Source of the DNA: a virus
IMG/VR virus record: IMGVR_UViG_3300043444_000140
Location: 43,036-107,035 of that record
Length of the DNA stretch: 64,000 nucleotides
Direction: 5' to 3' (one strand)
Positions 1 through 64,000 of this stretch are shown piece after piece. The notes beneath the pieces are model-generated. The model had not been told where the DNA came from, ran no database searches, and was given only the letters and a program-made list of their open reading frames with translations. The stretch's first letter is position 1. Each line of letters starts with the position of its first letter. The position numbers and the translations under genes are program-made.

Positions 1-507
1 TCCGAGACTGGGCTAGAAGAAAACGGAATAGCATTTTATATTAATGGAAAACTGGTCAAGAGTCCTACAATTACCGTTAAAGAATGGGCAATGCTTGGAA
101 TTTCTTTTGTCAAAAAACTTAGCCTAGACAGTTATTCTGGAGCCTTTAGGCTTAATGGTCCAATTATGGTTAACCACATGTCCTACTACCAGTCAAGTGG
201 ATTGCAAGAAAAGATATATACAGCATTCAGAGTTTGGGATCGTGTTAAGGAAAACATTGCGTCTGAAAGCCTGGACTGGACATTCTGGAAGGGTAGCATT
301 CTTGCTGGTCAAACATACTCCTGGAACAACGTTCTGGTGATTGGAACAAACAGTTTTTTTGGAGTCAGTCTACCTAACATATATAAGACGTATACAGGAA
401 CAAACAAGATAGTCTTTGACGACAATAGCGGAATTGCGTTAAGTAGTTACAGGTTTAGAACCTATAGAAAACTATCCCAGACTACATTTACTAAGAAGCC
501 ATCATAA
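1..507 (+). CDS. C-terminal part of a probable virion structural protein (5'-truncated by window)
   Basis: Frame +1 is open from base 1 (SETGLEENGIAFYINGKLV...) to TAA at 505-507; beta-rich, LamG-like 'FYINGKL' stretch. Confidence 0.55.
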   Translation, partial: SETGLEENGIAFYINGKLVKSPTITVKEWAMLGISFVKKLSLDSYSGAFRLNGPIMVNHMSYYQSSGLQEKIYTAFRVWDRVKENIASESLDWTFWKGSILAGQTYSWNNVLVIGTNSFFGVSLPNIYKTYTGTNKIVFDDNSGIALSSYRFRTYRKLSQTTFTKKPS

Positions 508-525
508 TATGGTATACTAGTGGTT

Positions 526-903
526 ATGAATAATGAAAAACCACGCTTTCCTGGTCAAATTGGTGACTCAAAAGTAACAGTATTAGACAAGCAGTATGAA
601 TGGGGCATCTATGTTTGGATCAAGGCAAACGGAAAGCCATTTACAGACGGACATGGTAGCGTACTAAACATCCCATCTCACAGAGGCGACGGTATTCAAA
701 TAGAAAAACTTAAGAGAGAAGCAGCATACCTAGGTCAGCCCGATGGTCGTGCCGAGTTCTATCCAGGTATGGCAAGAATTTCAGAAGAAGAGTACTCTGA
801 GCAGGTAGACAGAATGAAGAATGGTCTTATTCCAAACCTTAACGATCTAGGTGCTGTACAAGCAGCGAAAGATACTATCGCAATGTATGGAGATGAAGAG
901 TAA
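526..903 (+). CDS. hypothetical protein upstream of portal
   Basis: ORF; TGGTATACT extended -10 ends 7 nt before ATG 526 (leaderless); stop overlaps portal start (TAATG). Confidence 0.7.
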   Translation: MNNEKPRFPGQIGDSKVTVLDKQYEWGIYVWIKANGKPFTDGHGSVLNIPSHRGDGIQIEKLKREAAYLGQPDGRAEFYPGMARISEEEYSEQVDRMKNGLIPNLNDLGAVQAAKDTIAMYGDEE

Positions 904-2546
904 TGTCAGAGCACTATATCCGTGACCTTGGGCTAGACGAACTGCAAAAGCAGGATGACACCTTTAAGGCACAAGACCCATTCAATCGTTCATGGGAAGA
1001 ACTTAAGGGATTCTCTGGTATTGAGAAAAACTTTAAGCGTAGAACAGATAGAATCGAAAAGGCTAATAATGACTCTGTCGTAGAGAGCACCCTACAGTAC
1101 AACAATGTTGACGTAACCTCACTAGGCTACCAGGACAGTGCTTTGGCTGTACGTGGCGGTATCAATGGAGCATCTTCAAAGGAAATTAATCCAGGTAAGG
1201 TATACCGCAATGGATATGGTCTATTCGACGTAATTACCCCACCATGGAACCTATACGAACTATCAAACTATTACGACAGATCATTTGCTAACCACGCAGC
1301 AATTGATGCTAAGGTAGAAAACATTGTTGGTCTAGGATATGACATGCAGGCTACCCAGAGAGTCCTAATGGCTCTTGAGGCATCTGACAATCCATCTGCA
1401 ACAGACAAGGCACGTAAGCGTATAGAACGTGCAAAGGTAGAGGTCAAGGAGTGGTTCGAATCACTTAACTCTGACGAGTCAATGACATCAACCTTTATGA
1501 AGGTTTGGACAGACTATGAGTCTACTGGAAATGGATATCTAGAAATTGGTAGAACTATTACTGGAGAGATTGGCTATGTAGGTCACATCCCTGCTACAAC
1601 AATGCGTGTACGTCGCTTGCGTGACGGATACATCCAGATCATTGGAAATAAGGTTGTTTACTTCCGTAACTTTGGTGCAAAGAACGTAAACCCAATCACA
1701 AACGATCCACGACCAAACGAAATTATTCACATTAAGCAGTATTCGCCATTGAACTCTTTCTATGGAGTCCCAGACATCCTTGCTGCTATTGGGGCATTGC
1801 AGGGTGACCTGCTTGCGTCACAGTACAACATTGACTACTTCACCAACAAGGGTGTGCCTCGCTATATCGTAACTCTTAAGGGTGCAAAACTTTCAGAAGA
1901 GGCAGAGGACAAGATGTTCCGATTCCTACAGACAAGCCTAAAGGGACAGAACCACAGAACTCTATACATTCCACTTCCAGGAGACTCAGATACCAATAAG
2001 GTTGAGTTTAAGATGGAGGCAGTCGAAAGCGGTACACAAGAGGCATCGTTCAACGAATACCGTATCCGTAACCGTGACGACATTCTAGTTGCTCACCAGG
2101 TACCTCTATCAAAGATTGGTGGCGGTGACTCAGCAGCCATTGCTGCAGCACTAGCACAAGACCGCACATTCAAGGAGCAGGTAGCCAGACCAGCACAACG
2201 CAACCTTGAGAAGGTACTTAACAAGATCATCAAAGAGAAGACAGACATTGTTGAACTCAAGTTTAATGAACTGACCCTGACAGATGAAATTGCACAGTCA
2301 CAGATTATCGAGCGTTACGTTCGTAATCAGGTTATGACTAGAAACGAAGCACGTGAAGTTCTTGGTCTTCCACAGATGGAGGAGGCAGACGAGTTTCTTG
2401 AGTTGAACGCAAGACAGGCTGCAGACGCTACAGCAAACACAGCACAGACCAGACAGAGGGACGCAGAGAGAAGTTCAAACTCTTCGGACAACTCTGCAAC
2501 GGTTGCTGGTAGAAATCCGAAAGGTGAAGGACGCTCCGTTCAATAA
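903..2546 (+). CDS. phage portal protein
   Basis: 547 aa; portal-like motifs DYESTGNGYLEI, EIIHIKQYSP..YGVP, MTRNEAREVLGLP; first in head module. Confidence 0.9.
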   Translation: MSEHYIRDLGLDELQKQDDTFKAQDPFNRSWEELKGFSGIEKNFKRRTDRIEKANNDSVVESTLQYNNVDVTSLGYQDSALAVRGGINGASSKEINPGKVYRNGYGLFDVITPPWNLYELSNYYDRSFANHAAIDAKVENIVGLGYDMQATQRVLMALEASDNPSATDKARKRIERAKVEVKEWFESLNSDESMTSTFMKVWTDYESTGNGYLEIGRTITGEIGYVGHIPATTMRVRRLRDGYIQIIGNKVVYFRNFGAKNVNPITNDPRPNEIIHIKQYSPLNSFYGVPDILAAIGALQGDLLASQYNIDYFTNKGVPRYIVTLKGAKLSEEAEDKMFRFLQTSLKGQNHRTLYIPLPGDSDTNKVEFKMEAVESGTQEASFNEYRIRNRDDILVAHQVPLSKIGGGDSAAIAAALAQDRTFKEQVARPAQRNLEKVLNKIIKEKTDIVELKFNELTLTDEIAQSQIIERYVRNQVMTRNEAREVLGLPQMEEADEFLELNARQAADATANTAQTRQRDAERSSNSSDNSATVAGRNPKGEGRSVQ

Positions 2547-2598
2547 ATGTGTTATAATAAAGTAACAAAGTTTAAAAAGGGCTCTATAATTAACTAGT

Positions 2599-3930
2599 AT
2601 GACTATTTCAAAAGCACATTGGGACACTGAAGGCGAAAACGTTCGCCTATCAATGCCGTTCAGCAAGGTTGATCAGGAACGTCGCATCGTTTCTGGCTTC
2701 GCCACGCTTGACAATGTTGACAGACAAAAAGACATTGTTACAGCAGAAGCCTCTATGAAGGCTTTCTCTAAGTTCCGTGGGAACATTCGTGAAATGCACC
2801 AGCCACTAGCAGTAGGCAAGATGGTAGCGTTCAGAGAAGACAAGTATTTTGACCCTGAGACCAAGAAGTTCTATTCTGGTGTTTATGTTTCTGCATACGT
2901 CTCAAAGGGTGCACAGGACACCTGGGAGAAGGTACTTGATGGTACCCTTTCAGGTTTTTCAATTGGCGGTAGAATGAATAAGTACGAAGATGCTTATGAC
3001 GAGAAGATGGATTCTGCCATTCGTATTATTAAGGAGTATGACCTACATGAACTTTCATTGGTAGACACTCCAGCAAATCAATTTGCAAATATCCTATCTG
3101 TTCAAAAGGTGGATGGCGTAGACACCATCAAGGGTGATGTTGCTAACGTAGAAATTGAAAACGTATTCTGGGATCCAGAATCTGGAGTTGTTAAGATTTC
3201 AGAGAACGAGGTTGAGGTAAGCCCAGCCACAGGAAACCAAATGCAAAATATAGGTTTTGTCGAAAAGTCAGATAATGAAAAACTAGACATGATAAAGTTC
3301 TTAGTTGACAGTGCTAAAGGCATTAATACTAAGATGAATAAGGAGGCTAGTCCTATGAATGAAACAACAAACGAAGTAGCAGTTGAAGAAACTGTTGCAG
3401 TTGAAGAAACACAGGTCGCTCCAGAGGCAGATGCTACAGAGGAAGCAGTTGAGGCACCAGCCGAGACCGTAGACGCTGTTGAATCAGCAGTTGAGAAGGC
3501 AGCAGATGCTGACGAGGACGACGTTCCTGGTACTGAAGTTATGGAAGAATCAGAAGATTCTGACAAGGACGAGATGACCGAGAAGTCGGAGACTGTTGAA
3601 GAAGTATCTAAAGCAGATGCTGTTGCTGAATCAGTAGCAGAGATCAAGAACACTCTAACATCAGCCTTTAGCGATCTAGCATCAACCATCAAGTCTCTAC
3701 AGACTCAGGTTGATGAACTAAGCAAGTCTGTGGATTCCGTAAAAAATGAGGTAACGGATTCAAAGCAGATTTTCAATGAATTTGGAAAGAGAGTGGACGC
3801 TGTTGAGGCAGACACCGCTTTCCGCAAGTCTGGCGATCTAGGCGAGATCGTACAGGAAAATGAACCAGAACAGGTTCAGAAATCCCTATGGGACGGTCGT
3901 TTCCTCAAAACTGCCGATCTATTTAGATAA
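2599..3930 (+). CDS. prohead protease fused to acidic/coiled-coil scaffold
   Basis: N-terminal HK97-type protease motifs (VSGFAT..VDRQKDIV, REMH, GFSIGG, ELSLVDTPANQFA); acidic linker and helical C-terminus. Confidence 0.85.
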   Translation: MTISKAHWDTEGENVRLSMPFSKVDQERRIVSGFATLDNVDRQKDIVTAEASMKAFSKFRGNIREMHQPLAVGKMVAFREDKYFDPETKKFYSGVYVSAYVSKGAQDTWEKVLDGTLSGFSIGGRMNKYEDAYDEKMDSAIRIIKEYDLHELSLVDTPANQFANILSVQKVDGVDTIKGDVANVEIENVFWDPESGVVKISENEVEVSPATGNQMQNIGFVEKSDNEKLDMIKFLVDSAKGINTKMNKEASPMNETTNEVAVEETVAVEETQVAPEADATEEAVEAPAETVDAVESAVEKAADADEDDVPGTEVMEESEDSDKDEMTEKSETVEEVSKADAVAESVAEIKNTLTSAFSDLASTIKSLQTQVDELSKSVDSVKNEVTDSKQIFNEFGKRVDAVEADTAFRKSGDLGEIVQENEPEQVQKSLWDGRFLKTADLFR

Positions 3931-3961
3931 CAAAATAAAAATCACTCAGGAGGTGAACAAT

Positions 3962-5110
3962 ATGTCGGAAGAAATTATTAAAAATCAGCCAGGAACATCT
4001 GGTAACCTAGGCGGAACCGCCCCAGGTCTTTACCAGGGTCAGGGTGCATTTGCATCAGGTTCAGAAGATGGTACCAACGTTCCAGGTAACTATACAACCG
4101 CTGGTGCAATTGGAAACATTCCAACCGCACTGACAGGTGTAACAAATGGTGCAAACGCTGTCAATCCTTCGGGAGAAGCAGGTAGCGGTATCCTTCGTCC
4201 AGAACAGGCAAGACGTTTCATTGATTACGTATGGGATGCTACTGTACTCGCCAAGGATGGTCGCCGTGTGACCATGAGAGCAAACACTATGGAACTTGAA
4301 AAGGTTAACGTAGGTGAGCGTGTAATTCGTGCTGCTACTCAGGCTGTTGGTGACTACACCAACGCTGGTGCAGCATTCACAAAGGTAGAACTTACCACCA
4401 AGAAGATTCGTCTTGACTGGGAAGTTTCTGCAGAAGCACTTGAAGACGGTATTGAAGGTGGTGCTCTAGAGGATCACCTAGTACGTCTTATGACAAATGC
4501 ATTCGCAAATGACATTGAGGATCTAGCAATCAACGGTACTGGCGACAGTGGCGATGGTGCATTCCTTGGTATCATGGATGGTTTTGTCAACAAGGCAAAG
4601 ACCAATGGCGATGCTCACGAGTCAGTAGTAACTGTCTCAGGCAACGCTTGGACTCCAGATGTTATGCAGGACATTATCTTGGCTATGCCTCGTAAGTACC
4701 GTGCACTTAAGTCTAACCTTAAGTTCTACGCAGGTACTGATGCATTCCAGGGTATTATCAAGCACAACGGTACCCTTGCAGACGCAATCGCAGAAGCATT
4801 TGCTGGTACTCCAGCAGGTACTCCAGCAAACCGTCAGGCATACCTTGACGGTGCAGGTCAGACATTCGGTGGAGCACGTACTACTCGTGTTCTAGGAATT
4901 GACGTGCAGGAAGTTCCTTACTACCCTGCAGGTTACGTTGACCTAACATTCCCTCAGAACCGTATTTGGGGTTTCCAGAGAGACATCACTGTAAACCGTG
5001 AATACAAGCCGAAGAAGGACACAATTGAATACACAGTATTCGTCCGCTTTGGTGTACAGTGGGAAGAAGAGGATGCAATCGCATTCGCAGACGCTGGTGC
5101 AGATTCGTAA
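3962..5110 (+). CDS. major capsid protein (HK97 fold)
   Basis: GGAGGTG RBS before ATG 3962; GILRPEQARRFIDY, DIEDLAINGTG, VRFGVQWEEEDA; follows scaffold and precedes a terminator. Confidence 0.9.
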   Translation: MSEEIIKNQPGTSGNLGGTAPGLYQGQGAFASGSEDGTNVPGNYTTAGAIGNIPTALTGVTNGANAVNPSGEAGSGILRPEQARRFIDYVWDATVLAKDGRRVTMRANTMELEKVNVGERVIRAATQAVGDYTNAGAAFTKVELTTKKIRLDWEVSAEALEDGIEGGALEDHLVRLMTNAFANDIEDLAINGTGDSGDGAFLGIMDGFVNKAKTNGDAHESVVTVSGNAWTPDVMQDIILAMPRKYRALKSNLKFYAGTDAFQGIIKHNGTLADAIAEAFAGTPAGTPANRQAYLDGAGQTFGGARTTRVLGIDVQEVPYYPAGYVDLTFPQNRIWGFQRDITVNREYKPKKDTIEYTVFVRFGVQWEEEDAIAFADAGADS

Positions 5111-5126
5111 TCTGTAACACCCTTTA

Positions 5127-5161
5127 AGAGGGGGCAGGGCTTCGGCTCTGCCCTCTTTTTC
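5127..5161 (+). terminator. intrinsic terminator after capsid gene
   Basis: GGGCAGGGC-TTCG-GCTCTGCCC stem-loop followed by TCTTTTT. Confidence 0.85.
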
Positions 5162-5198
5162 ATTATAATCTGTTATAATTAATATTTAGGAGGTTCTT

Positions 5199-5570
5199 AT
5201 GTCAGATGAACTAATTAATGAAGAAGAGCAATTTCTAGCACTACTCGCAGAAGAGGCAGAAGAGATTGCAGCGAAGAAAGAGGCGGAAGCCACTGAAGAA
5301 GTCGCAGAAGAAAAAGAAGAGCCAGTACTTGTAGAAGAAAAGGTTTTTGACGTAGCAGAGGAAAAGCCTGCAAAGGCTGCAAAGACTGAAAAGAAGTCAG
5401 CAGAGAAGACAGTAGCCCTTTTGTCTACAAGAAACGTAAACTGGAATGGCGTTGGTTCTGTACAGGTTGGTTACAACATTGTTACTGAAGAGCAGGCAGA
5501 AAAGTGGCTTACTCGTAACCACATTACTCTTGCAACACCAGAAGACGTTGCCAAGGGGTACGGTCTATAA
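5199..5570 (+). CDS. hypothetical head-region protein (acidic N-terminus)
   Basis: AGGAGG RBS, TGTTATAAT promoter at 5171, position between capsid and neck genes. Confidence 0.7.
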   Translation: MSDELINEEEQFLALLAEEAEEIAAKKEAEATEEVAEEKEEPVLVEEKVFDVAEEKPAKAAKTEKKSAEKTVALLSTRNVNWNGVGSVQVGYNIVTEEQAEKWLTRNHITLATPEDVAKGYGL

Positions 5571-6695
5571 ATGGAGATTTTGAGAGTTCCACCATATCCA
5601 ATTACAACAACCTGGAATTTGCCAGACAACAACTATGATTACATAGTATATGTTGAGGATTTGGTGGATCACTCAATTGAAGAGACCACAGTCACATCAA
5701 GTTCTACAGGCGTAGTTACCTATGTCTTGCCAGTAGCAAAGGTACAGTTTGATAGACAGTTCCTTATCAGATTCTACGATCAAGAACATGAGCACATTAT
5801 CCTGGAGTCAAATCTTGACATCGTTAGACCATATGTAGACCCAAACACACTGGGCGTAACCGCATCTGAGATTTCAGATTACAAGAAATGGGAACTCATT
5901 GCAAGATCCCTAATTGACACTCATACAGGCATTGGTTTTTATAACCACAAATCTATCCTTCAGGTCCAGGGTAATGGACTAGACTACATGCCAGTATGGC
6001 GTGACGCAAACCGTGTGCTAAAAGTATACGAGAACAATGCTATGATCTACAATGGAGAAGACGTGGCAATCTCAATTACCGACTTTGCCACAACAGGAAC
6101 AGACACAGTCATAGAAACAGCCTCTGCTCACGGTTTCTCAGTTGGAGACTCAATCACTCTAGCAGGATTTACAGATACGGATTATAACACTACTTATTCG
6201 GTTGCCGAAGTTGTGTCTACAACTGAATTTAGAATTGCAACAACTGTAGAGCCAACACTTAACGGTGCCGAAACAGTAAAGAGAGTTTGGGCTTACACTT
6301 TCAAGGTAACACTAGACAACTCTGCTATCGTAAAAGAATTCACAGGATATACAAACATCATCACAACAAACTATCCTAGGCTTCCAATTGCTAGAGGAGA
6401 TTATGCATACGACGAAAGCAATTATGGAACATTCGTAAATGGTGCAGACTATCTGTTTGTTCTCGACGAGGGTTTCCGTGCCATTCCACCAGACGTTGAA
6501 AGAGCAGCAGCGATGCTTATTGACGATCTGAAGTGTGGTAGATTAGACTACTACCAGAAGTATGTCACTACATACAACACAGACCAGTATAGAATTCAGT
6601 TCGACAAGAAGATGCTAGAAGGAACAGGTAACCTCATAGTAGACAAGATACTTGATAAGTATATGAAGTCTATTACTAAAGTTGGGGTGCTATAA
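5571..6695 (+). CDS. head-tail connector/adaptor with inserted beta module
   Basis: ELIARSLIDTHTG...IPPDVERAAAMLIDD...TGNLIVDKIL resembles gp6/gp15-type adaptors; synteny. Confidence 0.65.
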   Translation: MEILRVPPYPITTTWNLPDNNYDYIVYVEDLVDHSIEETTVTSSSTGVVTYVLPVAKVQFDRQFLIRFYDQEHEHIILESNLDIVRPYVDPNTLGVTASEISDYKKWELIARSLIDTHTGIGFYNHKSILQVQGNGLDYMPVWRDANRVLKVYENNAMIYNGEDVAISITDFATTGTDTVIETASAHGFSVGDSITLAGFTDTDYNTTYSVAEVVSTTEFRIATTVEPTLNGAETVKRVWAYTFKVTLDNSAIVKEFTGYTNIITTNYPRLPIARGDYAYDESNYGTFVNGADYLFVLDEGFRAIPPDVERAAAMLIDDLKCGRLDYYQKYVTTYNTDQYRIQFDKKMLEGTGNLIVDKILDKYMKSITKVGVL

Positions 6696-7144
6696 TGCCT
6701 ACCTGCGAATCAACCAGTTTTACCTTTCCACTGCTTGCAGACATCTTTTACCCAATTGTTGAGCAAACTGCTTTGGGAAGCATTAAGAAGCAGTGGATTC
6801 ACGACAAAACTCTAGCCTGTAGCCTAACAACAGCAGGATCAGCACTGGCAGAGGATGTTAAGCCAAACGTAAACATTACAAAAGAACTTATCTTGCTAGG
6901 ACGAATTAGGTCAGACATTCGGGTATCAAGTTCAGACTCAAGAAACGCCATCACCAACATCCTGATAACAAACATTAGAGATGTAAATGGTAATGAGATA
7001 TATGTAGAGACATCTGGACCAAGATCTGGAAAGTCTACGCTATTTGAAATTGCAACCAATGAGCCTTTTATCAATCCTTTTGGCAGTGTCGAATACTACA
7101 AGGTAGTTCTCAGAAGATCAGAAAACCAAGGAACTGATGTCTAA
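6695..7144 (+). CDS. probable head-closure (stopper) protein
   Basis: 149 aa, beta-rich, follows adaptor; translationally coupled. Confidence 0.5.
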   Translation: MPTCESTSFTFPLLADIFYPIVEQTALGSIKKQWIHDKTLACSLTTAGSALAEDVKPNVNITKELILLGRIRSDIRVSSSDSRNAITNILITNIRDVNGNEIYVETSGPRSGKSTLFEIATNEPFINPFGSVEYYKVVLRRSENQGTDV

Positions 7145-7809
7145 TGTTAACAATGAGCCTAGACCTTAAAGCATTTAACAAGGATATGAAAAATATTCTG
7201 GCATACTCTAATGGATTTCTAGAAGGTGCAGAGAGAGCCAAGCCAGCACTACTGGGTCTGCTTGGTGCTAGAATTTCAGAAATGCTAAAAGAGTTTGTAG
7301 ACTCAAATGCCAGGGTGAACCCAGAGACACTTCACCACGTATATGAGTGGTATCAAACAGGAAGTCCAAACTCAAGACTATTTGAAATTAACTACACAGT
7401 TACAGGAGGTGGACTATCAATGTCTTCCTCATTCAGTCAATCCAGAAGCATTAAGTCTGGATCAAGGGTGCCATTCTACAACAAGGCTTTTATCATGGAG
7501 AATGGTGTTCCTGTAACAATTACACCAAAGACAAAGTTGGTTTTTGACGTTGATGGAGAGACCGTCTTTACGTCAAAGCCAGTAACTGTCAATAATCCTG
7601 GAGGACCAACAAAGGGTGAATACCAAAAGGTATTCGATTTATTCTTTGACGTATACCTAAAGCAGTCATTTTTGAATGATGCAGGCATTCTTGGAAACCT
7701 AAGACAGGCAAAAGATTTTGACGCTAAGTTTTCGTCTGCAAAACGTGGGGGCAGGGCATTAGGACTAACAACAGGGTATAATTGGATGATGAAGGCAGGT
7801 AAAGAATAA
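7144..7809 (+). CDS. probable neck/tail-completion protein
   Basis: Synteny within neck module; coupled TAATG. Confidence 0.45.
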   Translation: MLTMSLDLKAFNKDMKNILAYSNGFLEGAERAKPALLGLLGARISEMLKEFVDSNARVNPETLHHVYEWYQTGSPNSRLFEINYTVTGGGLSMSSSFSQSRSIKSGSRVPFYNKAFIMENGVPVTITPKTKLVFDVDGETVFTSKPVTVNNPGGPTKGEYQKVFDLFFDVYLKQSFLNDAGILGNLRQAKDFDAKFSSAKRGGRALGLTTGYNWMMKAGKE

Positions 7810-8351
7810 TGGCAAAGACATATCCACCAGTATTTATTAACAACTATCTTAAAGAAAAGATCAACGCATACTTTGAGTCAAATCCTTTTGACGGTATAGT
7901 GAATGAAGTAAACATTCCATTCTTCCCCACAACGCCAACAGATATAGACGCACTGACAGAAACATTCCCAACAAGCCAGGGAACCTTTGCGGTATACGAT
8001 AGAATGTTTAAGTACAGAAGAACCCCATTCCCACACATCAAGTCAGAGCAACTTTTATACTACTTTTACAAGATGCAGGGTGACTCAGAACTTATGATGG
8101 AAATATCTCAATTAGCATACGAACTTCTAGACCGTGAGGACGAGTCAGCCCAGGAGATAAATGACTGGATTCGTTCAAAGGTGGTCAATGGAGTAGTTAC
8201 CTTTTCTGGAGTAGACTTTTATCCTGTATTTTTCCATAGAATTAAGATGTACCAACTAGAAGAAACTAGGGATATTGTGGACTTCGGTACAGCCAGAACC
8301 TTTGCTGGTAACAAGATAATTATTGATTACGATTACCATCAAACTGTATAA
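7809..8351 (+). CDS. probable tail terminator protein
   Basis: 180 aa immediately upstream of major tail gene. Confidence 0.45.
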   Translation: MAKTYPPVFINNYLKEKINAYFESNPFDGIVNEVNIPFFPTTPTDIDALTETFPTSQGTFAVYDRMFKYRRTPFPHIKSEQLLYYFYKMQGDSELMMEISQLAYELLDREDESAQEINDWIRSKVVNGVVTFSGVDFYPVFFHRIKMYQLEETRDIVDFGTARTFAGNKIIIDYDYHQTV

Positions 8352-8421
8352 AAAGGCTGTTATACTTATAACTGAGGAAACATCGCCCAAAATTCCATAA
8401 AGAAATAAGAGGTGAAAAATT

Positions 8422-9123
8422 ATGGCATATACAAGAGGAACTAACACCAACATCATCGTTGGTGCAGCAGCACTATTTGTTTACAAGCCAGGTCAACTCG
8501 ATGACCCAGCGAACCAACTACCAACATACGTTGATGGTATTTCGTACAAGGACGAGTTGTCAGGCTACATTGCAGATGCATTCTGGAACGGAAGCCCAGC
8601 CCAGACATCATCGAACGCAACTAGAGCAGCAAACTTCGAGAACATCGGTTACACCAGCAATGGTCTAGAACTACAGTTCCAGCCTGACTTCGGTGAAGTA
8701 CAGGTTGACCAACTTCTTGACGTTGCAAAGTTGTACAAGCAAGGTATGCAGGTTAACCTAAATACTTCGTTCGCAGAGGCAACTCTAGAGAACTTGCTTT
8801 ACGCAACCGCAGCCAACCCAGACGACTTCGACAACGGAGTAACTAACCCAGACCTAAAGGAACTAACCCTTTCTGCAGGTGACCTAGGTGAGTGCCCAAT
8901 CGAGCGAGGTATCGTTGCAGTTGGTCCAGGTACTGGAGAATGTCAGCCTGACGAGCAGGTTGAGCGTATCTACATCGGTTACCGTGCACTCTCAATTGAG
9001 AATGTTACTGTATCGGCAAAGCGTGACGAGGCAACAATGTTTGAAGTATCATTTAGAATGCTTCCAGACAACTCTGCTTCTTACGGTAAGATCGTAGACC
9101 GTACCATCCCAGCAGTATCGTAA
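8422..9123 (+). CDS. major tail (tube) protein
   Basis: NIIVGAAALF, GYTSNGLEL, VQVDQL, FAEATLENL, ATMFEVSFRML typical of siphovirus tube proteins; GAGGTG RBS; terminator after. Confidence 0.85.
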   Translation: MAYTRGTNTNIIVGAAALFVYKPGQLDDPANQLPTYVDGISYKDELSGYIADAFWNGSPAQTSSNATRAANFENIGYTSNGLELQFQPDFGEVQVDQLLDVAKLYKQGMQVNLNTSFAEATLENLLYATAANPDDFDNGVTNPDLKELTLSAGDLGECPIERGIVAVGPGTGECQPDEQVERIYIGYRALSIENVTVSAKRDEATMFEVSFRMLPDNSASYGKIVDRTIPAVS

Positions 9124-9138
9124 ATATAACTTAATATA

Positions 9139-9177
9139 GGAAGCCGTCCAGTTTAACTACTGGGCGGTTTTCTTTTT
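9139..9177 (+). terminator. intrinsic terminator after major tail gene
   Basis: GCCGTCCAGT-loop-ACTGGGCGGT followed by T-rich tract. Confidence 0.75.
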
Positions 9178-9191
9178 GGTATACTTAGTAG

Positions 9192-9872
9192 ATGGCTACC
9201 GCAATATACAAATCTGCAATAATTGAAACCATTGATCGTGAGGAGATATACATCACTCCACTAAAAATCAAGTATCTAAGGTTGTTCATGGAAGAATTTG
9301 GCAATGTAAGAAAGTCTTCAAATAATGACGATGCCTTCACGTTTGTTTCTAAGTGTGCCCTGATCGCCATGAAACAGTACAAGCCAGAGATAAAGACAAT
9401 TGAGCAGGTAGAAGACTCTTTTGACCTAGCAACGCTCTATACAGTTCTTGATATAGCAGCAGGCATTAGCATGAAGAGCCCAGAAGACTCTGGAGAAAGT
9501 ATCCCTGAGCAGGCTAATAGCAAAGAAAACAACTCTTGGGAAACTATAGACCTTGCTAAGTTGGAGTCAGAGGTGTTCTTGCTGGGTATTTGGAAAGACT
9601 ATGAGGAACTAGAGTCATCTCTATCAATGCCAGAGTTATCGGAAACTCTCAACGCTAAACGAGAGCAGTCGTATAATGAAAAGAAGTTTATGGCATCACT
9701 CAAGGGTATTGACATTGACGGTGGTAAGCCAGAAGAGAACGCATGGGAAAAACTAAAGAACAAGGTTATGAATAAGGGTAAAGACTCTAACGACATTACT
9801 TCGCTTACTGGAGCAAGGGCTAGAAAAGCAGGCTTTGGTATCGGTATGGGCATGTCGTATGAAAAACACTAA
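9192..9872 (+). CDS. tail assembly chaperone, long form
   Basis: Between tube and tape measure; N-terminal ~95 aa paralogous to 9927..10241 (PLKI..LR.FM..F, IAMKQYKPE). Confidence 0.7.
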   Translation: MATAIYKSAIIETIDREEIYITPLKIKYLRLFMEEFGNVRKSSNNDDAFTFVSKCALIAMKQYKPEIKTIEQVEDSFDLATLYTVLDIAAGISMKSPEDSGESIPEQANSKENNSWETIDLAKLESEVFLLGIWKDYEELESSLSMPELSETLNAKREQSYNEKKFMASLKGIDIDGGKPEENAWEKLKNKVMNKGKDSNDITSLTGARARKAGFGIGMGMSYEKH

Positions 9873-9926
9873 TCTTAAATCTTTTGTTTATGTTATAATT
9901 AATAAGACCTTTAAAGGAGGAAACAC

Positions 9927-10241
9927 ATGGCAACAACCGTAAATGAAGCAAAGACAGTTACTATGCTTGACGGAACTAAAATTGAAATTAGACCACTAAA
10001 GATCTCTCTTCTTCGTCCATTCATGGACAAGTTCGAGAAGATCGCAGAGGTCGCAGACAATAACTCAAAATCAATGGACCTTCTTCTAGAATGTGTGGCT
10101 ATTGCTATGAAGCAGTACAAGCCAGAACTAGCAGAGAAGCCAGCAGACTTGGAAGATCTTCTTGACCTTCCAACAGTCTATGAAATTGTGGAGGAAGCAT
10201 CTGGACTTAAGATTGCCCAGACTGCTGCTACACTACTGTAG
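9927..10241 (+). CDS. tail assembly chaperone, short form
   Basis: AGGAGG RBS, own TGTTATAAT; directly precedes tape measure. Confidence 0.7.
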   Translation: MATTVNEAKTVTMLDGTKIEIRPLKISLLRPFMDKFEKIAEVADNNSKSMDLLLECVAIAMKQYKPELAEKPADLEDLLDLPTVYEIVEEASGLKIAQTAATLL

Positions 10242-10271
10242 CAAAAAATAAAATAAAAGAGGTGTTTATGG

Positions 10272-13200
10272 ATGGCTGATTCCCAGACTAATATCAATAT
10301 AAATATTGATACCAGTCAAGCCCTAGCAAACCTGCAGGCTTTGCAGTCTCAGATATCAGCCTTCCAAACCTCGATGGCTCGTGGCACTGCCACGCAAGCA
10401 GCAAACGCTGCCAAACTAAGACAAAACCTAATAAACGACATCAATGCAACTAAAAAGTTTGCAGCAGGTATCACAGATATCAAGACCACTACAGAGTCGT
10501 TTACAACCTCACTTGAGAAAAACAAGTTCTCAATGGGGCAATACTTTAAGTATGCTGGTGGTGCAACAAAGAATTTCGGTAAACTATTCAAAACCGAAAT
10601 GGCAACTATTGATAAGGTTGCTCGTGAACGTGTCAAAGACCTACAGACCCAATACATCCAACTAGGTCGTGACGCAAACGGTGCCATGAAGGCAATTTCC
10701 GTAAGACCACTAGTTCTTGACATGGAAAACCTGGGAACCAAAACAGCCATCGCTGCCCAGAAACAACAGATTCTAAACCAACTCCTAAAGCAGGGGTCAA
10801 CAAACATGCTCAACTGGGGTAAGAACACCCAGTGGGCAGGTCGTCAGTTGATGGTTGGTTTTACAGTTCCTCTAACTATGGCAGGTACTGCAGCAGCCAA
10901 AGCATTCATGGACATGGAGCAGGCTGCAATTAAGTTTAGCAGGGTATACGGAAGTTTTGGAACAACTACTAAAGACGTAGACGCAATGGTAGACTCAGTA
11001 AAGAGACTAGCCTCCGAGTTTACAAAGTACGGTGTTGCGGTGTCAGACACAATGACCATGGCTGCAGATGCTGCAGCAGCAGGTAAAGAGGGCGTTGAAC
11101 TATTAGAGCAGGTAACTAACGCAACCAGGCTTGCAATTCTTGGTAACGTAGATCAGCAACAAGCACTGGAAACAACAATGTCTCTAACAAATGCGTTTGG
11201 TATTGCTGCAGAAGAACTCACAGGGAAGATCAACTTCCTTAACGCAGTTGAAAACCAAACCGTTACCGCCATTGAAGACCTTACAATTGCTATTCCAAAG
11301 GCTGCTCCAGTTATTCAGCAACTTGGTGGAGACGTAGAAGACCTAGCATTCTTCCTAACAGCAATGAAGGAAGGTGGAATTAACGCATCAGAAGGTGCTA
11401 ACGCACTTAAGTCTGGTCTTGCATCTTTGATTAATCCAACCAACAAGGCATCTGAGTTCCTGCAGAGTTTTGGCATTAACGTAAAGAACATCGTTGAGTC
11501 AAACATGGGAGACGTTAAGGGTCTAGTTGTTGAGTTTGCATCAGCCCTCGACACCCTAGATCCACTAAACCGTGCACGTGCCATCGAACAGATGTTTGGT
11601 AAGTTCCAGTTCTCACGTCTATCAACATTGTTCCAGAACGTAATTGACGAGGGTAGCCAGGCAAACAAGGTTCTGGGGCTTACAAGGGCAACCTCTGAAG
11701 AATTGGCAATCCTATCTGAGCGAGAGTTGAAGAAGGTTGAAAGTTCTCCAATGTTCAAGTTCCAGAAGTCAATCGAAGACATCAAGGCAAAACTTGTTCC
11801 AATTGGAGAAGCATTCCTAAAGGCTATTACTCCTGTTATTGATTTCGTAGGAAAGTTCCTAGACGGATTTAATAAGATGTCCGAGGGTGCAAAGAGTTTC
11901 TGGATTACAACCACAGCAATCCTTGCTGGTGTTGGTCCAGCACTTCTAATGACAGTTGGTCTTGTTGCTAACGGTATTGCAAACCTTATTAAGATGTTTG
12001 CATCTATCAAGTCATTCATTAACAGAACTTCGCAAGATACGAATGCTTTGGGTGAATCAACCTCATACATGACCGCAGAGCAGATCAGAGCAGCAGCGGT
12101 CGCTGCATCACTTGAGCAGGTACACCAAACCCTAGAACAAAGATTTACATCAGAAGCAGCCTCAGTAGACAAACTGACGCAGGCTTACGGAAGAAACATC
12201 GCAGCACAATCTGCATACAGTAACGCAAACCTTATTCCAACAACTCCAGTTAGGGGTGCAAAGAAATTTGCAACTGGTGGATTTGTGTCTGGTCCTGGAA
12301 CAGGAACGTCGGATTCAATCCCTGCCATGCTGTCAAATGGCGAAGCAGTTATCCCAGCAAAGTCAGTTGCACAAAACCCTGACCTAGTTAGAGGCTTGAT
12401 TGCAGGAAACGTTAAGGGTTACTCTCAAGGTGGAATTGCTAATGGCAAGGCGGTCGTAGCCTTTGGTGCACACCAACCATTCACAGTCGCTCACGAGATG
12501 ATCGCAAGAATGGGTATGGATATGGCTGCCGAGTCAGGTGCCACATTCAAGCAGTTCTCAACTGCCCAGGGTAAGTCGAAGAGATCTCTACTCACTGACG
12601 ACCTAAAGAAGAAACTTATCCAGGAGTCTATTGGTATAACTCCAGACATTACCAAGAACCCATTCACCCTGATGGAGTCCCTATCTGCACAAGGTATCAA
12701 GGACGTAACCCTACTTCTTGGTCAAGACAGAATGGCTGCTGGAGTATTCGACAAGGCAGCAGCAGACTACGGAATTACTCTACGCAAGGTTGCTATCCCT
12801 AGAGATCCAGGATCACCATCTGGCACCGAGACAAGACTAGCAATTTCAAACAACAACACCAGAAGATATCAGGAACTAATTGCCTCTGGTGCATCTCAGG
12901 CGACCAAGGATGAAGTATTTAAGCAGATGAAGTCTGCCATGTCAATGCCAAAGATGGCTAAGGGCGGTATCGTTTCTGGACCTGGAACAGGAACCTCAGA
13001 TTCAGTTCCAACTCTGCTATCTCGTGGCGAAGCGGTAATCCCTGCTAAGTCGGTAGCAAGCAATCCAGAACTAGTAAGAGGACTGATTGCAAATAACATT
13101 CCAGGATTCAGCGAAGGCTTTGACTCGACAGGACTAATAAGTGCTGCTATGGCTAAGTATCGTGGATCAAAGCCCGAAGTATTCCAGGCTCAGTTTGAAA

Positions 13201-16200
13201 GAGAACTTGAAGACATTCTCAAAACAACTGGAGATACTCAAACAATGCTACTTGAGCAACTTCAAAAGTACGTAGATACAACAAAGACTACTGCAAAAGC
13301 AACCATGAAGAGGTTCATGTCTCAAAACGAAGAGCAGGGGAAAAACCTAAGACCGTTATACAACAGGAAGGCTGCACAACAGGCTGGAGGAGACTTTGCT
13401 CACGTAGAAGATAGCAGGGAAGTTTCTGCACAGTATGTTCTAGACAACAGCCCAAACCTTCAGGCAGGGCACAGAGAGAGACTGGAAAGACTAGTTGCAA
13501 ATAATCCAGATTATAAGGTTATGGCTGGAAGTGGCTTGGGCTTTACTCAGTCAAATGCACTTAATCTAAAAATGAGCAGAGGGAAAAAGAGTGCTCCTGT
13601 AGAAGAATTTTTGGCAGATTTTGAATCAAGAGGTGTCGGAAAATGGACCCAGAGTGCTGAGATTGCTGGTCTTAAGATGGCAGATATTTCTGACGAACTA
13701 AAGATTTACGACGACGCACTTGCTGCTGGGGTAAGGCAATGGCAAGGAATGAATCCAACTCTTGAGTTGACCCAGCAAGAGTTTGCAAACATAGAGCGTA
13801 ACGTTAGAACAACTATCGCACCACAAATACCAGTTGTCGCTCAGGCTTTTGGAGATCTTGCAAATGAACTACATGATCTAAGATACCTTGTGGGAGAAAA
13901 GGAATTTGCAGCAACTGGAATTAAGAAGAACCCATATAGACAGTTCCCAAGAAAGGGCAAAAAATCCGCAACTGATGCATTGTCTCCAGTGCCACTAAGC
14001 GAAATGCCACTAACACTTTCAAATGAATTTGCAGATGAAGCAGCGGTACAGGCACAGACAAAGTCTCCATCTAAGAGAACACGCAAGGTAGCAAAAGACA
14101 CTGTTGATGGATACGTTCTTGAACTTGAGAATGGTGAAGCAAGAGTTGCAGAAGCAGCAGCCACAGCAGAAAAGAAGCGTGGTAAGATGGCTGGCATTGG
14201 CGACAAGGCATCTGGGTTCTTTGCAAGAAGAAAGCAACAGGCTGCACTAGACAAGCAGATGGCTGCAGAAAGAACTGCCATTGCGTCTGAGTTGCTTCTA
14301 GCAACCGATAAGGAGTACGGGGCACTTGCTGCACAAAGACAACTCTTAAACAGAAAGGTAACACTAACTGACGCAGAGTATGCTGACCTATTAAAGACCA
14401 TCAACTTGATGGGGGTAAAGGAAGCAGAGATTGCTACCGACATCAAGAACAATGGTGCTGAGTCTAAGGTACTTAAAGAGAGAATTGCCCTTGCTGCAGA
14501 ACGTGGCATTGCAATTAATGCTGAACAGGCTGCAAACCTAAAGGAACAAAAACTAAGTCGTCGTGAAAGACTGGGCAACTTCGTCAGGGGTGGTGCTGGA
14601 AGAATGTCTGGAATCGGCATGACAGCATCTATGGTTGCTGGCTCATTGACGATGATTCCTGGAGCAATTGGAGAAATGGCACAGAGCATTACCCCAGTAA
14701 TTGGTGGCTTGTCTATGATGTCTATGATGATTCAGGGTCCAGTTAGTGCTGGTATCGTAGGACTAGTCGCTGCCATCGGTGCAGTTGTTTATGGATTTAT
14801 GCAATACAACGCATCAATTGACAAGGGTATTGACAAGGCTCTTGCATTTGGAGATGCTCTAGGAAGCGGTACAAAGGCTATGCAGGGCTTGGCAGAGTTT
14901 GCTGGTAACGTAACCGCATCAGAAGTCCTAGATAGACGTAGAACTCAGGCTGTAAACCCATATCAGGTTGTAAGCGGTAAGACGACCTTTGGAGAGTCAT
15001 ACCTAGAGTCTGATGGTGGCAAGGCAATGGCTAAGGCTATCGGAGACCAGGCTAAGGTTTCTGGTAAGGCTGGCGTTGGTGGAAACATGAAGAACCAACT
15101 AGTATCTGCTGTTCTTTCTGGGGCATTGGGTGCAGCACAGGCTAGAAGCATTGCAGTTAATCTTGGTAGAGAACTTGGCGACGAAGAACTGGGTATTAGA
15201 GTTGCTGGAGAAATTGCAGAACTTGTGGGTCCAAATGGAGAAAACGTTCTTAAGGATGGCTTGGCTATTAGGGTCAAGATGATGCAAGAAACTAGAGGTC
15301 AGATTGGAAGTTCTGCAGCAAACCTAAACCAAATGGGTGGCTTTACAGGAACAGAAATGCTTCAGACTGGTGGTGGCATCGCAGCAGGTGCAGGTGCTGG
15401 AGCCGTTGCAGGTGCAGTGATTGGATCATTCCTTGGACCAATTGGAACTGGTGTTGGGGCTATTGTCGGAACTATTGCAGGTGGAATCACTGGTGGTCTT
15501 CTAGGTGCTCAAGAACATGCAGAACGTCTGGGGTATCTAGCAGGAGCAACCGTATCTATTCAGTCAACTGCACTAGAGCAACAAAAGCAAATGCTAGACT
15601 CTCTAGAACTAGACTACGAGAAGCGTATTGAGGCTGCCAAGGCTGCTGGCGACACCGCAAAGGCAGATGAACTTCAGAACAAGTTGATTGCTGAAAGACA
15701 AAATCTTCTAAAGCAGAACGCACTCACCCAGCAAACAATTACTGATTCGTTTAAGAATTCACAATACCAGAATGAGATGATGGCTGGTGTAGACAAGGCT
15801 ATCGAGAAAAAGTACAAAGACACCCCAATGGAGGACATCGCCAAGGTCGCAAGAGACAAACTAGGTGGCATCCAAAATAGAGAACAGCAATTCACCATGA
15901 AGATGCTTCTCAATACAAACGTAGATCCATTGCAGATGCTTGCCATTACAGACATCATGGGCACCGACCAATCAGCAATCTCTAAGGTTCTAAACATTAA
16001 TGCAAACCTTGGTGGATCAAACCTAAACCAGGTAATGGCAATCTCTGGACTATTTACTGACCAAAATGGCAAGCCAGCCACCCAAATTCAAAAAGACTTC
16101 ATTATCAGGATGTCTTCCGTTACAGACGGAGAGCAAGCAAACAAGTTGATGACTCTATACTCAGAACTTGGAAAGTCTGGTATGGGATGGGTAAATGCTT

Positions 16201-18968
16201 CGGTACTTGTTGACTTTGTATCAAAGAACCCAGCACTCGAAACCAAGTTGATGAATGATATCCAAGAGATCAAAGATCTTCGAGGCAATAAACTTTCAGT
16301 AGACATTGTGTCAAAGGCAAGTATCTTGAATGCAGACGAGATGGCAATCCTTAGAGATGACATGGAGTACTTCAATAGCATTGACACTAAAGAAGGACAA
16401 CAACTATACTTGCAGACCGTTGCAACATATTCTGGAGTTGCAAAGATTGATGACCCAGGATTCCAGTCTTGGCTAGCAGCCGAGGGTAAGGCGTACAGGG
16501 CAGACTCTTATGGATGGATCAAGTATGTAGAGTGGCTAGCACAGAGAGCAACCAACACGAGAATTGGTGCCAATGCCTTTGCAAAGGACCCTAACGATAC
16601 TCCTAGCAGCACAAGCAGTGGTCCATCAGCATCTTGGCTAGACGATTACGTTAAGGGCGTTAGAGACCTAACAAATGCTTCTCAGGGTCTAACAGTTGGC
16701 TATGCAGCCTCGGCAAAGGCTTTAGATGCTTTTGCAAAGAAGAGTTCAAGTTTTAAGAATTCATTTAATGGTCTTGCCAATAACCTATATGCCTCTGGTA
16801 TTAGCCAGGACATCATTGACAACATTCTTGGTATGCCAAAGGAAGAAGCCGAAAAAGAAATGAAGCGATTCTTTGACAAGAATGGCAAGGTAACAGAATT
16901 CCTAAAGAGGCTTCAAAAAACAGCAGCAATCACCAGAATTGCCAAAACAGTAGAGTCTGGACTGCAGTCAACAAGGTCAATCTATGACAGGGTGGATGCA
17001 ACAAAGGCACTAGCCCTAGGCAATAAGAACGCAGCACTAACCTCAGAAATGCTTGCTGATTCAGATATGGTTGTTGCCCTTGCAGGTGTAAAACTTATTG
17101 GCAACCTAAAGGATCAGAAGGATGCTGTAGAGAAGTTGACCAAGGCAAAACTTGCAAGCCTTGCTATGGACAGACTGTCTAAGGGTAAGACTCAGAACGA
17201 AATTGATGATGCTCAAATCAAGATTGACGTTCTAGAGGCTGAAAACAACATCTACCAAAATGGACTAGACATTATTTCCAAGAAGGCAGAAAAGATTGCA
17301 GAAGTTTACGATCGCCAAATCAAGGCACTCCAAGAGGTAAAGTCTGTAAACGACGAAATTTCAAGACAAAAGCAGGGCGAACTAGACATTGCGGATGCAC
17401 TATCTCGTGGTGACATTGGTGCTGCTGCAAAGGCTGCCCAACAACTAAGAGCACAAAATGCACAGGCTGCTGCAGAGGCACAAATGAAGGCTCTAGAAGA
17501 TGCAAAGCAGAGAGCAATGGACTCAATAACTGTAGAGATTAATGGTCAAAAACTAACAAGAGCAGACCTTGAGCAGAAGATGTATGATATCCAACTCCAG
17601 GTTCTTGAGATTAGAAAAGACGAAATTGTTCAAAACGAACTAATTCTTGCACAACAAAGACAAAGTTTAAACAGCCTTATTGCTCAAACAGCAGAGCAGA
17701 TTAAGAGAAATGCTGAAGCAGGCAAGCCAATTACCCAAACCATTACTAAGGTCATTAAGACTGTCAGTTCTGGTAGTGGTGGCAATGGCGGAGGAAATCC
17801 AAATACAACTAATAACAACGATCCAAAAACAGAACTACCAACAACAATAACTCCACCAACCGCCAAGAGTTTGCTTGGTATTGGAACAAGCAAAGCAAAA
17901 GACTCGTCAGTAATTAAGAGCATGGATCCAAAAACAAGCAGTGACAAAGCCATCAAGGACTTTGGAACATTGTTTGCCGAAGGAGATAAGAGTGGGTTCA
18001 CAAACTATGCAACAGATGCGATTGCCAAGCGAGCACTAAGTGCAGACAAGTATAAGGACTGGAAAGCATGGTTTGAAAAGTATTCTGCAGCAGAGACCAT
18101 GGTCTCTTCGCTATACGGTACGAATGCAAAGACTGTTCTTGGAAGCATTAAAACTGGAACAAGAAACAAAGAAAATATTAACAATATTGCTACAAGCATG
18201 TACAATGCTTATGGTGCCAAAGTAACAGGGGAGCAAAAAACCGAAGGCTTTGCAGACCTGTCTCCAGAACTTCGTGGAGCACTTAACTATCTGGTAACCC
18301 TAAATAGCAGTTTCCAGGCAAACAAGCAAGAACTTGCAACCGCTACAAGCACCATTAAGGGTTATAAGTCAGCATATGAAAAGATTGACAGTCTTGCATC
18401 TATGAGAAAAACCTGGAGTGACGCTAAGGGTGCAGCAAAGAAGAATACAGAATATCAAAAACTAATAGATGCTTATGGAGCATCCTTCGATTCAGATGTT
18501 CAGAAATACCTAACTTCTAGCAACTTGATGAAGCAAAATGTGTCCAACGCATATTCAACCAGGAAAGCACTGATAGACGCAAAATACAAAGAGTCAGACT
18601 TTTCTTGGATTCCAGGATACTTCTCTGGAATTGTGACACAAAACCCTGCATACAATGCAGATGTGAATAAGATTATTCCATCTAAGATTAAGTACTACTC
18701 TGTAGGAGATCTTGCAAAGGGCACCGACGTTGTCCCTGCAATGCTAACACCAGGTGAGTTTGTGGTCACTCAGCCAGCAGTTAAGAACTTTGGGGTAGAC
18801 AATCTAAGGGCAATCAATAGTGGCACCTACGGCGGAGATTCAGTGTATAATTATAGTGTCAATGTAAATGTCTCTAATACAGGTGCTAATGCAAATGATA
18901 TTGCCAGAACCGTAATGACACAGATTAAGCAAATTGACGCACAAAGACTTAGGAGCAACAATCTATAA
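10272..18968 (+). CDS. tape measure protein (2898 aa) with embedded nucleotidyltransferase-like domain
   Basis: Longest ORF, Ala-rich helical; TP901-type core (GGINASEGANALKSGL), hydrophobic segments, glycine zipper, SPSK motif, GTD.VPAML..GEFVV motif. Confidence 0.92.
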   Translation: MADSQTNININIDTSQALANLQALQSQISAFQTSMARGTATQAANAAKLRQNLINDINATKKFAAGITDIKTTTESFTTSLEKNKFSMGQYFKYAGGATKNFGKLFKTEMATIDKVARERVKDLQTQYIQLGRDANGAMKAISVRPLVLDMENLGTKTAIAAQKQQILNQLLKQGSTNMLNWGKNTQWAGRQLMVGFTVPLTMAGTAAAKAFMDMEQAAIKFSRVYGSFGTTTKDVDAMVDSVKRLASEFTKYGVAVSDTMTMAADAAAAGKEGVELLEQVTNATRLAILGNVDQQQALETTMSLTNAFGIAAEELTGKINFLNAVENQTVTAIEDLTIAIPKAAPVIQQLGGDVEDLAFFLTAMKEGGINASEGANALKSGLASLINPTNKASEFLQSFGINVKNIVESNMGDVKGLVVEFASALDTLDPLNRARAIEQMFGKFQFSRLSTLFQNVIDEGSQANKVLGLTRATSEELAILSERELKKVESSPMFKFQKSIEDIKAKLVPIGEAFLKAITPVIDFVGKFLDGFNKMSEGAKSFWITTTAILAGVGPALLMTVGLVANGIANLIKMFASIKSFINRTSQDTNALGESTSYMTAEQIRAAAVAASLEQVHQTLEQRFTSEAASVDKLTQAYGRNIAAQSAYSNANLIPTTPVRGAKKFATGGFVSGPGTGTSDSIPAMLSNGEAVIPAKSVAQNPDLVRGLIAGNVKGYSQGGIANGKAVVAFGAHQPFTVAHEMIARMGMDMAAESGATFKQFSTAQGKSKRSLLTDDLKKKLIQESIGITPDITKNPFTLMESLSAQGIKDVTLLLGQDRMAAGVFDKAAADYGITLRKVAIPRDPGSPSGTETRLAISNNNTRRYQELIASGASQATKDEVFKQMKSAMSMPKMAKGGIVSGPGTGTSDSVPTLLSRGEAVIPAKSVASNPELVRGLIANNIPGFSEGFDSTGLISAAMAKYRGSKPEVFQAQFERELEDILKTTGDTQTMLLEQLQKYVDTTKTTAKATMKRFMSQNEEQGKNLRPLYNRKAAQQAGGDFAHVEDSREVSAQYVLDNSPNLQAGHRERLERLVANNPDYKVMAGSGLGFTQSNALNLKMSRGKKSAPVEEFLADFESRGVGKWTQSAEIAGLKMADISDELKIYDDALAAGVRQWQGMNPTLELTQQEFANIERNVRTTIAPQIPVVAQAFGDLANELHDLRYLVGEKEFAATGIKKNPYRQFPRKGKKSATDALSPVPLSEMPLTLSNEFADEAAVQAQTKSPSKRTRKVAKDTVDGYVLELENGEARVAEAAATAEKKRGKMAGIGDKASGFFARRKQQAALDKQMAAERTAIASELLLATDKEYGALAAQRQLLNRKVTLTDAEYADLLKTINLMGVKEAEIATDIKNNGAESKVLKERIALAAERGIAINAEQAANLKEQKLSRRERLGNFVRGGAGRMSGIGMTASMVAGSLTMIPGAIGEMAQSITPVIGGLSMMSMMIQGPVSAGIVGLVAAIGAVVYGFMQYNASIDKGIDKALAFGDALGSGTKAMQGLAEFAGNVTASEVLDRRRTQAVNPYQVVSGKTTFGESYLESDGGKAMAKAIGDQAKVSGKAGVGGNMKNQLVSAVLSGALGAAQARSIAVNLGRELGDEELGIRVAGEIAELVGPNGENVLKDGLAIRVKMMQETRGQIGSSAANLNQMGGFTGTEMLQTGGGIAAGAGAGAVAGAVIGSFLGPIGTGVGAIVGTIAGGITGGLLGAQEHAERLGYLAGATVSIQSTALEQQKQMLDSLELDYEKRIEAAKAAGDTAKADELQNKLIAERQNLLKQNALTQQTITDSFKNSQYQNEMMAGVDKAIEKKYKDTPMEDIAKVARDKLGGIQNREQQFTMKMLLNTNVDPLQMLAITDIMGTDQSAISKVLNINANLGGSNLNQVMAISGLFTDQNGKPATQIQKDFIIRMSSVTDGEQANKLMTLYSELGKSGMGWVNASVLVDFVSKNPALETKLMNDIQEIKDLRGNKLSVDIVSKASILNADEMAILRDDMEYFNSIDTKEGQQLYLQTVATYSGVAKIDDPGFQSWLAAEGKAYRADSYGWIKYVEWLAQRATNTRIGANAFAKDPNDTPSSTSSGPSASWLDDYVKGVRDLTNASQGLTVGYAASAKALDAFAKKSSSFKNSFNGLANNLYASGISQDIIDNILGMPKEEAEKEMKRFFDKNGKVTEFLKRLQKTAAITRIAKTVESGLQSTRSIYDRVDATKALALGNKNAALTSEMLADSDMVVALAGVKLIGNLKDQKDAVEKLTKAKLASLAMDRLSKGKTQNEIDDAQIKIDVLEAENNIYQNGLDIISKKAEKIAEVYDRQIKALQEVKSVNDEISRQKQGELDIADALSRGDIGAAAKAAQQLRAQNAQAAAEAQMKALEDAKQRAMDSITVEINGQKLTRADLEQKMYDIQLQVLEIRKDEIVQNELILAQQRQSLNSLIAQTAEQIKRNAEAGKPITQTITKVIKTVSSGSGGNGGGNPNTTNNNDPKTELPTTITPPTAKSLLGIGTSKAKDSSVIKSMDPKTSSDKAIKDFGTLFAEGDKSGFTNYATDAIAKRALSADKYKDWKAWFEKYSAAETMVSSLYGTNAKTVLGSIKTGTRNKENINNIATSMYNAYGAKVTGEQKTEGFADLSPELRGALNYLVTLNSSFQANKQELATATSTIKGYKSAYEKIDSLASMRKTWSDAKGAAKKNTEYQKLIDAYGASFDSDVQKYLTSSNLMKQNVSNAYSTRKALIDAKYKESDFSWIPGYFSGIVTQNPAYNADVNKIIPSKIKYYSVGDLAKGTDVVPAMLTPGEFVVTQPAVKNFGVDNLRAINSGTYGGDSVYNYSVNVNVSNTGANANDIARTVMTQIKQIDAQRLRSNNL
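12267..12431 (+). repeat. intragenic direct repeat copy 1 (55 aa, FATGGFVSGPGTGTSDSIPAMLSNGEAVIPAKSV...)
   Basis: 41/55 aa identical to copy at 12954..13118 (manual alignment). Confidence 0.95.
12954..13118 (+). repeat. intragenic direct repeat copy 2 (MAKGGIVSGPGTGTSDSVPTLLSRGEAVIPAKSV...)
   Basis: See copy 1; a more diverged third copy lies at about 18693..18825. Confidence 0.95.
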
Positions 18969-19624
18969 TGACCACATCGTCTTATATGGCAGGAAGAAAG
19001 AAGTACGCCAGACCACAGGCACTACTACTCTCTGATGTTCCAGGAACCCTAACAGAGGATGGATTCTACGTACCAGTAGGATACGAGTTGGGGTCTAACG
19101 AAGATATTGTTTCTGCATCATCGGAAGACCTGGGTACATTTCTAATCCTGTCAGACGACAACCGTCAAGACATTTCTTTCAAGCCTATCCGAATCGAAAA
19201 GCGTGAGCGTATGATTAATGGTCGTATGCGTTCATACCACGTAGCAGACAAGTTGCAGATATCCACATCTTGGGAAAGACTGCCATCAAGAAGTTTTGCA
19301 TCTTCTCCAGAATTTGACGAAGAGGGAAACCCAGTTCTAAGAACCAAGTCTACTCTTGCTTCTGGAATGAGCCAGATGTTTACAACAGATGGTGGTGCAG
19401 GTGGCGTTGAGTTGCTAGACTGGTATGAAAACCACAAGGGATCGTTCTGGCTATTTCTATCTTACGACAGACATGATAATTTTGTGGGGGACTACAAATA
19501 TAACCAGTTGCACAAGTACTCAGACATTATAGAAGTATTCTTTACAGACTTCTCATACTCTGTAGAAAAAAGAGGACAGGGCTTTGACTTTTGGAACATA
19601 TCCTTTAGCCTGGAAGAGGTATAG
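18968..19624 (+). CDS. probable distal tail protein
   Basis: Directly follows tape measure; IEKRERMINGRMRSY...FWNISFSLEEV. Confidence 0.6.
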   Translation: MTTSSYMAGRKKYARPQALLLSDVPGTLTEDGFYVPVGYELGSNEDIVSASSEDLGTFLILSDDNRQDISFKPIRIEKRERMINGRMRSYHVADKLQISTSWERLPSRSFASSPEFDEEGNPVLRTKSTLASGMSQMFTTDGGAGGVELLDWYENHKGSFWLFLSYDRHDNFVGDYKYNQLHKYSDIIEVFFTDFSYSVEKRGQGFDFWNISFSLEEV

Positions 19625-19626
19625 GA

Positions 19627-22600
19627 ATGTTTTATGATGCAAAACTACAAGAACACCTGGAGACATCTTCTTCAGTAAAGAATAAATCGCTAATCGTTGC
19701 CGAATGGAACATGAATATTCCAGACAACATTTCTATGGTGGGCAACTATCGCTATAGAAAAGACTCAGCCACATACAGGTTTCTTCCAGTACAGTTTTTG
19801 GAAAATGATCCAGCCCACAAAGGTGCGACTCTATCAGACGTAGTTGTTGACAACGGATTTGACGTTGACGATAACCCAATTCAATTCTCTTCTGCAGACA
19901 AGAAAGAAAGTTTCTATTACTCGCTTGACGAGTGTCTTGGCAAGTTTCGTCCACGCTCTGGAATTAACAAGGTAAGGTTCTTTGGACAGGATTCGGGCGT
20001 ACACTTTCTAAATGGAACAACAGAAAATGGCTTGGGTCAGTCATTCCTTGACACGAATAGACCAAGATACTATGCTCCAGATAAGGGAGATAAGTTTAAG
20101 TACTGGACATCATTTAGATTTGAAAGTGGACTAGAGTATGGAGTAGCCAATAAGGCTATAGCAGGATCTGCGGAGTACAAGATTGACGATGCAGTGCCAT
20201 TTGTTGTATACAAAGACAGTGTTCCTGCAAACAGGGTAGTTGTCAAGATGCAAACAAATGTGGGAACCGTTACTGTTGGACCAGTATTGACAGAGCAGGG
20301 AACCATTCCAGACCCACTATATGGAATAAGCAACGCAACTGTGCCAGTTAGATGGAAGATTCAAGGTCTAGTAGGCAACAACTGGGAAGATCTAAAGTCC
20401 TTTGATTCTAACTCTATTAGAAGAAGCGGTAAACCAATCATCGGTGAAGATGGATATGTAGAACTATCGTATGGATTGATTGTGCCAGAAGAATATAGGG
20501 ATATCTTTATTCAGGCAGAGACATATTATACTGCATCAGTGCTACCAATTAAGGCTGTCAACGGGTACGCATACCTGATTAAGAATTCTCTAGACGATGT
20601 AGGGACATACCACATCTGGATTGATGATGCACAAGAGTACAAGACGTTTGTTCCAAAGTACGGTTGGGAAGTTGCAGAAGAGACTGTAGACAGATTCACA
20701 CACTACGTAGTTGACACAACCAATCCAGACAACTTTAAGGACACTACTAATCAGTTTAGAAAGACATTCAGAGAGTACCAAGAACTTCGTGGAATTAGAA
20801 TTGTGGTAGACTCTATGAAAAAGTTTGACTCTACCTTCGACCTAATTGAGATGTCTACACGCCTAGCAGTAAACATAACCGAAAAGACAAAGAGCGTATC
20901 TGTTAAGAAGATAGCGTCCGATCTAGGAATTAGCGGTCTTCCTGTTGGACAACTATTAGCATCTACGGGAACGATAGAAATATTTGATTATGATGATGCT
21001 TTTAATAGAAACAACATCTATAATATTGACACAAATACAAGCGGAAGTATTATTGCAAAGTATGCAGCAAATCAAATTCAATTTAAGATTTATGATGTCA
21101 CGGCAGAAGTCTTGGAAAACGGCATCTACTACGACTACTTTGTTCCCATTAAGACGCTGTACGGCGACGGATTCCCACAACTAAATGTAGAGTCTAGGTC
21201 TGTCAATATCAACCTAAGAGACATGTTCTCATACTTTGAGTCGTTTACCGCACCACAGATATTAGCCACAGACGCTTCCCTGAGTTATGCCGTATCCTTC
21301 TTGCTAGATAGCATTGGCTTTGGAAATTATGTATTTAAGAGAACTGCCTCAGAGTCAGAGCCAATCATTCCATTCTTTTATGTAGAGCCAGATGTAACTG
21401 TTGCAGACATCCTCAACGAACTTGCCAGATCTACCCAGACCGCAATGTTCTTTGACGAGTACAACAACTTTGTCATGATGTCAAAAAACTATATGCTCCC
21501 AAGTGCTTCCGACAGAGGGCAAGATCTCACTCTTTATGGATCAGCAGACTCTGCAAGAAATGGGGTAGAGAGAAACGCAAAAACTAAGAGCAAACTAGCG
21601 AATATTATTAGTATTGCAAGCCAAGACACGGAGGTTTACAATGATGGAAAGATTAATTTTACAACCAGATATATTCAAAAGTCATACTCTTCAATTGAGC
21701 AGGCTAACAAACTAGACCGTGACAAGAAGTGGACGTACAAGCCTTCCTTGCTATGGGAGGTATCTCCTTCAGAGGCAACCAAGGGTCAGAACGAAGAAGA
21801 TGGATCTCTATCAGTCTACTCACTTACGGCAATACCACTCAAGACCGACCTATCTGAGGCACTTCCAAAGGTAAACAACAAGGGTGAAATCATTAACAAT
21901 ATAATTGACTTTGGCGATGCAGCATTCTGGATGGGAAGATACGCAGGATACTTCTACGCCAATGGTGAAATTATTAGGTACGACGCAGTAGAGTATTCAG
22001 TTCTAGGTGGAGGTGCTTCAACTGCGTGGATTAGCAGCCTAGAAGAGTATCAGTACTACTTCTCAAAGATTCCTTTTAATGGCAAGATGTATCCGACAGG
22101 AAGAGTTAGAATCTATGCAAAGCCATTCTATAGCAAAGAGACAGGTCTGCCACTACAAGACAATGTCGAGGTCCATGGTCGTGGTCAATTTGGTACCTCT
22201 GTTGTAGCACACAAGGCAGGCATCTCTGGTTCAGAGTGGACTACAAATGTTTCTGGAGTCACAATGGACGCTGACTATATCTTCAGTGCCATCGGAAACT
22301 TCCAACTCAGAGATGGGTACGTGCCATACAAGGCAACTATTCCATTGCAGTTCTTTGGATCTGGATCAAACAACTGGACGCTATCTGGTCCAGGTACGCT
22401 GTCAAAGACATCTGGAACAGCGGTTGGGGCATCTACAGACTCTTCTGTATCAACAAACATAAGAAGCGAAAAGGAGCATAGTTACTCTTTGTCAATCGCT
22501 GGCACAAAAGTCTACGAGGTATCTCAAAAACTGAAGGACCAGTACAACGTTGACAATAAGACATTGCTTGGAGAAATGTACGTAAAAAATGTTCAGGCAG

Positions 22601-25134
22601 GAACAACTGCTGGAACGTCAAAACTGACACTGTCAGTGACACTGCCTTCGTACAGGTCTTTCTTTAAGGATACTACAACTGCAGGCAAATCACCTAGTGG
22701 ATCTTTTTCTTGGAGCATTGTCGGAGCCCCCGTGACTGGTGGAAACTATGGAACAATTAAAGCAGGCAAGAAGACAGTTAAAGATAAAAAGGGCAACAAC
22801 GTTATTCAGGACGACGCTACCAAGACCAAGATTTATCAGGGAGAAAGCACAACCGCTATGACCCCAACTTCTGGAACAGAAACAAGTGCAAACCTTGTTA
22901 TTGACTTAGTGGTGGACAACGTATCTAGAGATACTCTAAATCCTTTCTGGCTTATCGTCGGTACAAATACAGACCCTGTTAGAACTATTCAGATAAAGCC
23001 AGGAACAGTTTCTGGAGTAATTAAGCCATTGACCACAAAAGAGGTTGCCTACAACAACAGGACAATTCATGTCGAAGATACTAGCGGTATTAAGGTGGGA
23101 CAGTCTCTAAAACTAGGTAAAAAAGAAACAATCGTCAGTGGTTCAGAGAGCAAGATCGTCAATCCATTTGACGTAGACAATAGCAAGAACCTCAGAGTTG
23201 CCTCTATCATAGACGAAAATAAGTTTACCATTAAGCACAAGGGCGATGCCCAGGGAGGTATCTCTACTGCCAATCTTGGCAAAGATATGGAAACATTAAC
23301 GTTCGAAGAACTAAGGACTCTGACATCAAATCCAGAGATAAAGGCTGGTTCCCAGACTAACCTAAGCGGTAAGAAAAACAGTTCAACCCTAGCAGCAGAG
23401 TCAACAAGAACTGGTGTTATAAAGAACTTCCTTAGCACAAACTCTGGTGTTGACGATACTGGTGTTGCAAATCCAAACACCATTCCACAAGGAAGCGTAC
23501 AGTCTTCGGCACTCATTTTGTCTGGTCCATCTTTTACGAATGCAGATGACCCAGAGAGCGTTAACTTTATTTCCTATGCATACAAAGAACTTTCAAAAAC
23601 AGCAAAGTACAAGTACTTTGGAACAAGGCTTAGACTTGTTGGTAGATATGACTACGGAAACCAGCAATCTGGAGTTGGAGAAGAAGTTTGGTACACCAAC
23701 AAACAACTCTCTGCGTCTGGTCTTCCAGGCACAGGAACCACAGTAAAGGCTTCATCTGCTGGAATGGCTGTTATGCTAAATCCAAAAACTAACAACGGAT
23801 ACTATTTTGAAATTGCAGCGGTATCGGATACAGGAGTTGCAAAGCAGATTGTAAAGTATTCCGATGATGGTAAGCAAATAGAAGACCCAATCCACAACCT
23901 GCTTTTCTACAAGATGAATGCTGGTGTTGACGAAGACGGTGCCCTTCTTGACAAAGACAAGGCTACTCCCGTAAAACTATGGGGAGGATTTACAAACATT
24001 CTAGTTGACGACGGACTGCTGACTGGTCAGGCTAGAATGACATCCACATCTATTCCAAACACAGTTTATGACATTGCTGTGGAGTATGAGATTGTAAATG
24101 AAAATCACATCAAGTTCTATCTATATGTTAATAACATTCTCGTAGGCACTGTAACAGACAAAGAGCCATTCCTCGACTCAGCAAGCAAGCCAATCATCTA
24201 CAATAACATGGGGCTGTTTGTACGTGGAAAGGCTAAGGCAATGTTTGAGAACGTGTTTGCTATGGGAGCAAACCCTAGCCAAAACCGTGGCACAGATGTT
24301 GTAGCAGGTGGAGTTGTAAACGGTGTGTTTAGCGAAGACTCAATAAATCTAAATGAGTCAATGAAGAAATACGCACTAAGCGGAATTATTCCAGAAAAGT
24401 ATTTGAGCGGAATTGACTCTGCAACACCTGCTAGCAGTAATCTTTATTATGACGAATTCGGAACGATCATGCGAGAGGTAGCATACTTTAATGTAAGATA
24501 CGACAAGTCCTATCCAGCACTAGTAGCCCAGATAGCACCAACATATAACAATAATAGGGGTTTCTTCGTTTCTGGATTCATCGCTGGACCATACTCTGCA
24601 GAGTTCTTGGTGTTTAACGCAACAGACTCTGTGCTATATCTTGACGGCAGTGGGGGAAACTACCTAAGAATTAACGGTATAACATTCACTCAACAGTCAA
24701 CTCACGAACTAACAGTTGATGAATACTTTGCTCTTAGAAGCAGTTTGTCAGATCCACAAACTCCAGTAGGTTCCGACCTTGTAAAATCTCCACTAAAAGA
24801 AGCACAAGAATACAACGTGATTAGAAACAGTAGATCTGCTTATGGCAAAAAAGAATTTACGCTAGACTCAAGATATATCCAGAGTCAGGACTACGCAAAC
24901 GGATTGATGGGATGGCTAATTGGCAAGATCATGAAGCCAAGAAAATCAGTTGGAGTGACCGTATTTTCTATGCCAACCATCCAACTTGGAGACATTGTGT
25001 CGATTGATATGGTAGACTCAGATGGCAAAGACATGGTTGCACCAAGTTCGTCAAGATTTGTGGTTTACCAGATTGACTATGAGAAGTCGTCTGAGGGACC
25101 GTCAATGTCTGTTTATCTAAGTGAGGTAGTATAG
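19627..25134 (+). CDS. large tail tip/baseplate hub protein (1835 aa)
   Basis: Hub-like segments (ILNELARSTQTAMFFDEYNNFV; PTIQLGDIVSI), beta-rich; synteny. Confidence 0.7.
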   Translation: MFYDAKLQEHLETSSSVKNKSLIVAEWNMNIPDNISMVGNYRYRKDSATYRFLPVQFLENDPAHKGATLSDVVVDNGFDVDDNPIQFSSADKKESFYYSLDECLGKFRPRSGINKVRFFGQDSGVHFLNGTTENGLGQSFLDTNRPRYYAPDKGDKFKYWTSFRFESGLEYGVANKAIAGSAEYKIDDAVPFVVYKDSVPANRVVVKMQTNVGTVTVGPVLTEQGTIPDPLYGISNATVPVRWKIQGLVGNNWEDLKSFDSNSIRRSGKPIIGEDGYVELSYGLIVPEEYRDIFIQAETYYTASVLPIKAVNGYAYLIKNSLDDVGTYHIWIDDAQEYKTFVPKYGWEVAEETVDRFTHYVVDTTNPDNFKDTTNQFRKTFREYQELRGIRIVVDSMKKFDSTFDLIEMSTRLAVNITEKTKSVSVKKIASDLGISGLPVGQLLASTGTIEIFDYDDAFNRNNIYNIDTNTSGSIIAKYAANQIQFKIYDVTAEVLENGIYYDYFVPIKTLYGDGFPQLNVESRSVNINLRDMFSYFESFTAPQILATDASLSYAVSFLLDSIGFGNYVFKRTASESEPIIPFFYVEPDVTVADILNELARSTQTAMFFDEYNNFVMMSKNYMLPSASDRGQDLTLYGSADSARNGVERNAKTKSKLANIISIASQDTEVYNDGKINFTTRYIQKSYSSIEQANKLDRDKKWTYKPSLLWEVSPSEATKGQNEEDGSLSVYSLTAIPLKTDLSEALPKVNNKGEIINNIIDFGDAAFWMGRYAGYFYANGEIIRYDAVEYSVLGGGASTAWISSLEEYQYYFSKIPFNGKMYPTGRVRIYAKPFYSKETGLPLQDNVEVHGRGQFGTSVVAHKAGISGSEWTTNVSGVTMDADYIFSAIGNFQLRDGYVPYKATIPLQFFGSGSNNWTLSGPGTLSKTSGTAVGASTDSSVSTNIRSEKEHSYSLSIAGTKVYEVSQKLKDQYNVDNKTLLGEMYVKNVQAGTTAGTSKLTLSVTLPSYRSFFKDTTTAGKSPSGSFSWSIVGAPVTGGNYGTIKAGKKTVKDKKGNNVIQDDATKTKIYQGESTTAMTPTSGTETSANLVIDLVVDNVSRDTLNPFWLIVGTNTDPVRTIQIKPGTVSGVIKPLTTKEVAYNNRTIHVEDTSGIKVGQSLKLGKKETIVSGSESKIVNPFDVDNSKNLRVASIIDENKFTIKHKGDAQGGISTANLGKDMETLTFEELRTLTSNPEIKAGSQTNLSGKKNSSTLAAESTRTGVIKNFLSTNSGVDDTGVANPNTIPQGSVQSSALILSGPSFTNADDPESVNFISYAYKELSKTAKYKYFGTRLRLVGRYDYGNQQSGVGEEVWYTNKQLSASGLPGTGTTVKASSAGMAVMLNPKTNNGYYFEIAAVSDTGVAKQIVKYSDDGKQIEDPIHNLLFYKMNAGVDEDGALLDKDKATPVKLWGGFTNILVDDGLLTGQARMTSTSIPNTVYDIAVEYEIVNENHIKFYLYVNNILVGTVTDKEPFLDSASKPIIYNNMGLFVRGKAKAMFENVFAMGANPSQNRGTDVVAGGVVNGVFSEDSINLNESMKKYALSGIIPEKYLSGIDSATPASSNLYYDEFGTIMREVAYFNVRYDKSYPALVAQIAPTYNNNRGFFVSGFIAGPYSAEFLVFNATDSVLYLDGSGGNYLRINGITFTQQSTHELTVDEYFALRSSLSDPQTPVGSDLVKSPLKEAQEYNVIRNSRSAYGKKEFTLDSRYIQSQDYANGLMGWLIGKIMKPRKSVGVTVFSMPTIQLGDIVSIDMVDSDGKDMVAPSSSRFVVYQIDYEKSSEGPSMSVYLSEVV

Positions 25135-25135
25135 T

Positions 25136-25672
25136 ATGCCATATATGGGAGTCGGTTTTGGCTTAGGTAGGAATAAGGGTCCGCTCATTGACGGAGACTA
25201 CGTAATGACTAACAGTCCTATTTCTGCAACACCTGGACAGCCACAAAATGTAACCAAGGAAACTGGCAAAAAACTTCCAGTTGCCATTTCAATTCCTGGT
25301 CACATCATCACGGAAGAAGACTCTGGATCAGAAAACGAGATTATTGAGGAACTGTTTGAAGACCTATCCCTATTTGAATTGATGGACTTTGGTAGAAGCG
25401 AAACGGTACTTGGTCAAAACGTTTCCTATAAGCCAATTAAGAATATATCGGACATATACTTTACGTATAGTCCAAAAAAGATTTTGGCACTGCAAGGAAC
25501 ATTCGATTCTTCTGGAGATAATTCTACAATCAGGCTCGACGACTTTATTGTAGATGACCAGATAACCATTGATCCAAACACTGGAGACATCCTGGTAGCA
25601 TTTGAAAACGTTACTGAGGACACAATCATACAGATAGAACTAGTTTCTGGTGGAGAAATCCAAGACAGTTAA
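25136..25672 (+). CDS. hypothetical minor tail protein
   Basis: ORF in tail module. Confidence 0.55.
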   Translation: MPYMGVGFGLGRNKGPLIDGDYVMTNSPISATPGQPQNVTKETGKKLPVAISIPGHIITEEDSGSENEIIEELFEDLSLFELMDFGRSETVLGQNVSYKPIKNISDIYFTYSPKKILALQGTFDSSGDNSTIRLDDFIVDDQITIDPNTGDILVAFENVTEDTIIQIELVSGGEIQDS

Positions 25673-25693
25673 TGGTACAATAGAGGAGATATT

Positions 25694-27196
25694 ATGATTA
25701 CAAATACTGGAAAAAGCATTATGGCTAAATACCTTGTTGGACAAGCCCCAGCATATGCCTCGCACATTGCTATTGGCTGTGGAGCAAAGCCTCTAAAGGG
25801 GCTTGAGTTTGCCATTGTTAACAGAGAAAAGGATGCAACAGTTGCAACCCTCAAGTCGGTTAACCACGGTCTTTCTATTGGTCAGGCTATAGACGTGGTT
25901 GGTCTGGGCTCTGAATTTGACGGTACTTTTGTGATCACATCAGTAGAGTCAGATACTTTCTCCTATACTACTGAAACTGGATCTGTAGACCTGCTTAGTC
26001 AGGACGCATTGTCTGGATACGCATACCCAAACTATAACAACAAGGAACGCCTAGATTTTGAAATGCTTCGTGTACCAATTATCTCACGAGGATATGTAAC
26101 TGAAGATGACCCAGACGTTCTAGATGAATTTGGCAACATTAAAAAGATTTCTAAGATTGTTCTAACGGCAGAACTTCCAACGGCAGAGAGATACGAGATA
26201 AGCGAAATTGGGGTATTCTCTGGACTGTCAAATCCATTAGCAGCAAATTCAGATAGCAGATCTGTATATTCCTTTGCTGCGAATGAAGGTTGGTCTTACC
26301 ACTCTGCAACTGACAATACAGTCACAGCCATCCCAGCCATTTCTGGAAAGTTGGATCAAGATGGAAACACCAACTCGATATCCGATGCAGCAATCACAGT
26401 CCCAGGATCAAACCCTGCGGTAAAGTACAAGGTTTTTCAGGCACCTGCCAGCAACGAAATCTTTCTGAGCGACTACAGAACCAAAAGATTTGAGCAGCCA
26501 AGATTTCAAGACAACGCTATTTTTATGGCAGGCAACTCTGCAAACCTAGCAGTAGACAGTTTTGGCAAGATGTCTGTAGTTCCAACTTGGACAGATGGAA
26601 CAGAGTTTAAGTCTAACCATATTCACCTAACCAATGCAAGACTAAACTTTGACAGAAACTCAGTCACAGACGAACTAAAGTTGGCTTTCTCAGTTGTGTC
26701 AAGAGACGAAGACCCAACAAATGATGACGTTCCAACAAGCGTAAGACTTATGGTCGAGTTTACTTCAACAGACGCATACGGAGAGGGGCAGTACGCAAGA
26801 ATGGAAGTTGACCTGTACAATTCAGACGTGTTGAGCGAAGATCTTCCAAACGAAGGGTACAGATCAAATGTAGTCATTGACGATCTTTCTAAGAATAGGT
26901 ACTTTGTGGCAACCAGAAAAATTGAGCAATTGACAAAGTCTTCTGGATTTTCATGGGAACTTGTCAAGAACGTCAAGGTATATGCAAGCGTTATGGACGC
27001 AAACAATGAACCTACAGATCTATTCTATGTAGCCCTAGATGGACTAAGATTTGAAAATGTATCAACAACCAATCCAGTATACGGAATGACTGGCTATACG
27101 GTTGTAAACAATAATGATTTCAATCAGCCACGCACAATTATTAAGTCACCTAACTCTACCAACTACGTTGAGTTTAGATTTGCGGTGGATGTATAA
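25694..27196 (+). CDS. minor tail/baseplate protein
   Basis: MITNTGKSIMAKYL..HIAIGCG..EISEIGVFS resembles tail-collar/baseplate N-termini; GAGGAG RBS. Confidence 0.6.
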   Translation: MITNTGKSIMAKYLVGQAPAYASHIAIGCGAKPLKGLEFAIVNREKDATVATLKSVNHGLSIGQAIDVVGLGSEFDGTFVITSVESDTFSYTTETGSVDLLSQDALSGYAYPNYNNKERLDFEMLRVPIISRGYVTEDDPDVLDEFGNIKKISKIVLTAELPTAERYEISEIGVFSGLSNPLAANSDSRSVYSFAANEGWSYHSATDNTVTAIPAISGKLDQDGNTNSISDAAITVPGSNPAVKYKVFQAPASNEIFLSDYRTKRFEQPRFQDNAIFMAGNSANLAVDSFGKMSVVPTWTDGTEFKSNHIHLTNARLNFDRNSVTDELKLAFSVVSRDEDPTNDDVPTSVRLMVEFTSTDAYGEGQYARMEVDLYNSDVLSEDLPNEGYRSNVVIDDLSKNRYFVATRKIEQLTKSSGFSWELVKNVKVYASVMDANNEPTDLFYVALDGLRFENVSTTNPVYGMTGYTVVNNNDFNQPRTIIKSPNSTNYVEFRFAVDV

Positions 27197-27750
27197 TGGC
27201 TGGCACCAGAAAGTATGTAAGAATACCACACAAGGACCTGCCTGACCTATTCTACTTGGATGGTAGCCCAGGAAAGAATGTTTATTTTCTTAGATATCGT
27301 GTATCTAATGAGGCTGGAACATCTTTTTCAAAATGGTCGCAAGAGTTTGAGGTTGATTCTGGCATGTCTTCAAAAAAGTTTTTGATAAACGAAACCGATC
27401 CACTAGATAATGAAGCATCATATAGAGTAACGGGGCTAGTCTCCGTAGCCAGCGGTATTCTGACAGCAACCTGGAACGTAAAGGACCTTATAGACTCAAA
27501 AACCATATTCCAAAACAAATTTCATGTTTATATTAGAACCTATACAAATAATGCTCCAAATCAATGGACTTTTGCACAGGAAGTTCTAGCCACAAGTTTC
27601 CAGACAAAGTTGCCATCCGATGTGCAGAACAAAGCAGACGTTGCCATCCTAGTTCCAACATACCGAGGTCTTGATGCGGAGCCAGGGCTTGGCACTGAGT
27701 CACCACTTACGCTATACCCAGAGTCAGTGGTTTGGTACCACGAGGGATAG
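27196..27750 (+). CDS. hypothetical minor tail protein (FN3/Ig-like)
   Basis: YFLRYRVSNE..SKWS FN3-like motif. Confidence 0.5.
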   Translation: MAGTRKYVRIPHKDLPDLFYLDGSPGKNVYFLRYRVSNEAGTSFSKWSQEFEVDSGMSSKKFLINETDPLDNEASYRVTGLVSVASGILTATWNVKDLIDSKTIFQNKFHVYIRTYTNNAPNQWTFAQEVLATSFQTKLPSDVQNKADVAILVPTYRGLDAEPGLGTESPLTLYPESVVWYHEG

Positions 27751-27772
27751 TTTCGTGGTATAATGAATTACT

Positions 27773-28237
27773 ATGGCAAATAAAATTCAACTACCGACCA
27801 GAGGTCAACCAGTAGACACTTCCTTCCTTTATAAGTTAGCGGATGCAATTAACAAGGTTGGTGAGGCAGTAGACACTCGAAAGGGCAAGTCTTACATTAA
27901 GGCTAGAACAACAGATGCTGCTCAGAGTGGATCTTCTACAGCAAATACTTCAATCTTTGCATCTGTCTTTGCAGTAGTTCCAGCAGCAGCAACCGTGGAT
28001 GCTACCACAGCACCAGTAACTGTACCAATTGACTTCAAGGGAATTGCGTTTCAGGCTATGCCTGTGGTTTCTGTAACTCCAATCACAATCGGTGATGGAG
28101 CAGAGGTAAACAAGACAGCATATGTTACGATTACAGACCTAACTGCATCACAGTGTACTGCTCACGTAAAGTTTACTGGAACTGGCTCAGTCAAAAACCT
28201 ATACCTGCACGTTATCGCTGTAGGCACACCTGTATAG
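27773..28237 (+). CDS. minor tail/fibre protein
   Basis: C-terminal F...PVVSVT...LHVIAVG resembles H-type-lectin-like fibre tip domains; leaderless promoter TGGTATAAT. Confidence 0.5.
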   Translation: MANKIQLPTRGQPVDTSFLYKLADAINKVGEAVDTRKGKSYIKARTTDAAQSGSSTANTSIFASVFAVVPAAATVDATTAPVTVPIDFKGIAFQAMPVVSVTPITIGDGAEVNKTAYVTITDLTASQCTAHVKFTGTGSVKNLYLHVIAVGTPV

Positions 28238-28245
28238 GAGAAGTC

Positions 28246-28788
28246 TTGGGAACCAAGAACAACAAACTCCACCAGGTTGGATATAACGACAAGCCAATTA
28301 TTCGTGGTAGCAAGAAGGTCTGGTTTCTCAATGGAGACCTGGTCAGAGTACATCACCTGAATAAATCTAATGGCATTATGTCTGTTTATAACATTATAAA
28401 AGATCAGATTGAAAGTTGTCTTATTACTGATTTTAAAAAGAATCGTGAACGTGCCTACACAGTGGGAGAGACAGCGGACTTGGTAAACCGTCACAAGAAG
28501 TACATGCCATCACTAATGAAACGAGGAATCATTCCTCACCCAACTGGATCTCAAAAAGGTGGCGAAACTGCCTGGCAGGTAAGAAGTTACTATTCAGAGT
28601 CGCAAGTTCATGAGATTCGTGATATACTTGCTACCTACCATATTGGTAGACCAAGAAATGACAAGTTAATTACTAACGACATTACTCCTACAAGACAAGA
28701 GTTGACAAGGCGTATGGGCGATGGTATACTTACATATACAAGGACCGAAGATGGGCGTTTTATCCCAGTCTGGTCTGAATCTATTTAA
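28246..28788 (+). CDS. MerR-like helix-turn-helix DNA-binding protein
   Basis: AYTVGETADLVNRH...RGIIP...RSYYSESQV; AGGAG RBS 5 nt before TTG 28246 (preferred to 28153). Confidence 0.65.
   Translation: MGTKNNKLHQVGYNDKPIIRGSKKVWFLNGDLVRVHHLNKSNGIMSVYNIIKDQIESCLITDFKKNRERAYTVGETADLVNRHKKYMPSLMKRGIIPHPTGSQKGGETAWQVRSYYSESQVHEIRDILATYHIGRPRNDKLITNDITPTRQELTRRMGDGILTYTRTEDGRFIPVWSESI
28702..28730 (+). promoter_or_regulatory. sigma-70/SigA-type promoter for replication genes
   Basis: TTGACA-17 nt-TATACT with TG extension, inside the 3' end of the HTH gene. Confidence 0.75.
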
Positions 28789-28810
28789 TTGTTCTTGAAA
28801 GGAACAGGGT

Positions 28811-29020
28811 ATGAATAACGAAGAAACTAAGGTATCTATTGGACTTGGATACACCCTAAATCTAGGCAACTTCCAGTCGCTACGCATTGATCTGTCAGTA
28901 ACAGACAACAAGCGTGAGGGCGAGAATACTAATGACGCTTTTGAGCGTGTCTATTCTTTTGTAGAGTCTAAACTCCAGGAGAAGGTTGCAGAAGCCCAAG
29001 GCGAGATCGAAGGCAAGTAA
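28811..29020 (+). CDS. hypothetical protein
   Basis: LGYTLNLGNFQSLRID small phage protein; coupled to next gene. Confidence 0.65.
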   Translation: MNNEETKVSIGLGYTLNLGNFQSLRIDLSVTDNKREGENTNDAFERVYSFVESKLQEKVAEAQGEIEGK

Positions 29021-29328
29021 TGGCTGAACGCAAAGACCGAATGGCTTTGCTCAGTCGCTATGCCAAGTTACACACCAAGCACTACGAGGAAAAAGCCACA
29101 CTTAATTTGAATGTCGAGCAGTGGGCTGCCGATGCACTTATTGAATCTTATACTTTACCTTTCTGCTACGATCTGCTAGAATATTATTTCAGCGTTGCAC
29201 AAAAACCAGCATGGAAGTATTTTGCTAACTATGCTCACGACATAATCGACAAGCGTAACCAACTAGACCAAGACAACAAGGAGAGAGCCGAACGCCGTAG
29301 ACTGGCTAAGGAGTGGCTAAATGAGTAA
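29020..29328 (+). CDS. hypothetical protein upstream of helicase
   Basis: ORF overlapping helicase start. Confidence 0.65.
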   Translation: MAERKDRMALLSRYAKLHTKHYEEKATLNLNVEQWAADALIESYTLPFCYDLLEYYFSVAQKPAWKYFANYAHDIIDKRNQLDQDNKERAERRRLAKEWLNE

Positions 29329-30541
29329 TATAGAGGCTAAGTTAATTTCAGCGGTACTACAGGACAAGCAAGTCCACGTATTGCTACAGGCAAACGTAGA
29401 GAATATTCTCCGTACCCACAAGGACATCTGGCAGTTCATCAGAAACTATTCTGAGACTAACCAGTCAGTTCCACCAGTGTCTTTGGTTGTAGAAAAGTTT
29501 CGTGACTTCACTCCTATGGAGGGCGTTGGTGCTACCAAGTATCACCTAGAAGAGTTGCAGGGAGAGTTTCTAAACGATAGCGTTAAGGAACTTCTAAGAA
29601 CTGCTGCTGCAGACGTACAGGCTGGACACAGTGCAGATGCCCTAGAGACAATCATTGCCAAGACCTCAGAACTCAAGAAGAACACCGCAGTCATTCGTGA
29701 CATTGATGCAACAGATCTTGACTCAGCCGTAGCATACTTTGAGAACCTTGCACGACAGCAGGCACTTGGCTCTATCGGCATCAAGACTGGTCTGCCAGGA
29801 TTCGACAACTACCTACCTGCTGGTATTACTCCAGGACAGTTGGGTGTCTTCCTAGCCTACCCAGGTATCGGTAAGTCTTGGTTTGCCCTTTACATGGCGG
29901 TACAGGCATGGAAGCAAGGCAAGTCGCCACTAATCATCTCTCTCGAAATGAGTGAGACAGAAGTTCGTAACCGTGTATTTGCTATTATGGGCGAGGGTCT
30001 TTGGTCACACCGTAAGTTGTCTAACGGTCAGGTAGAGATTGATGACCTAAAGCGTTGGCACTCAAAGGAACTTGCTGGGAAGCCAGAGTTCCACATTATC
30101 TCTAACGATTCTGGCGGTGAGGTTACTCCATCGGTTATCCGTGGAAAGATTGACCAGTACAAGCCAGACCTAGTTATCGTAGACTACCTACAGTTGATGT
30201 CTCCTAACCAGAAGTCAGACAACGAAACGGTACGCATGAAGAACCTGTCTCGTGAACTCAAACTTATGGCTATTAGCGAAGAGATGCCTATCATCGCTAT
30301 CTCTTCTGCAACTCCAGACGATGTAACAAAGTTGGACACCGTTCCTACGCTAGGTCAGACCGCATGGTCACGCCAGATTGCATACGATGCTGACTGGGTT
30401 CTAGCCTTGGGTCGTGGAACAAACAGCGACATCCTTGAGTGCGTATTCCGTAAGAACCGTAACGGCTTTATGGGCGAGTTCCTGGTTCAGGTAGACTTCG
30501 ACAAGGGCTGGTACAAGTACAAAGACTTTGAGGATAAGTAA
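29321..30541 (+). CDS. dnaB: DnaB-like replicative helicase
   Basis: Walker A AYPGIGKS, SLEMS, VIVDYLQLM, IAYDADWVL, KNRNG. Confidence 0.92.
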   Translation: MSNIEAKLISAVLQDKQVHVLLQANVENILRTHKDIWQFIRNYSETNQSVPPVSLVVEKFRDFTPMEGVGATKYHLEELQGEFLNDSVKELLRTAAADVQAGHSADALETIIAKTSELKKNTAVIRDIDATDLDSAVAYFENLARQQALGSIGIKTGLPGFDNYLPAGITPGQLGVFLAYPGIGKSWFALYMAVQAWKQGKSPLIISLEMSETEVRNRVFAIMGEGLWSHRKLSNGQVEIDDLKRWHSKELAGKPEFHIISNDSGGEVTPSVIRGKIDQYKPDLVIVDYLQLMSPNQKSDNETVRMKNLSRELKLMAISEEMPIIAISSATPDDVTKLDTVPTLGQTAWSRQIAYDADWVLALGRGTNSDILECVFRKNRNGFMGEFLVQVDFDKGWYKYKDFEDK

Positions 30542-30562
30542 AAGAAATTGCTATAATAGACT

Positions 30563-30907
30563 ATGGTCAATTCACACCACAAGTCTATTAAGAAGTTTTC
30601 TTTAAATGGAGAGATCCACGATGATTCAGCAATTGCTAGACTAAGGCTAGAGTACACTAGACTTCTTAGACAGCAAATGAGAGAATCTGGATATGCCGAA
30701 AGACTTGACATTGACCCAGACTTTACATTAAAATATAATAAGAAGACAGAAACGTTTACATTTAAGATATCAATATATGGGTCATATGTAGGAAAGAAGA
30801 GTATAGAATGCGTAGTGGGAATAGACGGCACAACAGTGATATATACACAGCCGAACAGATCAAGCGAATCCTTGTTGGATCAGGAATCGACATTGAATCA
30901 GAAGTAG
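30563..30907 (+). CDS. hypothetical protein
   Basis: TGCTATAAT 5 nt upstream (leaderless); overlaps primase 5' end by 100 nt. Confidence 0.6.
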   Translation: MVNSHHKSIKKFSLNGEIHDDSAIARLRLEYTRLLRQQMRESGYAERLDIDPDFTLKYNKKTETFTFKISIYGSYVGKKSIECVVGIDGTTVIYTQPNRSSESLLDQESTLNQK

Positions 30908-31752
30908 ACTCTGACTATATCATCTTCTGCCCATACCACAACAACTATCGCTCACCTGCTGGAGAAATTGATAAGGTAAACGGAACGTTCTTTTGCTTCT
31001 CTTGCCAGAAGGTTGCAGACCTAACTGAGTTTATTATGCATACCTCTGGTCGTACATACTTCGAGTCCGTAAGATACATAAAGTCTAAAGAAACCGAAAC
31101 AGATATTGAGCAGATCGTAAACAAGGCTCTTATTGTTAAGCCAGACTACAATCAGTTTGACCAGGTTCTAATCAAGAGGCTAAACCAGCAGGCACTGGAT
31201 GCTCCACGTGCTATGCGTTATTACAACGGAAGACTAATCTCAGACTCTTCTGTAAAGAAGTTTGCTCTGGGCTTTTCGGAAAAACAGGATATGGTAACTA
31301 TACCAGTCCACTCACCAGACGGGGTTGAGGTTGGCTTCGTTGGTCGCTCTATCGAGGGCAAAGATTTCAAGAATACTCCAGGACTGCCAAAGAGCAAAGT
31401 CCTATTTAACCTACACCGTGTAAAGACATCAAGCAAGGTCTACGTTGTCGAATCATCATTTGATGCTATTCGCCTAGACCAGTGTGGCTTTCCAGCGGTA
31501 GCGACATTGGGTGCTAACGTATCCAATTTCCAAACAGACCTACTCAAAAAATACTTCAATAACATCATAGTTATTGCAGACAATGATGAAGCAGGCGGTA
31601 ACATGAAAGACAAGATCGTAGAACGTCTTGGCTCACGTGTTACTGTTATCAAATTAGATAAACAATACAAGGATATTGGCGATATGCCAGACGAAGCAAT
31701 AAAAAATATTGACGAATCGTTTGACAAGTCTATCGCTGCTATGCTACAATAA
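30808..31752 (+). CDS. dnaG: DNA primase (CHC2 zinc finger + TOPRIM)
   Basis: CPYH...FFCFSC; VVESSFDAI; IADNDEAG; KDIGD. Confidence 0.9.
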   Translation: MRSGNRRHNSDIYTAEQIKRILVGSGIDIESEVDSDYIIFCPYHNNYRSPAGEIDKVNGTFFCFSCQKVADLTEFIMHTSGRTYFESVRYIKSKETETDIEQIVNKALIVKPDYNQFDQVLIKRLNQQALDAPRAMRYYNGRLISDSSVKKFALGFSEKQDMVTIPVHSPDGVEVGFVGRSIEGKDFKNTPGLPKSKVLFNLHRVKTSSKVYVVESSFDAIRLDQCGFPAVATLGANVSNFQTDLLKKYFNNIIVIADNDEAGGNMKDKIVERLGSRVTVIKLDKQYKDIGDMPDEAIKNIDESFDKSIAAMLQ

Positions 31753-31779
31753 TAAACCAATATAAATTAAGGAGAAATA

Positions 31780-32436
31780 ATGAGCGTTATTAAGGGACTA
31801 AAAAACATCAATGCCCTGCTTGACAAGCCAAAGGTAGAAAATTCAGGACAGAAAGTTCGTTGGGTAAAGTTGGCTGACGGACAGGGAGCAAAGATCCGTT
31901 TCGTAGAGGAACTGGATGAAGACAGTGCAACTTATGCAGAGGCACGTGGTCTTGCAGTTGTAATTTCGGAGCACCAGAATCCAAAGGACTACAAGCGTAA
32001 GGCTGCTTGTACCCAGGATTCAGAGGGTCGCTGCTACGGCTGTGAGATGGCTCGTAAGGAGCCAAAGGTGGGCTGGCGTTCACGTATGCGTTTCTACTGC
32101 AACGTCCTAGTTGACGACGGTACCGAAGACCCATACATCGCTGTGTGGTCACAGGGTATCTCAAAGCAGTCTGCATTCAACACCATCCGTGAGTATGCAC
32201 TTGAGACTGGATCTATCTCAAACCTAACTTGGAAGATTAAGCGTAATGGTCAGGGAACTGAAACCAACTACACCTTGATTCCAACAGGTCCAGATTCAGA
32301 ACCATTCAACTGGGGAGCATACGAGTTCTTTAACCTCGAGAAGGTTGTTCGTGAAGTTCCATACGCAGAGCAGGAAGATTTCTACTTCGGCTTTGAGTCA
32401 GGTTCATCAGTCACCTCTTCAAACATTGACTGGTAA
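31780..32436 (+). CDS. single-stranded DNA-binding protein (gp32-like)
   Basis: KIRFV, Cys cluster C..GRCYGC, KIKRNGQGTETNY, acidic/aromatic C-terminus IDW; AAGGAG RBS. Confidence 0.7.
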   Translation: MSVIKGLKNINALLDKPKVENSGQKVRWVKLADGQGAKIRFVEELDEDSATYAEARGLAVVISEHQNPKDYKRKAACTQDSEGRCYGCEMARKEPKVGWRSRMRFYCNVLVDDGTEDPYIAVWSQGISKQSAFNTIREYALETGSISNLTWKIKRNGQGTETNYTLIPTGPDSEPFNWGAYEFFNLEKVVREVPYAEQEDFYFGFESGSSVTSSNIDW

Positions 32437-32449
32437 CAACTAATGTGAG

Positions 32450-32480
32450 TGGGGGTACTGTAAAAGGTACCCCCATTTGC
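32450..32480 (+). terminator. stem-loop terminator after SSB
   Basis: GGGGGTAC-loop-GTACCCCC then ATTTGCTTT. Confidence 0.65.
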
Positions 32481-32490
32481 TTTACATGTC

Positions 32491-32519
32491 TTGACAACAT
32501 GCAAAAAATATGTCATAAT
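32491..32519 (+). promoter_or_regulatory. promoter for dnaE
   Basis: TTGACA-17 nt-CATAAT with TG extension. Confidence 0.7.
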
Positions 32520-32557
32520 TTTTACACATCATTCAAACGTATAAAGGAAAATAATAT

Positions 32558-35500
32558 ATGAGTTACGCTGGACTACACGTTCACACTCACTACTCGCTTT
32601 TCGATGGTATTGCGACACCACAGGAATATGTGGACAGGGCTGTAGCACTTGGTATGCCAGCCATTGCCATCACAGACCACGGTTCGCTATCTGGGCACCG
32701 TGAGATGTATCGTGCTGCAAAGACTGCAGGAATCAAACCTATTCTTGGAATTGAGGGGTACATTGCGAATGATCGCTTTGACCACGAAGACAAGAAAGAG
32801 AAGAACGACCCCCTAGACCTTAACTACAACCACTTGATTATTCTTGCCAAGAATGCCAAGGGTCTAGAGAACCTTAACAAACTTAATGAACTTGCCTGGA
32901 CAGAGGGTTTCTACAAGAAACCTCGCATGGACTGGAAGATTCTAGAGCAGTACAAAGATGGACTAATCATCACTTCTGGCTGTCTATCTGGCTACCTAGC
33001 CAAAGCAATTGAGTCAGACAACCTGGCTGCTGCCAAAACCCACCTCCAGTGGGCACAGGAGACGTTTGGAGACGATTACTACATTGAGGTAATGCCACAC
33101 AACCCTAAAGAGATTAATGACGTTATTTTGGCTCTGGCGGACGAATTCGGTATCAAGCCAATCGTTACTCCTGACTGCCACCACTCTGACCCAAGCCAGA
33201 AAGAAATCCAGGAACTTAAACTAATCCTAAACTCATACTCAAACAAGGCTGAAAAGGGTGCTACCTACGAAGGCTCTACCAAGTATGAGAACTTGATGGA
33301 TAAACTAGACTACCTGTACGGTGCAGACCGTCAGATGTCATTCAACAAGTTTGAGATTCACCTATTGTCTGATGAAGAGATGCACAATGCTATGGGTGCT
33401 CAGGGTATTACACGTCAGGACATGTACGACAACACTGTCGAGATTGTTAACAAGATTGAAGACTATGACATTCAGGACCACACAGACCTACTTCCAGTAC
33501 AGTACCAGAATCCAAATGAGGAACTTTACACTCTTGCACTAGAGGGGCTCCGTGCCAAGGGTCTAGCAGACAAGCAGGAGTATCTAGATCGCCTAGACGA
33601 AGAACTAGGAATTATTAAAGACAAGAACTTTGGTCCATATTTCTTGGTTGTACGCTCTATGATTGCGTGGGCTAAGAAGGAAGACATCATGGTGGGTCCA
33701 GGTCGTGGTTCTGCTGCTGGCTCGTTGCTCTGCTATGCCCTGGGCATTACAGACATTGACCCTATCGTTCACGGTCTGCTGTTCTTCCGTTTTATTAACC
33801 CAGAACGTAACGACTTCCCAGATATTGATACTGATATTCAGGATAACCGTCGTGAAGAAGTAAAGGACTACTTGGTTCGCCAGTATCGTCACGTTGCATC
33901 CATCGCCACATTCCTTGAGTTCAAGGGTAAAGGCATGATCCGTGACATTGCTCGTGTGCTAAACATTCCTCTAGTAGACGTTAACAAAGTTCTTAAACTT
34001 GTAGACGACTGGGACGACTACCTACGTTCGAAGTCAACTCAAGAGTTCCGTGAGAAGTACCCAGAGATTGAGATTTATGGAGAGCAACTCCGTGGTCGTA
34101 TTCGTGGTACTGGTATTCACGCTGCAGGTGTTGTGACATCTAAGGAGCCTATCTTCAAGTTTGCTCCACTAGAGACTCGTACAACTCCAGGTAGCAAGGA
34201 CCGTATCCCAGTCGTTGCGGTAGACATGGAAGAAGCAGAGCGTATTGGTCTTATTAAGATTGACGCACTGGGTCTAAAGACTCTATCTGTTATTCAGGAC
34301 ACTACCAAGATTATTGAAGAGCGTTATGGCAAGAAGATTGATCTTCACGATATTGACATGGAAGACAAAAACATCTATTCCATGCTCTCTGACGGATATA
34401 CCAAGGGTGTGTTCCAGTGTGAAGCGACACCATATACTAATCTGTTGGTAAAGATGGGTGTCAAGAACTTTGCAGAACTTGCAGCATCTAACGCTCTGGT
34501 TCGTCCAGGTGCTATGAATACCATCGGTAAGGACTACATTGCTCGTAAGCATGGTAAGCAGAACATCTCATATCACCACCAAGTGATGAAGGCGTTCACG
34601 GCTGAGACATACGGATGTATTCTATACCAGGAACAGGTTATGCAGGCTTGTACAGAACTTGGCGGTATGACGATGGCTGAGGCTGACAAGGTTCGTAAGA
34701 TCATCGGTAAGAAGAAGGATGCCAAAGAGTTTGACCAGTTTAAGGACAGGTTCGTAAAGGGTGCATCTCAATTCTTGCGACCAGAAGTTGCAGAAGAACT
34801 ATGGCACGACTTCGAGGCTCACGCAGGGTACTCGTTCAACAAGTCTCACGCTGTAGCATACTCAACGCTATCATACTGGACTGCATGGTTGAAGTACTAC
34901 TACCCAATTGAGTTCATGTTTGCTCTTCTAAAGAACGAGAAAGACAAGGATGCTCGTACAGAGTATCTAATTGAGGCAAAGCGTATGGGCATTCCAGTTC
35001 GCTTGCCACACATTAATGAGTCAGACATTGACTTTAAGATTGAGGGTAAGGGAATTAGGTTTGGACTATCAGCCATTAAATTCATTTCAGATAACATTGC
35101 TAGTAAGTACATTGCTGCTCGTCCATTTGGCTCGTACAAAGAACTTGAGGAGTTTACTTTTGGTAAGGGTAATGGTGTTAATTCTCGTGCTCTTCAGGCT
35201 CTTCGAGTTGTTGGTGCTGCAACCTTTGAGGACAATCCACGCAACGACGATGAAATTCGTGAAAACCTTTACGAGTATCTCAACCTACCAGAATTCAATG
35301 TATCAATTCCACAACACTACCACGCATTTATAAATGACGTAGAAGAGTTTGAGGAAAAGGGATCATTCGTTATCATGGGTATGGTAAAGGAGATTAAGCG
35401 TGGCAAGGGCTGGAGCCGTGTAGAGGTTCTAGATAAGACTGGTAGTGTTGGTATCTTCGACGAAGAGCAGACCGCTATTGAGGCAGGAAGAACCTATCTT

Positions 35501-35839
35501 CTTCTCGCTAGCGACAACAGGATTGTTACCGCAATCCCTGCTGATGAAATCAAGGGTAATGAATCGGCACTGATTAAGTTCTTGAACTACAGACAACTTC
35601 CATTCAAGGAAGAAGAAATGTTTGTGGTGTCATTCAAGTCACGCATTACCAAGGCTGGAAAGAAGATGGCATCTCTCACACTAGCGGACAGTGGAAGAGA
35701 CCTGCACTCAGTTACGGTATTCCCAACAGCCTACTCAAAGGCATATATGAAGATTGACGAGGGTAAGGCATACAAGTTTACTTTCGGTAAAACAAAAGAT
35801 GGAACAACGATTATGGAGGATGTAGAAAATGTTCGATGA
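32558..35839 (+). CDS. dnaE: DNA polymerase III alpha subunit (family C)
   Basis: PHP motif LHVHTHYSLFDG/AITDHG, GPGRGSAAGS, PDIDTD, HAAGVV, KIDALGL, YSFNKSHA; no intein evident. Confidence 0.97.
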   Translation: MSYAGLHVHTHYSLFDGIATPQEYVDRAVALGMPAIAITDHGSLSGHREMYRAAKTAGIKPILGIEGYIANDRFDHEDKKEKNDPLDLNYNHLIILAKNAKGLENLNKLNELAWTEGFYKKPRMDWKILEQYKDGLIITSGCLSGYLAKAIESDNLAAAKTHLQWAQETFGDDYYIEVMPHNPKEINDVILALADEFGIKPIVTPDCHHSDPSQKEIQELKLILNSYSNKAEKGATYEGSTKYENLMDKLDYLYGADRQMSFNKFEIHLLSDEEMHNAMGAQGITRQDMYDNTVEIVNKIEDYDIQDHTDLLPVQYQNPNEELYTLALEGLRAKGLADKQEYLDRLDEELGIIKDKNFGPYFLVVRSMIAWAKKEDIMVGPGRGSAAGSLLCYALGITDIDPIVHGLLFFRFINPERNDFPDIDTDIQDNRREEVKDYLVRQYRHVASIATFLEFKGKGMIRDIARVLNIPLVDVNKVLKLVDDWDDYLRSKSTQEFREKYPEIEIYGEQLRGRIRGTGIHAAGVVTSKEPIFKFAPLETRTTPGSKDRIPVVAVDMEEAERIGLIKIDALGLKTLSVIQDTTKIIEERYGKKIDLHDIDMEDKNIYSMLSDGYTKGVFQCEATPYTNLLVKMGVKNFAELAASNALVRPGAMNTIGKDYIARKHGKQNISYHHQVMKAFTAETYGCILYQEQVMQACTELGGMTMAEADKVRKIIGKKKDAKEFDQFKDRFVKGASQFLRPEVAEELWHDFEAHAGYSFNKSHAVAYSTLSYWTAWLKYYYPIEFMFALLKNEKDKDARTEYLIEAKRMGIPVRLPHINESDIDFKIEGKGIRFGLSAIKFISDNIASKYIAARPFGSYKELEEFTFGKGNGVNSRALQALRVVGAATFEDNPRNDDEIRENLYEYLNLPEFNVSIPQHYHAFINDVEEFEEKGSFVIMGMVKEIKRGKGWSRVEVLDKTGSVGIFDEEQTAIEAGRTYLLLASDNRIVTAIPADEIKGNESALIKFLNYRQLPFKEEEMFVVSFKSRITKAGKKMASLTLADSGRDLHSVTVFPTAYSKAYMKIDEGKAYKFTFGKTKDGTTIMEDVENVR

Positions 35840-36164
35840 TATTGCAATGCAGTTGCATGAGACTGCAGTTAAGAAGGGTTTCTGGAGCGTTATAGATGAC
35901 GCTACACAGGAACAGGTGGATATCTTTGTAACCAAGCAGTTGATGATGATTGTATCAGAGGCTGTAGAGGTTATGGAGGCTATCCGCAAAGATAAGGGAG
36001 AGCACGAGATTGCAGACGAGATGGCAGACATCCTGATCCGCACCTTCGATCTCTATGCAGGTTTGGTAGAGCATGGGTACACCAAGGTGTCTCTAGACCA
36101 CGCATTTGAAAACAAGACAAACATTAACCAGGCACGTCCTGAGAAGCACGGAGTAAGATTCTAA
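35829..36164 (+). CDS. MazG-like nucleotide pyrophosphohydrolase
   Basis: SEAVEVMEAIRK...ADEMADILIR. Confidence 0.85.
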   Translation: MFDDIAMQLHETAVKKGFWSVIDDATQEQVDIFVTKQLMMIVSEAVEVMEAIRKDKGEHEIADEMADILIRTFDLYAGLVEHGYTKVSLDHAFENKTNINQARPEKHGVRF

Positions 36165-36388
36165 TGACAGTAACAGTATATACAAAGCCAGCATGTGTAC
36201 AGTGCGATGCTACAAAGCGAACGCTAGACAAGTTGGGGGTTTCTTACGAGGCTATTGACGTAACCACAAACCAGGATGCATTTGACATGCTAGTTGAAAA
36301 GGGATTTAAGGCTATGCCTGTAGTCAATGCTGGCGACGAATGGTGGTCAGGCTTTAACCCAGAGAAGATTAATGGGTTGGTGCTCTAA
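36164..36388 (+). CDS. nrdH: glutaredoxin-like NrdH
   Basis: VYTKPACVQC...MPVV...WSGFNPEKI. Confidence 0.93.
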   Translation: MTVTVYTKPACVQCDATKRTLDKLGVSYEAIDVTTNQDAFDMLVEKGFKAMPVVNAGDEWWSGFNPEKINGLVL

Positions 36389-37401
36389 TGACAACTATGG
36401 AAGAAGCCCTAGCATTACTAGATCCAAAGATTAGAAAGAGACTGTCTAGCGGAGTAGGATTTAAAACCGAATTCCAGAAGACTCCTAGTTTTGGTCTAAA
36501 CCGTGCACTTTTCGGTGGACTACCTCTTGGCAGACAGATTCTTATTTGGGGTAGCAAGTCATCTGCAAAGTCATCTCTATGTCTTCAAATGATTGCTCTT
36601 GCTCAAGAAGAGGGTAAACTGTGTGCATGGATTGACGCTGAGATGTCTTACTCAGAAGACTGGGCAAAGCAACTTGGGGTAGACACAGAGAACCTTATCG
36701 TATCTCAGGCTCGTACAATCAATGAAATGGTAGACGTGGGTACAGCCCTAATGAACGCAGGTGTAGACCTGATTGTTGTTGACTCGATTACATCGCTTCT
36801 ACCTGCAATCTATTTTGAAAAGGGTACTGATGAACTTAAGGAACTGGAGAACACTAAGCAAATCGGAGCGGAGTCAAGAGATTTCAGCAATGCTTGGAAG
36901 ATGCTTAACTACGCTAACAATAAAGTTAAGCCTACTATGCTTGTTCTTATTAGTCAGTCTAGGAACAATATTAGTGCTATGTATACTAGTCAGCAGCCAA
37001 GTGGTGGGCAGGCTACTAAGTTTTATTCTTCTACTGTTATCAAGTTGTTTTCCTCGGAGTCAGACAATCAAGCGATTAAGGGCAAGATTGCTGTCGGTGA
37101 TAAACTAATTGAAGAGAAGGTTGGTCGCAAAATCCGTTGGGAAGTTCAGTTCTCAAAGACTTCTCCTGCCTTCCAGTCTGGAGAGTACGACTTCTACTTC
37201 AGAGGTCCTCTAATCGGCATTGACAGCGTGGGAGACCTTGTTGACACTGCAGAGATGATGGGTATTGTAGAGCGTACAGGAGCCTGGTACATCCTACCAG
37301 ATGGCTCTAAGATCCAGGGTAGAGAAGCATTCGTTAATCGTGTACGTGAAGACCTAGATCTTCAGGATGAAATTAAGGCAAAGGTAAATGGCGAAGTATA
37401 A
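36388..37401 (+). CDS. recA: RecA/UvsX-like recombinase
   Basis: GGLPLGR, variant P-loop GSKSSAKS, WIDAE, LIVVDSI, GGQATKFYS, GAWY. Confidence 0.9.
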   Translation: MTTMEEALALLDPKIRKRLSSGVGFKTEFQKTPSFGLNRALFGGLPLGRQILIWGSKSSAKSSLCLQMIALAQEEGKLCAWIDAEMSYSEDWAKQLGVDTENLIVSQARTINEMVDVGTALMNAGVDLIVVDSITSLLPAIYFEKGTDELKELENTKQIGAESRDFSNAWKMLNYANNKVKPTMLVLISQSRNNISAMYTSQQPSGGQATKFYSSTVIKLFSSESDNQAIKGKIAVGDKLIEEKVGRKIRWEVQFSKTSPAFQSGEYDFYFRGPLIGIDSVGDLVDTAEMMGIVERTGAWYILPDGSKIQGREAFVNRVREDLDLQDEIKAKVNGEV

Positions 37402-37573
37402 CATCTATCAGGGTGAGTTTCCATGCCACACCTGTAAGGTAGTCGTAAAGTCATTAAGATGTTACGCAGAAACAAAGGAGTTGACCTGGATGTGTCCAGA
37501 GAAGCACCTGTCAACAGTCAACCTAAACACCAAGAAGAGCAAGAAAGACTATGAGCGAGAAGAGCGAGAGTAA
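37388..37573 (+). CDS. small zinc-ribbon protein
   Basis: CHTC...C..KH. Confidence 0.6.
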   Translation: MAKYNIYQGEFPCHTCKVVVKSLRCYAETKELTWMCPEKHLSTVNLNTKKSKKDYEREERE

Positions 37574-37838
37574 GCGTATTGGTGCCAAGCAGCACAAGAA
37601 CTCTGGTAGAGGAACCCACAAGGGTGATGCTACTTGGGAGAACTTCACTGTTGACTTCAAAGAGGTTGGCAAATCCTTTACACTAAATAAAGACGTTTGG
37701 GCTAAGGCAACTACTGATGCAATTAGGAACGGTAACGATCCTGCCATCGTAGTTGTCCTTGGCGACAGCGGTATTAAAACAAGACTAGCAGTAATCGAAT
37801 TATCTCTACTTGAACAAATCCTGTCCGATGGTGTATAA
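37551..37838 (+). CDS. PD-(D/E)xK nuclease, Holliday-junction-resolvase-like
   Basis: NSGRG..KGD...VDFKE. Confidence 0.65.
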   Translation: MSEKSESKRIGAKQHKNSGRGTHKGDATWENFTVDFKEVGKSFTLNKDVWAKATTDAIRNGNDPAIVVVLGDSGIKTRLAVIELSLLEQILSDGV

Positions 37839-37864
37839 TTAATACATAACCTTTAAGGAAAATA

Positions 37865-38170
37865 ATGGAACAGAATAAAACAACAATTGAAATGGTTAAT
37901 GGTCTCTCAGAGATTGCTGACTTTATGAATGACGAAGAACTCACCGAGGCTCTTACGTTCATTGCTAAACTAATTATTAAACCAGACATTCCACTGAATG
38001 TCGCTACTGTCGAAATCGTTCGTCTTCAGGCAATTGCTGCTAAGATGGCATTCAAGGCTACTTGGATGGTAAACGTTGACAAGGGAAACAGGGAGAAGAA
38101 GAATATCTACTTTACAGCACACGAGGCTATCTCAGATCTTGTGTCTGCACTGAAGTATATTGTTCGATAA
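37865..38170 (+). CDS. hypothetical protein
   Basis: AAGGA RBS, GTGTATAAT promoter upstream. Confidence 0.65.
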   Translation: MEQNKTTIEMVNGLSEIADFMNDEELTEALTFIAKLIIKPDIPLNVATVEIVRLQAIAAKMAFKATWMVNVDKGNREKKNIYFTAHEAISDLVSALKYIVR

Positions 38171-38174
38171 CATC

Positions 38175-38984
38175 ATGGCTAAGAATTTACTACAGCAAGT
38201 TATGCTAAAGAAGATGGACCAGGCTCCATCAGGAAAGCCATCCTTTATTGACAAGGATGCTCTAATTGAAAAGATTAATTCTGGATACACCGTAAAGCGT
38301 GTAGACAAGTTTACCCAAAAGAAATCGTTTGCACCTAGCACCATCGCATTCTCGCATGGAGAGTGTCCTCGCTACTGGTACCTGGCTTTTGAGGGTGCAG
38401 TCTTCTCCGATAACGCAGATGCCTATGGTGCTGCTAATATGACTGCTGGAACCAAGTCTCACGAGCGTATTCAGGAAGCCATGGGCAATGTCCCAGACTT
38501 TCTAATTGACTCAGAGTTTAAGATCACCTACAATGACCCACCAATCTTTGGATTTGGTGACGTTATGCTAAAGTGGGAAGAAAAGGAATTGCTTGGCGAG
38601 ATCAAGACAATGCCTAACGATGCCTTCGAGTATCGAAAAATTGCAGGTAAGCCAAAGACTGGTCACTTAGTCCAGTTGCTTATCTATATGAAGATTCTTA
38701 ATAAGAATCGAGCAGTTCTAATCTATGAGAACAAGAATAATCACGAACTGTTGATTTTTCCTGTAGAATTAGATAAGTACATGTATGAGTGGGTAGAGAA
38801 CACATTTGAGTGGATGCGAGAGGTTCGTGGAGCATGGGAGAAGAAAACACTTCCAACCAAGAACTATCGTAGCAACTCAAAGATTTGTAAGACATGTCCA
38901 ATCCGTGAGGCTTGTGACTTGGCTGGTTCTGGAGAGATCAAACTACGATCACTGGAGCCTTTGGATGAAAAACAAACATTGTGA
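38175..38984 (+). CDS. Cas4/RecB-like exonuclease
   Basis: CPRYWY, GTKSHERIQ, D...GEIKT, QLLIY, C-terminal CKTCP...C. Confidence 0.85.
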   Translation: MAKNLLQQVMLKKMDQAPSGKPSFIDKDALIEKINSGYTVKRVDKFTQKKSFAPSTIAFSHGECPRYWYLAFEGAVFSDNADAYGAANMTAGTKSHERIQEAMGNVPDFLIDSEFKITYNDPPIFGFGDVMLKWEEKELLGEIKTMPNDAFEYRKIAGKPKTGHLVQLLIYMKILNKNRAVLIYENKNNHELLIFPVELDKYMYEWVENTFEWMREVRGAWEKKTLPTKNYRSNSKICKTCPIREACDLAGSGEIKLRSLEPLDEKQTL

Positions 38985-39261
38985 GTGGTGCGACCACACA
39001 TTTAAAACAAATATATCTTATCAGATATACTGTTCACCAGAATGCCGAGATGCTGCTACAAAAGAAAAGATAGCAGCCAGGTATCAGATTCAAAGAAGGC
39101 AACGCCGTAAGGGTAAGGAGAGACTTTGCAAGTCGTGTGAAAAGAGACTGTCAGTATACAATGACGACACGATTTGTGAAACCTGCTCCGCTGACCCATC
39201 AGAAGTTGCAAAAGTTTTAAGAGACATAAAAGGATTGATGAATGGTAAAGATAGGAAATAA
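38965..39261 (+). CDS. zinc-finger protein
   Basis: CEWC, YCSPEC, CKSC, CETC. Confidence 0.7.
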   Translation: MKNKHCEWCDHTFKTNISYQIYCSPECRDAATKEKIAARYQIQRRQRRKGKERLCKSCEKRLSVYNDDTICETCSADPSEVAKVLRDIKGLMNGKDRK

Positions 39262-39817
39262 TCGTGAAAAGCCACAAAACATTCTTGCTATTGATGCTAG
39301 CACTAATAGCCTTGCTTTCGCTATCTTTTCTGGTGTATCCTTAATAAGATATGGAAAGATTAAGTTCGAAGGCAACAACGCCTACCAGAAGTTGGGGGAT
39401 GCTGCAGTCAAGACTCTACCATTCCTCAAGAACTTTGAGATTGATGCAATTGTTATTGAGCACACTGTCTTCATTAACAGCCCAAAGACTGCTTCTGATC
39501 TTGCCCTAATCCAGGGTGCACTTCTAGGTGCTGCTAAGTTGGCAGGTATCAGAACAGCAGGCTCTATCAATCCTATTACATGGCAAAGTTTTATCGGTAA
39601 TAACAAACTCTCTGCTAAGGAGAAGCAAGACCTGATGAACGAGTTCCCAGGGAAGTCCAAGAACTGGTATCAGAATAAGTCTCGTGAGATCCGTAAGCAG
39701 AGAACTATTAAGTTTGTTAATACATATTACGACAAGAACATCCAGGATGATGACGTTGCAGATGCTGTCGGTATTGGTCATTATGCAATTAATAACTGGG
39801 GAAAGATTGACAAGTAA
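39242..39817 (+). CDS. ruvC: RuvC-like Holliday junction resolvase
   Basis: ILAIDAS, IVIE, DDDVADAVGIG. Confidence 0.85.
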   Translation: MVKIGNNREKPQNILAIDASTNSLAFAIFSGVSLIRYGKIKFEGNNAYQKLGDAAVKTLPFLKNFEIDAIVIEHTVFINSPKTASDLALIQGALLGAAKLAGIRTAGSINPITWQSFIGNNKLSAKEKQDLMNEFPGKSKNWYQNKSREIRKQRTIKFVNTYYDKNIQDDDVADAVGIGHYAINNWGKIDK

Positions 39818-39970
39818 ATGGCTAAACTGTATACTAGTGAGGCGTGGTTGAAGAAACGCTACCACCTGGATAAAAAGACTCCAGAAGAAATTGCAAAAGA
39901 GTGTGGGGCAAGCGTGGAAACAATCTATGTTTATCTTGCAAAGTTTGGACTAAGGAAATCAAAACGATGA
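39818..39970 (+). CDS. small HTH protein (50 aa, not in ORF track)
   Basis: Manual translation MAKLYTSEAWLKKRYHLDKKTPEEIAKECGASVETIYVYLAKFGLRKSKR; abuts ruvC stop and overlaps next start. Confidence 0.8.
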   Translation: MAKLYTSEAWLKKRYHLDKKTPEEIAKECGASVETIYVYLAKFGLRKSKR

Positions 39971-40134
39971 TCAGATACATAAAGCACTTTGCGTATGTTG
40001 CCAAAGCATATTATAACAGGATTGGCTGTAAGCACAACAAGCAGGGAGTTGCTTCCTGCCCATTTACAGGTCTAACCTATACGACCTGCGAAAAATGTCT
40101 AAAGAGAATTAAGGTAGAAGAAACCAATGGCTAG
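39967..40134 (+). CDS. small Cys-rich protein
   Basis: MIRYIKH...CKH...CPFTG...CEKC; ATGA overlap with upstream gene. Confidence 0.6.
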   Translation: MIRYIKHFAYVAKAYYNRIGCKHNKQGVASCPFTGLTYTTCEKCLKRIKVEETNG

Positions 40135-40414
40135 AAAAAGAAATGCCCCAGAGGCTGTCAAGACTAAATTTGTTCGTGAGTACAGGATGGTCGTTGACGG
40201 ATTTGAGGTTGTCCGTGGGGACATTATTAAAGTATCTGGACAGTACGGAATGAAGTTTAAGTTTGACAGTTTTGTCACAAACTCAGAAACTGGTGCTGTG
40301 TGGGTAGACTGCTTTGAAGTTTTTAGAAACTCTGCATCTGCCTGGAGATCTTTTAAGCCAGAGATGATTAAGCGTATTCCACAACGAGGAAAGAGAGCAA
40401 AGCGTGTCGTTTGA
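40127..40414 (+). CDS. hypothetical protein (SH3-like)
   Basis: RGDIIKVSG..FKF..WVDC..RSF. Confidence 0.6.
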   Translation: MARKRNAPEAVKTKFVREYRMVVDGFEVVRGDIIKVSGQYGMKFKFDSFVTNSETGAVWVDCFEVFRNSASAWRSFKPEMIKRIPQRGKRAKRVV

Positions 40415-40943
40415 AGACCTAACAGTAGAACACCTTGACGAAGTAAACAAGGTTGTAGAGAAGTATCTTGCAGGCACCGAGCCTACCCAGATCTCTAAAG
40501 AACTTTCTATGCCACGACAAAAGGTTGTGGCTTATATCAATGAGTGGCGTACCATGGCTGCAGACAACGCTGCTATCCGTGCTCGTGCTAAAGAAGCATT
40601 GGTCGGAGCAGATACTCACTACACTAAACTAATTAGTAAAGCATACGAGGTGATTGATGAAGCAACCACAGTTGCTAACCTAGGTGCAAAGACCGCAGGT
40701 ATTAAGTTGGTCATGGATCTTGAGAAGACACGTATTGAGATGCTACAAAAGGCAGGACTACTTGAGAACAAGGAACTTGCCGAAGAGATGATCGCTATTG
40801 AGAACCGTCAGGAGATTCTGGTTGCTATCCTAAAGGATATCGCTGCAGAACACCCAGAGGTAAGAGACAAGATTATGCGTAGATTGTCAGAAGCATCTAA
40901 GGATAAAGAAGTAATCACAGTGGTGGTCTCTAACGATGTTTGA
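40404..40943 (+). CDS. probable terminase small subunit
   Basis: N-terminal HTH then helical body; overlaps terminase large subunit start. Confidence 0.6.
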   Translation: MSFEDLTVEHLDEVNKVVEKYLAGTEPTQISKELSMPRQKVVAYINEWRTMAADNAAIRARAKEALVGADTHYTKLISKAYEVIDEATTVANLGAKTAGIKLVMDLEKTRIEMLQKAGLLENKELAEEMIAIENRQEILVAILKDIAAEHPEVRDKIMRRLSEASKDKEVITVVVSNDV

Positions 40944-42711
40944 TGATTTTTTAGAAGCACTCAAGTCCGATAATTTTGCAGAGCGTCCTGTAGATGCCAA
41001 GACATTTGTTGAGGGCGAGGCGTATCTAAACCAGCCACCACTGTCTCAGGTACAGTATGACATCGTAGAGGCTATGTCACAAATTTACAAACTTGACGAT
41101 CTTATCGAACTACTGGGGGAGACTGAGGGTAGAAGGTATTACAACAAGTACACCAAGAACGAGGTAATTCTCCAACTTGGCAAGGGTTCTGGAAAAGACT
41201 TTACGTCTACCGTAGCCTGTGCGTATATTGTGTACAAACTACTCTGCCTAAAGGATCCTGCCCGATACTTTGGCAAGCCTTCTGGCGATGCTATTGATAT
41301 TATTAACGTTGCCATTAACGCTCAGCAGGCTAAGAATGTTTTCTTTAAAGGCTTTAAAACAAAGATTGAGAAGTCGCCATGGTTTGCTGGAAAGTTTTAT
41401 GCAAAGGCAGACAGCATTGAATTCGACCACTCTATCACAGTTTATTCAGGTCACTCAGAGCGAGAATCTCACGAGGGTCTTAACCTTATTCTTGCGGTAC
41501 TAGACGAGATCTCTGGATTCGCATCTGAGGTTGGTACAGGTAACGACCAAGGCAAGACAGCAGATAACATCTACAAAGCCTTCCGTGCTTCTGTAGACTC
41601 TCGTTTCCCAGACCTAGGAAAGGTAGCACTGCTATCATTCCCTCGTTACCCAGGAGACTTTATCTCTTCAAGATACGACGCTGTAATTGCAGAAAAAGAT
41701 GTTATAACAAAGACTCACAGGTTTGTTATGAATCCAGAACTTCCTGCAGACCAAGAGGGTAACTATCTAGATATCGAGTGGGACGAAGACACGATCGTTT
41801 CCTATAAGTATCCAGGCATGTTTGCCCTTAAGCGTCCTACCTGGGTAGTCAACCCTACTAGACAAATTGATGACTTTAAACTTGCGTTCTTCACAGACCT
41901 TGGAGATGCGATGCAACGTTTTGCTTGTATTCCAACCTTCTCGTCTGACAGATTCTTTAAGCAGGAAGACAAGATCCGTTCTGCTATGAGCATCCGCAAT
42001 CCTCTAGATACACATAGGAGATTTGAGGAATCATTTAAGCCAGACCCAGACAAAATTTATTACGTCCACGCTGACCTTGCACAGAAGCATGACAAGTGTG
42101 CTGTTGCTATTGCTCACGTAGACAAGTGGGTAAATCTGCAGGTACTGAAGGACTACAACCAAGTAGCACCTATCGTAGTGGTAGATGCTGTAGCATGGTG
42201 GGAGCCAAGAGTAGAGGGTCCAGTAAACCTATCGGAGGTTAAGCAGTGGATTCAAAACCTACGCAGACTAGGCTTTAATATTGGAATGGTCTCATTTGAC
42301 CGCTGGCAGTCTTTTGACATTCAGAACGAACTAAAGCAGGTTGGAATGAGAACTGAGACTGTTTCTGTTGCTAAGAAGCACTACGAAGACATGGCAATGT
42401 TGGTCTATGAAGACCGCCTGGTTATGCCAGCAATTGATTTGCTATTCGAAGAATTGACAGAACTTAAGATTGTAAAACAAAATAGAGTTGACCACCCTCG
42501 CAAATCCTCCAAGGACTTGGCGGATGCTGTGTGTGGTGCAATATTTGGAGCAATATCACACACTCCAAAGGACCAAAACCTTGAGGTTGAGGTTCATACT
42601 TTCAGAGATCGCCCTAAGCAGGCTCTTGACACAGATCAGAATGGTGTGATACAATATAAGCCTATGCCAAAAGAGGTTAAAGAATACCTGGCTAGATTCG
42701 ATCTAATCTAA
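40936..42711 (+). CDS. terL: terminase large subunit
   Basis: Walker A GKGSGKD, Walker B AVLDE, nuclease VHADLA, DHP..SSKDLADA. Confidence 0.92.
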   Translation: MFDDFLEALKSDNFAERPVDAKTFVEGEAYLNQPPLSQVQYDIVEAMSQIYKLDDLIELLGETEGRRYYNKYTKNEVILQLGKGSGKDFTSTVACAYIVYKLLCLKDPARYFGKPSGDAIDIINVAINAQQAKNVFFKGFKTKIEKSPWFAGKFYAKADSIEFDHSITVYSGHSERESHEGLNLILAVLDEISGFASEVGTGNDQGKTADNIYKAFRASVDSRFPDLGKVALLSFPRYPGDFISSRYDAVIAEKDVITKTHRFVMNPELPADQEGNYLDIEWDEDTIVSYKYPGMFALKRPTWVVNPTRQIDDFKLAFFTDLGDAMQRFACIPTFSSDRFFKQEDKIRSAMSIRNPLDTHRRFEESFKPDPDKIYYVHADLAQKHDKCAVAIAHVDKWVNLQVLKDYNQVAPIVVVDAVAWWEPRVEGPVNLSEVKQWIQNLRRLGFNIGMVSFDRWQSFDIQNELKQVGMRTETVSVAKKHYEDMAMLVYEDRLVMPAIDLLFEELTELKIVKQNRVDHPRKSSKDLADAVCGAIFGAISHTPKDQNLEVEVHTFRDRPKQALDTDQNGVIQYKPMPKEVKEYLARFDLI

Positions 42712-42736
42712 CTATAAATATAAGGAGAAACAAAAC

Positions 42737-43666
42737 ATGACTTCATTTAAGAAGCCACTTATCGCTATTGCTTCTGCACTAGCACTCGTAGGAACTGTTC
42801 TTTCAGTACCTGCAAACGCTGCAACCGCAGCACTCACTGTAAACGCTGTTGCTGTTGCAACTGCTCCAACGACAGCGGTAAACGCTGTAGCACTTCCTGT
42901 TCCATCGGATAACTCGGTGGATTCTGGTGATGCTCTAAAGATTGCTCTAACTGGAGTAACTGTTGGAAGCACCGTAACTGCTACTGCAACTGACGCACTA
43001 TTGCTAACCAGCCTAACTGGTGCAACTGCTGCTTCTGGTTCGGCAACTGTTTCTGTAGCGACTGGTACTGGTACCACTGCAGACATCTTCGTATTCACCA
43101 AGACTACTAAGACTGGCACTGTTGTTGTTACCGCAGACAACGTTACCACTACCTACTACGTAAAGGGTACTGCTGGTGCTCTAAACACCATAAAGGTAGA
43201 TGCACCTACTGCTGCTCTTGGAACCACCGCTAAGGTAACTGTTACTGGCACTGACGTATTCGGCAATGCTGTTAATGGTTCAACCGTATCGCTCCAGGTA
43301 GTAAGCAAGACTGCAACGACCACCTACTCGCTAACCACTGCAAATGATGGTACTGCCGTTAAGGAACTTGCTGGTCTATCGGTAGACACCTATGACCTTA
43401 TCGCAACTGCTACCGTAGCATCTGCTGTAACTGGTCTAACCGCTCCTACTGGCTTTGTCCGTGGCACCCTAAAGGTTGTAGACCTTGCTGCTCTAGTGGC
43501 AGAGAAGGATGCAGAACTCGCTATCGCTAAGGCAACCATTGCAGATCTAACTGCTAAGTTGGCTATTGCAGAGGCTGCTGCTGCTGGTAACAAGGCAAAG
43601 CACAACGCACTTGCTGCTAAGTGGAACAAGAAGTTCCCCAAGAACAAGGTTGCACTACTCAAGTAA
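42737..43666 (+). CDS. exported Ala/Thr/Val-rich Ig-like surface protein
   Basis: Sec signal peptide (MTSFKK-hydrophobic-PANA), Big-like TDVFGNAV motif, C-terminal coiled coil; AAGGAG RBS. Confidence 0.7.
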   Translation: MTSFKKPLIAIASALALVGTVLSVPANAATAALTVNAVAVATAPTTAVNAVALPVPSDNSVDSGDALKIALTGVTVGSTVTATATDALLLTSLTGATAASGSATVSVATGTGTTADIFVFTKTTKTGTVVVTADNVTTTYYVKGTAGALNTIKVDAPTAALGTTAKVTVTGTDVFGNAVNGSTVSLQVVSKTATTTYSLTTANDGTAVKELAGLSVDTYDLIATATVASAVTGLTAPTGFVRGTLKVVDLAALVAEKDAELAIAKATIADLTAKLAIAEAAAAGNKAKHNALAAKWNKKFPKNKVALLK

Positions 43667-43683
43667 TTGAGGTATAATTGATT

Positions 43684-43713
43684 AGGGAGAGGGTTTCGGC
43701 TCTCTCCCTTTTC
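43684..43713 (+). terminator. intrinsic terminator
   Basis: AGGGAGAG-loop-CTCTCCCT followed by TTT. Confidence 0.75.
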
Positions 43714-43748
43714 TATCCCCAGCGTATTTAAAAAAGGAGTTAAAATAG

Positions 43749-44151
43749 ATGTCCATAGATATCGTATACTTCTCAAATTATTCGGGGAACACCAAAAGAT
43801 TTGTGGAGAAACTAAATGCTAGACACAACAATGTTACTCGTATCCCTATTGATTGGGATAACGACAACCCTATTACTGTCACTAACGGTTATGTACTTTT
43901 TGTACCGACTTATGGTGGGGGTAGTGAGAGATCTGCAATACCCAGACAGGTTCGACACTTTTTAAACATTTCTAGCAATAGGGATATGCTCCAGGGCATC
44001 GTAGCCTTTGGCAATACTAATTTTGGAGAGCATTACTGCAAGGCTGCAGAGATGATCTCAGGGAAGACTGGTGTCCCAATAATAGCCAGAGTAGAGATAT
44101 TTGGAACGTCAGAAGACGTACAAAGAGTACAGGAGAGGTTGGAACAACTAT

Positions 44152-44159
<8 letters not shown>
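43749..44159 (+). CDS. nrdI: flavodoxin NrdI
   Basis: [30 protein letters not shown]. Confidence 0.95.
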
Positions 44160-47210
<3,051 letters not shown>

Positions 47211-47222
47211 ATAAAAACATTA

Positions 47223-47245
47223 AGGGGGCGAAAGCCCCCTTTTTG
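47223..47245 (+). terminator. intrinsic terminator after nrdF
   Basis: AGGGGGC-GAAA-GCCCCCT then TTTT. Confidence 0.85.
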
Positions 47246-47305
47246 TCTATCTAAATGATGCTATAATTAAATTGTTAGTCTTAAGATTAACAAGGAGACC
47301 CCAAA

Positions 47306-49177
47306 ATTAAAAAACCCCAAAGATTTTTCCTAGCGTTGTTACTAGCCTTTGCACCACTTCTTGTAGCATCTATGGCTTTTGCAGAGACAAGAGCGGAGTA
47401 CGATGCAGTCGTGGCTTCAGCACAGGCTAAAGTTTCTGCTGCCCAGGAGGCTCTCAGTAGGGCACAAGAGGCTTATAACTCAGCAGTTGGTGCTGGAGTA
47501 TCCCTAGATTCGCAAATAGCACAGGCAGAGCAGGCACTAGGTGTAGCCCAAGCAGCCTACGACCAGTCCCAAATTCCAGATCCAGCGTGGACCAGACCGC
47601 TAAAAGAGGAAATCTATACTGTTAGTGTTCCGTACACAGTTCAGGTTCCATATACAGTCATAGAACAAACTACGTCTCAGGTGTCTAGAACCATTCAGGT
47701 TCCACACACAGAAACGGTAACGACAACAAGCCAGGTTGCTCGTACAACATATGTTACCAGCGGTGGAATAACTGCAGAAATGTATAATCGACGAGGGTAT
47801 AATCAAGCACCACCGCTACCATATGCAGGAGAGACCCCAGTCCTAACGACAACAGTGCCAAACATTGACTTTCAGTGGGGTGGAGGGTATATCCTTCAGG
47901 AAGGTAACGTGTGGTATGGGGAAGACGTTGTTGTCAAGTTTACTGGCAACCTGTTGTTTCCAGCAGATGGACAGTATCAGTTCTATGCCCCAGCAGACGA
48001 TGGTGTCATCTTTGACCTTGCTGGTATGAGGCTGATCAGCGACTGGGTAGACAAGGGTGGAGGAGGATCAGTTACCCAGCCCGTCAACATTATGGGCGGT
48101 GTTCTTTATCCTTTCACACTGTACTACTATGAGAATGGTGGTGGAGCATGGGTTCAACTAAATGCTAAATTAGTTAGTGATGCAAATTTCCAGGTAGTTC
48201 CAGCAGCATGGTTAGGAACACAGGTAACGGAGACAACCACATATGAAGACGTAACAACCACGTCTGAAGTAATTGTCTACACAGAAGAGGTGGTGATTGA
48301 CACGGTTATCACCGATGTTGAGGTAACTCTTTTCAGAGACGAAGTTGCATACAGAGAAGAGGAGCGAATCCGCTTAGTTCCAGATGAAGATGCAGAGCAC
48401 CCAAAGATCAAGAATCCAGATCTCCTCCCAGCGATATCTGACGCACAGTCTAATCTAAACAATCTTAAGAGTTCTAAGGCTCAAAACTCAGGTATAATAG
48501 AAGCAGCATCTGCCGATGTTAGCACAAAACAACAGGAGTTAAATGTCGCTCAACAAGAATTGGAAGCCATTCCACCATTCAGAGAGCCAACACCTACGCC
48601 TACGGAGACCGAGAGCCCTTCTCCAGAGCCAACAGAAACTGAGCCTGAACCGCTACCAGAGCCAGAGCAAACAGAAACCCCCAAGCCAGAACCAGAACCT
48701 GAGTTACGAGTAGAAGAAGCGGTATCTGAGATTCAGAATCTGGTAGAAGTAGCACCAGAAGAACTGACAGATGCCCAGGCAGAACAACTTGTCGCAGCAG
48801 CCCTCGTTGTATTTGAAACAGCAGAGCAAGGCTCACCAGCATATGAACAGGCACTAGAGGCACTTGCCGTTGCTGCTATTGCAGATGACCCACAATTGCC
48901 AGCAGAGTTAGCAGCCATTCCTGGAGCAGAAGCAGTTCTAGAAACATTTAACGCCATTGGAAACGTGGGGGCTGACATGTCTCCAGAGGTTCGTGAAGAA
49001 GCAGAACAAACGGTTATCGCATCTGTTATTGCTACAGGTGCAGCAGTAAATGCAACGGTTGCAGCAGCCACAACTGCAGCAGCCACAACAACTTCGTCAT
49101 CAGGTGGTTCGTCTGGTGGCGGTGGTGGAGCATCAGGATCAAGTTCTGGTGGCAGAACAAATAGGAAGGTGAACTAA
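47306..49177 (+). CDS. exported PA14-domain surface protein (probable ATT start)
   Basis: PA14 motifs IDFQWGGG, FYAPADDG, LYYYENGGGA; signal peptide completed only by extending to ATT 47306; Pro/Glu/Thr linker; C-terminal hydrophobic segment plus basic tail. Confidence 0.8.
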   Translation: MKKPQRFFLALLLAFAPLLVASMAFAETRAEYDAVVASAQAKVSAAQEALSRAQEAYNSAVGAGVSLDSQIAQAEQALGVAQAAYDQSQIPDPAWTRPLKEEIYTVSVPYTVQVPYTVIEQTTSQVSRTIQVPHTETVTTTSQVARTTYVTSGGITAEMYNRRGYNQAPPLPYAGETPVLTTTVPNIDFQWGGGYILQEGNVWYGEDVVVKFTGNLLFPADGQYQFYAPADDGVIFDLAGMRLISDWVDKGGGGSVTQPVNIMGGVLYPFTLYYYENGGGAWVQLNAKLVSDANFQVVPAAWLGTQVTETTTYEDVTTTSEVIVYTEEVVIDTVITDVEVTLFRDEVAYREEERIRLVPDEDAEHPKIKNPDLLPAISDAQSNLNNLKSSKAQNSGIIEAASADVSTKQQELNVAQQELEAIPPFREPTPTPTETESPSPEPTETEPEPLPEPEQTETPKPEPEPELRVEEAVSEIQNLVEVAPEELTDAQAEQLVAAALVVFETAEQGSPAYEQALEALAVAAIADDPQLPAELAAIPGAEAVLETFNAIGNVGADMSPEVREEAEQTVIASVIATGAAVNATVAAATTAAATTTSSSGGSSGGGGGASGSSSGGRTNRKVN

Positions 49178-49348
49178 ATGAAGAAATTTCTAAATGATAT
49201 CCTTGGTCAGGCTTGGACACTACTAGGTATGTTTGTTGCTTGGGTAGTTCTAGAAGGCTCTGCCAAGACAATTGTTGGCTATTGTATCTTAGGTACTTTG
49301 GCTTTGTGGACATTGACTTATCCACTAAGAAATGAAAAAGAAGATTAA
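49178..49348 (+). CDS. small two-TM membrane protein (56 aa, not in ORF track)
   Basis: Manual translation MKKFLNDILGQAWTLLGMFVAWVVLEGSAKTIVGYCILGTLALWTLTYPLRNEKED; GAAGGTG upstream. Confidence 0.75.
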   Translation: MKKFLNDILGQAWTLLGMFVAWVVLEGSAKTIVGYCILGTLALWTLTYPLRNEKED

Positions 49349-49374
49349 ACACATAAAGGAAGGAGTTGTTTAAT

Positions 49375-49635
49375 ATGGTAAAAACTATTGCAGATATTTT
49401 TGCAAGAATGGTAGCGGTCTTTGTGATCTCGGCACTTGGTGTTCTTGGTGCTGGTGCTGTAGCAGGAGTCGAAGTCATTCAGGCAGTTTTCATGGCAGGT
49501 CTACTTGGCGTAGCACGTGTACTTGAGGACCTAGCAAAGTCATTCCTACAGGATGGCAAATTGACCCAGGCTGAGATTAACTCGGCATTCCGCAAGGAGC
49601 ACAGACGTGCTGAGGAAGAAGACGCTCAGAATTAA
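49375..49635 (+). CDS. small membrane protein
   Basis: Two hydrophobic segments then DGKLTQAEIN; AGGAG RBS. Confidence 0.7.
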   Translation: MVKTIADIFARMVAVFVISALGVLGAGAVAGVEVIQAVFMAGLLGVARVLEDLAKSFLQDGKLTQAEINSAFRKEHRRAEEEDAQN

Positions 49636-49703
49636 TAGTCAACCCCTTGACTACCCTCTCTAGTTGGTGTAAAATAGATATACTACCTAGAGAGGGTTTT
49701 CAC

Positions 49704-49886
49704 ATGAGCGAAGTAAATTGGAATGAGTTTGGGGATTGGCTCCAGGCTGGTATTGATAAGGGCTGGGTAACTGAGCCTTTCTGTTACACCCACGATGGTG
49801 ATCCATATATGACAGAAGAAGAAGAAAAAGAGTGGGAAGAGGGCGGAGACCCTTGTGCACCAGTTATTAAGATTTTGGACAATTAA
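49704..49886 (+). CDS. small acidic hypothetical protein
   Basis: MSEVNW...CYTHDG...WEEGGDPC; promoter TTGACT-17-TAAAAT upstream. Confidence 0.65.
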   Translation: MSEVNWNEFGDWLQAGIDKGWVTEPFCYTHDGDPYMTEEEEKEWEEGGDPCAPVIKILDN

Positions 49887-50755
49887 TGAAAAAACTAATT
49901 AGCATTGCGTCAGCAGTTGTTCTAGCACTATCTGTTTCTCCAGCACAAGCAAATGAAAATACATCCGTAGTGATTATTGATAGTGGGTTTGATAGTGAAC
50001 TTCTTAATCCAATTAAAGAAGTTTGCATCCTAGTAACCAAGAATTGCAACAACGGCACAGCATTTGACGACTCGATCGGAGCATCTGATACAGGTCTGAC
50101 ATTGATGTCAAACTGGAAATCGGAATGGGCACATGGAACCAAGATGGCAGACATCGTACGCCAGATCAATCCGAGTGCAGACATTATTCTTATTCGTAAT
50201 GCTATCGTAACACCAAGAGGTGCAGTAAATATTGGCGGTACCAAAGAGTTTGAATTGTCATTGCAATGGGTAAAAGACAATGCCAAAAAGTATAACATCT
50301 CTGCAGTATCTTTCTCACGTGGATCAAACACGTGGACCAAAACTGGCAAGGGTTGCCCGATTGATGCAGGCATTCAGTCTAAGATTGTAGACTTGCAATC
50401 GCTTGGTGTTGCTACAGTAATCGCTGCTGGAAATAACGGAGACAAGGTGAACGTTAGTTATCCTGGTTGTATTCCAGAGGCTGTTACCATCAGTGGTATT
50501 TACTCACAGAACTACACTCCAAAGATTTGGTCTTCGTATCGTGAGACTCGTGGCACTAACTCTGGATTTCTAACGGACTTCTTTGCAATGGGCAATTTCA
50601 AGACTATTGCTGGACCAGTCGCTGAGTCCACATCATCTTCTGCTGCTGCTTTTGCAGGGTATTGGAGCAAGGTCTACAACGCATCATACCAGCAAACCTA
50701 TAACAGTATCCTGCAGTCTAGCAAAAACAAGTTTGTGGATGTTATTAATCAATGA
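49886..50755 (+). CDS. secreted subtilisin-like (S8) serine protease
   Basis: Signal peptide ..AQA; IIDSG (Asp), HGTKM (His), AAGNNG oxyanion, STSSS (Ser). Confidence 0.85.
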   Translation: MKKLISIASAVVLALSVSPAQANENTSVVIIDSGFDSELLNPIKEVCILVTKNCNNGTAFDDSIGASDTGLTLMSNWKSEWAHGTKMADIVRQINPSADIILIRNAIVTPRGAVNIGGTKEFELSLQWVKDNAKKYNISAVSFSRGSNTWTKTGKGCPIDAGIQSKIVDLQSLGVATVIAAGNNGDKVNVSYPGCIPEAVTISGIYSQNYTPKIWSSYRETRGTNSGFLTDFFAMGNFKTIAGPVAESTSSSAAAFAGYWSKVYNASYQQTYNSILQSSKNKFVDVINQ

Positions 50756-51951
50756 CCAATCTATTCTTAAGTGGACCGTTTGACTATAAGGGTAAGGGCT
50801 GGGGCTATGCCCACTATTCCTATGGCTTTGCCATGGAATCTTTTGCGGAGGTAGCGACTAAAGAGGATTCTGTGTGTGGATACTTCTCGTATCCGTTTAC
50901 TCTTGGATCTGCCAAAACCCAAATGAGGCAGTACAAGGATCCAGTCAGCATATCCTTTTTGCCACCAGACGTGGCTCTACTAATACCAAGACAGAAAAAC
51001 ATCTGTGTGTTTGCATGGGAGTTTGATAGGTTGCCAGTAAAAAGCGATGGGAACAATGGTATCTTTAAAAAGGATTATGCTTCTACACTAAAGAAGTTTG
51101 ACCATGTCATTACGCTATCGTCCTACTCCCAGTCAGCCCTGAAGACGTATGGGATAGATTCTTTTGTGCTTCCTTCAGCAGTATCGCCAAAAGAGATTGA
51201 TCCTGGAGAGTCTATTGACGACTTGCCATGTTACACACTAAGCACAGTCTCAGACTATTACAAAGACCATGAGCCAGAATCATTAGCAAACTTGTTAGAC
51301 AAATCGGATCATGAAAAAAGATTCCTCTACATTCTTAACCCACACGACATTAGAAAGAACTTTGGCAACCTTGTTACGGCATTCGTAAAATTTAGACAGG
51401 AACATCCAGACGCAATTCTTTTGCTTAAAATGACTGCACAGGGAGATCTTGGGAAGTTGCAGGCAACCGCTTTTAGGAGAGAGTTTCCTTCATTCCCAGA
51501 AACAACGTTCGACAATGTTTATTTTATTCCACAAAAGTTGTCGGATAGCGAACTACAAATGCTAATTAACTCTTGTCAAAACTATGTGTCTCCTAGTCGT
51601 GCAGAGGGGCAGAACCTGCCATTATGTGAGGCTATGGTATCTGGCAGGGTATGCATAACTCCAGATCATACATCAATGAGTGATTACGTTACTAACGATT
51701 CGGCAATTATTCTTGAGTCCAATACCTGGATGATAGATGAATCTACGCACAAGTACAAAGACTTCTGGGGATTCTCATGGTTTAATGTGGGAGAACAGAC
51801 AATTCTTGATGCACTTAATCGGGCAATATCATTGACATCAGAAGAGAAAACTGCTATGCTTAATAAAGCAAAACAGAACGTAGAGAACTTTTGCTCACCA
51901 GAATCAGTTCTTCAAAAATGGCAACAAATAAAGTTGCAAATAGGAATCTGA
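50752..51951 (+). CDS. GT-B (family 4-like) glycosyltransferase
   Basis: RKNFGNLVTAF, SPSRAEGQNLPLCEAMVSG. Confidence 0.85.
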   Translation: MTNLFLSGPFDYKGKGWGYAHYSYGFAMESFAEVATKEDSVCGYFSYPFTLGSAKTQMRQYKDPVSISFLPPDVALLIPRQKNICVFAWEFDRLPVKSDGNNGIFKKDYASTLKKFDHVITLSSYSQSALKTYGIDSFVLPSAVSPKEIDPGESIDDLPCYTLSTVSDYYKDHEPESLANLLDKSDHEKRFLYILNPHDIRKNFGNLVTAFVKFRQEHPDAILLLKMTAQGDLGKLQATAFRREFPSFPETTFDNVYFIPQKLSDSELQMLINSCQNYVSPSRAEGQNLPLCEAMVSGRVCITPDHTSMSDYVTNDSAIILESNTWMIDESTHKYKDFWGFSWFNVGEQTILDALNRAISLTSEEKTAMLNKAKQNVENFCSPESVLQKWQQIKLQIGI

Positions 51952-51972
51952 TCCTGTATAATTGAATAGTAT

Positions 51973-52045
51973 TCCTCCTTAACTCAGTTGGTAGAGTGTT
52001 CGGCTGTTAACCGAAATGTCGTTGGTTCGAGTCCAGCAGGAGGAG
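51973..52045 (+). tRNA. tRNA-Asn(GTT)
   Basis: Full cloverleaf; TTCGG-CTGTTAA-CCGAA anticodon arm; TTCGAGT T-loop. Confidence 0.95.
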
Positions 52046-52048
52046 CAA

Positions 52049-52236
52049 TAGGGGTCGCACCCCTAGGAGGCTGATATACCTTCGTAAACGTATATTCGGT
52101 TTGACTAAGCATACCGAGATCCTAATAGACTGGGATTCTAAAAGTTTTAGCGTTGGCTCTATGAACCTTTGTAGAGACGTTTTACTGGTAGCGAAATTAC
52201 TAGTCGGTGAGCAGAGGTCGCTAACTTTGGCTCACA
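52049..52236 (+). ncRNA. unassigned structured RNA between tRNAs (segment A)
   Basis: Consecutive stems: TAGGGGT/ACCCCTA, ATATAC/GTATAT, TCGGT/ACCGA, CTCTAT/GTAGAG, ACTGGTA/TACTAGT, GTGAGC/GCTCAC; no credible ORF. Confidence 0.55.
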
Positions 52237-52239
52237 ACT

Positions 52240-52306
52240 GGATAGGTAGTTTAATGGCAAAACTGCAAGGAACGGCAAGTTGGGAGTTCGAATCTCCCTC
52301 TATCCA
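52240..52306 (+). ncRNA. tRNA-like RNA with truncated anticodon arm
   Basis: Acceptor GGATAGG/TCTATCC, D arm GTTT-AATGGCA-AAAC, T arm GGGAG-TTCGAAT-CTCCC; only TGC-AAGGAACG-GCA at anticodon position. Confidence 0.75.
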
Positions 52307-52310
52307 CAAA

Positions 52311-52481
52311 CAGTAGTCTCCTTCTGGAATGGGAGTTCTCGCTTCACTACGAGGCTGCTGGGAAATAGCCTGCCTGCAGGAAGGGCTATTTTTAAATGGG
52401 TTAGTGCTGTTTCTAATGATGGCTACTTGCAAGGCTAACCTCCCGACAGTCGGGCGAATCCGAAGGGGCGATATCCTCGGT
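52311..52481 (+). ncRNA. unassigned structured RNA between tRNAs (segment B)
   Basis: CAGTAGTCTC/GAGGCTGCTG, AAATAGCC/GGCTATTT, GGTTAG/CTAACC, CCCGA/TCGGG, CCGA..GG/CCTCGG stems. Confidence 0.5.
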
Positions 52482-52484
52482 CCA

Positions 52485-52558
52485 GGCTTCATAGTTCAGT
52501 TGGTTAGAACGCCACCCTGTCACGGTGGAGGTCAGGGGTTCAAGTCCCCTTGGAGTCG
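52485..52558 (+). tRNA. tRNA-Asp(GTC)
   Basis: Cloverleaf; CCACC-CTGTCAC-GGTGG anticodon arm. Confidence 0.95.
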
Positions 52559-52608
52559 CTAATGGTTTCCATGCACCACTCTTCGGGTATAAGATAAAGC
52601 ATGGACAC

Positions 52609-52681
52609 GCCCTTGTAACTCAGTTGGTAGAGTGCGATACTTGTAATATCGAAGTCGCAGGTTCGAATCCTGTCGGGGGCT
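52609..52681 (+). tRNA. tRNA-Thr(TGT)
   Basis: Cloverleaf; CGATA-CTTGTAA-TATCG anticodon arm. Confidence 0.95.
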
Positions 52682-52717
52682 CATGTAGTATAATGGAACA
52701 AAAGGGAGGTCATAATT

Positions 52718-53566
52718 ATGGCTAAAGCACAATTTCCAATTGACGGTAAACTCGGAAAAGATTTTAAAGTCACAAGTTACATGGGCATGAGAATTCACCC
52801 AGTAACCAAGCAAAAGAAGCACCACAACGGCACTGACATCTGGTCTGGTCATGAACCATGCTGGATTGAGGCACCTTACGATGGTAAGGTAGTCTATGCT
52901 GGTCCTTCAAAGAGCAAGAACTCGGACGGATCTGTTGGAGGGTTTGGATACTACGTTATTCTAATTCACAACATTGGCGGTAAGTGGTATACATCTCTAT
53001 ACGCACACATGCAAAAGGACACCCTAAAGGTTAAGGCTGGTCAAAAGATTGAGGCTGGAACACCTATGGGCAAGATGGGTACCACTGGCATGTCAACGGG
53101 CAAGCACCTACACTGGGAACTTCGCCTTGGCAAGGAGCACATCTGGGATGCAAACGGTAAGAACTATATTGAGCCAATTGGATTCTTCAAGGCTTTGATT
53201 GCCATGGAGGCATCTATTGCTACTGCTCCTACGGTTGCTGCAGATACAGATCCTGCTGCTCCTGCACCAACACACGGTCCCAAGCCAAAGGCAGTAGCAG
53301 CAAAGCCTGTTGCAAAGCCAGTGGCAGTTGCACCTGCTACTCCAGCAACGCCTGAAAAGTCTGCGAAGCCAGTGCTAAAGGGTACTCTAAAGAAGGGTTC
53401 TAAGAATGGTCTTGTAACCTACCTACAGAAGTCTCTTAATGTTACTGGAGACACTCCAGGACTATTTGGCGAGAACACACACAAGGCAGTAGTTCTTCTT
53501 CAGAAGAGAACCAAACTAACCGCTGATGGTATCGTCGGTCCGCTGACATGGGGAAAGATTAAATAA
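52718..53566 (+). CDS. endolysin: M23 peptidase + peptidoglycan-binding domain
   Basis: HNGTD, YAHM, GTTGMSTGKHLHWE; Pro/Ala linker; LQ..L...DGIVGPLTW. Confidence 0.92.
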   Translation: MAKAQFPIDGKLGKDFKVTSYMGMRIHPVTKQKKHHNGTDIWSGHEPCWIEAPYDGKVVYAGPSKSKNSDGSVGGFGYYVILIHNIGGKWYTSLYAHMQKDTLKVKAGQKIEAGTPMGKMGTTGMSTGKHLHWELRLGKEHIWDANGKNYIEPIGFFKALIAMEASIATAPTVAADTDPAAPAPTHGPKPKAVAAKPVAKPVAVAPATPATPEKSAKPVLKGTLKKGSKNGLVTYLQKSLNVTGDTPGLFGENTHKAVVLLQKRTKLTADGIVGPLTWGKIK

Positions 53567-53742
53567 TGCCAACATATGAATATGTTTGTAGAGAATGTGA
53601 AACTACTCTAACAGAGAAGAGAAGCATTCACGATCCATCGCCAGAGCACTTTTGTGAAAAGTGTGGATACCGAATGAGCCAGGTCCTAGGTGGCTTGGGC
53701 ATTCAGTTTAAAGGTAGCGGATTTTACAGAACGGACAAGTAA
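53566..53742 (+). CDS. FmdB-family zinc-ribbon protein (58 aa, not in ORF track)
   Basis: Manual translation MPTYEYVCREC...CEKCG...IQFKGSGFYRTDK. Confidence 0.88.
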   Translation: MPTYEYVCRECETTLTEKRSIHDPSPEHFCEKCGYRMSQVLGGLGIQFKGSGFYRTDK

Positions 53743-53963
53743 TGGTAGAGACAAAAGAGTGGGTACTTACTGCCTTAGATCGTTGTGACGGTGGTGGATG
53801 TGCAGCACAGGCATATGTTCTTGTCAAGGGAGTTTCTGGAGAACTTATGTTTTGTTCGCACCACTACAATGAGGTGAGCGGAGAGAAGATGTCCGCATTC
53901 GCTTTTGAAGTCATTGACGAACGAGATCGCCTAGTTGAAAATAGGCTTAAGGGAGATAACTAA
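53742..53963 (+). CDS. small zinc-binding hypothetical protein
   Basis: LTALDRCD..C.AQA...LMFCSHH. Confidence 0.7.
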   Translation: MVETKEWVLTALDRCDGGGCAAQAYVLVKGVSGELMFCSHHYNEVSGEKMSAFAFEVIDERDRLVENRLKGDN

Positions 53964-54371
53964 ATGTATGAATATTTTGTTAAAGAAGTAACCAACGTAG
54001 TAGATGGAGACACCATTGACGTTGTAATTGATCTAGGGTTTGATATCCTGTTCCAGAGCCGTGTGAGGCTGGCTGGTATTGACACACCAGAGTCACGCAC
54101 ATCTGACAAGGTAGAGAAGGCACTAGGTCTAGAGTCTAAAGAGTATCTAAAGAAGGCTATTAAGGCTGCTAAGACTGTGATCATTAAGACTGAGAAGATG
54201 GATTCATCTGAGAAGTATGGTCGCATCCTCGGCTGGGTATACCTGGATGGATCTGGCAACTCAATCAATAATGAAATGATTGAGAAGGGCTATGCCTGGG
54301 GGTACTTGGGAGACACCAAGGTCAAGGACTTTGAAGCACTAGCCAAGCAACGTGCAAAATCATCTAAATAG
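53964..54371 (+). CDS. thermonuclease (SNase-like)
   Basis: VVDGDT, RVRLAGIDTPE, KYGRILG. Confidence 0.93.
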   Translation: MYEYFVKEVTNVVDGDTIDVVIDLGFDILFQSRVRLAGIDTPESRTSDKVEKALGLESKEYLKKAIKAAKTVIIKTEKMDSSEKYGRILGWVYLDGSGNSINNEMIEKGYAWGYLGDTKVKDFEALAKQRAKSSK

Positions 54372-54379
54372 TTGGTAGC

Positions 54380-54808
54380 ATGGAATACTTCATTGGAAGC
54401 ATTACAACAATACTAACAGGACTTGTTGTCCTGCTCTTGGTTAACAAAACAATTAGGGGCAGGGCACCAAGGTCTAGAATTTTTTATACACAGAGCAACA
54501 TATACGAACGAATAAAATCATCTATTCCATATACACCAGTACCACCAATAGACACTCAGTCTGCTAGACACAGAAAGTCACAGATGATCAGGATAGTTAT
54601 GGTCGAAGGGTCTGCCTATTGGATTATGGACAGCAAAGTCTTCTCTGCACAGATATCGGAAGACGGAATGGTTGACTATGGATCTGCAGAACCACTTGAC
54701 ATAATCAATATGGATGCTGTAGAATTAGATAAAATAAGTTTTATCGTTGAGAAACTAACGGAAGGAAATAGCGATGATAGTAGCAATACAGGGCACCAAG
54801 GGCTTTGA
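54380..54808 (+). CDS. hypothetical membrane-anchored protein
   Basis: N-terminal TM segment. Confidence 0.6.
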   Translation: MEYFIGSITTILTGLVVLLLVNKTIRGRAPRSRIFYTQSNIYERIKSSIPYTPVPPIDTQSARHRKSQMIRIVMVEGSAYWIMDSKVFSAQISEDGMVDYGSAEPLDIINMDAVELDKISFIVEKLTEGNSDDSSNTGHQGL

Positions 54809-55124
54809 CGACTATCAGATATTCCTAAGAGCAATCGGAACTGCATTGAGAGATTTGCCAGAAGATGACAAAGAGTTTATTCTTTATTCTGCTGGACCAA
54901 TGAAGATCAATGCTTTTGGTCAGGAATTTTCTAATATCTCTGAGCGAACGCTAAAGTCCCAGGGTATCAAGATTAAACTTGTTAAGGTTCCACCATCATG
55001 GATTGATGACAATCTTAACTATATAGACTACTTTGCTTTTTTCTCCAAACCAAAGGAGACTTGGTCAAAGCAGGCACAACATGCACACGATAAAGATGCA
55101 AATCTTTGGGTGTACAGATACTAA
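54774..55124 (+). CDS. hypothetical protein (SLOG/YspA-like)
   Basis: MIVAIQGTKGFDDY N-terminus resembles the SLOG G-S/T-R/K motif. Confidence 0.5.
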   Translation: MIVAIQGTKGFDDYQIFLRAIGTALRDLPEDDKEFILYSAGPMKINAFGQEFSNISERTLKSQGIKIKLVKVPPSWIDDNLNYIDYFAFFSKPKETWSKQAQHAHDKDANLWVYRY

Positions 55125-55153
55125 ATAAAATCACCTACAAATAGGAGAGTGAA

Positions 55154-55363
55154 ATGCTAATAAATTCACTTGAAAAGATGGAAGACGTTGTCAAGAATAA
55201 TGACAACCTTTCATGGGATGGCTGGACAGTCATCGAAAATAGAACCAGAGAAAACGGTGCTATGTCTAAGGACGGAGCATACGTTGATGGCAAATGGATC
55301 GTACAGAAGCGTTACGAAATCACTGCTGATGGTTGGGAGATTCCAAATAAGTTAGTTGGCTGA
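55154..55363 (+). CDS. hypothetical protein
   Basis: AGGAG RBS; LSWDGW motif. Confidence 0.65.
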   Translation: MLINSLEKMEDVVKNNDNLSWDGWTVIENRTRENGAMSKDGAYVDGKWIVQKRYEITADGWEIPNKLVG

Positions 55364-55365
55364 AA

Positions 55366-55656
55366 ATGGATAGACATAACTGGAAAGAAGATGCAGCGTG
55401 TCTAGGCATGGTTACCAACACATTCTTTGATGAATATGAAGAGAGCCCAGAGTCACGAGACTTCGTTGACTCAATCTGTGCCCAATGCCCTGTTCGCAAA
55501 GAATGCTTTGCTTCAGCGGTCACAAACAAAGCATGGGGAGTCTGGGGAGGAATCTATTTTGAGAATGGTAAAATATCTAGAGAGTTTAACAGACATCGCT
55601 CTAAGCAGCAGTGGGCTGAAACTTGGAAGAGTCTAACATTGGATAAAGGAAAATGA
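55366..55656 (+). CDS. whiB: WhiB-family Fe-S transcription regulator
   Basis: AAC...ICAQCPVRKEC...GVWGG. Confidence 0.93.
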   Translation: MDRHNWKEDAACLGMVTNTFFDEYEESPESRDFVDSICAQCPVRKECFASAVTNKAWGVWGGIYFENGKISREFNRHRSKQQWAETWKSLTLDKGK

Positions 55657-55895
55657 TGTACACAGATGGTATGCGTAGGGCTTTTAGGTCAATTCAGGTA
55701 CCCAAAAACTTTGGCGTTGACATAGTAGACAATGAACACTTCATTAGCGTTGTAGCGAGGGAAGACGTATTCATGAGGCTACTTGACGAAGAGAAGCGTG
55801 GTGCGATAGAATATATGGTGAAGGTCAAGAAGGCTCTCGAAGACAACGGGGCAATTGTTTTGTTGATCCGTGAGGGTGGAAGTGAGAAACTATGA
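55653..55895 (+). CDS. hypothetical protein
   Basis: Coupled ORF. Confidence 0.65.
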   Translation: MMYTDGMRRAFRSIQVPKNFGVDIVDNEHFISVVAREDVFMRLLDEEKRGAIEYMVKVKKALEDNGAIVLLIREGGSEKL

Positions 55896-56248
55896 GATAT
55901 GACATCATCGCTTTTGTTCTGATTAGTTTAATTAGCATTGCTTCTATTGGGTATGCAGCATATCTATTCAAAAAGAATAGAATTCTTGTTAAGAGTGTTA
56001 TTGAATTGCACGTTGACAGGACTGCCCTAGAAGATCTAATTAAGAGCCAGGCATTGGCAGACCCAATTGATCAGTCGGAAGGATTCATAAAGTTTCTCTC
56101 CGACTCTCGTGAGTGGGCATTTGACTACATTGATAATGTCCAAAACACAATTCTCGTATTAAAAGAAAAATACGATAACAATAAGGCAATTGAAGAACAG
56201 TTGAGAGAACTGTTCGACATGTTGCCAGATAATAACAAGGAGAAATAA
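55892..56248 (+). CDS. hypothetical membrane protein
   Basis: N-terminal TM; FIKFLSDSREWAFDYI. Confidence 0.65.
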   Translation: MRYDIIAFVLISLISIASIGYAAYLFKKNRILVKSVIELHVDRTALEDLIKSQALADPIDQSEGFIKFLSDSREWAFDYIDNVQNTILVLKEKYDNNKAIEEQLRELFDMLPDNNKEK

Positions 56249-56249
56249 A

Positions 56250-56558
56250 ATGAACGCACAAATCAAGGCACTACTTGCATCTTACGGACGCTCAGTCCTG
56301 GGTGCTGGTCTCGCTCTTTACTTGGCAGGAGTACCTCTAGAGGACCTATTGTACTCGTTGCTGGCAGCCCTAGTTCCTGTAGCACTACGCTATGTGAACC
56401 CAAAGGATCCAGCATTCGGTCGTACACTGCCACCCGTAGAGGAAATCGCAGAGGCACTCAAGGATGTCAAGGTTGTTAAGGCACCTACCAAGAAGGCACC
56501 TGCAAAGGCTGCTGAGACAAAGCCAGCAACAAAGAAGGCTCCAGCACCAAAGAAGTAG
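56250..56558 (+). CDS. holin-like membrane protein with Lys/Ala/Pro tail
   Basis: Two TM segments, RYVNPKDPAFG, KKAPAK repeats; AAGGAG RBS. Confidence 0.6.
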   Translation: MNAQIKALLASYGRSVLGAGLALYLAGVPLEDLLYSLLAALVPVALRYVNPKDPAFGRTLPPVEEIAEALKDVKVVKAPTKKAPAKAAETKPATKKAPAPKK

Positions 56559-56573
56559 TTGGAGTAAAAAGAT

Positions 56574-56602
56574 AGCCAGGGGAAACCCTGGCTTTTCTTT
56601 TA
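56574..56602. terminator. bidirectional terminator between convergent genes
   Basis: AAAAAGAT-AGCCAGG-GGAAAC-CCTGGCT-TTTCTTT. Confidence 0.75.
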
Positions 56603-56603
56603 T

Positions 56604-57338
56604 CTAAAAGTCTTCATGGTATATTTTTGCAGTGTGAATGATATAGATGTTATCAAAGCCAGCCTTGTGAAAGTTCTGGCAAACGACCACGGTATCGCAA
56701 TCAAATTTATTTGTAACAGGATTAATATATCCATATCTAACGCCATCCCTAAATGGCTGTGCACGGTAAAGGCAAACACCGTTAGATGTTGCATAGTACT
56801 TATCGTAAGGCTTTGAGGTAACGTCATATAGCCTTACTTCCTCATGGCTAGTAAACCTAGGACCCTTGCGAGTTGCCCAACTATCATAAACAGGATGGTT
56901 GTTAACTGTTAGACCAGATACAATATCAAAGTTTGGTTCCAATTTTTCAAATTCCAAAATCTGCTTCATAGTCTTCATGTCAAATCTCATGTCGGATTCA
57001 ATCATCATAACGTAGTCAGACCTGTCTAGGAATCCAGGAACCTCAATAGCCTTGTTTCTGGCAATAGAAAGGTTTCTAACTCTATCCTTAGACTTTACAG
57101 AGCCGTAGTTCTTTGTCATTAGTTTTTCGGAGATAAACGAGAAGTCCTCAAGGAACGACCAGTCCTTTGATTGGATCTTCGCAACCGTGTCGTCGGTTGA
57201 GTCATTCTCGTATATTGACAGAATGAAATTGTATTTTGGAAAGGTGGACACCATTTCCTTTATCTGATCGTAATACCTATCTATATACCTGGATTCATTT
57301 CTAATCACTGAATAGACAAGGACTGTTGGCTTTGACAT
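56604..57338 (-). CDS. GT-A fold glycosyltransferase (only clear minus-strand gene)
   Basis: VIRNE, YENDSTDDT, LSIARNKAI, MIESD, YDSWATR. Confidence 0.8.
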   Translation of the reverse strand: MSKPTVLVYSVIRNESRYIDRYYDQIKEMVSTFPKYNFILSIYENDSTDDTVAKIQSKDWSFLEDFSFISEKLMTKNYGSVKSKDRVRNLSIARNKAIEVPGFLDRSDYVMMIESDMRFDMKTMKQILEFEKLEPNFDIVSGLTVNNHPVYDSWATRKGPRFTSHEEVRLYDVTSKPYDKYYATSNGVCLYRAQPFRDGVRYGYINPVTNKFDCDTVVVCQNFHKAGFDNIYIIHTAKIYHEDF

Positions 57339-57361
57339 AAGACTCTTTTCTCTTTACATCA

Positions 57362-57381
57362 ATTATAGCATGTGCTATAAT
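57362..57381. promoter_or_regulatory. back-to-back divergent extended -10 promoters
   Basis: ATTATAGCA-TG-TGCTATAAT inverted repeat between GT (-) and hsp20 (+). Confidence 0.75.
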
Positions 57382-57410
57382 GGTTATGCCTGCCAATTGG
57401 GGGCAATTAA

Positions 57411-57428
57411 CTCGCTAAACATTAGGAG
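57411..57428 (+). promoter_or_regulatory. ROSE-like RNA thermometer hairpin
   Basis: CTCGCTAA pairs with TTAGGAG (SD) with a bulged G, upstream of hsp20. Confidence 0.55.
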
Positions 57429-57436
57429 ATGATAAC

Positions 57437-57859
57437 ATGGTATACAACCGTACACCACACACAGGAAGAGACCTCTTCCCATTTGGAAACCTTGCTCAGG
57501 AATTTGAGAAGGTATTCGCAACTACCACCACAGCAACATATCCACCATATAATGTAATTCAGGTTGATCCTGATGAATGGATTCTTGAATTTGCTGTTGC
57601 TGGTCTTAATAAGAATCACCTTGAAGTAACAACCCACAATGGTGTTCTTTCTATTAAGAACGATACTACAGAAATTGGCTTGCCAGAAGAGCAGAAGTAT
57701 CTGCACAAGGGCATTGCTAACCGTAAATTTACTCGTTCATTTACCCTACCAGAACACACCGAAGTTCTGAAGGCAGAAACTAAGGACGGCATCCTGAGCA
57801 TAACTCTAGTACGCTCAGTGCCAGAAGAGAAGAAGCCAAAAGTGATTAGCATCAATTAG
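57437..57859 (+). CDS. small heat-shock protein Hsp20
   Basis: YPPYNV, AVAG, YLHKGIANRKFTRSFTL, DGILSITL, PEEKKPKVI. Confidence 0.95.
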   Translation: MVYNRTPHTGRDLFPFGNLAQEFEKVFATTTTATYPPYNVIQVDPDEWILEFAVAGLNKNHLEVTTHNGVLSIKNDTTEIGLPEEQKYLHKGIANRKFTRSFTLPEHTEVLKAETKDGILSITLVRSVPEEKKPKVISIN

Positions 57860-57923
57860 CATCTAAATAGATACTCCTGGGCACGAGTTAAAACTGCCCT
57901 ATTACTATGCTATAATTGTACCT

Positions 57924-58373
57924 ATGGAACAACTAATCGCACAACTAAAGCAACTTCTTGCAGACAATATTGCCCTTAAGTTTAAGGCACACGGATACCA
58001 CTGGAACGTGGAGGGCGACGACTTCAAGCAATTCCACGAATTCTTTGGAGACATCTATGAAAACTTTGATGGAGCCACAGACACTTACGCTGAATGGCTA
58101 CGAATCTTTAAGACCTATTCCCCATACAGACTGACAGATTTCTTTGACACAGCGTCTGTTGGTGAGCCAGTGATTGTTGGAGATCCACAGCCAATGCTTG
58201 TTGATCTTTATAATGAAATCGAGTTGCACATTCAAAAACTTATTGAGGCTGGCAAGGTTGCCAACTCACTAAACGAATTTGGTCTAGCAAACTTCTTTGC
58301 AGATCGTCAGACAGTTTCTCAAAAGTTCTGCTGGCAGATTCGTGCAAGCATGGAACTAGAGGAGATGGACTAA
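57924..58373 (+). CDS. dps: Dps-like ferritin
   Basis: AHGYHWNVEG..F.QFHEFF..IY...D..AE.LR. Confidence 0.9.
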   Translation: MEQLIAQLKQLLADNIALKFKAHGYHWNVEGDDFKQFHEFFGDIYENFDGATDTYAEWLRIFKTYSPYRLTDFFDTASVGEPVIVGDPQPMLVDLYNEIELHIQKLIEAGKVANSLNEFGLANFFADRQTVSQKFCWQIRASMELEEMD

Positions 58374-59296
58374 TGCCATATCACGTTGGAGAAAAGGGAT
58401 CATACGGTTGTTCGGGTTACCCTGCCCTAAAAGATGACGGTACCGTAATGGGTTGCCACACCACAAAGGAAGAAGCAGCCAATCAAATCTATGCTATCAA
58501 TCAATCTGAAGGAAACGTAGACAAGGCTGCTCCTTGCTGGGATGGCTACACTCAGCGTGGCATGAAGCCAGGTGCAGGCGGAAAGATGGTTCCAAACTGT
58601 ATTCCAGTAAGTAAGGCGGATCGCCCAATCCAAGAGGGCGACTATGTCATGGGTGGAACATCTGAGGGCATTGTTGTTGGTCAGGTAGAGCACATTATGA
58701 CTGAGGGTGGAACCTACGGAACCCCAGGAACAGAGTACGCAATTGAGTCTACTCCAGAGAATCCTGCCATGGCAGTAAGAATGTTTGAGCAAGAACAGGA
58801 TGGGAAGTTCTGTCCTACAGCATACTCAATCGGTATGCTATACAACGATGCAATGATTGTTGATATTGAAATTGCAGAAGAGGATGAAGATGAAAAACTT
58901 ATGGACAAGGCTGAGGGTTATTCTCCTCCTGCTGGTGCCAGGGCTGCTGCTCGTCGTGCTATTAAGTTCAAGGAAGACGGTAAAGCCACAGGTGCAGGAA
59001 CTGCAGTTGGATGGACTAGGGCTAGACAATTGGCTAATGGAGAGACACTCTCGCTCAGTACTGTAAAGCGTATGTATTCATACTTCTCTCGCCACGAGGT
59101 AGACAAGAAGGGTAAGGACTGGGGAAACACTGCCAACCCATCGAATGGCTACATTATGTGGCTTGCCTGGGGTGGAGATGCAGGATACTCTTGGTCTCGC
59201 AAGATCGCACAACGAGAGACAGACAAAACTTTGTTTGCTGATTTTGGTAAAGATTATACAAAGCCAACTTCTATCAGCACTATTTGGAAAGACTAA
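58373..59296 (+). CDS. modular hypothetical protein, possibly head-associated
   Basis: Distinct modules (GCH....[34 protein letters not shown]) separated by xxKA motifs. Confidence 0.65.
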
Positions 59297-59298
59297 TA

Positions 59299-60333
59299 AT
59301 GAAAAAAGCACTAATCACTGGCATAACAGGTCAGGATGGTTCATACCTGGCTGAACTACTTCTAAGCATTGGCTATCAGGTTCACGGTATCGTAAGACGA
59401 TCATCCACAGATAACCTAGTTAGAATTAAGAGTATTCTTAACAACGACAATCTATTCCTTCACCAAGGAGATCTGACCGATTCAGCATCTATTGCTAATC
59501 TTATTAAACTTGTTGAGCCAGACGAGGTTTATAACCTTGGTGCTCAGAGCCACGTACAGGTGTCGTTTGATACAGCAGAGTTCACCGCAGAAGCAGACGG
59601 TATTGGTGTTCTAAGGATTCTTGAGGGCATTAGAAGTGCTGGACTAACAGATAGGACAAGGTTCTATCAGGCATCTACCTCAGAGATGTTTGGCAAGGTG
59701 CAGGAAGTTCCACAAAGGGAAACTACAGCATTCTATCCAAGATCTCCATATGGAGTGGCAAAGTTGTATGGTCACTGGATCACAAAGAACTATCGTGAAT
59801 CTTATGGTATGTTTGCTACCAGCGGAATTCTATTTAACCATGAGTCACCTAGACGTGGAGCAAACTTTGTAACAAGCAAGATTGTTCTGTCTCTTAATGC
59901 TATTAAAGAGGGTACTATGGATACCCTGGAACTTGGCAACATTGATGCACTTCGTGACTGGGGTCACGCTAAGGACTACGTATACGCTATGTGGCTGATG
60001 CTACAGGCTGATGAACCAGACGACTTTGTGATTGCTACAGGTGAGCAGCACTCTGTACGTGACTTCGTAAACATTGCGTCTAAATATTTTGGTTTTGACA
60101 TTGAGTGGCAGGGCACTGGGGTAGACGAAGTTGGTATTGATAAGAACACTGGTAAGACTATCGTAAAGATTAACCCTAGGTTCTTTAGACCTGCAGAGGT
60201 TGAGACCCTCCTGGGCGATCCTAGCAAGGCTGAGAGTACTCTGGGATGGTTCCGTAAGCGATCATTCACAGACTTGGTAGAAGACATGTGTGAGAATACT
60301 CCAAAAATCTTCCCAAATTATTCTGCAGAATAG
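59299..60333 (+). CDS. gmd: GDP-mannose 4,6-dehydratase
   Basis: [58 protein letters not shown]. Confidence 0.97.
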
Positions 60334-60372
60334 TTGACCACAGGGTCTATCCCTGATACAATATATAGGTAA

Positions 60373-60445
60373 GGTCCGTTGGAGTAGTGGTTATCTCGTC
60401 TCCCTTTCAAGGAGAAGATCACGGGTTCGAGCCCCGTACGGACTG
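60373..60445 (+). tRNA. tRNA-Glu(TTC)
   Basis: Cloverleaf; TCTCC-CTTTCAA-GGAGA. Confidence 0.93.
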
Positions 60446-60449
60446 CAAT

Positions 60450-60530
60450 GGCATGGCTGCTGGGACAGACACGGGACTGTAAATCCTGTACCATATGGTT
60501 AGAAGAGTTCGATTCTCTGACGTGCCACCA
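60450..60530 (+). tRNA. tRNA-Tyr(GTA), atypical, encoded CCA
   Basis: ACGGGA-CTGTAAA-TCCTGT arm, variable arm ACCA-TA-TGGT, TTCGATT T-loop, ends ACCA; shortened D region. Confidence 0.75.
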
Positions 60531-60531
60531 T

Positions 60532-60603
60532 TCTCCCTTCGTCTAATTGGCAAGACTCCAGGTTTTGGTCCTGGCTATCGAGGTTCGAGTCCTTGGGGGA
60601 GAG
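60532..60603 (+). tRNA. tRNA-Gln(TTG)
   Basis: Cloverleaf; CCAGG-TTTTGGT-CCTGG. Confidence 0.92.
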
Positions 60604-60617
60604 CGAAAAGGAGAGAC

Positions 60618-60818
60618 ATGTTTATATCAAAATCAAAATTAGAAAAGATTAGGACACAAGCCTGGAACGACGGCTTTGACGTTGGTCGCAAAAAAGCGGT
60701 AAACGAAACAAGAAAAGTATTCATTAAACTATTGACTAAAGAGGTAGACTTGGATATAATTGAAGATGTAAAAGGTCTCAGTAGAGCCATAGAAATCATT
60801 CGTAAAGGAAAGCAATAG
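60618..60818 (+). CDS. hypothetical protein
   Basis: AGGAG RBS before ATG 60618 (the longer ORF call overlaps tRNAs). Confidence 0.6.
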   Translation: MFISKSKLEKIRTQAWNDGFDVGRKKAVNETRKVFIKLLTKEVDLDIIEDVKGLSRAIEIIRKGKQ

Positions 60819-61069
60819 TGAATAAGTTTTATTCTGTCATTAGTTCAGAAATAGAAGACAACGTAGACGAACATGCTCATGGTGGAGAAACCATTTTGGA
60901 CACAATCATTGAAGTCACATTTGGACTGGAGCATATGGTGTCAGAGTTCTTTTGGAATGCTGTATTCCTATTGGTAGGCTTTGCCGTTTCAAAGGCAGTA
61001 GCACTACGTAAGATCCACAAGTACATTGATGACAAGCACGGTGTAACCCACCAGGAAGAAGAATATTAA
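60818..61069 (+). CDS. small membrane protein
   Basis: H...EFFWN + TM; paralog of 61587..61760. Confidence 0.65.
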   Translation: MNKFYSVISSEIEDNVDEHAHGGETILDTIIEVTFGLEHMVSEFFWNAVFLLVGFAVSKAVALRKIHKYIDDKHGVTHQEEEY

Positions 61070-61070
61070 A

Positions 61071-61361
61071 ATGAGTATTAAACCACTTGAAGACAAGATT
61101 GTCGTAAAACCAATTGAAGAGTCAGAAAAGGTAACCTCATCTGGTCTTATCATTTCAACTATGACAAAGGAAAAGCCAACCGAGGGCATTGTTGTTGCAG
61201 TCGGAACAGGTGCCACCTTTGCTGACGGTACCAAGATGACTATTGATCTTAATGTAGGTGACAAGGTTATCTATTCTAAGTACAGTGGTACAGAGATTGA
61301 GCATGATGGTGCAAACCTGGTTATCCTGCCATACCGAGACATTTTTGCGGTAGTTGAGTAA
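61071..61361 (+). CDS. groES: co-chaperonin GroES
   Basis: IKPLEDKIVV, TSSGLII, KEKP.EG.VVAVG.G, VGDKVIYSKYSGTE. Confidence 0.95.
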   Translation: MSIKPLEDKIVVKPIEESEKVTSSGLIISTMTKEKPTEGIVVAVGTGATFADGTKMTIDLNVGDKVIYSKYSGTEIEHDGANLVILPYRDIFAVVE

Positions 61362-61363
61362 CC

Positions 61364-61585
61364 ATGCCTAAGATTACTATTGAAGACATGACACCAGAGC
61401 AGCAAGTCGTTATTCAGGTTCTTATTAATGAAGGCAAGATGCAGGCATACGAAGAACTTCTGGAAGAGTTTGAGAAAGAGCATTTTGCTGTCGCTACTGA
61501 AGACCCTTACTATGCCTATTACATCAAGCATGTAATCAGTAGAATCCAGGAACTGTACGATCCGCTATCAAGAGATACCGAGTAG
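61364..61585 (+). CDS. hypothetical protein
   Basis: ORF in gene-dense run. Confidence 0.55.
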   Translation: MPKITIEDMTPEQQVVIQVLINEGKMQAYEELLEEFEKEHFAVATEDPYYAYYIKHVISRIQELYDPLSRDTE

Positions 61586-61586
61586 C

Positions 61587-61760
61587 ATGGAATTTGACTG
61601 GTCAGTCATTGTCGGGATGATAACAGACGTAAACCACATTATAGTTGACTTCTTTTGGAATACCATTTATGAGTTGACAGTTGCAGTAATTTCATATAGA
61701 ATTATTGTTAAGAAATTAGAGAAACGTTTCGTAGAAAAGAATAAAGATGAATCAAATTAA
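61587..61760 (+). CDS. small membrane protein (57 aa, not in ORF track)
   Basis: Manual translation MEFDWSVIVGMITDVNHIIVDFFWNTIYELTVAVISYRIIVKKLEKRFVEKNKDESN. Confidence 0.65.
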   Translation: MEFDWSVIVGMITDVNHIIVDFFWNTIYELTVAVISYRIIVKKLEKRFVEKNKDESN

Positions 61761-62442
61761 TGTATTGGATAAGGGTTATGTACGTCTTGTGGACACTCTT
61801 GGCAACGATCTATCTGTTGTCAATGCTGCACGTGTATCTTACGATAAAGAGTCTGAGGAGTTTACCCCCAAAGACGAGAAACTTATTGGCTTCCTACTTC
61901 GTGAGGGGCACACGTCGCCATTCCGCCATGCAGCCCTTACCTTCGAGGTCTACGCACCGCTATTTGTTGCAAGACAGTGGTGGAAGTATGCAGTCTCCTC
62001 AACACACGTAGATGATCAGAATGGCTGGAACGAGTCATCTCGTCGCTACATTACTGAAGACGAAGAGTTCTACGTTCCTAGTGCGTCCTCGTGGCGTTCT
62101 AAGCCTGAGAACTCTAAACAGGGTAGTGGTGAGCCAATTCATTTTAGCATTGGTGCATTTTACACCAACAAACTGAATGGCATTATTGACGAGGGCACAA
62201 AGTTGTACCACGAGGCTATGAACGATAACGTGGCACCAGAGATTGCACGTCTATTCCTACCAGCATATGCGATGTACGTACGTTGGCGTTGGACCACATC
62301 CTTGCAGGGTGTAATGACATTCCTCGACCAGCGACTAGAGCACGATGCACAGGTAGAGATCCAGGAGTATGCTTATGCTGTTAAGGATCTCGCACACTCG
62401 GCATTCCCACAAACATTTAAGGCGTTGAGCAATGAGCAATAA
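61747..62442 (+). CDS. thyX: FAD-dependent thymidylate synthase ThyX
   Basis: VVNAARVSY, GHTSPF, PLFVARQW, NESSRRY, PEIARLFLP, AQVEI. Confidence 0.92.
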   Translation: MNQINVLDKGYVRLVDTLGNDLSVVNAARVSYDKESEEFTPKDEKLIGFLLREGHTSPFRHAALTFEVYAPLFVARQWWKYAVSSTHVDDQNGWNESSRRYITEDEEFYVPSASSWRSKPENSKQGSGEPIHFSIGAFYTNKLNGIIDEGTKLYHEAMNDNVAPEIARLFLPAYAMYVRWRWTTSLQGVMTFLDQRLEHDAQVEIQEYAYAVKDLAHSAFPQTFKALSNEQ

Positions 62443-62617
62443 TCGGTATCAAAAGCGTAAGCAGGATGCACAACTATCTGCAATCATTCGTAAAGCAAAG
62501 ATTGATATGGAGAGGTGGGTTTCCACCCTATCTGTTATGCCCAGTGAAATTGAAATTAAGGCATTTCAGGCAGGGTACATTGCAGGAATTAATCGTGGAA
62601 GTGCGGTAAAGGAATGA
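62432..62617 (+). CDS. hypothetical protein
   Basis: Coupled ORF; AFQAGYIAG. Confidence 0.6.
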   Translation: MSNNRYQKRKQDAQLSAIIRKAKIDMERWVSTLSVMPSEIEIKAFQAGYIAGINRGSAVKE

Positions 62618-63159
62618 TTGTTGGTCTAAGTGGATATGCACAAACAGGCAAGGACACCGTAGCAGAGTATCTGGTTGCACAGCATGGCTATCGCAGAGTA
62701 GCCTTTGCAGATCCTATCAGGAAGGCTCTATACAAACTAAATCCAATTATATCTCTTGGAGAGTTTGCAGGTGTACATTTGGCACAGGCGGTTGACGGTC
62801 TAGGCTGGGAAGAGGTTAAGAGGCAGTCCCCAGAGACTCGCAGACTCCTTCAGGTTTTTGGAACAGAGGTTGGCAGAGAGATGTTTGGGGCGGACTTCTG
62901 GGTAAATCAGGCTATGGGAAACTCTGGCAAGTTTGACAAGATTGTCCTGACTGATGTCAGGTTCCCAAATGAGTATAGGGCTATCAAAAATCGAGAAGGC
63001 ATTATTATCAGGATAGTTAAGCCTGGCACTGGTGCAATAAATGCCCATGCCTCAGAGACAGCACTTGACAACTTCTCGTTTGATGCTACAATTATTAATG
63101 ACGGTTCTATTTATGACCTAAATCAAAAAATTGACAGCGTAATAAAGGAAAGACTATGA
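62614..63159 (+). CDS. deoxynucleoside monophosphate kinase
   Basis: GLSGYAQTGKDT, FADPIR, RRLLQVFGTE, TDVRFPNE, HASE. Confidence 0.92.
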   Translation: MIVGLSGYAQTGKDTVAEYLVAQHGYRRVAFADPIRKALYKLNPIISLGEFAGVHLAQAVDGLGWEEVKRQSPETRRLLQVFGTEVGREMFGADFWVNQAMGNSGKFDKIVLTDVRFPNEYRAIKNREGIIIRIVKPGTGAINAHASETALDNFSFDATIINDGSIYDLNQKIDSVIKERL

Positions 63160-63488
63160 TTAGTTTGGTAAAGATTGGTCCACAAGTATTTGAAGTAGAC
63201 TTTAGGAGCACTCGTGAAGACGGTATGCTCAATGACAGTTCATATGGATACACACTAGATCAAGGCAACCTAATCGTAGTTGCTTCAGATATAAGCGAAG
63301 ACAAGCAGAAGGTGACACTCGTACACGAGGTCCTACATGCTGCAAGAATGATTCTTGAGGGAGCATCTAAGCCAAAGAAAAAGGCTGAATACGAAGAGTG
63401 GGAGCACCACTTCATCGGCATTTATGAGAATGCTTTCATCATGATTATGCAAGACAATCCAGACCTAGTTAAATGGTTGACCAAGTAA
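63156..63488 (+). CDS. HExxH metallopeptidase-like protein
   Basis: TLVHEVLHA...EWEH. Confidence 0.7.
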   Translation: MISLVKIGPQVFEVDFRSTREDGMLNDSSYGYTLDQGNLIVVASDISEDKQKVTLVHEVLHAARMILEGASKPKKKAEYEEWEHHFIGIYENAFIMIMQDNPDLVKWLTK

Positions 63489-63493
63489 TCCAG

Positions 63494-63570
63494 CCTCCAG
63501 TATCTCCTCACTCTTATAAGGTGTAGAAAGAGTAATTGGTGGCATGTGGGTTCGATCCCCACCTGGAGGA
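63494..63570 (+). ncRNA. rearranged tRNA-like RNA with TAT anticodon loop
   Basis: Acceptor CCTCCAG/CTGGAGG, T arm GTGGG-TTCGATC-CCCAC, CACT-CTTATAA-GGTG arm; no D arm in the normal place. Confidence 0.7.
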
Positions 63571-63606
63571 CTTGCAAAAAGATATACGGAAAGGTATAAT
63601 AATAGC

Positions 63607-64000
63607 ATGAGTTATAAAGAAGATATCCTTCGCCTACGAGCAGAAGGAAAGACTTATGGAGAGATTAGCGAAACGCTAGGTTGCTCCAAGGGAACGGTAG
63701 CATACTACCTAAAAGAAAAGACTGAGCCAGAAGCAGTAGTTAAGGAGATCAAAATGTCGTCTAATACAGTTTACAGTACCAAGATTGTTACATATATTGA
63801 GAACTATAAGATCAAGCGTCCCTGTATTGGATGCGGTCAGTACCTACATCACAGCCAGATGGATTTCTTTGATGAAAGCCTAGAACAAAAGATTATTAAT
63901 ATTGTTGTTGATCAGGAGACTTACGAAGAGGCTAAGAGACAGGTGACACAACTAAAGTTCTTGTGTGCAAACTGTAACCGTCTTCGCAAATTTAAGGAAG
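63607..64000 (+). CDS. HTH + degenerate HNH-like protein (3'-truncated by window)
   Basis: MSYKEDILRLRAEGKTYGEISETLGCSKGTVAYY HTH; CIGC...MDF...CANC; AGGTATAAT 6 nt upstream. Confidence 0.7.
   Translation, partial: MSYKEDILRLRAEGKTYGEISETLGCSKGTVAYYLKEKTEPEAVVKEIKMSSNTVYSTKIVTYIENYKIKRPCIGCGQYLHHSQMDFFDESLEQKIINIVVDQETYEEAKRQVTQLKFLCANCNRLRKFKE

What the first reader, a model, noticed from the sequence alone, without database searches (positions are those of the whole stretch)
12267..13118. Tape measure protein carries a nucleotidyltransferase cassette bracketed by duplicated 55-aa repeats
Seen: two repeats (12267-12431, 12954-13118; 41/55 aa identical) enclose a 174-aa insert. The insert reads VVAFGAHQPFTVAH...NPFTLMESL...VTLLLGQDR...RDPGSPSGTETR. 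Established: this matches the HIGH-superfamily (cytidylyltransferase/NMNAT/PPAT-like) pattern FGxFxPxTxGH...GxDR...SxT/SxxR, normally found as a free-standing phage gene. Tape measure proteins leave the tail during genome ejection. Inference: an enzyme is co-delivered at infection before any phage gene expression, possibly for nucleotide/NAD+ repair against host defences or for modifying a host target. The repeats could act as recombination platforms for swapping payloads, making a polymorphic effector-delivery system built into the tape measure. This is the best candidate for an undescribed system in the window.
Basis: partly seen in the sequence, partly recalled or inferred. Interest (0 to 1): 0.88.

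Follow-up and report, generated by a model that had tools for sequence, protein, structure and literature searches.

The report
Tape measure protein carrying nucleotidyltransferase cassette
The tail "ruler" protein of an uncultured 107-kb phage, probably of freshwater actinobacteria, contains a complete and conserved nucleotide-transferring enzyme domain between two copies of a short motif; related phages carry other enzymes or nothing at that place, so the ruler may also take ready-made enzymes into the host, which has not been tested.

Summary
The 2,898-aa ORF at 10272-18968 is a TP901-type tape measure protein (TMP). Residues 721-894 fold with high confidence (pLDDT 93.5) as a PPAT/NMNAT-type HIGH-superfamily nucleotidyltransferase (VIA-align Z 15). 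The domain lies between two 55-aa repeats (42/56 identical, E 4e-30). It is under purifying selection (dN/dS 0.08-0.14) and keeps the T-x-x-H, G-x-D-R and S-G-T-x-x-R signatures, though T-x-G-H has become T-x-A-H.

More than 5,000 giant TMPs share the near-invariant first 720 residues, which end in the first motif copy. After that copy comes a hypervariable stretch of 256-1,520 aa. In it the nucleotidyltransferase (29 of 129 TMPs), a HAD/polynucleotide-phosphatase-like domain (27 of 129, never both), unknown modules or nothing are found, often directly followed by a further motif copy. The same motif occurs in phage lambda gpH, in the C-terminal fragment that is cleaved off.

Not shown: catalysis, substrate, processing, and delivery into the cell. 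The NAD+ repair idea has no genomic support. The repeats share only 68% of their DNA, so they are not a current recombination substrate within this genome. I found no paper describing this. The scan's own notes report similar "cargo" TMPs in about 54 other genomes.

The parts
9192..10241 (+). Two adjacent genes (226 aa and 104 aa) upstream of the TMP. They share an N-terminal domain and sit where the tail assembly chaperones (G/GT) normally lie.
   Evidence: Both match phrog_10504 (E 4e-17 and 4e-15). The role is inferred from position only.
10272..18968 (+). Tape measure protein gene, 2,898 aa (P0001)
   Evidence: One open frame. TIGR01760 tape_meas_TP901 aa 199-555, E 3.6e-32. PF10145 aa 249-443, E 4.6e-25. 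The first 720 aa are 31-33% identical to annotated TMPs of Streptomyces and Gordonia phages. Portal, protease and other head genes lie upstream and minor tail proteins downstream.
10272..12266 (+). Conserved N-terminal scaffold (aa 1-665), including a hydrophobic segment at aa 543-576 (window 11898-11999)
   Evidence: More than 5,143 proteins of 1,593-5,072 aa match aa 1-720 at E<=1e-10. Sixteen diverse members show a dense run of invariant columns up to about aa 692-721. Hydropathy scan.
12267..12431 (+). Motif copy 1 (repeat 1, aa 666-720): G-G-x-V-S-G-P-G-T-G-T-S-D-S-I-P-A-M-L-S-N-G-E-A-V-I-P-A-K...
   Evidence: E 4e-30 against copy 2. In 123 of 129 related TMPs the first copy lies at aa ~600-700. 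Homology to close relatives ends exactly here. A motif HMM matches lambda gpH aa 753-780.
12432..12953 (+). Nucleotidyltransferase domain (aa 721-894), PPAT/NMNAT-type Rossmann-like fold
   Evidence: phrog_3041 'cytidyltransferase' E 5e-9 and phrog_395 E 1e-4. phmmer links it to free-standing proteins that match PF01467. AF2 pLDDT 93.5, pTM 0.88. Foldseek PDB: PPAT, NMNAT, NadD and FAD synthetase at E ~2e-5. VIA-align Z 15.1, rmsd 2.9 A over 152 residues to PPAT 5h16. BFVD: cyanophage 'cytitidyltransferase', TM 0.8. dN/dS 0.14 and 0.08.
12954..13118 (+). Motif copy 2 (repeat 2, aa 895-949)
   Evidence: Together with the enzyme domain it forms a 229-aa block that is absent from P0048. In P0048 the module that follows repeat 2 here follows the single internal motif copy directly.
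13119..13931 (+). Module X (aa ~950-1220), a second variable module of unknown family
   Evidence: Shared with about 14 of 83 related TMPs. No Pfam, NCBIfam or Atlas assignment.
13935..14471 (+). Module Y (aa ~1222-1400), a rare variable module of unknown family
   Evidence: Shared with only 3 of 83 related TMPs.
14715..15524 (+). Hydrophobic and glycine-zipper segments (aa 1482-1513 and 1702-1751) at the start of the conserved TMP body
   Evidence: Hydropathy scan. PF13488 Gly-zipper aa 1706-1751, E 1.8e-5. The body aligns with related TMPs at 26-85% identity.
18693..18860 (+). C-terminal, diverged copy of the motif (G-T-D-V-V-P-A-M-L-T-P-G-E-F-V-V...)
   Evidence: Motif regex and HMM. Present near the C-terminus of 125 of 129 related TMPs. 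This copy most resembles the lambda gpH match.

Best explanation
The gene encodes the tail tape measure protein of an uncultured siphovirus-type phage of 107 kb. The genome encodes WhiB, so the host is probably an actinobacterium.

The protein has a strongly conserved N-terminal scaffold (aa 1-665) that ends in a 55-aa motif. This motif is the same kind that lies in the cleaved-off C-terminal fragment of lambda gpH. A hypervariable payload region follows, then a conserved membrane-active body and a C-terminal motif copy.

In this phage the first payload is a complete PPAT/NMNAT-type (HIGH-superfamily) nucleotidyltransferase domain followed by a second motif copy. This enzyme-plus-motif block behaves as an in-frame cassette. 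It is absent from relatives with closer scaffolds, sits in other slots in more distant ones, and in other lineages a HAD/polynucleotide-phosphatase-like domain takes its place.

Inferred mechanism: three to six copies of the enzyme domain travel inside the tail tube as part of the TMP. They leave the tail ahead of the DNA and are placed at or across the cytoplasmic membrane between the two hydrophobic segments. There they use host NTP to adenylylate or cytidylylate a phosphorylated small molecule, before any phage gene is expressed. The likely purpose is take-over or counter-defence.

Confidence by step:
- Domain identity and cassette organisation are shown (about 0.95 and 0.85).
- Catalytic competence is inferred from conserved residues and purifying selection (about 0.65).
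- Delivery and action in the infected cell is inferred from TMP biology (about 0.45).
- The substrate is unknown.

The overall confidence given (0.5) is for the whole chain, including delivery.
For: TMP identity.

Fold and homology:
- PHROG 'cytidyltransferase' families at E 5e-9 and 1e-4.
- Exhaustive phmmer found 36 hits. The small ones carry PF01467.
- A profile against PDB sequences gives NMNAT, PPAT and FAD synthetase as weak but consistent hits.
- AF2 pLDDT 93.5; Foldseek probability 1.00; VIA-align Z 15 over the whole PPAT fold.

Constraint:
- G12, T18 and H21 are invariant, and D99, R100, S130 and R135 are invariant or nearly so, across 31 sequences.
- F-G-A-H-Q-P-F-T-x-A-H, G-x-D-R and S-G/A-T-x-x-R are kept in 11 of 12 embedded copies at 38-79% identity.
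- dN/dS is 0.14 and 0.08.

Cassette behaviour:
- Conservation collapses right after motif copy 1.
- The variable region is 256-1,520 aa long.
- The nucleotidyltransferase is in 29 of 129 TMPs, mostly ending at the start of a motif copy.
- P0048 has the same scaffold and the same downstream module X but lacks the 229-aa block.
- TMPs with 73-74% core identity carry a 79%-identical enzyme domain at aa ~1000. Nine TMPs with 78-82% core identity lack it.
- The HAD domain with an intact D-x-D-D-T is in 27 of 129 TMPs, never together with the nucleotidyltransferase.

Plausibility of delivery:
- TMPs must leave the tail before the DNA, and lambda gpH* forms the trans-envelope channel (PMC12617516).
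- Lambda TMP was the only phage protein robustly labelled by TurboID fused to the inner-membrane protein ManZ during injection (PMC13190303).
- Relatives of this enzyme family outside TMPs are fused to ParB-like nuclease, SET+HNH, ATP-grasp+Zn-protease or collagen repeats, architectures typical of phage conflict or virion proteins.
Against: - No activity, virion proteomics or infection data exist for this uncultured phage.
- Pfam's PF01467 model does not match the insert at E<=1.
- The Gly of (H/T)-x-G-H is Ala, and the Arg of the free-standing family's G-R is Ala in all embedded copies. This could mean altered or lost chemistry. From memory, ATP sulfurylases use H-x-A-H; I did not test this.
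- One embedded copy (P0012) has lost the D-R of G-x-D-R.
- A folded 19-kDa domain barely fits a tail-tube lumen of about 4 nm and would probably have to pass the channel unfolded (general knowledge).
- Which side of the membrane the payload region ends up on is unknown.
- The phage encodes no obvious partner enzyme.
- Loss of the cassette from relatives explains the presence/absence pattern as well as gain by transfer does. The enzyme/core identity excess (79% against 73%) is modest.
Confidence: 0.5

Rival explanations
1. The domain is no longer an enzyme. It serves as a folded spacer, nucleotide-binding or assembly module of the TMP, for example setting tail length or register or binding a chaperone. 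The motif copies are structural joints.
For: The T-x-G-H glycine and the G-R arginine are replaced in all embedded copies, and one copy has lost D-R. Pfam does not recognise the domain. Other modules of the variable region have no recognisable enzyme family. TMP length sets tail length (established knowledge).
Against: The residues that bind ATP and stabilise the transition state in PPAT and NMNAT (T, the second H, D-R, S-x-T-x-x-R) are the most conserved positions of the domain. dN/dS is 0.08-0.14. The alternative cassette, HAD, also keeps its catalytic D-x-D-x-T. A spacer would not need a complete active-site signature.
Confidence: 0.2
2. The enzyme is active but works in the producing cell late in infection. 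TMP is made in many copies in the cytoplasm, so the domain could act there on metabolism or on virion modification. The fusion would be a way to express it, not to deliver it.
For: The TMP is synthesised in the cytoplasm, where NTPs are available. HIGH-type transferases need NTP (established knowledge). Free-standing homologues in other phages are ordinary, non-TMP genes.
Against: The fusion is kept in frame, at a defined slot between membrane-active segments, in dozens of diverged TMPs from different samples. Several unrelated enzyme types share that slot, which is hard to explain by expression convenience. Relatives are also fused to other virion-type proteins such as one with collagen repeats.
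Confidence: 0.12
3. One reading: the domain is an NMN/NaMN adenylyltransferase that rebuilds NAD+ against NAD+-depleting host defences.
For: NMNAT and NadD are among the structural and profile matches.
Against: NMNAT alone cannot rebuild NAD+ from ADP-ribose and nicotinamide. The 99%-complete genome has no Nampt (PF04095), no NUDIX and no other PF01467 gene. The NMNAT-specific Arg and first His of G-R-x-x-P-x-H-x-G-H are Ala and Thr here. PPAT scores slightly higher (Z 15.1 against 13.8). The closest relatives are the uncharacterised cyanophage 'cytitidyltransferase' family.
Confidence: 0.08
4. An addition to the main reading rather than an alternative: the TMP is a polyprotein. The motif copies mark proteolytic processing sites, as in lambda gpH giving gpH* plus gpHC, so the enzyme is released as a free 20-25 kDa protein.
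For: The motif HMM matches lambda gpH aa 753-780, inside the gpHC fragment and next to the Gly-rich region where gpH is cut (PMC12617516). Every module boundary here carries an aromatic-x-x-G-G signature. Within one TMP the internal copies resemble each other (57% identity) far more than they resemble copies in other TMPs (28%), as expected if all must fit one phage-specific partner such as a protease.
Against: The lambda match is short and weak (11 bits). The lambda cleavage site and protease are unknown. No cleavage data exist for this family. Within-protein similarity of copies is explained equally well by local duplication or gene conversion.
Confidence: 0.25

Closest known systems
Tape measure proteins with embedded cell-wall hydrolase domains (T5 pb2 C-terminal fragment, several others; cited in PMC12617516; mycobacteriophage TM4-type motifs from memory)
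   Same: An enzyme domain is built in frame into the TMP and is expected to leave the tail with it at the start of infection.
   Different: Those enzymes degrade peptidoglycan outside the cytoplasm and need no cofactor. Here the domain is an NTP-dependent, cytoplasm-type small-molecule transferase. It sits in a hypervariable slot bounded by motif copies and alternates with a HAD phosphatase-like domain and unknown modules.
Phage lambda gpH and its maturation to gpH* plus gpHC
   Same: It shares the G-E-F-V...G...L...N motif. The TMP is cleaved near this region, and its C-terminal end binds the tail tip.
   Different: [quoted passage not shown] Here there are three copies, two of them internal and flanking a cargo domain.
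Phosphopantetheine adenylyltransferase (CoaD) and archaeal/bacterial NMNAT and NadD; HIGH-signature nucleotidyltransferase superfamily, Pfam PF01467
   Same: The same fold over its whole length (Z 14-15, rmsd 2.5-2.9 A over ~148 residues). The T-x-x-H, D-R and S-x-T-x-x-R positions are conserved.
   Different: Only 10-15% identity, and no Pfam match. T-x-A-H replaces T-x-G-H. A basic loop (G-K-S-K-R / D-x-K-K-N-P-L) is specific to the phage family. The substrate is unknown.
Phage 'cytitidyltransferase' family (phrog_395, phrog_3041; S-PM2, P-HM2, S-RIM2 and many uncultured phages)
   Same: These are the nearest relatives by sequence (25-30% identity, E down to 2e-10) and by predicted structure (TM 0.8).
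   Different: Those are separate genes or N-terminal domains of multi-domain proteins and keep G-R...T-x-G-H. None that I found has an assigned function, and no paper in the library uses the name.
Polyvalent proteins of phages and conjugative elements (Iyer et al. 2017, PMC5512222); virion-delivered enzymes such as N4 vRNAP or P1 Dar proteins
   Same: The concept is the same: large multi-domain proteins that enter with the DNA and carry variable enzyme domains for the first minutes of infection.
   Different: That paper does not mention tape measure proteins, and the only nucleotidyltransferases it names are of the Pol-beta superfamily. Here the carrier is an essential tail-assembly protein.
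TMP-related effectors of actinobacterial contractile injection systems (Sle1; PMC13277306, PMC11126660)
   Same: A TMP-derived scaffold carries exchangeable functional domains, is loaded in a tail-like tube, and occurs in Actinobacteria.
   Different: Those are cargo of bacterial injection systems, not the ruler of an infectious phage. Homology to this TMP was not tested.

Membership tests
Phage tail tape measure protein (TP901 type) | Match to the curated TMP core models above their cut-offs | tested here: met
   TIGR01760 111.7 bits (cut-off 28.8), aa 199-555. PF10145 89.1 bits (cut-off 33.2). Relatives match nine or more PHROG TMP families.
Phage tail tape measure protein (TP901 type) | Position in the tail module: after the chaperone-like genes and before distal and minor tail proteins; the longest gene of the module; hydrophobic or glycine-zipper segments | tested here: met
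   Gene order portal-protease-...-phrog_10504 pair-TMP-minor tail proteins. Hydrophobic segments at aa 543-576, 1482-1513 and 1702-1746.
Phage tail tape measure protein (TP901 type) | Presence inside the tail tube and determination of tail length | not testable with these tools
   Uncultured phage; no virion data.
HIGH-signature nucleotidyltransferase superfamily (PF01467 CTP_transf_like and relatives) | Rossmann-like alpha/beta fold with a parallel sheet, as in PPAT and NMNAT | tested here: met
   AF2 pLDDT 93.5 with beta-alpha-beta order. Foldseek probability 1.00 to PPAT, NMNAT, NadD and FAD synthetase. Z 15.1, rmsd 2.9 A, 152 residues aligned.
HIGH-signature nucleotidyltransferase superfamily (PF01467 CTP_transf_like and relatives) | (H/T)-x-G-H signature after strand 1 | tested here: inconclusive
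   It reads T-V-A-H. T and the second H are invariant, but G is Ala in all embedded copies. Free-standing relatives have T-x-G-H.
HIGH-signature nucleotidyltransferase superfamily (PF01467 CTP_transf_like and relatives) | I-S-x-T-x-x-R-type signature at the C-terminal helix, and the conserved Arg/Asp of the central strand loop | tested here: met
   P-S-G-T-E-T-R (S130 and R135 nearly invariant) and G-Q-D-R (D99 and R100 nearly invariant).
HIGH-signature nucleotidyltransferase superfamily (PF01467 CTP_transf_like and relatives) | Score above Pfam's gathering threshold for PF01467 | tested here: not met
   No PF01467 hit at E<=1 for the insert or in the genome. Membership rests on transitive homology, PHROG profiles and structure. 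One embedded relative (P0125) reaches 17.4 bits, below the cut-off of 21.
HIGH-signature nucleotidyltransferase superfamily (PF01467 CTP_transf_like and relatives) | NTP-dependent nucleotidyl transfer to a phosphate acceptor | not testable with these tools
   Needs biochemistry.
NMN/NaMN adenylyltransferase (NMNAT, NadD, NadR, NadM) | G-R-x-x-P-x-H-x-G-H with catalytic Arg and both His; NAD salvage context | tested here: not met
   The Arg is Ala and the first His is Thr. No Nampt, NUDIX or other salvage gene in the genome.
Phosphopantetheine adenylyltransferase (CoaD) | T-x-G-H family with a PPAT-sized single domain; specific 4'-phosphopantetheine pocket; hexamer | tested here: inconclusive
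   It is the best structural neighbour and the same size, but identity is 10-15%. The substrate pocket and oligomer state were not examined.
Polyvalent (injected multi-enzyme) proteins | Several unrelated catalytic domains in one virion-delivered protein, with variable domain content between relatives | tested here: inconclusive
   Variable domain content is shown. Only one recognisable catalytic domain is present in this protein, and delivery is not testable here.

The most novel reading that the evidence does not exclude
A very large family of uncultured aquatic phages (more than 5,000 TMP clusters) uses the tape measure protein as a programmable injection vehicle. A slot bounded by gpH-type motif copies, between two membrane-inserting segments, holds exchangeable cytoplasm-type enzymes: a HIGH nucleotidyltransferase, a polynucleotide-phosphatase-like HAD domain and many unknown modules. 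These enzymes would be released or exposed in the host cytoplasm, possibly after cleavage at the motifs, and would disarm nucleotide-based defences or reprogramme metabolism before the first phage gene is transcribed.
Probability: 0.3. Interest if true: 0.88.

Novelty: new variant of a known kind. Interest (0 to 1): 0.7.

Why it matters
The only enzymes known inside tape measure proteins are cell-wall hydrolases. If a TMP can carry NTP-dependent, cytoplasm-type enzymes, the earliest moments of siphophage infection would involve pre-made enzymatic effectors. That would extend the "polyvalent protein" idea to an essential tail protein.

It would also give a first functional handle on the widespread, uncharacterised phage "cytitidyltransferase" family. 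The motif-bounded, in-frame-tolerant slot suggests a natural site for engineering cargo into phage tails.

The system is also a clear, testable case of domain-level mosaicism in TMPs. A large survey suspected such mosaicism but could not confirm it (PMC10684548).

Tried and rejected
- Pfam and NCBIfam on the insert: no hit. phmmer of the insert against PDB sequences: no hit.
- Single-sequence AF2 gave a poor model (pLDDT 59). It was replaced by the alignment-based model.
- megablast of the TMP gene and tblastn of the insert against 50,697 deposited phage genomes: no match. No cultured phage in that set carries this cassette.
- BLASTP of repeat 1 against the C-terminal 122 aa found nothing. The third copy was found only by pattern and HMM.
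Only three IMG/VR loci (L003, L005, L007) gave TMP genes that could be translated.
- Sliding-window single-linkage clustering of the variable regions chained most windows into one component and could not define domain families. Only the lower bound is used: 203 of 1,569 windows were unique to one protein.
- Module X (aa 950-1300): the ESM Atlas gave only scores below 0.8, and one NCBIfam hit was below its cut-off.
- Literature searches for TMP plus cytidylyltransferase, nucleotidyltransferase, phosphatase, effector or polyvalent found no description of such a fusion.
- Considered and rejected: an assembly chimera or a fused pair of genes. The same open frame is recorded as P0038, and P0039 (96% identical core, a different 95-kb contig) has the same architecture.
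- Considered and rejected: recent tandem duplication. Synonymous sites between the repeats are nearly saturated.
Full report
**1. What is there**

The finding lies in one open frame, window 10272-18968 (+), 2,898 aa.

- It matches the curated tape measure models: TIGR01760 (aa 199-555, E 3.6e-32) and PF10145 (E 4.6e-25).
- It sits in a head-tail module: portal, maturation protease, an Ig-domain protein and two chaperone-position genes upstream, and minor tail proteins downstream.
- The window is part of a 107,035-bp IMG/VR virus record judged 99% complete.
- GC content is 42-46%, and the window holds five tRNA genes.
- The genome encodes a WhiB-family protein above the Pfam cut-off. In the control set only Corynebacterium has this family.
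- The TMP core is 31-33% identical to TMPs of Streptomyces and Gordonia phages.
- From these points I infer that the host is an actinobacterium.

**2. The repeats**

- Repeat 1 (aa 666-720) and repeat 2 (aa 895-949) are 42/56 identical, E 4e-30.
- At the DNA level they share 68% identity with a longest exact run of 14 nt. Synonymous sites are close to saturation (pS 0.65) while pN is 0.19.
- They are therefore an old pair kept similar as protein.
- A third, diverged copy lies near the C-terminus.
- An HMM built from 294 copies in related TMPs matches lambda gpH at aa 753-780. This is inside the C-terminal fragment gpHC, which is cut off in a glycine-rich region during tail maturation. Residues 818-849 of that fragment bind the hub protein gpI (PMC12617516).
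- The motif is thus the widespread TMP C-terminal G-E-F-V motif, here used three times.

**3. The insert**

- Pfam and NCBIfam do not recognise aa 721-894.
- Two PHROG "cytidyltransferase" families do (E 5e-9 and 1e-4).
- An exhaustive phmmer search of 1.84 billion representatives found 36 hits:
  - 9 giant proteins of 2,200-3,500 aa, plus two shorter records (708 and 237 aa, probably fragments), at 38-79% identity;
  - small proteins of 170-190 aa and multi-domain proteins at 25-30% identity, most of which match PF01467.
- With a 31-sequence alignment, AlphaFold2 gives pLDDT 93.5 and pTM 0.88.
- Foldseek finds PPAT, NMNAT, NadD and FAD synthetase in the PDB with probability 1.00.
- VIA-align gives Z 15.1 (rmsd 2.9 A, 152 residues) to PPAT and about 13.8 to NMNAT and NadD.
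- Predicted viral structures of the cyanophage "cytitidyltransferase" family match at TM about 0.8.
- G12, T18 and H21 of the insert are invariant. P16, D99, R100, S130 and R135 are nearly invariant.
- Embedded copies differ from the free-standing family at two signature positions: G-R becomes G-A-H, and T-x-G-H becomes T-x-A-H. Both changes are fixed in the embedded clade.
- Against two relatives, dN/dS is 0.14 and 0.08.
- I conclude that the fold and superfamily are established and that an active enzyme is likely but unproven. The substrate cannot be named.

**4. The family and the cassette question**

- Residues 1-720 retrieve more than 5,143 proteins of 1,593-5,072 aa at E<=1e-10.
- In 16 diverse members the first ~720 residues are densely invariant, and conservation collapses immediately after motif copy 1.
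- In 84 full-length members, the stretch between copy 1 and the hydrophobic "body" is 256-1,520 aa long.
- Within the window's own variable region:
  - the enzyme domain is shared with 12 of 83 relatives;
  - module X (aa ~950-1220) with about 14;
  - aa 1222-1400 with 3.
- TMPs carry two to four motif copies. The first is always at aa ~665 and the last near the C-terminus.
- The nucleotidyltransferase is present in 29 of 129 giants, usually ending exactly where a motif copy begins.
- Nine of the eleven TMPs whose scaffold is 76-82% identical to the window's lose all similarity right after copy 1.
- One of them, P0048, has the window's module X directly after its single internal copy. Relative to it the window has a clean 229-aa insertion of enzyme plus motif.
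- TMPs with a more distant scaffold (73-74%) and a much more distant body (31%) carry the most similar enzyme domain (79%), at aa ~1000.
- Another 27 of 129 carry a HAD domain:
  - it matches PF03767 and phrog_415/505 "polynucleotide kinase";
  - it has an intact D-x-D-D-T;
  - it is often adjacent to a motif copy;
  - it never occurs together with the nucleotidyltransferase.
- Single members carry endolysin-, LysM-, CW_7- or inositol-monophosphatase-like parts.
- Internal motif copies resemble the same protein's first copy (57% identity) much more than other proteins' first copies (28%).
- These data show a modular payload region with gain, loss or exchange of in-frame blocks at motif boundaries.
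- They do not show the direction of events. The mutual exclusion is not corrected for relatedness.

**5. How it may work**

Shown:
- a TMP with an intact-looking enzyme domain between two hydrophobic regions (aa 543-576, and aa 1482-1513 with 1702-1746).

Established elsewhere:
- TMPs leave the tail before the DNA, and lambda gpH* forms the trans-envelope conduit.
- During injection, lambda TMP was the only phage protein robustly labelled by TurboID fused to the inner-membrane protein ManZ.

Inferred:
- the payload region reaches the cytoplasmic side and the enzyme uses host NTPs there;
- alternatively, cleavage at the motif copies frees it.

Other points:
- Relatives of the enzyme outside TMPs are fused to ParB-like nuclease, SET plus HNH, RimK-type ATP-grasp plus Zn-protease, DUF6267, DUF5872 or collagen repeats. 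This resembles conflict-type or virion-type multi-domain proteins.
- The genome has no Nampt, NUDIX or second PF01467 gene, so the NAD+ repair reading lacks support.

**6. Comparison with what is known, and novelty**

- The only enzymes reported inside TMPs are peptidoglycan hydrolases (statement and references in PMC12617516).
- The polyvalent-protein survey does not mention tape measures. The only nucleotidyltransferases it names belong to the Pol-beta superfamily.
- A large study of phage protein mosaicism could not confirm genuine recent mosaicism in TMPs.
- TMP-derived effectors with exchangeable functional domains are described for actinobacterial contractile injection systems.
- Full-text searches found no description of a nucleotidyltransferase or HAD phosphatase in a TMP.
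- The scan's own notebook holds 55 notes from about 54 other genomes describing cargo-bearing giant TMPs. One has an NMNAT/NadD-like domain and one makes the lambda comparison. These are unchecked AI notes. My lambda test and family tabulation were run before I read them.
- I rate this a new variant of a known kind: TMP-embedded or virion-delivered enzymes.

**7. Limits**

- Module families in the variable region were not resolved.
- The statement that ATP sulfurylases use an H-x-A-H signature, and the catalytic roles of PPAT and NMNAT residues, come from memory and from PDB entry titles. I did not test them.

Noticed in passing
window 55381-55554 (G000:C1:98416-98589, locus L036): A WhiB-family gene: PF02467 50.6 bits, above the cut-off, and among 14 control genomes only Corynebacterium has the family. 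Together with the actinophage-like TMP core and 43% GC, this points to a low-GC actinobacterial host.
   Followed up: partly
window 9192-9872 and 9927-10241: The two genes just upstream of the TMP both match phrog_10504 over their N-terminal ~100 aa. The tail-chaperone position is therefore filled by two paralogous genes (226 aa and 104 aa), not by one gene with an obvious frameshift extension.
   Followed up: no
window 13119-14471 (TMP aa 950-1400): After repeat 2 come two further variable modules without any family assignment. Module X is shared with about 14 of 83 related TMPs. The next ~180 aa are shared with only 3.
   Followed up: partly
related TMPs P0040 (aa 1030-1154), P0107 (aa 1376-1522) and 25 others: A HAD phosphatase domain (PF03767; phrog_415/505 'polynucleotide kinase') with an intact D-x-D-D-T occupies the payload region in 27 of 129 TMPs. 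It never co-occurs with the nucleotidyltransferase. It is usually preceded by M-A-E-G-G-I-V-P-G and often followed by a motif copy.
   Followed up: partly
loci L015, L019, L030, L018/L033, L004, L010: Relatives of the nucleotidyltransferase outside TMPs are fused to SET plus HNH (1,308 aa), ParB-like nuclease, RimK ATP-grasp plus Zn-protease plus DUF3140, N-terminal DUF6267, collagen repeats (enzyme at the C-terminus of a 690-aa protein) or DUF5872. The family seems to be a common building block of multi-domain phage proteins.
   Followed up: no
related TMP P0082 (aa 2039-2124 of 2129): An inositol-monophosphatase-family match (PF00459, E 6e-14) at the very C-terminus of a related TMP, where the usual C-terminal motif and tail would be expected. 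It may be a fusion or a truncated record.
   Followed up: no
window 19627-25134: A 1,835-aa minor tail protein (phrog_10359, four matched stretches) directly follows a 218-aa gene after the TMP, so the tail-tip module is also unusually large.
   Followed up: no
window 51973-52682 and 60373-60604: Five tRNA genes (Asn, Asp, Thr, Glu, Gln) in two clusters.
   Followed up: no
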